Shown here piece by piece: positions 1 to 35,306 of a stretch of DNA of 35,306 bases (position 1 is the first letter of the stretch; each line of letters opens with the position of its first letter). Location: the IMG/VR virus record IMGVR_UViG_3300037440_000216, positions 1-35,306 of that record, one strand, 5' to 3'. A program made the position numbers and the translations under genes. A model generated the notes under the pieces. The model saw nothing but the letters and a program-made list of their open reading frames with translations, searched no databases and was not told where the DNA came from. Source of the DNA: a virus. Lineage: Duplodnaviria; Caudoviricetes.

Positions 1-26
1 GTTCTGGCCTGACGCAGCCGATCTCT

Positions 27-140
27 AACCCTCAAGTAGAGGTCGAGGGTTACAGCGTAAGTCTCAACCTGAGGTTGAGGGTTGGCTGGGAGCAAGCGAT
101 TGTTAGCGCGTAGCTAACCCTCAAGTAATGGTTGAAGGTT
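27..140. promoter_or_regulatory. Three 25-bp imperfect palindromic operators (27-51, 59-83, 116-140), MerR-family type
   Basis: AACCCTCAAGTAGAGGTCGAGGGTT, AAGTCTCAACCTGAGGTTGAGGGTT and AACCCTCAAGTAATGGTTGAAGGTT are the same length and share dyad arms (CTCAA-N7-TTGAG core); they lie upstream of the first gene. Confidence 0.75.
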
Positions 141-182
141 GGTGAGTGCGGGGACCGAAGCCCCCGACTAACCTCACCTGTC

Positions 183-485
183 ATGAGCGACACCACAAGC
201 CTAACCGACCTGCCCGTCCCACGGGTGCTCCCTTTCCAATCCGAGCCGGGAAGGCCATACAGACCAACCTCGGGGGAGGAGGGTCGAATATTTGAGGCTC
301 GGTTCTGTGCGGGCTGCGCTGGTGACCACGCCGTCCACGCAGACCAGGATTATGAAAACGGTTGCGCCATCCTGGCCGCCGCCCTCGCCTTCGACATTGA
401 CGAGAAGTTCTATCCCGTCGAGTGGGTCATCGCCGCGGACGGCTACCCGACCTGCACCGCCTTTGATCCTGACGGTTGCTCGTGA
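183..485 (+). CDS. Hypothetical phage protein, Cys-containing
   Basis: ATG at 183 preceded by TAACCT 8 nt upstream; YRPTSGEEG..F...CxxC...GC.IL...YP.EW...P.CT.F pattern typical of a small phage protein family; stop overlaps the next GTG. Confidence 0.7.
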   Translation: MSDTTSLTDLPVPRVLPFQSEPGRPYRPTSGEEGRIFEARFCAGCAGDHAVHADQDYENGCAILAAALAFDIDEKFYPVEWVIAADGYPTCTAFDPDGCS

Positions 486-661
486 TCCCCCGCAGTCGTA
501 AGGTCGAAGACGCCCGCGCCCGCTGGCTCGGATACCAAGACGCCGACCACTACCTCCGCCGGGCAGACGACGAGCTGACACGCAAACGCCGGCCTGACCG
601 CTGGGTCTGGTCCCACTACCGCTCCGTCTTCATGGGCCAGATGCCGCGGGCCAAGCGATGA
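482..661 (+). CDS. Hypothetical protein
   Basis: GTGA and ATGA overlaps with both neighbours. Confidence 0.6.
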   Translation: MIPRSRKVEDARARWLGYQDADHYLRRADDELTRKRRPDRWVWSHYRSVFMGQMPRAKR

Positions 662-927
662 GCGCAGGGGAGGACAAGTGCCAGCGATGCAAAGGCAACA
701 ATATCTGGTCGTGGTCCGTCGATTCCGATCGTTTCAATGCTGCGATGGAATCGCTCGGTCTCGACTCCGGGGCGATTGTCTGTCCGACATGTTTCGTAGA
801 CGGCCACGAGTTAGCAACTGGACTGCGCATCACTTGGACGTTGGAACCACTTAAAGGGCACGGAGGGTTTCACCACATCGGAGCGATTGAGGACGAACGG
901 CCAGCAAGGGGACAAGGACCACGATGA
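658..927 (+). CDS. Hypothetical Zn-binding protein
   Basis: CQRC and CPTC pairs; ATGA overlaps at both ends. Confidence 0.65.
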   Translation: MSAGEDKCQRCKGNNIWSWSVDSDRFNAAMESLGLDSGAIVCPTCFVDGHELATGLRITWTLEPLKGHGGFHHIGAIEDERPARGQGPR

Positions 928-2192
928 CAGATTTCGCAGTCACCAGAACCGACGACCGCCACCGATACGTCTGGGACGGTCCCGAACCCGCGGAAATCAT
1001 CCTCGAACGGCTGGACGAATCCAAGCGCGACCTGACCGCCGAGCTCTCCATCTCAACACCCATCCACGGCATCGGCCACATCTACGGCCCGGTCAAGCTC
1101 AACCTGCTCTCGGACCGCTCCCAGAAGATGCTCGCCAACTCACTCACCGACCGCACCGACGTCATCCCCTGGCAGGTCTACCTCGCCGCGGTGTCCACCG
1201 ACGCCATCAACTGGCTCCGAGAAGGGGAGCCCCCGGAGGAGATCAACCTCGAAACCACCTACCGCACCACCTGGGCGCTGGAGCCGGTCCTCGAAACCGA
1301 CGGCTACACCGTCATCTTTGCCCGCGGCGGATCGGGGAAGAGCCTGCTGGCGGCGACGATGGCGCTGTCGATCGCAACCGGCAAAGACCTCCTCACCGGC
1401 ACCCCGGCGATATGCGGCCCCGTCCTCTACTGCGACTGGGAATCCTCAAAGGACGTGTTGGACTGGCGACTCGCCCGTCTCGCCCGGCCCCTCGGTGTGA
1501 CCAACCCCCCTATCTACTACCGCCGCGAGGCCGGCCCGCTGGCGTCGAAGACCCGGTCGCTGTCCCGGCACATCTCCCGACTCGGCATCGCTGCCATGGT
1601 GGTCGACTCCAAAGGTCTCGCCACGTCAGGCGCCCCGGAATCCTCCGACGGCATCCTCGAGTTGGCCCGCGCCCTGCGTACCCTCGGCACCCCCACCATC
1701 CTGATCGACCACGTCTCCAAAGGTGCGATCAAAGGCGACGACCCAAACATGGCCTTCGGGTCTCAGTACGTCGAGGCGGCAGCACGGCAAGCCTGGTCGG
1801 TGGCGTCGGCGGTCACCCCTGGCGGGATCAGCCTGCGACTGACCAACACCAAGGCCAACAACGGGCGCAAGGCTCGCCCGGTCGGGGTCGAATACATCTT
1901 CGACGGCGACGAAATCCACATCACGACCAGCGAAGCCCCGGCCAAACCGCCGGTCGGACAGCGGACGACGACGGCGGACACAGGCGAGGGGGGACCGACC
2001 GCCGAGGAGCGCATCTGCGACCTGCTGGTAATCGCCCCCGGCCAATACAGCGTCAAAGAGATTGCCGAGGTCTTGGAGATCAGCTACGAGGCGGCGCAGA
2101 AGGCGATCAAGCGCTCCGACCGGCTCAGCTTCGACCACGCCACCCGGTCAGTCATCGACACCGGCCAGGACGCCCTCCCCGACCCCTGGTAA
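924..2192 (+). CDS. RecA-like (AAA_25/RepA-type) DNA helicase/ATPase with C-terminal HTH
   Basis: Walker A ARGGSGKS, VLYCDWE, Walker B MVVDS, LIDH and FGS motifs, KANNG; C-terminal SVKEIAEVLEISYEAAQKAIKR HTH. Confidence 0.85.
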   Translation: MTDFAVTRTDDRHRYVWDGPEPAEIILERLDESKRDLTAELSISTPIHGIGHIYGPVKLNLLSDRSQKMLANSLTDRTDVIPWQVYLAAVSTDAINWLREGEPPEEINLETTYRTTWALEPVLETDGYTVIFARGGSGKSLLAATMALSIATGKDLLTGTPAICGPVLYCDWESSKDVLDWRLARLARPLGVTNPPIYYRREAGPLASKTRSLSRHISRLGIAAMVVDSKGLATSGAPESSDGILELARALRTLGTPTILIDHVSKGAIKGDDPNMAFGSQYVEAAARQAWSVASAVTPGGISLRLTNTKANNGRKARPVGVEYIFDGDEIHITTSEAPAKPPVGQRTTTADTGEGGPTAEERICDLLVIAPGQYSVKEIAEVLEISYEAAQKAIKRSDRLSFDHATRSVIDTGQDALPDPW

Positions 2193-2211
2193 ATTATTTG
2201 TCCCAAACCTC

Positions 2212-2245
2212 TTGACGGTGTCCAATAGTATGGTACAGTGAGGAT
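2212..2245 (+). promoter_or_regulatory. SigA-type promoter, probably leaderless
   Basis: TTGACG (2212-2217), 16 nt spacer, TGG-TACAGT (2234-2239); ATG at 2246; AT-rich intergenic region. Confidence 0.7.
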
Positions 2246-2461
2246 ATGAGCAAAGCAGAAACATTCAAGGCAAGAGCCAACCGGCTCTTTGTCACCGGCA
2301 ACCCGGGCGCATCTATCAGTCGATGGACCCTCGAACCACAATCCGTTACCTACCCGACAGGACTCACCGGAACCGGCGGTCGCTTCATCGGAACCGGGCC
2401 CGGCTACCGGACCACCGAACTGATGGTCACCGAGTCCAACGGCGAGATGATGATCCGATGA
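2246..2461 (+). CDS. Hypothetical protein
   Basis: Directly behind the promoter; ATGA overlap with the next gene. Confidence 0.7.
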   Translation: MSKAETFKARANRLFVTGNPGASISRWTLEPQSVTYPTGLTGTGGRFIGTGPGYRTTELMVTESNGEMMIR

Positions 2462-2745
2462 GGGACACCATCACAATCACCGTCCCGGCCAGGTTCTGGG
2501 AGGATCACCTCGACCGGGGATGCCGCTGCCACGAGGCCTGCCCAGACAGAGCAGAGCACGAAGGCGACGGAGGGTACGGCACCCTGACGTCGAAGGGGTA
2601 TCGAGTCGAACTGACCGGCATCGACGCCCAGGAACTGGCCTCGGACGCTCGCCACTACTCAAACGCCGTGCAGATGATGGGCTCCGACTACATCGGCTTG
2701 CAGTCATCGGCTAGAGCTACCGTGAGACGACTGGCTGGGTCGTGA
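2458..2745 (+). CDS. Hypothetical protein (MRDTITITVPARFWEDH...)
   Basis: ATGA and GTGA overlaps with both neighbours. Confidence 0.7.
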   Translation: MRDTITITVPARFWEDHLDRGCRCHEACPDRAEHEGDGGYGTLTSKGYRVELTGIDAQELASDARHYSNAVQMMGSDYIGLQSSARATVRRLAGS

Positions 2746-2966
2746 CCATCCCAGACATTGCCGACGGGCTCGGACTAGTCGACATCACCGCCATCGCCGG
2801 CAGGCTCGGCGTACCCAAAGACACAGTCAATAAATGGCGATACCGCGGACTACTCCCCGCCCCGGACTTCGACCTCAGCGTCGGCCCGATCTGGGAATGG
2901 GAGACAATCGAGTCCTGGGCGCAGTCCACCGGCAGACTCCCAGAAACCGCCCCTGACCAGGACTAA
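2742..2966 (+). CDS. AlpA/Xis/BldC-like winged HTH DNA-binding protein
   Basis: LVDITAIAGRLGVPKDTVNKWRYRGLLPAPD...PIWEWETIESW pattern. Confidence 0.85.
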   Translation: MTIPDIADGLGLVDITAIAGRLGVPKDTVNKWRYRGLLPAPDFDLSVGPIWEWETIESWAQSTGRLPETAPDQD

Positions 2967-3158
2967 CGGACAACCTGTCCGATATCTGTCCGATCAGAGG
3001 GTGCGCGTGTCCGAAAGTCCAGGTCAGAGCGTTTTGGACCTGTCCGCGGACAACCTGTCCGATCCAACGGACATGGTGTCCGAAAGTCCAGGTCACGCAT
3101 AGAATCGGACACCAATCGGACAACAATCGGACACGACCCCCCCCCTATAAGGGGGGTC
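2967..3158. repeat. TGTCCG/CGGACA repeat array with terminal C9-TATAA-G6 hairpin; putative replication origin or packaging locus
   Basis: CGGACA-N3-TGTCCG palindromes at 2967, 3047 and 3068; GTGTCCGAAAGTCCAGGTCA at 3007 and 3076; AATCGGACA at 3103, 3114 and 3125; hairpin at 3135-3158. Confidence 0.75.
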
Positions 3159-3292
3159 AGTCCCGGCCGAATTGGAAAAAAGAAGACTGACGGTGTTCAG
3201 ACGCGCAGTGCAGACCCCCGACCGTCTCCGGCGTTCTGTTTTGGGTTTTGCCTGAGTCTCGGTGGTAGTCAGGGCTCGGTGTCGTCGTGTCC

Positions 3293-3478
3293 TCATCGAG
3301 GGGTGGTGGTGTTGGCGTCTTGGTCCGGGTAGCTGATGGCCGGCGGGTCGGCTGGCTCGAGGGGGGGTAGGTGGACGGGGTGGTTGTTTTCTGGCGGGTG
3401 GTAGAGGTCGTGGTCGTCGTGGGCTGGTCGGAGTTCTCTGAGGATGGTGAAGCATTGGAGGCATGTGGTGTCGCCCAT
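3293..3478 (-). CDS. Possible small hypothetical protein
   Basis: ATG with CACAAT 7 nt upstream; CLQC motif; low-complexity and Pro/His-rich, so it may be spurious. Confidence 0.4.
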   Translation of the reverse strand: MGDTTCLQCFTILRELRPAHDDHDLYHPPENNHPVHLPPLEPADPPAISYPDQDANTTTPR

Positions 3479-3517
3479 GTGGCTTATTGTGGTTTGTTGG
3501 TGGCTGGTTGCTGGTGT

Positions 3518-3553
3518 TTGTATGTGGTATGGCTATGTGTTAGCGTGGTGGGC
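3518..3553 (+). promoter_or_regulatory. SigA-type promoter, probably leaderless
   Basis: TTGTAT (3518-3523), 17 nt spacer, TAGCGT (3541-3546); ATG at 3554. Confidence 0.55.
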
Positions 3554-3760
3554 ATGAGTTCATTGAAGGTTGGTAGGCATGAGCGGAGGGGCCGGCATGA
3601 GGTTGCGGTGGTCGATCTGGTTGCTGCTCTGGCTGCAGCGGACACCCCCCTGACGGCGCTGGGGCGGATCGTCGTGGACCGGGCGCGGCGTGAGCTCTGG
3701 GAGGTCGACTTCGATCAGGCTGGCTATGTCCCGTCGTATTCCGGGCCGAGGGTTGGCTGA
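3554..3760 (+). CDS. Hypothetical protein (MSSLKVGRHERRG...)
   Basis: ATG 7 nt after the -10 element; TGATG overlap with the HTH gene. Confidence 0.6.
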   Translation: MSSLKVGRHERRGRHEVAVVDLVAALAAADTPLTALGRIVVDRARRELWEVDFDQAGYVPSYSGPRVG

Positions 3761-3975
3761 TGTCTGATAAGACGCTGGCCGAGGTCGACCTGGTTGGGGT
3801 GACTGATATTGCCCGTAGGGCTGGGGTGACGACGATGGCGGTGCAGAAGTGGCGTGAGCGGTACACCGATTTCCCTGACCCGGTGGTGGTGTTGGTGCGG
3901 GAGTACCACGATTTGTCGTTGTGGGATTGGTCGGTGGTGGATGCGTGGCGGAGTGCGCGGGGGTTGGGGCGATGA
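3760..3975 (+). CDS. Second AlpA/Xis/BldC-like HTH protein
   Basis: LVGVTDIARRAGVTTMAVQKWRERYTDFPDP...LWDWSVVDAW; similar to 2742-2966. Confidence 0.85.
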   Translation: MSDKTLAEVDLVGVTDIARRAGVTTMAVQKWRERYTDFPDPVVVLVREYHDLSLWDWSVVDAWRSARGLGR

Positions 3976-4003
3976 GGGTGGAGCCAAAGAGAGAGGCAAT
4001 GTC

Positions 4004-4240
4004 ATGAGGTATCTAGCAATCAGCCTGGACAAGGGCTCGATCATCGTGGGGGTCGATGTCTGTCAGCGGTGTTTCCATTGGTCAGGCTCGACATGGTGGA
4101 AAACCAAGTTGTGGCAGCACCCTACGACGGGGAAGGTACACAATGCCGACAGTTGGACACCAGGGCAGACCGAGTGCGGGGTCAGATTCCCCAGCGGGAC
4201 GAAGATCGCCGACAAGACCGTCGCCGTGAGCGTCACATGA
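4004..4240 (+). CDS. Hypothetical protein
   Basis: GAGAGG upstream of ATG 4004; CQRC motif; ATGA overlap with the next gene. Confidence 0.55.
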   Translation: MRYLAISLDKGSIIVGVDVCQRCFHWSGSTWWKTKLWQHPTTGKVHNADSWTPGQTECGVRFPSGTKIADKTVAVSVT

Positions 4241-4506
4241 GGGTCGACGTATGGCCGGTAATAGTCCGCGGGAAAGCCAGGGCGAACAGGGCGAGAGTCC
4301 TCTGGGACAACGGGACGCTGTACGTCGTCCACTCAGCCAACCGCATCGAGAGCCTGGCGGCGTCCGAGCCGACGTTGGACAAGCGTACCCAGGTGTGGAC
4401 GGCGGCGACCGAGGACGGGTCGGTGACGTTCACCCGCAAGGGCTGCTCCGGTTGTGGCTTCACTCTCAACCGGATACCGATCAGCCAGATAATGGGGGAG
4501 TCGTGA
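4237..4506 (+). CDS. Hypothetical protein
   Basis: ATGA start and GTGA end; C-terminal GCSGCG. Confidence 0.65.
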   Translation: MRVDVWPVIVRGKARANRARVLWDNGTLYVVHSANRIESLAASEPTLDKRTQVWTAATEDGSVTFTRKGCSGCGFTLNRIPISQIMGES

Positions 4507-4583
4507 CCACCCTCCTCCTCTTCTTCGCTGCCGCCGTGGTCTTGTTTTGCGTCGGCGGGTGGCTGCGGGGACTGCGGCGATGA
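4503..4583 (+). CDS. 26-aa single-TM peptide
   Basis: MTTLLLFFAAAVVLFCVGGWLRGLRR; overlap-coupled at both ends. Confidence 0.5.
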   Translation: MTTLLLFFAAAVVLFCVGGWLRGLRR

Positions 4584-4840
4584 GCGACCTCACCGAAGCG
4601 TTGGAGGTGTGGGGTCGGCTTCACCTGTCCGACGCGAACCTGAACCTGATCAAAGACGCTGCTCGTAGGTGGGCGGCTCTCGACACGGAGGAAACCAGGG
4701 AGGCCATCGCCGGGGCACTCTATGAGAAGGAGTTCGGCGACGAATGGGAAGACGAAGTGCTCTATGGCACTGCCGCCCCACTCTACCGCCAGATGGCCGA
4801 CACGGTTCTCGCCGTCCTGAAGGATTCCCCCGATGTCTGA
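4580..4840 (+). CDS. Hypothetical protein
   Basis: ATGA start; helical acidic protein. Confidence 0.65.
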   Translation: MSDLTEALEVWGRLHLSDANLNLIKDAARRWAALDTEETREAIAGALYEKEFGDEWEDEVLYGTAAPLYRQMADTVLAVLKDSPDV

Positions 4841-4922
4841 GAACTGGCGCTACACGGCAATCCTCGTCGGTTTCCTGGCCTTCTGGCTGGTTGCTGCCTG
4901 GGCAGACGGAGGGTGGGCGTGA
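4833..4922 (+). CDS. 29-aa single-TM peptide
   Basis: MSENWRYTAILVGFLAFWLVAAWADGGWA; fills the gap and has a GTGA overlap with the next gene. Confidence 0.5.
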   Translation: MSENWRYTAILVGFLAFWLVAAWADGGWA

Positions 4923-5143
4923 GCGTTCACATCTGCTACGGCCCGCCGATGGAAGAAGTCCGTCGTGACTTCGATGGTGTTCGTTGGTGTTTCGTCTGCC
5001 GCAAGCAGCGACGGTTCGACTTTGTGGTGGATGCTCCAACCGAACCGTCGTACTACGGGCCTAACGCTGGGATCGAATGTGAGAACGGGCACACAGACGG
5101 AGACCTGTTTCCGGGTCGTGTTCGAGAATGGAGTGAGGGATGA
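4919..5143 (+). CDS. Hypothetical Zn-ribbon-like protein
   Basis: RWCFVCRK...YYGP...CENGH; overlap-coupled. Confidence 0.65.
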   Translation: MSVHICYGPPMEEVRRDFDGVRWCFVCRKQRRFDFVVDAPTEPSYYGPNAGIECENGHTDGDLFPGRVREWSEG

Positions 5144-5316
5144 GCACCCTCGCCCCTCTCGTCACCGTCCACCACGTCAAGTGCGGCGGTCGGATAATCC
5201 CGATCCCTACCCCGCCCTTCGTCAATAAGGCGCCTCAAACATCCATCGCGTACGGCGAGTTTGGCGCCTGCGAACGATGCGGCCTCCGCGGCGAGTTGGT
5301 CGAGGTCGCCAAATGA
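5140..5316 (+). CDS. 58-aa hypothetical Zn-binding protein
   Basis: MSTLAPLVTVHHVKCGG...ACERCGLRGELVEVAK, read by hand; ATGA overlaps at both ends. Confidence 0.55.
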   Translation: MSTLAPLVTVHHVKCGGRIIPIPTPPFVNKAPQTSIAYGEFGACERCGLRGELVEVAK

Positions 5317-5582
5317 TTCTCGCCGAGATCACCGTGACCGGGCTTATCGCCTATCGCATCTGGCGCCTGATCGCCGTGGACTCCATCACCAAACCGCTGC
5401 GGGAGCGCATCGAGCAGAGAGGGTTCTGGTGGGACTGGCTGTCGTGTCCATGGTGCTCGGGAACATGGCTGGCCCTCGGTGTGGCTCTCGGTCTGTCGCT
5501 GATCGACCTCCTATCCTCGCCGTGGTGGCTGGTGGGCGCCGCGGCTGCGGTCGTGGTCGGTTGGCTCGGGGATCGGCTCTAG
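5313..5582 (+). CDS. DUF1360-like membrane protein
   Basis: YRIWRLIAVDSITKPLR...LSCPWCSGTW plus hydrophobic helices. Confidence 0.75.
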   Translation: MILAEITVTGLIAYRIWRLIAVDSITKPLRERIEQRGFWWDWLSCPWCSGTWLALGVALGLSLIDLLSSPWWLVGAAAAVVVGWLGDRL

Positions 5583-5583
5583 T

Positions 5584-5844
5584 GTGCGGACAACGCTCCC
5601 AGGATTCAACAAGCCGGCACGCCAGGTCTGGCGCGGGTCGCTTGCGGTCGAGGTCTACGACGGTGCTAGGCACTGCTCTCGTTGCACCTTCGGGGCTGTC
5701 GTCCGGTTGGGGCCCTTCACACAGGACGCCCTGTTCTACCATGGCGGCTACGGGGCCAGCGAGTCGGTGATGGTCGACGTCTGCTGTGCTTGTGGTCACA
5801 CCAAGCCGGTAGTCGTCCTGACTGTCCGCCCACCTAGACGGTAA
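5584..5844 (+). CDS. Hypothetical Zn-finger protein
   Basis: CSRC and CCAC pairs; last gene of the + arm. Confidence 0.6.
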   Translation: MRTTLPGFNKPARQVWRGSLAVEVYDGARHCSRCTFGAVVRLGPFTQDALFYHGGYGASESVMVDVCCACGHTKPVVVLTVRPPRR

Positions 5845-5882
5845 AGCTGCCCAAAGTCCCTTAGAACGCATCCTCGTGGCTC

Positions 5883-6761
5883 TCAGAGCGTCCTAGCATC
5901 GTGCGCGGCCCGGTAAATCGGCTTCAACAACTCGACAACCGCCGCGGCATCGTGAAACCGCTGGACATGGGCCAGGCCGCGTTCAGACCACGTCGCGCGG
6001 ACGGCAGGGTCGGCCATAGCCACCAAAGCCTCGTAAATGGTGTCCTCAGTCGCCTCGTAGAAAGGCAGCTCCCCGAACCGGCTGCGCATCTCGGCGAGAG
6101 TACCAGGCGCCCCGCCGCAGATCACCGGGAGACCCATCCCCCACGCCTCGATTGCGTTGCTGCCGTAGCCGAGGATGACCTGGTCGAAGTAGACGTCGAC
6201 CGTCCCTTTGCGGCTCAGGCATTCGGCCCACGTCTTGCGCTCGGTCAATACCAGCTCGACGTTGACCTCCCGACGTAGGCGCTTCACCGCGGCGATCAGA
6301 CCGTCGGTGGATTTGATTGCGCGCCTCGTCGGGGAGTGGCCGACCCGTAGCACCCCGTCGTCGACCGGAGCGCGGTGAGACATCAACCAGTCGAGGTCAT
6401 AGGGTGCCGGACACCACGTCAACTCGTCGGGTGCCAACAACCAGAGGTCTAGTGTGGATGCCAGCCCGGCCGCCCCTCGGGCTCGCTGCTCGTTCAGGAA
6501 TCGGCCGGCGTTGGCTCGGAACCCTGTCCCGTGATAGTGGACGACGGTCGGCATCAGTGGGAGACTTCCGATTCTGTTGTTGGCGTGGACTACATCGAAA
6601 GTCAGGGGGTCGGCGCGAGCCAAGTCCCGCGGGTAATGGATGTAGTTGACCGACCGCGCCACCTGGCGATAATCCCAGTCGGTGTGAGCGTCGAAGGCCC
6701 GTTTGAGAAGGTGTCCGACCCCGCCGCGGTCAGCGCCTGGCGAGTAGTTGAGTATCCTCAT
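5883..6761 (-). CDS. Glycosyltransferase, GT-B fold (GT4-like)
   Basis: MRIL...GGV N-terminus, DVVH, HYHGT, VGHSPTRRAIK, DQVILGYGSNAIEAWGMGLPVI. Confidence 0.85.
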   Translation of the reverse strand: MRILNYSPGADRGGVGHLLKRAFDAHTDWDYRQVARSVNYIHYPRDLARADPLTFDVVHANNRIGSLPLMPTVVHYHGTGFRANAGRFLNEQRARGAAGLASTLDLWLLAPDELTWCPAPYDLDWLMSHRAPVDDGVLRVGHSPTRRAIKSTDGLIAAVKRLRREVNVELVLTERKTWAECLSRKGTVDVYFDQVILGYGSNAIEAWGMGLPVICGGAPGTLAEMRSRFGELPFYEATEDTIYEALVAMADPAVRATWSERGLAHVQRFHDAAAVVELLKPIYRAAHDARTL

Positions 6762-7425
6762 ACCGGGAAGGCTCCGTGAACCGTTCGCGGACTAGCCGCC
6801 CCGCGTTGTGCCGCCACGACTCGGCAACCACAGAGATCACGTCGGCGTCGGGTTTCGGCATACCCCTGCCGTGAATCTTCGGGTCATAGGTCGGGATGAC
6901 ATTGTCGAGCCCGGCGACGTAGAGAACCTTAAAGCCTGCCCCGCCGGCCGACTCGATCAGGTCGAGCGTTGCCGCTGCTCGAGTTCTGTCGATCAGCATC
7001 GGTCGGTGAATCGCGCCGCAAGGCACTTGCTCGGGGTCGTAGCCCTGTGCCACCATGATCGACACCGACGCTTTTACAGCCTTGGTGTAGGTGCCGTGGT
7101 TGGGATAGTGGCGGATGTGGTCAGCAATGGAGTATTTGCGGACGTAGACACCGGGGGTCCAGGTAGTCATCGGGAAGGTATCGTCAGCGTTGTAGACGAA
7201 CTCGGGCACATCCAACCAGGCAACGACGCGGCGAAGGTGGCCCAAGACGTTGATGTAAGGGGCGCTGAAATTGGGCGAGTCGATGTGGTGATCTGGCTCG
7301 ATGGTCGTCGGACGCTCCCCCACTGTGACAATACGGGTCACGCCCGCGCACTCGGTCAGGGCGCGGGTTGTGTAAGGGAGACTGGCCGGACGGTTCCGGC
7401 CTATCGGGATGACTGCGGTGGTCAC
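6730..7425 (-). CDS. Stealth-like sugar-phosphate transferase / phage glycosyltransferase (divergent)
   Basis: LPYTTRAL (cf. LRYSLRSL), IVTVGERP, EFVYNADDTF (cf. FxxxNDDxF), HRPMLID, C-terminal FTEPSRYE. Confidence 0.65.
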   Translation of the reverse strand: MTTAVIPIGRNRPASLPYTTRALTECAGVTRIVTVGERPTTIEPDHHIDSPNFSAPYINVLGHLRRVVAWLDVPEFVYNADDTFPMTTWTPGVYVRKYSIADHIRHYPNHGTYTKAVKASVSIMVAQGYDPEQVPCGAIHRPMLIDRTRAAATLDLIESAGGAGFKVLYVAGLDNVIPTYDPKIHGRGMPKPDADVISVVAESWRHNAGRLVRERFTEPSRYEDTQLLARR

Positions 7426-7590
7426 TTAATGCTTGTCGGCGACGTGGTTCTCTAGGCCGGCTTTGGTCTTGTAGACCTTGTCGCACTCGTCACAGACGTA
7501 CCCAACCTCAAGGGTGGTCACTTTCTCGACCACGACCTGAATGTCATCGGACACCCTGACGGTTCGACCGCCCCTAACTTCCCAAGGCAT
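7426..7590 (-). CDS. 54-aa C2H2 zinc-finger protein
   Basis: YVCDECDKVYKTKAGLENHVADKH = C-x2-C-x12-H-x4-H; AAGGA upstream; TGATG overlap with the holin. Confidence 0.7.
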   Translation of the reverse strand: MPWEVRGGRTVRVSDDIQVVVEKVTTLEVGYVCDECDKVYKTKAGLENHVADKH

Positions 7591-7781
7591 CAGACGGGTT
7601 CCTTGTTCGGGACCGCGTACACGAGTCCGCCGCCGACCAGGCCGGCGAGGAATGCCGACAGCCATTGACCGGCTGTCAGGTCACCGAAGCTCTGCAAGTC
7701 GGGGATGCTGGCAGCGATCCACGCGCCTGCCCCATAGAGGAAAGCCACGATGGCCTTCGCCGAGCCTTTTACCGTATCCAC
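7590..7781 (-). CDS. Holin (two TM helices)
   Basis: KAIVAFLYGAGAW...QWLSAFLAGLVGGGLVYAVPN; GGAG before GTG 7781; lies downstream of the endolysin. Confidence 0.7.
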   Translation of the reverse strand: MDTVKGSAKAIVAFLYGAGAWIAASIPDLQSFGDLTAGQWLSAFLAGLVGGGLVYAVPNKEPV

Positions 7782-7839
7782 ATCGTCTCCCTCTGGTCGT
7801 AGTTCATGGCTTCCAAAGACTACCCTGAGCCACCGCCAT

Positions 7840-8112
7840 TTACGGGTCAAGAGATACGTTCCGCCGGTTCATGTCCTCCACCAACAGCTTGACCAGAGGC
7901 AGCACCGCGGCGCCGTTGGTATCAATGACAGGGGGGAAATCACCCTTGTGCATGTCGTCCACCTGGGACACCATCGTCTGCGCTCCCTTGTCTTTCCCGT
8001 TCACGGCGTGGTCTATATGCGTCACCTTGCGGCTGAGAAACGCGACGATCACCAGAACGACGGGGGTGGTGATTGCGGTTATGACCGCGGCAACTCCTAT
8101 GAGGTCATCCAT
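7840..8112 (-). CDS. Lysis-cassette membrane protein
   Basis: N-terminal TM helix followed by IDHAVNG and a soluble tail. Confidence 0.65.
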   Translation of the reverse strand: MDDLIGVAAVITAITTPVVLVIVAFLSRKVTHIDHAVNGKDKGAQTMVSQVDDMHKGDFPPVIDTNGAAVLPLVKLLVEDMNRRNVSLDP

Positions 8113-8132
8113 AACCACTGAGCGTAGCGGAT

Positions 8133-8483
8133 TTACCCTGGTCCCAGAATCTTGCCGATGGCGTCCAGGTCGTCGGGATACCAGACATGGACTTCATGGC
8201 TCATCTCTGAGTCCCAACCGGGCGGGGCGTCGAGCGCGGCGATCCAGTCCTTCTGGTCGGCACTCAGTTTGCCCTTGTCAGATTTCAACTCGGCGAAAAC
8301 AACGCGCCCGCCCTTCGCCAACACCAGGTCGGGGAACCCTTTGTCGCCCTGCATTGGCGTCCGCCAACCGTGCTTAGTCTGCGCGGGGCGGAAGTGCGCC
8401 ACCCGCCAGCCAAACAACTTGGCGAGGGCGATGACGTTGTCTTGGAACGCCCGCTCAGATATGGCCGAGACGGTCTGCGTCAT
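8133..8483 (-). CDS. VRR-NUC domain nuclease
   Basis: SERAFQ..V...A...GW, GFPDLVL, FAELK, GKLSADQKDW (PD-(D/E)xK). Confidence 0.85.
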   Translation of the reverse strand: MTQTVSAISERAFQDNVIALAKLFGWRVAHFRPAQTKHGWRTPMQGDKGFPDLVLAKGGRVVFAELKSDKGKLSADQKDWIAALDAPPGWDSEMSHEVHVWYPDDLDAIGKILGPG

Positions 8484-9283
8484 TGGGCTAGTCGCCGGTG
8501 CTGTTCGTCAGCGACCGCCTCAGCGATAGCCGCGAGGTCAGCGTCGGTGATGCCCACCACCACCGACGGGTCGAGCGCCCCGACCGCCGTGCGGATCGCG
8601 GACGTGTCTTCCTTGGTGCGGGACTGCAGTTGGTAGGTCGACAGGACGGCCGGGTCGTCCTTCTGCGGGTACTTCCACGTTGCGGTGGGCACCGCTGCGA
8701 TGGCGGCGAGAATCTCGGCCTTGTCTTCCGGTGTCATAGCGTCCTCCATTATGGTCTTCACGGTTGCTCTTACGGTGTTCATGTTGAGAGTGTGGGGGTC
8801 GGTCTTGCGCCCCGGCGGAGTGGCGTATTCCTTGTGACCCATCAGCCAGGACTCGTCCTGGCCGATATGTTTCAGACAAGCGGCGGCGGCTCGGTAGGCG
8901 GCGTCGAGTTGCTTAGGCCCCCACGGTTCCGACGAGGCGGTGCCTAGGTTCTTCATCTCGTCGCCCAACCACCACTTGTTACCCGACAGGCCATTCCAAT
9001 TCCCGTCCCCGCCGTGGTTGGCGGTCCCCGCGGCGATGATCGACACCGATCCGTCGCGGCTGGTGGAGTAGTTGGCGAGGGGGGCAGGAGTTGACGACGA
9101 CCCGGTCACCGCCAGTATCTTGTCCACGACCACGTCGGCGGTCGTTGGTTTGGTAACGGTGTGGTGCAGCATGACCCCGCGGGGGTCGAGGTCTGTCTTG
9201 CCGCGAGTCTCCCATCCCGGATACGGGCGGACCACCAACCCGGCGTCGGTGAGAACATCTGCAAGCCACAGCGCCCGTGGCAT
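8480..9283 (-). CDS. Endolysin, N-acetylmuramoyl-L-alanine amidase (Amidase_2)
   Basis: WLADVL..AGL, GWETRG, VMLHHT, ANHGG, GDE, GHKEYA, RKTDP. Confidence 0.9.
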   Translation of the reverse strand: MPRALWLADVLTDAGLVVRPYPGWETRGKTDLDPRGVMLHHTVTKPTTADVVVDKILAVTGSSSTPAPLANYSTSRDGSVSIIAAGTANHGGDGNWNGLSGNKWWLGDEMKNLGTASSEPWGPKQLDAAYRAAAACLKHIGQDESWLMGHKEYATPPGRKTDPHTLNMNTVRATVKTIMEDAMTPEDKAEILAAIAAVPTATWKYPQKDDPAVLSTYQLQSRTKEDTSAIRTAVGALDPSVVVGITDADLAAIAEAVADEQHRRLAQ

Positions 9284-9936
9284 CAGGTGACCCGCAGGGC
9301 TTTGCAGATCATGGCCGGATTGTTCGCGTTCGTAGCGTTGACTGCTGCGCGGATGATCTGCCAGGTGAAAAGCCGAGTGCCCGTCGCGGTCCGACCCTCG
9401 GAGTAGGCGACATGGGAGAAACCGTGGTTATCGTGGTTGTTCTGTGCCTCCAGCTCCTGTGTGATTACTCCCGTGTCGAAATCGCCGCCCTGGTGAACCA
9501 CCTTGGACGTGATAAGGGTGGTGCCTGTGGTGGCGCCCGACGTGTCAACAAGCGAGCAGGACACAGACGCTTCGACGTCGTAGGTGTTCCAGTCGGCAGG
9601 GATGTCGATAGACGCCTGCAAGATATTGGTTTGCACCGTCCCGATGGCGGTCCCTCCCGAGCTGGTCGCCCGGTCGGTCAATTGGGACGGCATCGGCTCC
9701 TGGGACGTGCGCGGGAGACCTATCACCAACAGGTCGCCCTTCCACGCAACCACCTGCACGACCTCTCCGATCCCGGCGAAGACGAGGGACGAGACGCCGA
9801 CCACGGCCACACCTGACAGGTCGATGTCGACAGTCCCGTCGGAGTTGATGGCGGTCACCACGGCGGAGCGGTGACGCAGGGCGCTTTCGCCATCTGGTGC
9901 CGGCTCTAGGCGGTTGAGTGTTCTCGTGTAGTCCAT
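9283..9936 (-). CDS. Minor tail protein
   Basis: Last tail-module gene; N-terminal OB-like beta strands; TAATG overlap gives start 9936. Confidence 0.6.
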   Translation of the reverse strand: MDYTRTLNRLEPAPDGESALRHRSAVVTAINSDGTVDIDLSGVAVVGVSSLVFAGIGEVVQVVAWKGDLLVIGLPRTSQEPMPSQLTDRATSSGGTAIGTVQTNILQASIDIPADWNTYDVEASVSCSLVDTSGATTGTTLITSKVVHQGGDFDTGVITQELEAQNNHDNHGFSHVAYSEGRTATGTRLFTWQIIRAAVNATNANNPAMICKALRVT

Positions 9937-11036
9937 TAGCTCAGCTGTGAGATTGCTCGACACGCCAGGGTCGAAGCCCCGGCAATATCCACGGTAACCG
10001 AGTCGACCACCAGGGGTAGGGATTCGGTGGCGGTCAGAGCAATAAACAGCACGTCATCCGGGTCGGTGTCGGGGTCGTAGGCTCTGGTCATGTCCCAGGT
10101 GGCGCCCGCCCCTGCCGACTTGTTGAGGATCGACTCGGCGGTGGCGTCGGCGGACGCCTGGTCGAGGATCAGCGGCGACGCAAAAAAGCGGGTGATCCGG
10201 CCGTAAGGGGAGCTGCCAGGCGTGGTCCCGGCGAAGGTCGGCGACTGCGGGTCGTCGTCCAGCGCCACAGACTGGACAGGCGGGGTGGCGTCAGATGGTT
10301 CCCCGCGTGCGACCACCAGATTGGGCGGACGCGACTCGAAGGCCAGGGATGCGTCCAGGTAGAAGTTGACCGGCACCGCAGTATTCGGGTCGGGCGGTTG
10401 GGGTGAGTCGAGGACAAGCAGTCCCTGGCGGTTGTAGTAGATGCGATAGGAGAAGTCGGCGGCCATGTCTACCAACTCACGCCACGGGTCCGACTCCGGG
10501 TCGAGCCCGAATACTCGTTGCCTTCCGAGGAGGCTCCCGGTGGCAGACAGGCCGGGACTGGCCCCGGTCCTGTCTACTATGACGTCGTTTATGGCGTCGG
10601 CCAGGTCGACCCCGGCGTCGACAGTGAAGGGGGTCTCGAAGCGGTAGCGTGCCACCCGGTCCGCCAGGTCGACCAGGGTCAGTGTGACCAACCGCGACGA
10701 CGGTGTGAGACTGGCGACCGAACCGTCGACCACATAAACCCCATAGTCAGCGAAAGCAGTCGACCCGTCCGGCAGCTCCAATCCGAGCTCGGCGGTGACG
10801 GTCGTCCCGAACGGCGTGAGCAAGTCACCGGGTCGGGAAGGGATCAGGTCAGACCCGACCGGGACTACCACCGTCCCGTCCCAGCGCATCGACCGCCGAG
10901 CGTCCTGTGTGAGAGTGCCCGACTCCGGTTCGAGGGTCGCCGACTCTGCGCCGCGGGTGGCCGTGATACGAACCTGTTTGACGAAGACGGCAGGGCTGTC
11001 GATGGTCTCCGCAAACCGCGGCGGGAGGTTATTCAT
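9936..11036 (-). CDS. Minor tail (hub/baseplate) protein, DUF5047-like
   Basis: TLTQDARRSMR, LLTPFG, PNLVVARGE, DDDPQSPT...PYGRITRFFASPLI. Confidence 0.75.
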   Translation of the reverse strand: MNNLPPRFAETIDSPAVFVKQVRITATRGAESATLEPESGTLTQDARRSMRWDGTVVVPVGSDLIPSRPGDLLTPFGTTVTAELGLELPDGSTAFADYGVYVVDGSVASLTPSSRLVTLTLVDLADRVARYRFETPFTVDAGVDLADAINDVIVDRTGASPGLSATGSLLGRQRVFGLDPESDPWRELVDMAADFSYRIYYNRQGLLVLDSPQPPDPNTAVPVNFYLDASLAFESRPPNLVVARGEPSDATPPVQSVALDDDPQSPTFAGTTPGSSPYGRITRFFASPLILDQASADATAESILNKSAGAGATWDMTRAYDPDTDPDDVLFIALTATESLPLVVDSVTVDIAGASTLACRAISQLS

Positions 11037-12672
11037 CAGGGAAAAACGACTCGGGCGTCGCGACCAGTGGCGGCCCGGTAGCCACAAACGACACCGTGTA
11101 AGACCGGATGCGGCCCACCTTCACCACTTGGATGCTCTCGGCGTCGGGTGACATCCACTGTGGGGGCAAGTCGGTGGGAGCGTAGTGGACCGTCATCTCA
11201 GCGAGCACCGCTTCGATCTCGGCGAGGGACGGCAGGGACGAGTCGATGTCGGAAACGGGGAAAGTTAGGGTGTAGTCGCGTCCGCCGGGCGCCCCGGTCA
11301 CGACGGTGGGCAGACCGCCGCCGATCGGTTGGAACGCTCCGAAGGGACGAACCCGGCCCCAGGACCGGTCCGGGCAGATGACAGCCGTCACACAGCCGAA
11401 GGTGCGCAGACGGTCGTTCTCGCCGTAGGGGTAGGGAACCTCGGCGGTGTCTGTATCCGACCAGTCGGTGGCGATCAGGATGCCGTCTACCAGACCCCAA
11501 TACCTGACCCGGTAGGTGAGGACACAGTCGTGGTCGGGAATCGAGCACTGCCCTTCTTTGGCGTAGGGGAAGATGCAGTCATTCCAACAGTCGTCGGTGC
11601 TTTCGATGGCGGCCACCCGGACAAAACCGTCGCTGTCACAGTCGGACCGCTGAACCTCAGTGACGACCAGACCGGAGTCGAACTGCGGCTCACCCGGCGA
11701 AGACGGGGAGACCGACGAGAAGCAGACCTCGACCAGGTCGTCGGCGCTGTCATAAGTGACCACCAGATCGGGCGGGTCGGGTGGGGTGAAGTCCATCTCG
11801 AAAGCGACCGACTCAATGTCGGAGGCAAATGCGCTGTTGACCCTGATCGTGGAGTAAGCCTCGAAATAGGCGACATAGTCACCGTTAGGGATCGGTTGGC
11901 CGGGGATCGAAGTCGGGGGCGGCCCGCTCCCTTCGAACGTGTTGACCGTGGCGAAGGCCGGATCGAACGGGGCGAACCCGCCCAGCAGGGTTGTGGCGAG
12001 CGTGTAGAGGTAGATGCGCCATGACCGCCCATTGAGACCGTCGAAGTCGACGGAGTCGAAAGCGAACGTCGGTGTGGTGGTGTCGGTGATCGGCGTGGTA
12101 GCGGTCCCTGCGCCGTCCAACACTTGGGCAGTGAAAACCGGTTTGTTGCGGCAGTCGATGTCCATTTTCAATTCGGCGGCACCTACCGCCGCCGCCGTCC
12201 CTAATGATCCTCCGGGTGCGGCGTTGACGAAGTAGAGGAACTCAACCGCGCCAGCGCCGGCTCCTATGTCCTCCGCCGACCACGCTGTCGACCGATCCAA
12301 GACCACACACTGGAGATCGGTGACAGCCGTGGTGAAGTCGGCAAAGACGAAATACCCCTGCGGTGATGTATTGACCCTCGCCCCGCGCATCCGTGCGTTA
12401 GTGGGGTTGTTATTAACAACACGGGTCCACCGCGCTCGAAGGCGGATCAGATGCCGCTCATGGTCGGCGGGGGGTGTGTGGGTGCCCAACGAGAAACTGA
12501 GTGTGGCCGAGTCGAGAGCACCGACAGCGTCAAGCCGAGCGAATGTATCGGGGTCGTCGTCTGACGTGTTGGTTACGAGCGTCCCTGAGTTCGCCGGTGT
12601 CGTGCAGTCCGCTTGAGCCACCCATCCGCCGTCAGCGTTGAGAGATTGGGGGACCAGCGTGTCGATCTGCAT
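11029..12672 (-). CDS. Minor tail protein (Dit-like position, Ig/FN3-like beta domains)
   Basis: Immediately after the tape measure gene; PPDPPDL and LTYRVR beta motifs; internal SPSSP. Confidence 0.65.
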   Translation of the reverse strand: MQIDTLVPQSLNADGGWVAQADCTTPANSGTLVTNTSDDDPDTFARLDAVGALDSATLSFSLGTHTPPADHERHLIRLRARWTRVVNNNPTNARMRGARVNTSPQGYFVFADFTTAVTDLQCVVLDRSTAWSAEDIGAGAGAVEFLYFVNAAPGGSLGTAAAVGAAELKMDIDCRNKPVFTAQVLDGAGTATTPITDTTTPTFAFDSVDFDGLNGRSWRIYLYTLATTLLGGFAPFDPAFATVNTFEGSGPPPTSIPGQPIPNGDYVAYFEAYSTIRVNSAFASDIESVAFEMDFTPPDPPDLVVTYDSADDLVEVCFSSVSPSSPGEPQFDSGLVVTEVQRSDCDSDGFVRVAAIESTDDCWNDCIFPYAKEGQCSIPDHDCVLTYRVRYWGLVDGILIATDWSDTDTAEVPYPYGENDRLRTFGCVTAVICPDRSWGRVRPFGAFQPIGGGLPTVVTGAPGGRDYTLTFPVSDIDSSLPSLAEIEAVLAEMTVHYAPTDLPPQWMSPDAESIQVVKVGRIRSYTVSFVATGPPLVATPESFFPDE

Positions 12673-14549
12673 TAGCGGACCACCCTAGCCCTGCTCAACC
12701 TCTCCAACCTCTCCTCGATAGCGTCGGCGACCATGTTCGCGTCGGCCTGTGTTGCCCCGCCAGAGATGGACACCGAGATCGACCCGACAGTTAGGCCGGT
12801 GCTGATCTGGTTATTGGGGATGACCGTACTCGACACCCTCGGAACGACGATCTCGGGGCCGAGTTCTCCCGTCACATACGGAATGTTGGGGCTCATTGGG
12901 CCACCACCGGCTCGGCCGCCGATGTTAGAACTGATCTGCGTACCCAGGACTTCGTTAATCCTGATCGACTTGTCGGTGAACTTGAATGCTTCAAGGGCAT
13001 TGAACTGGTCGGCCAGCAGTTCGGCCTGTTCGCGAGTCAGTCCCAGTTCGGTCTGCTGTCTTATGAACGCCTCACGGGTCAGGTCGGTGTTGACCCTGAC
13101 ATCTTCGGTCGCCTCTTTCAGGTCGAGGTTGGCTTTGGACAAATCCTCCACGGCGAGAATGTACTCGGGGGTGCCCGTCTTCCCTGCGTCGATCAACGCG
13201 TTAACAGCCTCTTGCGCCGCAGCCTGATCTCTGGTGGCCTCGGTCAGTGCGAACATGGGGTCGAATTGGGCACGCAGTTGATCCTGGCGATTTTTCAGCC
13301 GTTCGGCGTTGGTGACAATTTCCCGCGTCAGTTCCTCGGTTTCCTCAGCCAACCCCATCGTCCCGTCTTCGAGGAGCACCATTCCTAACTCGTTGGCGGC
13401 GAGTTGGGCCTCCTGTTCGGCCAGGGCCTCGGCGTGCTCGTTGGCGAGAATGCGGTCGAGTTGTTCGACCTCCTCGGCGGTGTAACCGATCTGGGTAAGG
13501 AAATCCTTCTGTGATTGGGTGAGGGGTTCGGACTCGTCAGCCGTGAGGATCAACGTCTCTGCGAGGTCTTCGAGCGACGTGCCGTAGGTCTGATTGACGG
13601 TGATAAGCGCTTGCAACGTGTCGGAGGACGCTCCGGTCGTTATCTCGAACCGCTGGACGGCGGACTGCGCCGAGTTGAGTTTGCCCGTCAACTGAGCGAA
13701 CCCGGTAGCCAACAACCCCAAGGTCTGGGCGCCCAACAACTTGACCTGTGTCGTCAGCTGGGCGAAGGGGACGAGGGCTTCACCGACCCGTGCCTTGGCA
13801 TTCTCCATCTCGGCTGCGGCGATCCGCTGGGCGTTGGCAAGATCGGTGGACGTGTTGGCGAAGTCGCCGGCCACCTTCTCTGTCTGCTCCATGATGGTGA
13901 GGTATCGGGCGGTCACCTTCTGAGATGCTGTCATCTCGTCGCCGACCTCGATGATCCCAGCGGCGAGTGCAGTCTGCTCAACGGTCGCAGCGGACACGTC
14001 GATACCAAACTTGCGTAGGGGTTCGGACTCGCCGGCAAGACCCGACCGGAACTTCTCAAACCCTTCGGATACTTCGAGGTTCATTACCGACGCAAAGTCG
14101 GCGATCCGGGTGGTCAGCGTGTCGAGGACTTCGGGGACGGACAGGCCGAGGTCTGCGGCGATCTTGTCGGTGAACGCAGAGATAGACACCGACAGGGTAT
14201 TGAACTCGGAGTTAGACAACCCGAGGTTGCGGGCGGCGGCCTGCCCTAGCTTCTGGACTTCATCAGCGTTGCTACCAAATGAGACATTGACCGCGTTAAT
14301 AGACTCATTGAGGTCGGAGTAAGCGCGGATGCTGTCCTGTGCGAACCGGGCCACACCTGCCAGCGCCCCTACCGCCGCACCGGCCAGAGCCACCTTGGCT
14401 ATTGCTCCGACGTTCTTGGTTGCCTTCCCGAGCTTGCCCATCTCCCCCGTGGCGCCTTGGGCGCCTTTGGTTACCCCTTGGTTGAGGTCTCTCTCAAACC
14501 CGGCCGTGTTCGCCCGGACATCGACAAAGGCGTCGCCAAGGGAGGGCAT
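12672..14549 (-). CDS. Tape measure protein
   Basis: 625 aa, Ala-rich and helical; LGDAFVDVRA N-terminus, SDLNES, GESEPLRKFGI, GDFANTS, RAGGGP...VTGELGPE. Confidence 0.9.
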   Translation of the reverse strand: MPSLGDAFVDVRANTAGFERDLNQGVTKGAQGATGEMGKLGKATKNVGAIAKVALAGAAVGALAGVARFAQDSIRAYSDLNESINAVNVSFGSNADEVQKLGQAAARNLGLSNSEFNTLSVSISAFTDKIAADLGLSVPEVLDTLTTRIADFASVMNLEVSEGFEKFRSGLAGESEPLRKFGIDVSAATVEQTALAAGIIEVGDEMTASQKVTARYLTIMEQTEKVAGDFANTSTDLANAQRIAAAEMENAKARVGEALVPFAQLTTQVKLLGAQTLGLLATGFAQLTGKLNSAQSAVQRFEITTGASSDTLQALITVNQTYGTSLEDLAETLILTADESEPLTQSQKDFLTQIGYTAEEVEQLDRILANEHAEALAEQEAQLAANELGMVLLEDGTMGLAEETEELTREIVTNAERLKNRQDQLRAQFDPMFALTEATRDQAAAQEAVNALIDAGKTGTPEYILAVEDLSKANLDLKEATEDVRVNTDLTREAFIRQQTELGLTREQAELLADQFNALEAFKFTDKSIRINEVLGTQISSNIGGRAGGGPMSPNIPYVTGELGPEIVVPRVSSTVIPNNQISTGLTVGSISVSISGGATQADANMVADAIEERLERLSRARVVR

Positions 14550-14791
14550 TAGGAGAACTCCCCCTCGAAGGCGGTAAACGACTTAGCCATCTCAGCGTCG
14601 GCCCATGGCCCCGACGTTGGGGCGACACCGGGAGGCGGCAGCGACAACCTGCCCTCGAAGACCCGCCAGTCGTTGTCCGTCATGCGGGCTTTCAACCAGG
14701 CCAGGACACGGTTACAGAATCTGTCGAACGGCAGAGCCAACAGGTCTTCGGAGTGGTTACCGTCGATCGCTTCCCAGTGAGTAGCCGCCAC
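14549..14791 (-). CDS. Tail assembly chaperone, frameshifted C-terminal part (gpGT-like)
   Basis: The -1 frame is open from the slippery site (PYAAARLIQVAATHWE...); lies directly before the tape measure gene. Confidence 0.75.
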   Translation of the reverse strand: MAATHWEAIDGNHSEDLLALPFDRFCNRVLAWLKARMTDNDWRVFEGRLSLPPPGVAPTSGPWADAEMAKSFTAFEGEFS

Positions 14792-14796
14792 TTGAA

Positions 14797-15114
14797 TCAG
14801 TCTGGCGGCTGCGTAGGGGGGCGGCCTGCAACCTCCTCCATCAGACCGGACACCACGTCGATCAGGGTGACCGGGGTCAGCGGATCATTGAAGTCTTTTA
14901 GTCGCCCGACCAAGAAGTCGGAGTCCTCATCAGAGAGCCCGGCGGACAGCCAGTCGAGTTGGACCCTGACCCGCTCGTCTAACTCGGCGTCGTTAGCCAG
15001 CCAGACCGCCGTTGTCTTCGGTGGTTGAAATTTGAACTTACGTCCGTCGAGGGTGAACGTGATTGGTTTCCCGTTGGCCCGCTGGACTGCGGACTCGAAT
15101 ACGAGTTTGCTCAT
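14797..15114 (-). CDS. Tail assembly chaperone (gpG-like)
   Basis: PITFTLDG...RLKD..DPL...GRPPT; position upstream of the tape measure gene. Confidence 0.8.
   Translation of the reverse strand: MSKLVFESAVQRANGKPITFTLDGRKFKFQPPKTTAVWLANDAELDERVRVQLDWLSAGLSDEDSDFLVGRLKDFNDPLTPVTLIDVVSGLMEEVAGRPPTQPPD
14815..14821 (-). other. -1 programmed ribosomal frameshift site C CCC CCT
   Basis: In-frame CGC CCC CCT near the end of the chaperone gene; a -1 slip joins it to ORF 14549-14791. Confidence 0.65.
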
Positions 15115-15452
15115 GCGCGGAAGTCTCCCGGTGTTAGTCGTTGGATTGCGTTGGTTAAGAATGGGGCAGGGCTGATCCAGCGGGTGCCCTGGTGCTGGTA
15201 GAAGGCATACCGAGCGGCGGAGGACACACCGAACCTGGTCTCGAACTGGTTTGAGCCTTGGAATGTGGCGGCGATGCTGTCTCTCATAAACCCGGTGTCC
15301 ACTCGCCCGAAGGCGTTGACGGACGCCTTGGCACGCTCGACCGTGACCTCGGCGGCGTGGCGGGTGGCCCGGCCGACGATGCCCGACAGGTCGTTCATTT
15401 GGGCGATGGCCCGCAGGTTCGGCTGGAATCTAACCGACGTCTGGAGTAGCAT
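15111..15452 (-). CDS. HK97-gp10-like head-tail/tail completion protein
   Basis: VDTGFMRDSI, YAFYQHQGT, PAPFL; GAGGAG before ATG 15452. Confidence 0.75.
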   Translation of the reverse strand: MLLQTSVRFQPNLRAIAQMNDLSGIVGRATRHAAEVTVERAKASVNAFGRVDTGFMRDSIAATFQGSNQFETRFGVSSAARYAFYQHQGTRWISPAPFLTNAIQRLTPGDFRA

Positions 15453-15630
15453 CGCTCTCCTCATCGGCTGGCTTCGCTGCCGGTTTCTTGCGCGGTGGTT
15501 TGGGTGTGACGTCGGTCAGCACACCCGCGGCGATCAACTCTTTGATGATCGGGGTCGCATCAACCTCTTTGACCTGGCCGCGGCGGACCACCGTCGTATT
15601 CAGTTTCGCAGTCACCATCACAGTTTTCAT
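15430..15630 (-). CDS. Small hypothetical virion-operon protein
   Basis: AAGGAG RBS; Lys/Pro-rich tail. Confidence 0.65.
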   Translation of the reverse strand: MKTVMVTAKLNTTVVRRGQVKEVDATPIIKELIAAGVLTDVTPKPPRKKPAAKPADEESDATPDVG

Positions 15631-15638
15631 GTCGCTCC

Positions 15639-16136
15639 TTACGGGCTGGACTCACACCATAGGCTAGACCGAAGATAGGCCGTCCACTCGCCACCTATGA
15701 CCCCGCCTTGCGGGACGAACTGGGTCCACTCGTTGACCACAATATCGACGGCTCCCTCGGTAGCCGGGTAGCAACAGGCAAGCGCCCGGAACAGCGCCCC
15801 CTGGTCGCAGACCAGCGACAGAGCGTCGGCAGTCTGCTCGTCGGGGGTCGGGTAGCCGCCCTTTTCTATCCGGTGAGTGCCTGACTGACAGCGGATGATT
15901 CCGAGACCGACCTGGACGGCAAGCCCGGACACGCAGTTGCGCAGAGTCTGGAAACGGTTGGGGAAGTCGTCCGACGGGAAGGCCGAAATGACTCTTACCC
16001 AGAGTTGGCCGCACGGGTTGTCAAATGCGACCTGGCCGGGTGACACGAACACGTCGTCAGGAACGACCTGGCCGGTGTCCTCCAACTCGGTGACGGCACA
16101 GTCGAGGATTGCTTCGAGGTCGGCGACGAGGGTCAC
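15639..16136 (-). CDS. Tail terminator-like protein
   Basis: PG.VAFD..CGQLWVR, GIIRC, PQGGVIGGEW; position in the head-tail module; ends CESSP. Confidence 0.65.
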   Translation of the reverse strand: MTLVADLEAILDCAVTELEDTGQVVPDDVFVSPGQVAFDNPCGQLWVRVISAFPSDDFPNRFQTLRNCVSGLAVQVGLGIIRCQSGTHRIEKGGYPTPDEQTADALSLVCDQGALFRALACCYPATEGAVDIVVNEWTQFVPQGGVIGGEWTAYLRSSLWCESSP

Positions 16137-16858
16137 GGCGACGACGGCGACGGTTCAGCGGCCCAGGTTATCCGGCGGATCGTCGGGAAGTCCGGCGAGT
16201 GGACAGCGCCCGCCATCATCGGGGCGTTAGCATTCTCGACCCACATATCCACTTCCGGCAGTCCGAACTTGGCAGAGGGGTCGCTGAATACGTTACGACC
16301 CATCTGTGCGGACAACCCCTGTCTAGTGATGGCGCGAAGGTTCCGGGGCAGACGGCAGGAATCGTCATTGCACAGCGCCTTCGCCAACTCACAAGCAAGG
16401 ATGCCGGTCACCAAGCCAGCACCGGCGGGCGGGGCGATGCCGAGCTCGTAGTCCACCCGGAATCCGTCAGGGTCGAGCGGGTCGGCGTTGGTCGGCCAGG
16501 ACTCGCCGTCGAGCCTGACCAGCCACTGGTAATCATCTATCCGGTAGCTGAACTCGTCGAGCACCACCCCGTCGATGACGATCTCTGTCACTGATGACAC
16601 CGGGCCATTAAGTCGCAACTCGGGAACGCTGCTACACCCGCAGGACCGCATACTGTTCCGACACCCGCCGCAGATGATCCACGAGTCAACACAGGGGAGC
16701 ACCGACACCGGACATGGCCCGTAGAGTTTCCCGGTAGCGGCCCACAGACTGAAAGACGCCAGCGCTTTGACCTCGGCGATACCCTCCGTTGCCATGTTGT
16801 CCAGAACTTCGCAGGCACATTCAAGGTAGGGCCATGAGCAGGGGCCGTTAACGTCCAT
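16133..16858 (-). CDS. Head-to-tail adaptor (Cys-rich, actinophage type)
   Basis: LWAATG..YG.C, GPV..VTEI..DG, LACELAKA...CRLP...TRQG, GLPEVDMW; ends EPSPSSP; alternative start at 16864. Confidence 0.75.
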   Translation of the reverse strand: MDVNGPCSWPYLECACEVLDNMATEGIAEVKALASFSLWAATGKLYGPCPVSVLPCVDSWIICGGCRNSMRSCGCSSVPELRLNGPVSSVTEIVIDGVVLDEFSYRIDDYQWLVRLDGESWPTNADPLDPDGFRVDYELGIAPPAGAGLVTGILACELAKALCNDDSCRLPRNLRAITRQGLSAQMGRNVFSDPSAKFGLPEVDMWVENANAPMMAGAVHSPDFPTIRRITWAAEPSPSSP

Positions 16859-16867
16859 GGACATAGA

Positions 16868-17173
16868 CTAGACCACCGTCACAATGCCGACCTGCCGCAC
16901 AGGGAATTCGGGGTTAGACGATGCCCGCCACCACATTCGCCACCGCCCCACAGCCAGGGTGACCAGTCCGCCCGCGGCGGCAGTGGTGGACGCACGGATC
17001 AATACCTCGACGTTGGGGTCCACAAAGGGGGCGTTGAACCAGTCGCCGCCCACAGGTTGGGTGTCGGGAGGAACGACCGCGACTTGATGGGTCAGCGTGG
17101 CCGGGTCCACGGGTGCTGTGCTGATCGGGAAGCTCACTATTTCGAGGCTCTGCCGGGGCAAGATTATTTTCAT
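16868..17173 (-). CDS. Small beta-rich structural protein (fibre cassette)
   Basis: ATGA overlap; LAVGRWRMWW...NPEFPV pattern. Confidence 0.65.
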   Translation of the reverse strand: MKIILPRQSLEIVSFPISTAPVDPATLTHQVAVVPPDTQPVGGDWFNAPFVDPNVEVLIRASTTAAAGGLVTLAVGRWRMWWRASSNPEFPVRQVGIVTVV

Positions 17174-18651
17174 GTTCGCCGCAAGCCTCCTAAGTCCCAA
17201 CGCTGGCCGGTGTCGCCGGGATTCCAACGTTGCGCCATGCTACCTGTTGCCCACTGCGTTTGCAGGGAGCCTATGACGACGACCATATCGGTAGGAATGC
17301 CCGCAACGACTGAGGACACCGCAGCACGCAAGGCCACCCGTGCAGCCGCCGTGGTGACCACGCCTCCGCCGGTGACAATGTCAGTGGTCCCAGCGCGGAG
17401 TGCCAGGCGTGCAGCGACAGTATCTACAACGCTTTGCGCCGCGATCGCCGACGTGACAGCGGAGCGGAGTGCGAAGCGACCGCCGACGGTGTCAACGAAG
17501 GTCGCACCTAGCACCAGCGACGTGGCACCGGATCGCAGAACCAGACGAGCGGCGGCGGTGTTAACAGTCCATCCACCAGCATCGACCGAAGTGGCACCGG
17601 CACGCAGGGCGAACCGGCCCGCAAGCGTGTCGACGGTTGCAGCCGCGGTGTCGACGGAAGACACGGCGGAACGGAGAGCGACGTGAGACGCAAGGGTGTC
17701 AACGGTCACGCTGCCCCCGGCCGCCTGAACTGTCGTGACCGCTGCGCGGAGGGCTAGTCGAGCAGCCGCAGTGCCAATGGTTGCTGCTCCAAGGACAATA
17801 GAGGAAACTCCAGCGCGGAACGCCAGACGGGCGGCGGCGGTATCCACAATGGACACTGCCAAGTCGACTGTCGTCACGGCAGCGCGGAGTCCTAGGCGAG
17901 CCGCCGTCGTGTCGACCGTGGTGGCGCCCAGGTCTAGGGTGGTTGCTGCTCCACGCAAGGCCACCCTTGCAGCGGACGTATCCACAACCACCGCGCTGGC
18001 GCCGAAGGTGACCACGGCGATACCCGCAGACCAGGCGCTATTGGCAGTGCTCGTCCCGGTCGCCGCAACCGGGTTGGTGTTGGCAAGCGCCTGGTCCATA
18101 AACACGGCCATCATGTTCGTGGCGGTCGCACCTGCGGTCCCAGTATCTGCGTAGCCGCGTTGTGTCCATGACCCCGACGGCGCAAGATCGCCTGTCTCGC
18201 CCGTGGCCGTCAGATACCCTATGGCGACAGCCGGGGCCGCAGCAGGGGTCTTGTTCCCCGAGTCGAGAGTGTTGCCGCTACCGGACGCCTCGACAGCCGG
18301 AGAGTCAAGGGTGGCCGCACCTACGTACTCCCCCGCCATGTGGACTTGTCCACGGTTCTGCGTGGTCCCGTAGGTGACGGTTATCGTGTCGCCCGAAACC
18401 AGCGCGGTGGTGAGCACCGAGAACCACATACCCGACCGCGGGTTGTCGGTGATTTCGTTGTAAATCTCGGTGTAGGTGTTGCCCTTGGAGTCGGTGACAC
18501 CCGACGCCGCACCGTTGGCTAACTGGCCGGTGCCAACAAATACGGTGTTCCCCAAGGCGTGGCCTGCGGCATCGACTGGAATATCTAGCGACGTGCCGGC
18601 GGCCTTGGACGTGACCGGCCCGGACAGTCGGACGAAGTCGCCGTCGGGCAT
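17170..18651 (-). CDS. Putative virion fibre/appendage protein with ten 23-aa repeats
   Basis: N-terminal beta domain (VTDSKGNTYT); repeats VDTxAARxALRxxxTxxxxG; Trp-spaced C-terminus. Confidence 0.65.
   Translation of the reverse strand: MPDGDFVRLSGPVTSKAAGTSLDIPVDAAGHALGNTVFVGTGQLANGAASGVTDSKGNTYTEIYNEITDNPRSGMWFSVLTTALVSGDTITVTYGTTQNRGQVHMAGEYVGAATLDSPAVEASGSGNTLDSGNKTPAAAPAVAIGYLTATGETGDLAPSGSWTQRGYADTGTAGATATNMMAVFMDQALANTNPVAATGTSTANSAWSAGIAVVTFGASAVVVDTSAARVALRGAATTLDLGATTVDTTAARLGLRAAVTTVDLAVSIVDTAAARLAFRAGVSSIVLGAATIGTAAARLALRAAVTTVQAAGGSVTVDTLASHVALRSAVSSVDTAAATVDTLAGRFALRAGATSVDAGGWTVNTAAARLVLRSGATSLVLGATFVDTVGGRFALRSAVTSAIAAQSVVDTVAARLALRAGTTDIVTGGGVVTTAAARVALRAAVSSVVAGIPTDMVVVIGSLQTQWATGSMAQRWNPGDTGQRWDLGGLRRT
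17293..17985 (-). repeat. Coding tandem repeat, 10 x ~69 nt (23 aa)
   Basis: Units such as VDTSAARVALRGAATTLDLGATT and VDTTAARLGLRAAVTTVDLAVSI; degenerate at the DNA level. Confidence 0.85.
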
Positions 18652-18693
18652 GTCAGGCCCTAATCAGAATCGAAGCCGTCGCCGGCCCACTCA

Positions 18694-19122
18694 TCACGGG
18701 TTCTCGGCAATCACCCATTCATTGTCAGATGCGCCTTCGCCGTTGACAACAAAACCGGCTCCATTCGCGGCCGCGCCAAACCCAGCATCTGAGAACGAGA
18801 TCAAGGGACTGTCAGCGTCGTTGGTGACCAACTTGAACAGCACCTGGCCCATAGGGGTTTCGTTGTCTAACGCCCCGTAATCGACCGGCGCGGCGAGCAA
18901 CCGGGCCTCGTTGGTGGTGTCGTTCTCGACCACCGACTTGGTGCCCAGGGTCTGGCGAGCATAGGACACGTCGGTCAGTTCGCCAGTGATGTCGGCCACA
19001 AAGTTGTGGTCGTCGTCGTAGACATAGGAGGCGTCAACCAGGAGCGCCCGAACAGTGTCCGAGGCCCAGACCAGCGACCCGTCGGCGAGTATCAACTTGC
19101 CTCGGTTGTAAACCCCTGCCAT
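18694..19122 (-). CDS. Small structural protein (fibre-cassette anchor type)
   Basis: VYNRGK...WASDTVRALLV..Y...DHNFVAD...YARQTL...DADSPLI; TAATG overlap with the tail tube gene. Confidence 0.7.
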   Translation of the reverse strand: MAGVYNRGKLILADGSLVWASDTVRALLVDASYVYDDDHNFVADITGELTDVSYARQTLGTKSVVENDTTNEARLLAAPVDYGALDNETPMGQVLFKLVTNDADSPLISFSDAGFGAAANGAGFVVNGEGASDNEWVIAENP

Positions 19123-19790
19123 TACGGGCTACTCGGCGACGGGACGGCCTGGCTACCACAGACGGCGGTCGGGGGAGCGACACAGGTCTTGCGGAGCAGG
19201 GCGATCTGGTTGGCAGCGATCGCCACGTCGAGCGGCGCGGCCGGGTCACCGATCACATCCCACGGCCCGAGTCCCCACTGGCTATTCGCCTCGGTGTATC
19301 CGGTCGTGGTGAATGTGGCCGCGGCGTTCTCGACCACGATGTCGCCGAACTGAGCACCGGCAACGAACGGAACCAGGATGTACCCGAAACAAGCACCCTC
19401 CTCGGCGCACTGGTCGCCGCTGAGCCCGGTCCACACTTCGAGTGCCCACTTCTCATTGTTCTGCCCGGTCTCCACCCGAAACCCGACCGCGTCGGTCCCA
19501 TCCAACTCGACGGGGAATCCGGTGATAAGGCTGATGATGTCAGGATCGACCTGGCACCAGTCGACGTTTACGTTGAGCCGCTTCAACTCGTCGGGCGAAC
19601 GCTCATTGACACACAGCGCCCCGTTGGCGTTTTTCTGTATGAACTCGTCGCCGCTCTCGATCTCGGCGGTCAGCGTGACGGAGATAAACCCGTCGGACAC
19701 CACAAAGAGGTCGGCGACGGCGCCACACTCGTCTAGCTGGGTGACACGGACGGCCTTGCCGCGTACTGTCGTGTAACACTGGGTTGGCAC
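19122..19790 (-). CDS. Major tail (tube) protein
   Basis: RGKAVRVTQLDECG, QKNANGALC, CQVDP, ALEVW, WGLGP; AAGGAG RBS; ends PSPSSP. Confidence 0.85.
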   Translation of the reverse strand: MPTQCYTTVRGKAVRVTQLDECGAVADLFVVSDGFISVTLTAEIESGDEFIQKNANGALCVNERSPDELKRLNVNVDWCQVDPDIISLITGFPVELDGTDAVGFRVETGQNNEKWALEVWTGLSGDQCAEEGACFGYILVPFVAGAQFGDIVVENAAATFTTTGYTEANSQWGLGPWDVIGDPAAPLDVAIAANQIALLRKTCVAPPTAVCGSQAVPSPSSP

Positions 19791-19801
19791 TGTCTATCTC
19801 C

Positions 19802-20551
19802 TTACGGTGAGTCGGTTATCGAAACGGAAACGTTGAAGCACGGGTCGAACACTGCCAGCGCCGGCGCCTCATGGACTGCCAGGTGACGGTTGTCGGTCCA
19901 GTCAACCACCTGAATGCTTTCCCTGCCGCCAAGATCGGCGAAGACCTCCGGGGTGGCAACCAGTTCGTCGGCGAGAGCTGTCTCATAGCCGGGTGACGCA
20001 ACGACAAGGTGGCCGGTGGCTGTGCGCCAGTTGCCCACCAGGTCCATGTGCACCACGTCCGCCGCTACCAACTCGGTGAGTCGGGACGGTGCAACGTGTA
20101 CCCATGCCAAGTGGCCGCGCAGGTTCGATGCGATCAACCCTTCGAGGATCGCCAGAGCCTCGGCTGCGGTTGCTGCCGAACCGGACGCGGTGGCGTCCGC
20201 CAGTGAGGGGTTGCCGGTGACAGCGCCGGTAGCCAACTCGGCTCCGACATTGAACTCGGCCACCACGCTCAGCGCAGTCGCCGCCCGGTCGAGACGTTCT
20301 GTGTCCGAGAGTGTGGTGCAGACCACCGACACTTCGACACCCAGCGGATCGAACTCGGCGATGTCCGTCCCCTGTAATTGCTTCTCCCCTGGAGACGTCG
20401 GACAGAACTGGTGCGACCCGGCGATGAGGCACACTTCGGAGGCGAACTGCACGCCGCGCGTCCAGTTGTCCGGGAGCGATCCTGCCAGGGCGAGGACTCC
20501 CCCCCCAACCGCGGTGGCTGAGGGGAGAGTCGCTGCTGTCGTCAGTGTCAC
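19802..20551 (-). CDS. Second capsid protein (cluster-B-type pentamer-like)
   Basis: Coupled to the major capsid gene; WTRGVQF..C, FDP..V...C, AWVH, T.TG..VV...GY, N...A..E...A.FDPC; ends TDSP. Confidence 0.65.
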   Translation of the reverse strand: MTLTTAATLPSATAVGGGVLALAGSLPDNWTRGVQFASEVCLIAGSHQFCPTSPGEKQLQGTDIAEFDPLGVEVSVVCTTLSDTERLDRAATALSVVAEFNVGAELATGAVTGNPSLADATASGSAATAAEALAILEGLIASNLRGHLAWVHVAPSRLTELVAADVVHMDLVGNWRTATGHLVVASPGYETALADELVATPEVFADLGGRESIQVVDWTDNRHLAVHEAPALAVFDPCFNVSVSITDSP

Positions 20552-22152
20552 GGCGAGGTCTCGACCGCAACGTTGCAGATGCAGGCCGGGTCGATGTCGA
20601 CCGTGATGGTCAGACTGTCGTCGCCTGGATCGTCACACGGGGCCGTCCGTTTGGCTGCACCCTCGAAGGTCTCCATGAACGCCAGCCGGTCGTTGGACTG
20701 GATCAGCGTCTTGTCGACGATCTCGGTACCGAGGTCCAGTGTCCCACCGTCGAGGAACCACCACGTACCCTCGGGGAAGACCCTGATGTCTGTGGTAGAC
20801 GGGAAGTCCACCAAGGCGCCCGCCGCCTGCGCCCCGATGATTGAGTCGTCGAGGGTGTAGGTGACGGTCACGCCACGGGTTGCGAAATACTGCGCAATGG
20901 CAGCGTCCGCCAATCCGGGGGCGCCGGTCTGACCTGCGGGGGCCTGAGCGGTGAAGTGGTCGCGGATTGCGTTCCGCAGCCAGCCGTCGAGGATGACCCG
21001 GAACCCTGTCGCTGTGGACAACCGCTCACGGGAACGGATACCGGCGACCGCACGGTCAACCGCGCCGAGCACACCCTGGATGGTGGGCAGACCCTGGAAC
21101 GTGGCCGCGATCGACTGGGCGTCGATCTGTGCCAACAGGTTCTGCTCCGCTGTCCGGTCGTGGAGTATGCCCAACTGGCCGAGGGCGTTGGCCCACTGCT
21201 CGCCGGAGAATCGTGCCATGAAGTTGCCCACTTCGAGACACGCCGTCACCGCGTCAACGGTGGCAGTGCACTCTGCGTCACAGTCGACATGGGGACACGG
21301 CTTCTCAGCCGGGGACGACGGTGAGACATCGTTCTCCGATGTCCACACAGCCACCGAACCGGCTACCGGATCAAGGCTGGGCCGGGGGGCCGCGATGTAG
21401 CGAACACCGCCGCGGTCGGCACCGAACCGGGTTAGAGCGTCACGCACCGGGCGGCCACGGGAACCGACCAACGGTATCTCGTAGCTGGCCGGGAGCGGCC
21501 CACAGATTCCACCGGCGGCGGCGATAGCCTCGAAGGCCGTCCCGCCCTGGCCGAGCACCTGGTCGATGATCCTTGCAGACCTGTCGCTGTCAGCGTCGAG
21601 GCGGCGGTCTTCGGGTAAGTCCCAGGTCATCCTTACCAGGGTGTCCCGGCCACGGTCCCGACCGCGGGCGTACTGGCTGAACAACTGCGCCACATCCCGC
21701 GTGGTCGAGTTGTGGTCCAGTTTCTCCGATGCGGCCTGTCCGACACCGCGGACCCTCACATCGGGGAACGGGTTGTCGGGTTCGGCGTGGGCGTCGATCC
21801 GCGCCCGCTGGTTCTGCGATGCGAGACGCACGGCCTGTAGGTCTAAGACCTCTGGCTCGGATGCTTCTGCCTCGTCGTCGACCTCATCCTCGTCGACTTC
21901 GACTACCTCCTCCGGCTCGGGGTCGGCGAGCTCGGCCAGTCTAGCGTCCTCCTCGGCCTGTACCTCGGCGCGGCGGGCAAGCTCCTCGTCGATCACGTCG
22001 ATCGCTTGTTTGAGGCTTGTGGCCTCGGCGACATTGCGCGCAGATACCGCCGCGTTCTTGAGGGTGCGGAACTCGGCCTGTGCGTCTAGAAGCTCCTCAT
22101 CGGTGGGGGGCTCGTCGGTTCCCAATCGGGAGAGTATCTGGGTCGGGTCCAT
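20548..22152 (-). CDS. Major capsid protein (cluster-B-type hexamer-like) with N-terminal coiled-coil/acidic scaffold region
   Basis: AAAGGICGP...Y, RGGVRY, KPC..V.C, CLEVGN, FPEGTW..LDGGTLDLG, ND..AF.E; AGGAG before ATG 22152; ends ETSP. Confidence 0.85.
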   Translation of the reverse strand: MDPTQILSRLGTDEPPTDEELLDAQAEFRTLKNAAVSARNVAEATSLKQAIDVIDEELARRAEVQAEEDARLAELADPEPEEVVEVDEDEVDDEAEASEPEVLDLQAVRLASQNQRARIDAHAEPDNPFPDVRVRGVGQAASEKLDHNSTTRDVAQLFSQYARGRDRGRDTLVRMTWDLPEDRRLDADSDRSARIIDQVLGQGGTAFEAIAAAGGICGPLPASYEIPLVGSRGRPVRDALTRFGADRGGVRYIAAPRPSLDPVAGSVAVWTSENDVSPSSPAEKPCPHVDCDAECTATVDAVTACLEVGNFMARFSGEQWANALGQLGILHDRTAEQNLLAQIDAQSIAATFQGLPTIQGVLGAVDRAVAGIRSRERLSTATGFRVILDGWLRNAIRDHFTAQAPAGQTGAPGLADAAIAQYFATRGVTVTYTLDDSIIGAQAAGALVDFPSTTDIRVFPEGTWWFLDGGTLDLGTEIVDKTLIQSNDRLAFMETFEGAAKRTAPCDDPGDDSLTITVDIDPACICNVAVETSP

Positions 22153-22191
22153 TTCGTGCAGCTCCTGGCTGTAGTTACAACTTATGTTGCG

Positions 22192-22237
22192 ACCAACCCA
22201 CGGCTGCGACGCTCTGCCAACCAACCCACGGCTGCGA
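22192..22237. repeat. Perfect 18-bp direct repeat in the capsid leader
   Basis: ACCAACCCACGGCTGCGA at 22192-22209 and 22220-22237. Confidence 0.85.
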
Positions 22238-22248
22238 TGGCCTTCCTA

Positions 22249-22278
22249 TATCTAGCAGAGTCCCGCGGACAATGTCAA
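22249..22278 (-). promoter_or_regulatory. Putative capsid-operon promoter
   Basis: Perfect TTGACA (22278-22273), 18 nt spacer, TGC-TAGATA (imperfect -10). Confidence 0.5.
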
Positions 22279-22365
22279 GCATCGCGGTTCGGAGAGGGTG
22301 GGCAGACACCGGGGAACGCCGCCCACCCCCGCCGACCTGTCCGGGGCGTGGCGGTCCCGGAAGTC

Positions 22366-23907
22366 CTACGACAGGAGCACCCCGACGGCGTCCTCTAGCG
22401 CGGTCAGGCGGGACTCGACACAAGGGACTTCCTCGCCGTCGGCGGACACGTCGAAACAGTCTGCCTCGATGGACGCTGCGGCGGCAATGCCCGAATTGAC
22501 CTCGGCGGCGGTCAGGTAACCCTTAGGGAACCCTCCCACGTTGACCGCGGGCAGACCGACCAGGGTGGGCATTCCTCGCTGGTCTGATTCCCAGTGCCCC
22601 GACACGTCACTTGAGGCGAGTGCGTAGCGGTCATTCTTTGACAGTCCGGGCCGGATCATCCCCGAGAACCATATGCCGTAGGCGTCACGACCTACCCGGA
22701 CATCGGCACCGGCCCGCCCTGTCTTGTCATAGTGGCGGGTCGCTTCGATGACGCCAACCCCTTCGGCAGCGTGGCCGTCATCACCAAGGACGATGACGCC
22801 GGTGCGCAGGCCGCCCGCCGCGGGAGCGTATCCGCGCATAAACCCTTCAAGATCACCCTCGGGCGGGGTGACACAACGCTCTGGACGTCCACGCAAGCAG
22901 ACCCCCATCGGGGCGACGTGTCCGAAGATGTGGTCGCCGTCGACCGTGACCGGAACCGACCAGCGGCCCGCGCTGGGGTCGTAGCGCAACCTGTCGTCTG
23001 TGCCGGGGATTCCAAAGTTGGGATTGGCGAAGTAGTCAACCAGTTTCGCCGAGGCCGCAATGGCGACGGGCGGCGAGCCGTCGGAACGTTCGGAGATGAT
23101 TTGATCCAGCGTGGCAACCCGGTCCGCCATACCCTCGCGGACAGCTTCCACCGCGGTCACCATTCGACCTTGACCGAACCCATCGCGAACAGCCTTCGCC
23201 GACACGCCACGACCGCGGGCGACGTCGGTGACGAATAGGTCGTAATAGTGATCGACCTTTGACTGGATAGCGGCACGGGCCTCGGGGTCGAGCGGGCCGA
23301 ACGGGTGACCCTCCGTCTTGTATTTGCCCGCCGAGATCAGAGTCGTCCTGACCCCTAGCTGCTTCTCTGCGCCCGACACGTCCTGGTGTGCTGTGAAAAC
23401 ACCGATCGACCCAACCTCGCCGGACGGGGAAACTGCAACCTCGTCGGCCTGTGATGTCAGCCAGTACGCCGCGGACGCCGACTGCGTGTTGGCTACGGCC
23501 ACCGTCGCAGTCTTCAAACCACGGATGACTTCGGCAGTCTCCGGCAGGAGGTCGACCGACCCGCCGGGCGACGCCACGTCGAGGACGATGGTGGATATCT
23601 CTGGGTCTCGGTCGGCGGCGGTCAGAGCTGCGGTCAGCTTCTGGAGCGACGTGCCGCCAGAGAACTCGCTGAACATGTTGGCCCGTGGAAAGATGGTCCC
23701 ATAGATCGGGATGACTGCGACCTTGCCGGTCTGGCTCGGCAGACGTTCGGAGTCCTTGCCGTCGAGTCTTGCCTCTATCTCCTCGGCGGTGAGTTTGCCG
23801 CCGCTGGCCCTGAATTCCAGCACATCGAGAATGGCGCCCAACGCCTCGGGTCGGATAGCCCACGGCATCTCTTGGACATAGCGGACAACCCGCTCGAAGT
23901 CAGGCAT
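22366..23907 (-). CDS. Capsid maturation protease: S49 (SppA/ClpP-like) domain fused to a cluster-B-type protease domain
   Basis: N-terminal PWAI, LDVASPGGSV, ASAAYWL, VGSIGV, ISAGKYKTEG; C-terminal IFGHVA...C...CV.PP, GHA, HYD.T, ADVRVGRD.YGIW..G, VSGHW, AVNVGGFP. Confidence 0.85.
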   Translation of the reverse strand: MPDFERVVRYVQEMPWAIRPEALGAILDVLEFRASGGKLTAEEIEARLDGKDSERLPSQTGKVAVIPIYGTIFPRANMFSEFSGGTSLQKLTAALTAADRDPEISTIVLDVASPGGSVDLLPETAEVIRGLKTATVAVANTQSASAAYWLTSQADEVAVSPSGEVGSIGVFTAHQDVSGAEKQLGVRTTLISAGKYKTEGHPFGPLDPEARAAIQSKVDHYYDLFVTDVARGRGVSAKAVRDGFGQGRMVTAVEAVREGMADRVATLDQIISERSDGSPPVAIAASAKLVDYFANPNFGIPGTDDRLRYDPSAGRWSVPVTVDGDHIFGHVAPMGVCLRGRPERCVTPPEGDLEGFMRGYAPAAGGLRTGVIVLGDDGHAAEGVGVIEATRHYDKTGRAGADVRVGRDAYGIWFSGMIRPGLSKNDRYALASSDVSGHWESDQRGMPTLVGLPAVNVGGFPKGYLTAAEVNSGIAAAASIEADCFDVSADGEEVPCVESRLTALEDAVGVLLS

Positions 23908-25477
23908 GGTCTAGAACCTCCATCGCTTTGAGACTGTCAATCGGGGTCGTCAGCGTCTCCATCACCCAGGACACTAGACGATCCTGGTTGTCGGCGGTAG
24001 CAACCTCCCGCACCGCGTCGGCGATGACCTCGACCAACGGCATCTCGCGGGCGACGTCATCCATCGGAATCCAACAGGCGAAATCCGACGGGTGAATGCC
24101 CGACAGGCGGTTGCGGTGCGGTGTGTTCCGCCAAGCCTCCCGCAACTTGAAAGCGGCGACCTTGCGGGCGTGCGCAGCCACTTCGTAATTCGACACGATC
24201 CCCGCCGAGTTCTCAGGCGACGACCGCGCGGGTCCAGGGTTCTCGCCGACCCTGCGCTCCCTGTCCATCGTTGCTTCGCTGTTAGGACTCAAAATCTGCA
24301 ACAGTCGCTCGAACTCCTCGTCGGTCGGGGCGTCCGCATCGGTGGCACCGATCGACTCCAGGACGTATGCGGGGCCGACGATCCCCAACTTGTAGGCGTC
24401 CATGGCGTCGCGGACAGACGAGCGCCGGGCCAGCATCACCCGCGGGTCTGGTGTGATTTCGACCGTAACTGTCGACTCGGGGTTGGCCGCCCGCCTCAGA
24501 CGTTCGGAGACCTCGGCGTAGAGGCTCCCGATGCGAGCCGCCCGCGGTGCGATGTGTGCCTGGTAGGTGTCCATCGAAACCGCCCAGGCGTTCCAATACG
24601 TCGAGTCGCCGATACCCTGAATCAACTCTGGCTCGATGTCCAGGGCGTTGGCAATCCGGATCACAGCCCGTTCGATCTTCCGGTCGATCAGGTCGTCATA
24701 CGGACGGGGGAAGGTGATATAACGCACCGTGTCGATCAGGTCACGGCGCATCCGAATGTGGATCGGGGCCAGGGCCGACGGCGACTTCACATCGCGGATG
24801 GCGTTCGTCATCGCCTCCAACAAATTCGCTTCCCAAGGGTCTTCCGCTGCGTAGAGCTGTTCGGCGGGGGTGACGATGATCCCGGCTTGTGACAACCTCG
24901 ACCGGGCCTGCCCTTGTGACAGAGCCTGATAAGTGAGCACTTCCTCCGCCGGGCCGATAGCGGTGCGCACCGACGAGTCGGCCTTCTCTGGGTTGGTCGG
25001 GTCGGTCTGCCACGACCTGATCGCAATCCGCCCCGACGCGCGGGCACTGGCGATCTTCTTGTCGAGGTCTTTTTCGATCACCGAATAAACAGCGAACTTG
25101 CCGGGCTCGGTCTCGATGTACCATGCCTCACCGGACACCTGGTCGTTCAATGCCAGCAGGTAGGTGGCCTCCTGTGGGCCCATCCCAGCGGTGATCGCCT
25201 CGATCTCGCGCTTCGCCGCGTCGGGGAACAGTTGCCGGCCGTTGACCCTGACCCGCCATTCGAGTTGGGCGGTCTGACGGGACAATCTCGTCGTCGGGTA
25301 GTGGAGCTCGCCGACCTGAGCCCAAAGAGTCCACGCCTGACGCTGCCACTGCTCTGTCCTGTTCGAGCCGACGGACACCGGGTCGCCCGCGGGGACGGTG
25401 AAGGTTGCCGGGGCGACGGCGTCGAGACCGAACAGGGCAGACCATCCGTAGCCGACCAGATCGCGCAGGGTTACCAT
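23900..25477 (-). CDS. Portal protein
   Basis: WQRQAW..W..VGELHY, SRLSQAGI, DVKSPSALAPI, RIANALDIEPE...G.GDS.YW.AW; lies upstream of the protease. Confidence 0.85.
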   Translation of the reverse strand: MVTLRDLVGYGWSALFGLDAVAPATFTVPAGDPVSVGSNRTEQWQRQAWTLWAQVGELHYPTTRLSRQTAQLEWRVRVNGRQLFPDAAKREIEAITAGMGPQEATYLLALNDQVSGEAWYIETEPGKFAVYSVIEKDLDKKIASARASGRIAIRSWQTDPTNPEKADSSVRTAIGPAEEVLTYQALSQGQARSRLSQAGIIVTPAEQLYAAEDPWEANLLEAMTNAIRDVKSPSALAPIHIRMRRDLIDTVRYITFPRPYDDLIDRKIERAVIRIANALDIEPELIQGIGDSTYWNAWAVSMDTYQAHIAPRAARIGSLYAEVSERLRRAANPESTVTVEITPDPRVMLARRSSVRDAMDAYKLGIVGPAYVLESIGATDADAPTDEEFERLLQILSPNSEATMDRERRVGENPGPARSSPENSAGIVSNYEVAAHARKVAAFKLREAWRNTPHRNRLSGIHPSDFACWIPMDDVAREMPLVEVIADAVREVATADNQDRLVSWVMETLTTPIDSLKAMEVLDHA

Positions 25478-25516
25478 TGGTCGAAGATACTAACCACAGC
25501 GCGAGACGTTAGCGCG

Positions 25517-26371
25517 TTATGGTGTGACGGTCGCTCCATCCAACTCCGCGGCGACCTGTCCGTCACCCATCGAGTCGTAGTAGACGATCATTCCGACCAA
25601 CCCGTCCTCGCAGGCGATGACCGTCACCCGATCCTCGGTCACTGAGTGGAGGTTGAAGACCACATTGTTGGCCACGGTGTTGGTGTAGTCCCGAATGTCC
25701 AGAACGTCTCCGGCACTATCGAAGAAGGCCACACGGGGTCGTTCGTCCACCGGACGACAAGCCCCCTCGTAGTCAACAGGAGATAGTACGTCGGTGCAGT
25801 CCTCCGAACCGATCTCTTGTCCTTCGTTGGCGAGCGTTCCATCTAGATACCTAACCCCTTCTTCCATGTATTGGTCGTTGACCGCTGCGTAGAGAGCATC
25901 GGGTGGTCTCACGAAGGCGAACCGGCCGTGAATGTCCCAACCCGACGAGTCGGTGATGAACCCGTACCCGCAGCGGTAACCCTCCCTGTCACCGGGAAGC
26001 CACGTGGCCCCGTCGGTGTAGGGCAGGCCGTTGTCGCCCCAGTAGGCTGCGGTCCACCAGACGATCCCGGCCTCGGCGTTGCGGGCGATGATGTCGAACC
26101 CGCCACCGTCGGCGTAGGGGATGCCGCTACCGCGAGCCGGGTAGGATTCGGTCGGAGGGATGACCAGGCCGGGCGCGGTCGTGGTGGTCGTTGCCGCGGT
26201 TGTGGTCGTGGTGGTACCCTGAGTGGTTGTCGTGGTCGACGTGGTGGTCGTGTCCCGGCACCACCGAGAATTGCCTGGGTGAGTGTCGCAGTCAGGCGCC
26301 GCGACGGCGACGGAGATGGTAAGCAGTGCGGCGGCCAGAAGGGCCACGGCGGCGACTCGGAGTGCCTTCAT
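25517..26371 (-). CDS. Secreted protein with Thr-rich linker
   Basis: Signal peptide MKALRVAAVALLAAALLTISVAVAA; short Cys loop; poly-Thr linker; acidic globular domain. Confidence 0.7.
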   Translation of the reverse strand: MKALRVAAVALLAAALLTISVAVAAPDCDTHPGNSRWCRDTTTTSTTTTTQGTTTTTTAATTTTTAPGLVIPPTESYPARGSGIPYADGGGFDIIARNAEAGIVWWTAAYWGDNGLPYTDGATWLPGDREGYRCGYGFITDSSGWDIHGRFAFVRPPDALYAAVNDQYMEEGVRYLDGTLANEGQEIGSEDCTDVLSPVDYEGACRPVDERPRVAFFDSAGDVLDIRDYTNTVANNVVFNLHSVTEDRVTVIACEDGLVGMIVYYDSMGDGQVAAELDGATVTP

Positions 26372-26419
26372 GACTAGACACTCTAGCGTCGTTGTTCTTC
26401 TCTGCTGCGGAGCGGCGGG

Positions 26420-26749
26420 TCACGTTTGCTCCTCGGTGTGTTCGGCGATCCATGCAGCCAGCGCCTGCCTTCGATACTGCTCGTCGCTCTCATGTGTTCC
26501 GAACGGATCGACCGGCATATCCTTTGTCTTCAACTCGAAGATTGCCGCAGCCATCCGTTCCAACACTTCGGGGGTTGGTTGCCGACCGTTGGCACAGTCG
26601 GGGCAGGGGGCGATAACCTTAATGTACCTGCCCCTTTGGAAGCGTGCCTGTTCACTCCCTCCGCAGGTTGGGCATTCGATGGTGTCGCTCATAATGGCCT
26701 TCTTGAACTCGGCATCAGTCATGCTTGGGTAGTCTTTCGGGTCGCTCAT
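26420..26749 (-). CDS. Hypothetical protein with DnaJ-like CxxCxG motifs
   Basis: CPTCGGS and CPDCANG; ATGA overlap. Confidence 0.65.
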   Translation of the reverse strand: MSDPKDYPSMTDAEFKKAIMSDTIECPTCGGSEQARFQRGRYIKVIAPCPDCANGRQPTPEVLERMAAAIFELKTKDMPVDPFGTHESDEQYRRQALAAWIAEHTEEQT

Positions 26750-26937
26750 CGGTTCCACCTTTCGCCACAGTCGGGACACATCCACTGCACCGTCCTATCC
26801 AAACCAGGGTCGTAGATAGCAATCCGTCTCGAAAAGTGGGTGTGGTCGCCGTAGTGGCCTGCGTCGATGGACTCCTGTGGGATCGGGTCGCCTAGCAGGT
26901 TCGCTCCACATTTGGGGCATTCGTCCGAGTCGCTCAC
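26746..26937 (-). CDS. Hypothetical Zn-ribbon protein
   Basis: CPKCGANL...FSRRIAIYD...WMCPDCG; AAGGAGG RBS. Confidence 0.75.
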   Translation of the reverse strand: MSDSDECPKCGANLLGDPIPQESIDAGHYGDHTHFSRRIAIYDPGLDRTVQWMCPDCGERWNR

Positions 26938-26971
26938 TTCGCCTCCTTGATTCTGACGCGGCACCCCGTGG

Positions 26972-27166
26972 TCACAGTTCCGCCCATCCGTCCGAGCGCT
27001 CCGACCGCCTTATCCGGTCGCACGCCGAGTTGCCGACGAATCCGGTGGTCACGAATAACGTCCCGTACACCCCGATCGACAGCAGCGTCGGGCGCGGCGT
27101 CATCATCACGTACAGCCACATGGCGCAGAGCAGGCCGGTGATGGTGGAGACCAGGACGATTCTCAT
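26972..27166 (-). CDS. Small two-TM membrane protein
   Basis: Two hydrophobic segments; abuts the upstream stop. Confidence 0.55.
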   Translation of the reverse strand: MRIVLVSTITGLLCAMWLYVMMTPRPTLLSIGVYGTLFVTTGFVGNSACDRIRRSERSDGWAEL

Positions 27167-27352
27167 TCAACACCCACAGTCGCACTTCCAACTTGCCCAT
27201 ACATGCCAGACCGTGCGATCAACATTGGCCGACTGTTCGGCGGCTTCCCTCGATTCGGCGCGCACTCGACGCTCACGCACACCGTGGTTCGATCCGTCAA
27301 GCGGTTCGATGTGGACGGTCCATAACGGTAGCTTTGTGCTCGTGTCGCTCAT
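27167..27352 (-). CDS. Hypothetical protein
   Basis: ATGA overlap; VRAESREAAE; C-terminal CDCGC. Confidence 0.6.
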   Translation of the reverse strand: MSDTSTKLPLWTVHIEPLDGSNHGVRERRVRAESREAAEQSANVDRTVWHVWASWKCDCGC

Positions 27353-27696
27353 TCGCCGGCGTTCCTCAGCCGGTAGGCGATGGTGTCCGCCAGGGTCTCT
27401 ACCTGACGGACGAGGTCTGCGTGGTCTGTCCGATCCACCACTGCGAACCAGTCCACCGCCGCCCGCAGTTCCTCGACCGCCGCTGCGATGTGTCCGTCGG
27501 CGGTGGCAAGAATCTGGATTCTCGCCTGGTCAGCGGGCGGCCTCCACACCTTCTCCGTCCCGTCGGCGGGCGGCAGATCGAGGTCGGAGCGCAGCGGACC
27601 CTCCACTGCGCTTGCCACATCGGACGGAATCACCTTGACGTTGCCGAAATCCTGCTCCAACGCAGGCCACACGGGTTGATCGGGGGGCCAGATCAT
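27349..27696 (-). CDS. Hypothetical protein
   Basis: ATGA overlaps at both ends. Confidence 0.6.
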   Translation of the reverse strand: MIWPPDQPVWPALEQDFGNVKVIPSDVASAVEGPLRSDLDLPPADGTEKVWRPPADQARIQILATADGHIAAAVEELRAAVDWFAVVDRTDHADLVRQVETLADTIAYRLRNAGE

Positions 27697-28352
27697 GACA
27701 GTCGGTCCCTGAATATCCACGCCAGGACTCCACCAAGACCGAGCATCGCTACCGCCGCGACCGCCGCGGGGATCAACCAGTCAGCCAGGCCGGTGAACGG
27801 CAGGGCGACAAGCGTGGGCGAGATCGTCGCCTGGACCGTGGTGACGGTTGCCTCGACCGTGCAGTCGAACACGCTGGGATCGACCGCTACGCCGGGATAG
27901 CCCTCGTCGCCAGGGTTCAACTCCACTATCTCCCCGTCGATGCAGTCGTAGGTCGTCTCCCCCTGCTCGGTGGTGGTTGACTCCTGCTCTGTGGTCGTGG
28001 TCGTCTCGTCGTCGTCTGGCTGTGTGGTCGTGGTGGTGTCGTTCTCGATGACCGAGTAATGGCTCACGTCTTGCAGGTTGTCGTTGGCGTTGCGGCTGTC
28101 GAGCAGTTCCATCAACGTCGACTCACCATCGGCGGTAACAAGCGCCGTCTTCTGGGCGCCCTTAATACAGACGTGGGTGCCAGCGTCCAGCACTAAGTCG
28201 TTTATCGCCTCCTGGTTCTCGGCGTTGGCCTCGACCTTGCCGGCCTCAGGACAATTGCCCTGCTCGGTCAGGTCTCCGTGATCCGCCAACACTGGCAACG
28301 CCAGCGCCAACGCTACGACTACCGCAATGAAAGCGGCTCCTAGTTTTCTCAT
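27693..28352 (-). CDS. LPXTG-type cell-wall-anchored surface protein
   Basis: Signal peptide MRKLGAAFIAVVVALALALPVLA; Thr/Glu-rich stalk; LPFTG, TM helix and RDR tail; purine-rich RBS before ATG 28352. Confidence 0.8.
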   Translation of the reverse strand: MRKLGAAFIAVVVALALALPVLADHGDLTEQGNCPEAGKVEANAENQEAINDLVLDAGTHVCIKGAQKTALVTADGESTLMELLDSRNANDNLQDVSHYSVIENDTTTTTQPDDDETTTTTEQESTTTEQGETTYDCIDGEIVELNPGDEGYPGVAVDPSVFDCTVEATVTTVQATISPTLVALPFTGLADWLIPAAVAAVAMLGLGGVLAWIFRDRLS

Positions 28353-28506
28353 TGTTCCTATCTCTCCCCGGTTCCCCGGATTGGTTTTCTTGTCTGTTGG
28401 CCGGTGCTCCGGGGATGGGGGCAGGCGGGACGCCGTTTCCCCGGAGCCGTCCGACCGCTCTCCGCAGGAGGGGTCAATGGGAGTAAACCCGTAACGGAGA
28501 GATTTG

Positions 28507-28653
28507 CTAAACATGGTGGTGGCCCGCTCCTGACCCGTTCTGTTCGCGGTAGACGACATGACCGCCGGGGCACTTCTCGGCAGGGACACACCGCTGCTTA
28601 CGGCAGTCCGAAACCTCCGAGTATGCGCAGCCGCTATGACTCGCCGCTGGCAT
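28507..28653 (-). CDS. 48-aa Cys/His-rich peptide
   Basis: MPAASHSGCAYSEVSDCRKQRCVPAEKCPGGHVVYREQNGSGAGHHHV; GAGGAGG RBS inside the recT 3' end. Confidence 0.4.
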   Translation of the reverse strand: MPAASHSGCAYSEVSDCRKQRCVPAEKCPGGHVVYREQNGSGAGHHHV

Positions 28654-29407
28654 CGTCGCCCTCCTCGTCGTCGCCACGCTCCAGAGCTACCAGACCGGCA
28701 AGGTCAGGAACCAGTGCGTAAGGGGTGGCACCGTCCACGGCGAGGGCGTGGCGGAACTCGACCGACATCGGCAACTGGCGGCACAACTTGGCGGTAACCG
28801 TCTTGCGTGCCATCTCCGGTTCATTCTCTTTCCACGCCGAGCCCGGCTGATCCCACTTCGAGACATAGCGGTCGCGGTGGGCGAGTATCTGGTCCCGGCT
28901 CATCGACTCGAACCGCTCCGTGCCGCCCATGATCCGGGCCACGCAGTAGACGTCGGTCCACTCGGTCGTTGCCTCACGTCCGGGGGTGTGCCGCCAGTTG
29001 GTGCCGCCCATCCCGTGCGTGAAATCGTAGGTGTCGCCCTCGTAAACGATCCGCGCCTCGATGTCGGACACCACTCCGGAGCGGTAGGCGAGTTGGCGCA
29101 GACCCTGATAACCCACCTGAAAACTGGCCTCCATCCGGCCACGGTTGCGGCGGGGTATCACCCACGACAGGCCGAGCGGGGCGCCTGGCTCGAGTCCCAT
29201 CTGTGCCGACATCAGTACCGATGCGATAACGGTCATAGGGACGCACTCCAACAATTTCGGGGTGGTGCGAACCTGGTTGATAACGATCGACTGGAACCGC
29301 CCCGGTGTCATCCCCTCAGGGAGTGCCTGTGTCAGATCGACCTGATACTGGTCGAGCAGTTTGACGATCGGCGGGTCTTCCCTGCGCTGTAATTCTGCTG
29401 TGGTCAT
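28634..29407 (-). CDS. recT: RecT-family single-strand annealing protein
   Basis: ALP..MTP.RF, TPKLLEC, AQMGLEP...LG.SWVIP, FQVGYQG..QLAYRSG, VYEGD, EMARKT...L...LPMSVE. Confidence 0.9.
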   Translation of the reverse strand: MTTAELQRREDPPIVKLLDQYQVDLTQALPEGMTPGRFQSIVINQVRTTPKLLECVPMTVIASVLMSAQMGLEPGAPLGLSWVIPRRNRGRMEASFQVGYQGLRQLAYRSGVVSDIEARIVYEGDTYDFTHGMGGTNWRHTPGREATTEWTDVYCVARIMGGTERFESMSRDQILAHRDRYVSKWDQPGSAWKENEPEMARKTVTAKLCRQLPMSVEFRHALAVDGATPYALVPDLAGLVALERGDDEEGDDASGES

Positions 29408-30213
29408 TCTGTCTCCCTAACCCGGAACACTCTTGATCCGGCCTTGTTGGTTTTCCATGTCGCAACGACCGTCTGGTCAACGACCGCAGTGTCTGCGTCC
29501 TGCATGATCTCTTTGACCTTGGCCTCCGCCAGGCTCCGGGTCTCGCCGGTCGCCTTGTGCGCGGCCCTGGCCTCGGTGAGTTGGTCGGCCAAGTCCTCTG
29601 GAATTTCGACGGCCTTCTCTGTGTGCTGCGGCCAGAGTGTTGCCAACATCGCATTGTCCTCAGCTTCGACCGGCGGCGGAGTCTCTGACTCGACCAGTGC
29701 CCAGAACTCTTTAGTGGCGTTGATAATGTCCAGGGCGAGCGCGTCGTCGTGGTCGATCTGGTAGGTCTCCAAGTGCCGGCCACCATGAAGCACGGCCAGG
29801 TATCCCTTATCGGCCTCCTGGCAGACGAGCATCTGGTGCTGGACCTGAATCCGATAGTGCAGTGGAATCTCGTCCCACCGCCAATCACTCGAATTCTTGG
29901 CGTCGACAGGGTAACCGTCCGTGGTCACCGCGTCGGGGGTGGCGATCAACCACGGGAACACATCGGACCGGAGCAGGGTGTCGCGTACCTTGTAGGTCAC
30001 GTCGTTCTGGTCAGCCCAACGGTCGAGTATTACCGCTTCGAGTGTGCTGCCCCACCACATCGCCTCGTCGTCGGTGTCCTCGGCCAGATCAACCAGCTTC
30101 GACAGCCAGACCTGATATGGGGTGGACCACGGAGACACACCCATGATCGCGGCTGTGTCTGAGGCGCCGATCCCGGTTCGCCGTTCAGCTAGCCATGCAA
30201 CTCGGTCGCTCAT
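29404..30213 (-). CDS. YqaJ-like viral recombination exonuclease
   Basis: WLAERRTGIGASD.AAIMGVSPW.TPYQVW..K, WG..LE, ATPD, DAKN, P..Y..QVQHQM. Confidence 0.9.
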   Translation of the reverse strand: MSDRVAWLAERRTGIGASDTAAIMGVSPWSTPYQVWLSKLVDLAEDTDDEAMWWGSTLEAVILDRWADQNDVTYKVRDTLLRSDVFPWLIATPDAVTTDGYPVDAKNSSDWRWDEIPLHYRIQVQHQMLVCQEADKGYLAVLHGGRHLETYQIDHDDALALDIINATKEFWALVESETPPPVEAEDNAMLATLWPQHTEKAVEIPEDLADQLTEARAAHKATGETRSLAEAKVKEIMQDADTAVVDQTVVATWKTNKAGSRVFRVRETE

Positions 30214-30305
30214 TTGTGTTCGCTCCAGTCATGGTCTCGGCACACTTCACAGACCCCCGTTGTTTCGCAGGTACATCTATCGCACAGGTCGCAGTGGTGG
30301 GTCAT
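30210..30305 (-). CDS. 31-aa Cys/His-rich micro-protein
   Basis: MTHHCDLCDRCTCETTGVCEVCRDHDWSEHK; ATGA overlaps at both ends and exactly fills the gap. Confidence 0.6.
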   Translation of the reverse strand: MTHHCDLCDRCTCETTGVCEVCRDHDWSEHK

Positions 30306-30550
30306 AGCAACGCCGGGTTTTCGGCCAGGATTATGAACCCGTCGACGGCGAAGGCTCTTGCGTTGTGCTCTACTTCCGCCAACCACAGGTCGGTGTCGTC
30401 GTCCTCGAAGTCGGACCCCGCCACCCTGCGGGCCAACTCGCGGGCGTCGTCTGCTATCTGGGCCGCTCGTTCAAGTGTGGCGCGTTCCTGTTTGTTCAGC
30501 TGGATTCCGACCGTCTCGTAGTAAAGGCCCGTCTTGGCGCGAACCTTCAT
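30302..30550 (-). CDS. Hypothetical protein
   Basis: ATGA overlaps at both ends. Confidence 0.65.
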   Translation of the reverse strand: MKVRAKTGLYYETVGIQLNKQERATLERAAQIADDARELARRVAGSDFEDDDTDLWLAEVEHNARAFAVDGFIILAENPALL

Positions 30551-30903
30551 CGCACGGCCTCGGCGTACCGGACATGAGTCATGCCGGACTTCCGTAGGGC
30601 CGCTATCGGCTCGGGGTGGTCAACGTTCTCTGGTTGGCTCCAACCGCAGGAGCATTCGACATGGTTCTCCCCGTTGGTGACCATCAGCGTCGTGTAATGC
30701 TCTGGTCTCTGGTACATCTCCCACGACCCGGCCACAACGGCAGTCCAACCGTAGTCCTCGCCGAGGTCCACTATGGCGTTACCGGCCTTGGTGATCTGGC
30801 GGGCTTCGATGACCTCGCCTTCGTTGAAGCGGACGAAGCGGTCGCGGCCGTTGCTGTCGGGCTCGGTGGCTACTTCGGTGGTTCTGGTGATTCTGATCTG
30901 CAT
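30547..30903 (-). CDS. Hypothetical protein
   Basis: GGAAGGGA before ATG 30903; ECSCGW...H motif. Confidence 0.65.
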   Translation of the reverse strand: MQIRITRTTEVATEPDSNGRDRFVRFNEGEVIEARQITKAGNAIVDLGEDYGWTAVVAGSWEMYQRPEHYTTLMVTNGENHVECSCGWSQPENVDHPEPIAALRKSGMTHVRYAEAVR

Positions 30904-30932
30904 GGCGTCCCTTCCATTAGGTGTATATGCAC

Positions 30933-30961
30933 ACATTACACCAGATACGCGGTCAGCGCAA
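30933..30961 (-). promoter_or_regulatory. SigA-type promoter for the recombination operon
   Basis: TTGCGC (30961-30956), 17 nt spacer, TAATGT (30938-30933); AT-rich. Confidence 0.65.
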
Positions 30962-31426
30962 GTAGAAATCCATCAGATTCTTTGAGATAGCCGCGGCGGT
31001 GTCGAAGTTGATGTTATCCGACCAGAACTCCCCGTCCTTGCGTGCAGCCAGCGCCGAGACCACGGCATAAGTGATGGCATCGCTCGGCGACAGGCCGGGT
31101 ATCGGGATGCCCGCGGTGACCGTGCCGTCGTCCTCTACGCCCCAGTCGGCCCGGCTCCAACCGTGGAAGACACCGTCGACGGTTTCGGATAGGGTGCAGA
31201 TGTCCACCACCCGGTCCTCGAAGTCGGTTACAAACAGGGTGGCCTCAGTGATGGTCGGCACCACGATCCACGGCGTCAGGACGGCGAACGCGCCGAGCTC
31301 GACGGGTTTGTGGACACCTAGCGCACCATAGAGCCCGGCCTCGACGGAGTGAACCCCCATGACGGTCGGCTCGTTGCCGACAGGTTCGGCGAGCAGACGC
31401 TGCGCCCAGTGGTCGAGGTGCCTCAT
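30953..31426 (-). CDS. Hypothetical protein
   Basis: GGAGGG RBS before ATG 31426; 157 aa. Confidence 0.65.
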   Translation of the reverse strand: MRHLDHWAQRLLAEPVGNEPTVMGVHSVEAGLYGALGVHKPVELGAFAVLTPWIVVPTITEATLFVTDFEDRVVDICTLSETVDGVFHGWSRADWGVEDDGTVTAGIPIPGLSPSDAITYAVVSALAARKDGEFWSDNINFDTAAAISKNLMDFYLR

Positions 31427-31469
31427 GCCGTCACCCTCCGGTATTCGGCGGAGCCGCAGGAGGAACAGG

Positions 31470-31646
31470 TCATTCGTCTGCCTCCGTGACCGCAACCCCA
31501 TTAGCCTCTAGCAAGTCGAACAGCTCCGCCTCCGATTCGACCCGACCAATAGCAGCCATCAGGGAGGCCTTCGAGTAGACGCTCAGGAACGTGTCACCGA
31601 TGACCGAGAGCCGTGCCTTTGCTTGCTCCATTTCTAAGTCGCTCAT
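31470..31646 (-). CDS. Hypothetical protein (58 aa)
   Basis: GAGGTG RBS; ATGA overlap with the methyltransferase stop. Confidence 0.6.
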   Translation of the reverse strand: MSDLEMEQAKARLSVIGDTFLSVYSKASLMAAIGRVESEAELFDLLEANGVAVTEADE

Positions 31647-32869
31647 GCCGTCACCTCGAGGAACATCGGCCCTACCCGGTCCGTTGCCAGTTCGGCGTTG
31701 CGTTCGTCTAAGTCGATTCCGATGGCGTCGTGGCCGTGGCCCTGTGCCACTGCCAGAGTTGTTCCTGACCCGGCAAATGGATCGAGAACGAGTCCTGGGC
31801 GGTAGTTGTCGTGGCCGCAGTCGGTGAAGCCGAGGGTCTTGTCTATGCGTGATGCCCGTCCGTACTTGAACGACTCGTCTACGCCGAGAACCGTGCTGCC
31901 TTTGGCTGCTAATCCCCGAGGCATCGAGTGTTGCCGGTCGATGGTGTCGGGGGAGTGGGCCTCGTACTCTGTTTCCACAATCCGCCGGCTCGGTTCCCCA
32001 CAGGTCCGGCACACCTTCTCCGGGCACATCGCCTTAACCAACGGGACCACGAGAGCCGGTGGATAAACTGCGTAATGGGCCCCAGTAAATCCGGTGGGGG
32101 GTATCTCCCAGTAGTCGAGGAGGGGAGCGCCGGAAGCATTCTGGGGTGAGTTTGAGATGCCACGGATGCCCGATTGCCAGTTCTTGTCGCCCGTCAGTCC
32201 GGGCTCGTCGCCGCGTGCGTTCGGCTTCCTCGTCGCCAGGTCATCCCAATACCTTTTACCGGAGACACAGGCCACCACCACATCCGAGGTTGCCGGACGC
32301 CACTTGTCCCCCAACGCCCCCACCGGAGGGTTAGGCCGGCACCAGGTGACCACGTTGCGCACCCGCCACTTCCCGGCAGGGGACTCCGCCCCGGTGAGCG
32401 GGTTGAACCCGTAGGCGAGAGCGATGCGGAACAGTTCGGGGATCAGGGTTTTCGATTTGGCGAGGGGCCACGATTCCTTGTCCTGGTTCTTCTGACGCCA
32501 ATGGGCAGCGTTGGACTCACGCATCGAAGCCTGGGAACCGGCGAACTGCTGTTGGCCTTCACGCCATCCGTTCCCCAGGTAGTCGCCTCCGCCTCCGCCA
32601 CTCCCGGCGTAGGTGTCCCCCAATTCGATGGCGATACTCCCATGCGGGGCCGACACCCGCCGCAACTCGGCGGTGACCGCTAGCAGCGTGTCGAGGAACG
32701 CCGCCGGGGTGGCTTCGCTCCCGATCTCCTTGTCCTTGTCCTTGTGATCGCTAGGCAAATAACTGCGAAGCGCCAGAAACGGCGGGGAGGTTATGACAAG
32801 GTCCACAGAGCCGTCCTCGATCTCTGCGAGGCGGTCGAACACGTCACCGATGAGGAAGTCGACGCTCAC
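31643..32869 (-). CDS. DNA amino-methyltransferase (N4-C/N6-A, beta class), orphan
   Basis: VDLVITSPPF (motif IV) precedes HYAVYP and VLDPFAGSGTT (motif I), then IGIDL; GTGA overlap with the terminase. Confidence 0.9.
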   Translation of the reverse strand: MSVDFLIGDVFDRLAEIEDGSVDLVITSPPFLALRSYLPSDHKDKDKEIGSEATPAAFLDTLLAVTAELRRVSAPHGSIAIELGDTYAGSGGGGGDYLGNGWREGQQQFAGSQASMRESNAAHWRQKNQDKESWPLAKSKTLIPELFRIALAYGFNPLTGAESPAGKWRVRNVVTWCRPNPPVGALGDKWRPATSDVVVACVSGKRYWDDLATRKPNARGDEPGLTGDKNWQSGIRGISNSPQNASGAPLLDYWEIPPTGFTGAHYAVYPPALVVPLVKAMCPEKVCRTCGEPSRRIVETEYEAHSPDTIDRQHSMPRGLAAKGSTVLGVDESFKYGRASRIDKTLGFTDCGHDNYRPGLVLDPFAGSGTTLAVAQGHGHDAIGIDLDERNAELATDRVGPMFLEVTA

Positions 32870-34086
32870 TTCGGCACCCAACCGGACCCGACCAGGCCCG
32901 CCATCATCGGCGCAACATGGTTGTGGGCGTGTGCGATAGCGTCCACCTGGTCATCAAATGTTGAATGCGGCCACTCGTCCAACTCCTCCAACAACTCTGA
33001 CGACGACACACCAGGGCCGAGACGGTAACGGCCGCGCTTGACCGCGGTTGCGAACGGCCAGGCCCTCACGACCTTGTTCTGCTCGACCGGCGCCGCGTAG
33101 ACCGGGCCGGCCAGGGGGATTGCGTCCAACTCGCGGCGCAGGGTTTCGACAAACAGGATTCCACTGGCGCCCTTCTCCTCCTCTGCCACCTGCTCTACGT
33201 CGGAACCATCGACGGTTGCGGTCTGGCGTATGAAGTCGACCACGTCCTCCGGGGCCAGCCGCTCCCGTTTGATGTCCGCGATCCAGAACCCATCAGAGTT
33301 GGCGTGAATCAACGCGCCCACCGTCCAGTCGCCGGACTCCGACGCTGAGAAGTCCCAAGCGCGGACCTTCATCGCCACATCGGGCAGCGGCTCCTCTTTG
33401 AGTTGGAAAGTGTCGATGCGGATCGTCCCGTCGTCGGAGTCGAGACCCCGATAGAGAATGTTGTAGTCGTCGTCGGGGATCAGGAGTTGTGTCATGGCGT
33501 CTTGTTCGGCGGACACTACGCCAGCGTCGATCGCGTCTTCCCGGTGTAGTTGGGTATACGTCCAGCCGGGCAACTCCCCTTTCTCGGCGCGCTTAGCCAG
33601 TTTCTTGGCCCAATTGGCGCGGCGGGTGTTGTTGCCGATCAGACGGAACCTGGCGGCGGTGTGCTGAGTCGTCGACGTGATCGCAATCCACGCTTCCAGG
33701 CTGGCCCTGGTCGCCTCGTCCACAACGACCGAGTGATAATCCTCGCCGTAGATGTTGTCCGGCTTGTCCGCCGACCCGAAAAAGATCACCGTCTCGTTGG
33801 GCATGGTGATCGTGTGGTCCGTTTTGTGAATGCTGATCTGTTCGAGGTCGAGCACTTCCTGGTACGCCCGGCGGAACGCAATCGTGGACTGTCCGAATGT
33901 CGGGGCCACCCAGAGGAACCGGCGGTGAGGTCTGCCTATCCGTTCGGTCTCCTCGATCAACCATTGCAGGCAGGCGATGGTCTTCCCGGCCTTCGGGCTT
34001 GCCAGGACGATGGCGTGCTCCTCGGGGTCGCTTATCGCCTCGCGCTGCTTGGGGTAGAGGTCGAGCCGGTTACGCCACGGAATCAT
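32866..34086 (-). CDS. terL: Terminase large subunit
   Basis: LYPKQ, Walker A ASPKAGKT, WVAPT..Q, Walker B VVVDEA; nuclease motifs RAWDFSA...GDWTVG, EEEKGASG, K..RA, DDQVDA. Confidence 0.9.
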   Translation of the reverse strand: MIPWRNRLDLYPKQREAISDPEEHAIVLASPKAGKTIACLQWLIEETERIGRPHRRFLWVAPTFGQSTIAFRRAYQEVLDLEQISIHKTDHTITMPNETVIFFGSADKPDNIYGEDYHSVVVDEATRASLEAWIAITSTTQHTAARFRLIGNNTRRANWAKKLAKRAEKGELPGWTYTQLHREDAIDAGVVSAEQDAMTQLLIPDDDYNILYRGLDSDDGTIRIDTFQLKEEPLPDVAMKVRAWDFSASESGDWTVGALIHANSDGFWIADIKRERLAPEDVVDFIRQTATVDGSDVEQVAEEEKGASGILFVETLRRELDAIPLAGPVYAAPVEQNKVVRAWPFATAVKRGRYRLGPGVSSSELLEELDEWPHSTFDDQVDAIAHAHNHVAPMMAGLVGSGWVPK

Positions 34087-34631
34087 CTGCCGTACACCCA
34101 CGGCCCGGCGCCGTCCTCCGGCTCAGACATCAACTCCCAGGCGCCGGGCACGTCCTTAGTCCACTCGTGGTAGCGCATATGCGCGGCCTGTTTGGGGTGA
34201 GGCCGTTTAGACGGTGAGAACACCACAACAAACCGAGACGCTTCAAACAGCCGCATCATGTACCGTTCGTAGACATCGTCGTCGGTCAGGTGAAATATCA
34301 CATCGACAGACAGGCCCATTTCCCCGAAGGCGTAGACGCCGGCCCGACTGGTCGGCTCCCATCTGACGTACTGGTGAGCGGGGAAGCGGAGTAGGCCGAC
34401 CCCGACAGCCGTCCTCGAAACGTCTACCCCGCAATAGTGGATGTTGTTCAGGTTGAGTAGTTCTGTCAGGTAGCCGTCGCCGCAACCCCAGTCCACGATC
34501 GAAAGGATTCTGTTTCGAGCGGTGAATGCGTTTATCGCAGCGGCCTTCGCTTGAGCGTTGGTTCCTCTCGACCCTGCCCCAGAGCTGCCGCCTGTGGCGT
34601 ACCGGGCCTCCCAGTAGTCAGTCGCCGTCAT
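34083..34631 (-). CDS. Class I SAM-dependent methyltransferase (non-DNA type)
   Basis: YWEARY..GG.SGAGSRG, IVDWGCGDG, YCGVDVS, SVDVIFHL. Confidence 0.85.
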   Translation of the reverse strand: MTATDYWEARYATGGSSGAGSRGTNAQAKAAAINAFTARNRILSIVDWGCGDGYLTELLNLNNIHYCGVDVSRTAVGVGLLRFPAHQYVRWEPTSRAGVYAFGEMGLSVDVIFHLTDDDVYERYMMRLFEASRFVVVFSPSKRPHPKQAAHMRYHEWTKDVPGAWELMSEPEDGAGPWVYGR

Positions 34632-34788
34632 CGGTGGCCGCCTGTTTCAAGTATCGGACCTCGCGCAGTCTCTGCCAGAACGTCGACGGACGGTAAGCCC
34701 GGTAGACCACCAGTGACGCGGTGAGGACTGCCACGGTCAGGGAGTCGGCCCATATGGCGTAGACGATACCCGCTAGGATTAGGATCAC
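34618..34788 (-). CDS. Small membrane protein
   Basis: Two hydrophobic segments; GTGA overlap. Confidence 0.55.
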   Translation of the reverse strand: MILILAGIVYAIWADSLTVAVLTASLVVYRAYRPSTFWQRLREVRYLKQAATDDGD

Positions 34789-35060
34789 CACGGGTTGGCT
34801 TCCAGCACCATGATCGGCACCAGGTCGGCCCGCAACTTCCTGACCTCGGCTGTCCACTGCGGCGGCGGGCACCCGCATTCGATCAGCGCTTCTCGCGCAC
34901 CGGACAACTGCCGGAGTGAGGCCAACTGCCACATGTTGATCCAGTGTTCGGCGTCTGAGTCGTCAGCGTTCTGAGCGAACTCGGCGGCACGTTTCAGGTA
35001 GTGCGCGGCTAGGGCCTGCTTGGCGTAGTGGTCAGGGCTCAGCCGGTGTAGGACGCTCAT
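34785..35060 (-). CDS. Hypothetical protein
   Basis: ATGA overlap at 35057-35060. Confidence 0.6.
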   Translation of the reverse strand: MSVLHRLSPDHYAKQALAAHYLKRAAEFAQNADDSDAEHWINMWQLASLRQLSGAREALIECGCPPPQWTAEVRKLRADLVPIMVLEANPW

Positions 35061-35233
35061 AGGTTGACCACCGTCCCGACAATAAAGAAGGCAAGGAGGA
35101 CGACCAGCCCGCCGACGAATCCTGCCGAGACCAGCGTCCACCATGGGATACCCCACTCGGTCTCTAACTCCTCGGTCTCTAGAATGAACTCCGCCTCGAC
35201 CTCGACCTCGTACTCTGTGACTCTCTTAGCCAT
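35057..35233 (-). CDS. Small acidic protein with C-terminal TM helix
   Basis: MAKRVTEYEVEVEAEF...WWTLVSAGFVGGLVVLLAFFIV; start uncertain (35233 or 35248). Confidence 0.55.
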   Translation of the reverse strand: MAKRVTEYEVEVEAEFILETEELETEWGIPWWTLVSAGFVGGLVVLLAFFIVGTVVNL

Positions 35234-35306
35234 CACCACCACCCTCATCGCCCCAACCCCCGCGCACTCCGCCACGCATCCACCACCGACCAATCCCACA
35301 ACGACA

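What the first reader, a model, noticed from the sequence alone, without database searches (positions are those of the whole stretch)
11695..21324. Shared Ser-Pro tag (SPSSP or C-terminal -SP) on virion proteins: candidate sequon of a virion-modification system
Seen: five structural proteins end in Ser-Pro. These are the major capsid (ETSP, stop 20548), second capsid (TDSP, 19802), tail tube (PSPSSP, 19122), head-tail adaptor (EPSPSSP, 16133) and terminator-like protein (CESSP, 15639). SPSSP also occurs internally in the major capsid (21310-21324) and a minor tail protein (11695-11709). The four SPSSP copies use different codons (TCG CCG AGT AGC CCG; TCG CCG TCG TCG CCG; TCA CCG TCG TCC CCG; TCC CCG TCT TCG CCG), so the motif is selected at protein level and is not a DNA repeat. 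None of the non-structural proteins I called ends in SP. Established: some mycobacteriophages O-glycosylate C-terminal serines of capsid and tail-tube proteins with their own glycosyltransferases. Inference: SP/SPSSP is a proline-directed acceptor tag read by the transferases at 5883-7425, coating head, neck and tail.
Basis: partly seen in the sequence, partly recalled or inferred. Interest (0 to 1): 0.88.

Follow-up and report, generated by a model that had tools for sequence, protein, structure and literature searches.

The report
Serine-proline sugar tags on phage virion
Five particle proteins of this uncultured phage end in serine-proline, and other phages that carry either of its two predicted sugar-transfer gene families mostly have serine-ended particle proteins too, so the phage likely coats its own particle with a predicted phosphate-linked sugar attached at these serines, with the proline apparently optional.

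Summary
Five virion proteins end in Ser-Pro (5 of 18 virion-module genes, 0 of 34 others), and all four SPSSP copies in six frames lie in structural genes (0.007 expected). The transferase pair is a GT4-like enzyme (5883-6761) and a divergent Stealth-fold sugar-1-phosphate transferase (6730-7425; top fold hits GNPTAB and CpsY). Phages picked by either enzyme family have Ser-ended virion proteins: 20 of 20 capsid and tail-tube tails for GT4, 34 of 37 tail tubes for Stealth. The proline is optional: no GT4-family tail ends in SP, and Stealth phages end in S, SP, SV, SA, SL or SQ. Terminal Pro is a habit of this virion family, so SP reads as an acceptor Ser placed before it. The capsid-loop SPSSP sits in a conserved turn and persists in six close relatives without a Ser tail, so internal sites are doubtful. 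Phylogenetically controlled tests were underpowered, and no sugar was measured. Verdict: likely virion (phospho)glycosylation, a new variant of the mycobacteriophage system, but not a strict Pro-directed sequon. This scan noted Stealth-plus-Ser-tail and Ser-Pro-tag phages before on other DNA.

The parts
6730..7425 (-). Divergent Stealth-fold sugar-1-phosphate transferase, 231 aa; predicted priming enzyme
   Evidence: phrog_7999 E 2e-14; 44 of 70 alignment members hit Stealth_CR2, the window copy itself does not; family profile hits GNPTAB E 7e-14 and CpsY E 7e-7; model pLDDT 95.8, top Foldseek hits GNPTAB and CpsY; D81, D82, H140 invariant in 70 rows
5883..6761 (-). GT4-like (GT-B) glycosyltransferase, 292 aa, overlapping the Stealth-like gene by 32 bases
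   Evidence: No Pfam hit for the window copy; of 115 family members 29 hit PF13439, 29 PF13524, 6 PF00534; profile hits a D-inositol 3-phosphate glycosyltransferase E 2e-4
34083..34631 (-). SAM methyltransferase, candidate glycan O-methyltransferase
   Evidence: Methyltransferase Pfam hits below cut-off; homologues lie in 10 of 47 close GT4-family loci, mostly adjacent to the GT4 gene, and in the SP-tailed cassette of L113
20548..22152 (-). Major capsid (hexamer-type) protein, 534 aa from the ATG, C-terminus ETSP (SP codons 20551-20556)
   Evidence: phrog_777; HK97 fold, core aligned to about residue 520, last residues pLDDT 54-66; 22 of 32 closest homologues (window included) end in SP
21310..21324 (-). 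Internal SPSSP, capsid residues 277-281, in the predicted E-loop; doubtful acceptor
   Evidence: Ordered loop, pLDDT 85-88; D275 invariant and P278 nearly invariant in 99 rows; SPxSP kept in 31 of 32 close homologues, 6 of them without a Ser tail
19802..20551 (-). Second capsid (pentamer-type, name recalled) protein, C-terminus TDSP (SP codons 19805-19810)
   Evidence: phrog_779; L331 homologue ends ITTSP, L113 homologue LGGSP
19122..19790 (-). Tail tube protein, C-terminus PSPSSP (SPSSP 19125-19139)
   Evidence: phrog_792; of 55 close homologues 9 end in SP, 5 in SPxSP, 33 have Ser in the last two residues, 17 have none in the last four
16133..16864 (-). Head-tail adaptor, C-terminus EPSPSSP (SPSSP 16136-16150)
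   Evidence: phrog_783; L331 homologue ends SAGSP
15639..16136 (-). Terminator-like neck protein (label inferred from position), C-terminus CESSP
   Evidence: phrog_810; in Stealth-selected loci 39 of 46 distinct homologue tails have Ser in the last two residues, 9 end in SP
11695..11709 (-). Internal SPSSP, residues 322-326 of minor tail protein 11029-12672
   Evidence: phrog_5795; falls in a roughly 5-residue insertion relative to phiAsp2 Pas29; FN3-like look-alikes at score 0.83-0.86, a lead only

Best explanation
Five virion proteins of this phage end in Ser-Pro, and the serines in these tails are likely the attachment sites for a predicted phosphate-containing sugar coat made by the phage's own Stealth-like and GT4-like enzymes. 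Shown: the tails, the two enzyme families, and the co-occurrence of Ser-ended virion proteins with each family in other phages. Inferred: that the tails are modified at all (about 0.7); that the Stealth-like enzyme transfers a sugar-1-phosphate from a host nucleotide-sugar to the serine, the GT4-like enzyme extends it and the methyltransferase caps it (about 0.45 for this order). The acceptor is best read as a serine at or next to a flexible C-terminus. The proline is this lineage's version of the last residue, kept from a family habit of Pro-ended virion proteins. The two internal SPSSP copies are possible extra sites (capsid loop about 0.3, minor-tail insert about 0.45).
For: Stealth fold with the metal-binding Asp pair and the proposed catalytic His kept (roles from passages of PMC9388126). 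GT4-family loci: 11 of 11 distinct capsid and 9 of 9 tail-tube tails have Ser in the last two residues, in unrelated virion types; 0 capsid or tail-tube proteins among 75 random of 286 non-Ser ORFs. Stealth-selected loci: 54 of 80 hold this virion family; tail tube 34 of 37, terminator-like 39 of 46, capsid 6 of 9, against 37 of 251 tails in 63 records with no transferase found. Tail-tube clusters at 70%: 12 of 14 with virion-type transferases have two or more Ser tails, 4 of 32 without (p 3e-6); 8 of 10 and 4 of 32 without the four hand-added rows (p 1.5e-4). Fionnbharth has the Stealth-like gene and ends capsid AGSGS and tail tube GSV; five related phages without a hit have 0 of 5 and 1 of 5. 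L113, distant from the window, has SP on 4 of 5 proteins and a Stealth-like gene. phiAsp2, found through the minor tail protein, has three transferase genes and 4 of 5 Ser tails. G036 (CheckV 100%) has a Ser-ended tail tube and Stealth as the only transferase found by four searches. Che8 and Corndog capsid and tail tube end in Ser.
Against: No modification was measured. Independent-pair tests were not significant: 5 pairs, 3.4 same way and 0 opposite, median p 0.25; with any GT 11 pairs, 3.3 and 0.8, p 0.5. Without hand-added rows and without the four locally run profiles the association weakens to p 0.049, and with Pfam GT1/GT2 alone to p 0.088. The Stealth-selected set is only 7 clusters at 70% (5 with two or more Ser tails), and adaptors there are 0 of 42. 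No SP-tailed close relative with its transferase region was found; L331 is 3.6 kb and its MAG had no hit for either family. Terminators of four of five Stealth-negative cluster-K-type phages also end in Ser. G054 has a gp110-type gene and no Ser tail; large freshwater relatives have a GT2 and mostly no multi-Ser tails. The window's enzyme has Ala80 where GNPTAB has Asn406, and the Arg986 and Asn1151 equivalents were not located. Only 5 of 47 GT4-family loci hold a Stealth-like gene within the fetched DNA, so GT4 may prime instead.
Confidence: 0.65

Rival explanations
1. Same coat, other order: the GT4-like enzyme puts the first sugar directly on serine, and the Stealth-like enzyme adds sugar-phosphate to that sugar, alone or alternately with GT4 to build a phosphodiester-linked polymer. 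This lies within the best explanation's general claim and differs in the first linkage.
For: 42 of 47 close GT4-family loci show no Stealth-like gene in the fetched DNA, yet all capsid and tail-tube tails found there carry Ser. Stealth-GT4-Stealth fusions in L184 and L199 look like a polymerase. Characterised Stealth enzymes act on sugar hydroxyls (PMC9388126 and PMC1285062 passages).
Against: G036, rated complete, has Stealth as the only transferase found (the window's GT4 profile was run only on its 20-kb locus). The GT4 loci were seen only up to 10 kb either side. Sugar-1-P-Ser exists in Dictyostelium (reference titles in PMC1285062).
Confidence: 0.3
2. Strict proline-directed sequon: the divergent enzymes of this lineage need Ser-Pro, and so modify internal SPSSP loops as well as tails.
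For: All five tails end in SP, not one in bare Ser. 30 of 31 capsid homologues with a C-terminal SP also have a loop SP; P0324 lacks both. The minor-tail SPSSP is an insertion. The window's Stealth-like enzyme forms a distinct subfamily (P0241-P0245). SP ends occur in 12 of 149 distinct tails of Stealth-selected loci against 1 of 251 in transferase-negative and 0 of 35 in Stealth-negative transferase-positive records.
Against: Both enzyme families go mostly with non-SP serine tails. Loop SP persists in 18 of 47 capsid homologues with no terminal Ser, and the loop-tail link is not significant after phylogenetic control. phiAsp2 has an SP end with no Stealth hit among 14 proteins tested. No locus for the window's Stealth subfamily was found, so enzyme and motif could not be paired.
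Confidence: 0.2
3. The tails are structural or protective: terminal Pro resists carboxypeptidases or suits gene overlap, S-P forms turns, and the transferases act on something else, such as the host surface or DNA.
For: 49 of 251 tails in transferase-negative relatives end in Pro. Two of the five CCG-stop junctions supply the next gene's GTG start. The capsid loop is a conserved [S/T/N/D/A]-P turn.
Against: This does not explain Ser before the Pro on five unrelated proteins (40 of those 49 are T/A/V-P, 1 is SP), nor the Ser tails that follow the enzymes in unrelated virion types. Neither enzyme shows an obvious signal or membrane segment (sequence).
Confidence: 0.15
4. The serines are modified, but by an enzyme not in the window: a host kinase or glycosyltransferase, or a Maf-like or gp110-like gene in a missing part of the genome.
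For: CheckV rates the record 51% complete and linear. Earlier scan notes link Ser-Pro tags to Maf-like genes in other phages (unchecked).
Against: No PF01973 match in the window, no kinase among 45 proteins scanned, no gp110-like match. A relative of 35.8 kb with direct terminal repeats is rated only 41% complete, so the window may be near whole.
Confidence: 0.1

Closest known systems
Virion O-glycosylation of mycobacteriophages Che8, Corndog and Myrna (Freeman et al. 2023, PMID 37329881; paper not held, seen through passages of PMC12363180, PMC11256854, PMC11600133)
   Same: Phage-encoded soluble sugar transferases plus a methyltransferase; capsid and tail-tube proteins with a serine at the C-terminal end (Che8 TGS and DGS, Corndog VGS and GDS).
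   Different: No homologue of the essential Che8 gp110 / Corndog gp38 family in the window. The serine is next to last, before Pro. Five proteins carry it, including adaptor and terminator-like. One enzyme is a Stealth-fold phosphotransferase. The virion is of the Rosebush/phiAsp2 two-capsid-gene type, and the nearest binned relative is in an Acidimicrobiaceae MAG.
Stealth family hexose-1-phosphate transferases (GNPTAB, M. tuberculosis CpsY; PF11380)
   Same: Fold, Asp-Asp and His-x-Pro motifs.
   Different: Compact 231-aa form at 11-18% identity in structural alignments; YTTRA replaces RYSLRS and ADD replaces NDD; the window copy scores no PF11380 hit; the characterised members read about here act on sugar acceptors, whereas a protein serine is proposed here.
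Ser-phosphoglycosylation in Dictyostelium (GlcNAc-1-P-Ser; seen as reference titles and a passage in PMC1285062)
   Same: The proposed linkage, and Stealth proteins were proposed there as candidates for the enzymes.
   Different: Eukaryotic secretory pathway on internal sites; here a phage enzyme in a bacterial cytoplasm on virion C-termini, untested.
Cultured phages with the same module type: Streptomyces phage TurkishDelight (gp20 GT, gp22 Stealth-like), Mycobacterium phage Fionnbharth (gp6), Actinoplanes phage phiAsp2 (pas33-35)
   Same: Transferase genes together with Ser-ended capsid, tail-tube or neck proteins.
   Different: Tails mostly end in bare Ser or Ser-Val; gp22 and gp6 are annotated as hypothetical; I saw no report of their modification.

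Membership tests
Che8/Corndog-type virion O-glycosylation | Phage-encoded glycosyltransferase genes | tested here: met
   GT4-like family and Stealth-fold enzyme
Che8/Corndog-type virion O-glycosylation | Essential gp110/gp38-family transferase | tested here: not met
   No match in the window by phmmer or by profile A4; the record may be incomplete
Che8/Corndog-type virion O-glycosylation | Serine as the last residue of capsid and tail tube (site recalled from Freeman 2023; sequences) | tested here: not met
   Serine is next to last, followed by Pro, in all five proteins
Che8/Corndog-type virion O-glycosylation | Glycan shown on virion proteins | not testable with these tools
   Needs mass spectrometry of particles
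Stealth hexose-1-phosphate transferases | Stealth catalytic fold | tested here: met
   Top 12 listed Foldseek rows are GNPTAB or CpsY, E 6e-7 to 3e-5, TM 0.44-0.62
Stealth hexose-1-phosphate transferases | CR2 sequence region (PF11380) | tested here: inconclusive
   44 of 70 members match at E 0.01 or better (best 8e-10), the window copy does not; three locus homologues scored 14-27 bits against a cut-off of 39
Stealth hexose-1-phosphate transferases | Asp407/Asp408 and His956 equivalents | tested here: met
   D81, D82, H140 invariant and aligned to NDD and HMP of GNPTAB through the family profile; roles from PMC9388126
Stealth hexose-1-phosphate transferases | Arg986, Asn1151 and Asn406 equivalents | tested here: inconclusive
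   Asn406 is Ala80; the printed alignment ends before the other two and no superposition was available
Stealth hexose-1-phosphate transferases | Sugar-1-phosphate transfer activity | not testable with these tools
   Needs an assay
GT4 (GT-B) glycosyltransferases | GT4 profile match | tested here: inconclusive
   Family members hit PF13439, PF13524 and PF00534 weakly, the window copy none; no structure predicted
Proline-directed sequon | Pro after the Ser required wherever the enzyme family occurs | tested here: not met
   0 of 20 GT4-family tails and 12 of 149 Stealth-family tails end in SP; the window's own Stealth subfamily could not be tested
Maf-type (PF01973) Ser-Pro tagging noted by earlier scan reports | Maf-like gene in the genome | tested here: not met
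   No candidate in the window; record may be incomplete

The most novel reading that the evidence does not exclude
A divergent phage Stealth subfamily is a cytoplasmic protein phosphoglycosyltransferase that reads Ser-Pro, attaches sugar-1-phosphate to five C-termini and to internal SPSSP loops of capsid and tail, and with the GT4 partner builds a capsule-like phosphoglycan over the whole virion: a portable two-to-five-residue tag for serine phosphoglycosylation in bacteria.
Probability: 0.2. Interest if true: 0.82.

Novelty: new variant of a known kind. Interest (0 to 1): 0.55.

Why it matters
The papers I could read describe virion glycosylation only for a few mycobacteriophages. This case would extend it to another virion type and a likely Acidimicrobiia host, to neck proteins, to a next-to-last serine, and to a Stealth-fold enzyme, which implies a phosphate-containing, negatively charged coat. 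The Stealth-like family is common: 302 related stretches in IMG/VR and 53 cultured-phage records, where it is annotated as hypothetical. The idea can be tested now in cultured phages. My searches found no paper on a phage Stealth enzyme acting on virions; the library lacks most subscription papers, including Freeman 2023 and its supplements, which may list such genes.

Tried and rejected
Single-protein locus search with the adaptor found nothing. The window GT4 has no match among cultured phages. No IMG/VR locus for the window's Stealth subfamily. Broad Stealth alignments gave no search pattern; a six-sequence one worked. A locus scan for the gp110 family did not complete. Bulk end-in-Ser rate over all genes near GT4 (12.7%) against tail-tube loci (10.3-10.6%) is uninformative; the signal is confined to virion proteins. 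The wide VIA search of the Stealth model was not finished when the budget ended. PF13524 and the window's GT4 profile were not run on the whole records G001-G088, so some 'transferase-negative' records may hold one; G052 and G070 show this, being negative for Pfam GT1/GT2 but positive by a local profile. No terminal repeat in the window, and read contigs gave no listed extension of the right end. A DNA-repeat origin is rejected by the codons. A kinase reading is not favoured because none was found. No complex prediction was sent: enzyme-substrate pairs are poorly served by it.
Full report
Observation. The window is a linear 35,306-base virus record, 63% GC, rated 51% complete. Its structural module is of the two-capsid-gene actinophage type (PHROG 776-810; phiAsp2 homologues are annotated as similar to Rosebush gp15, gp16 and gp21). 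The nearest binned relative, at 67% capsid identity, lies in an Acidimicrobiaceae MAG, so the host is likely an acidimicrobial actinobacterium. Chance is excluded: SPSSP 4 observed against 0.007 expected, and 5 of 18 virion-module genes against 0 of 34 others end in SP.

The enzymes. Neither gene has a Pfam hit of its own. The 292-aa protein belongs to a large family (328 hits) whose members hit GT4-type profiles weakly. The 231-aa protein has 73 relatives in the 50% library. 44 of 70 aligned members hit Stealth_CR2, the profile finds GNPTAB and CpsY in the PDB, and the confident model has these as its top fold matches. D81, D82 and H140 are invariant and align with Asp407, Asp408 and His956, which passages of PMC9388126 describe as ribose- and metal-binding and as the likely base. 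The window copy is divergent, with Ala for Asn406, so its donor may differ; I could not locate the Arg986 or Asn1151 equivalents. The two families recur together: in 5 of 47 close GT4 loci, twice as Stealth-GT4-Stealth fusions. A homologue of the methyltransferase at 34083-34631 lies in 10 of those 47 loci. The essential transferase family of Che8 and Corndog (gp110/gp38, PMC12363180 passage) is not in the window.

Tails in relatives. The tail is a variable extension. Among 55 close tail-tube homologues, 33 have Ser in the last two residues, 9 end in SP and 17 have no Ser in the last four (P0042 left out as aberrant). Among 117 capsid homologues (the best 120 of 962, three with broken or fused ends dropped), 31 have SP within the last four residues, 22 of them among the 32 closest. 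L331 carries SP on capsid, second capsid and adaptor. L113, about 40% identical in the tail tube and elsewhere on the tree, carries SP on four of five proteins beside a cassette with a Stealth-like gene.

Co-occurrence. I scored five virion proteins in 88 IMG/VR records plus four rows added by hand (window, L113, L091, TurkishDelight). Whole records were searched with the Stealth and gp110 profiles and with Pfam GT1 and GT2. Local profiles ran on the whole or nearly whole record for 17 and on the locus for the rest. At 70% tail-tube clusters, 12 of 14 with virion-type transferases have two or more Ser tails, against 4 of 32 without (p 3e-6); counting any GT it is 12 of 17 against 4 of 29 (p 2e-4). 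Several profiles were seeded from Ser-tailed loci. Without the hand-added rows p is 1.5e-4; using only the whole-record searches it is 0.049; using Pfam alone 0.088. Independent-pair tests pointed the same way but were not significant. Two sets chosen by enzyme are less exposed to this bias. In loci of the window's GT4 family, 11 of 11 capsid and 9 of 9 tail-tube tails carry Ser in the last two residues (profile seeds came from Ser-ending hits with tails trimmed, and none of 75 random non-Ser ORFs was a capsid or tail tube). In the best 80 of 302 Stealth loci, 54 hold this virion family, with tail tube 34 of 37, terminator-like 39 of 46, capsid 6 of 9, second capsid 5 of 15 and adaptor 0 of 42; these form only 7 clusters at 70%. 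The background is 37 of 251. Among cultured phages, Fionnbharth has the Stealth-like gp6 and Ser at the ends of capsid and tail tube, while five relatives without a hit have 0 of 5 and 1 of 5, though four of their terminators end in Ser. TurkishDelight and phiAsp2 fit. G054 (gp110-type gene, Thr-rich ends, no Ser) and the large freshwater relatives with a distant GT2 do not.

Is proline part of the signal? Mostly not. No GT4-family tail ends in SP. Stealth phages end in S, SP, SV, SA, SL or SQ, with SP in 12 of 149 distinct tails. Terminal Pro is common in transferase-negative relatives (49 of 251, 40 of them T/A/V-P, 1 SP). The simplest reading is an acceptor Ser placed in front of a customary terminal Pro. 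SP is still more frequent with Stealth than without, and the window's own enzyme subfamily could not be paired with tails, so a local preference for Pro is open.

Internal copies. The capsid model has the HK97 fold. By topology residues 277-281 lie in the distal E-loop, which is ordered (pLDDT 85-88), while the C-terminal extension is not (54-66). That the E-loop faces outward is recalled, not computed. The motif is a variant of a family-wide D-x-[S/T/N/D/A]-P turn. 30 of 31 SP-tailed capsids have a loop SP and one close relative lacks both, but 18 of 47 capsids with no terminal Ser keep a loop SP and the link vanishes under phylogenetic control. The minor-tail copy is a short insertion relative to phiAsp2 Pas29 in an FN3-like part, which fits a tag better but rests on one comparison genome.

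Mechanism and standing. I commit to a phage-made, phosphate-containing glycan on the tail serines, primed by the Stealth-like enzyme and extended by the GT4-like one. The priming order rests on a complete record with a Ser-ended tail tube and Stealth as the only transferase found (G036) and on the precedent of sugar-1-P-Ser in Dictyostelium; the reverse order is a close rival. It works like the Che8/Corndog system but fails two of its features (gp110-type enzyme, terminal Ser), so I file it as a new variant. Freeman 2023 was not held; I saw passages of PMC12363180, PMC11256854, PMC11600133, PMC1285062, PMC9388126 and PMC7150772, and the C-terminal-serine site is recalled. Searches showed no paper on phage Stealth enzymes or Ser-Pro virion tags. 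Earlier scan notes describe Stealth with Ser tails and Ser-Pro tags with Maf-like genes in other genomes; they are not independent evidence, and the Maf lead was negative here.

Noticed in passing
window 27693-28589 (-): 298-aa ORF with Thr runs and a C-terminal LPFTG followed by a hydrophobic stretch and basic end, the layout of a sortase-anchored cell-wall protein (motif class recalled). No Pfam or PHROG hit.
   Followed up: no
window 25517-26371 (-): 284-aa protein with a signal-peptide-like N-terminus and four Thr runs, between portal and recombination genes; possibly a second phage-encoded surface protein.
   Followed up: no
window 32866-34631 (-): The large terminase lies about 7.4 kb from the portal gene, separated by DNA methylase and RecE/RecT genes, with the candidate glycan methyltransferase directly upstream of it.
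   Followed up: partly
L184:9167-11650 and L199:6850-9234: Stealth-GT4-Stealth three-domain fusion proteins of 827 and 794 aa in phage contigs.
   Followed up: partly
L244:1273-1959 (Fionnbharth gp6), L245:19305-20015 (TurkishDelight gp22): Genes annotated as hypothetical in 53 cultured-phage records belong to the Stealth-like family, including Gaia, Nebkiss, OneUp, Yvonnetastic and Pumpernickel.
   Followed up: partly
L113:11600-12139 and L032:7831-8394: A nitroreductase-family gene sits in the structural module of two Stealth-positive phages.
   Followed up: no
G054 (L363): 35.8-kb record with direct terminal repeats, a gp110-type gene and tail tube and adaptor ending in Thr (ITAT, VAPT): possible Thr acceptors.
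   Followed up: no
window 17170-18651 (-): 493-aa protein with many imperfect repeats of about 20 residues (DT-AAR-ALR-A-T), no family hit; likely a fibre.
   Followed up: no
L331:3128-3604: An ORF after the adaptor that is not a terminator homologue by my profile (HNH-like start, recalled) also ends in SP.
   Followed up: no
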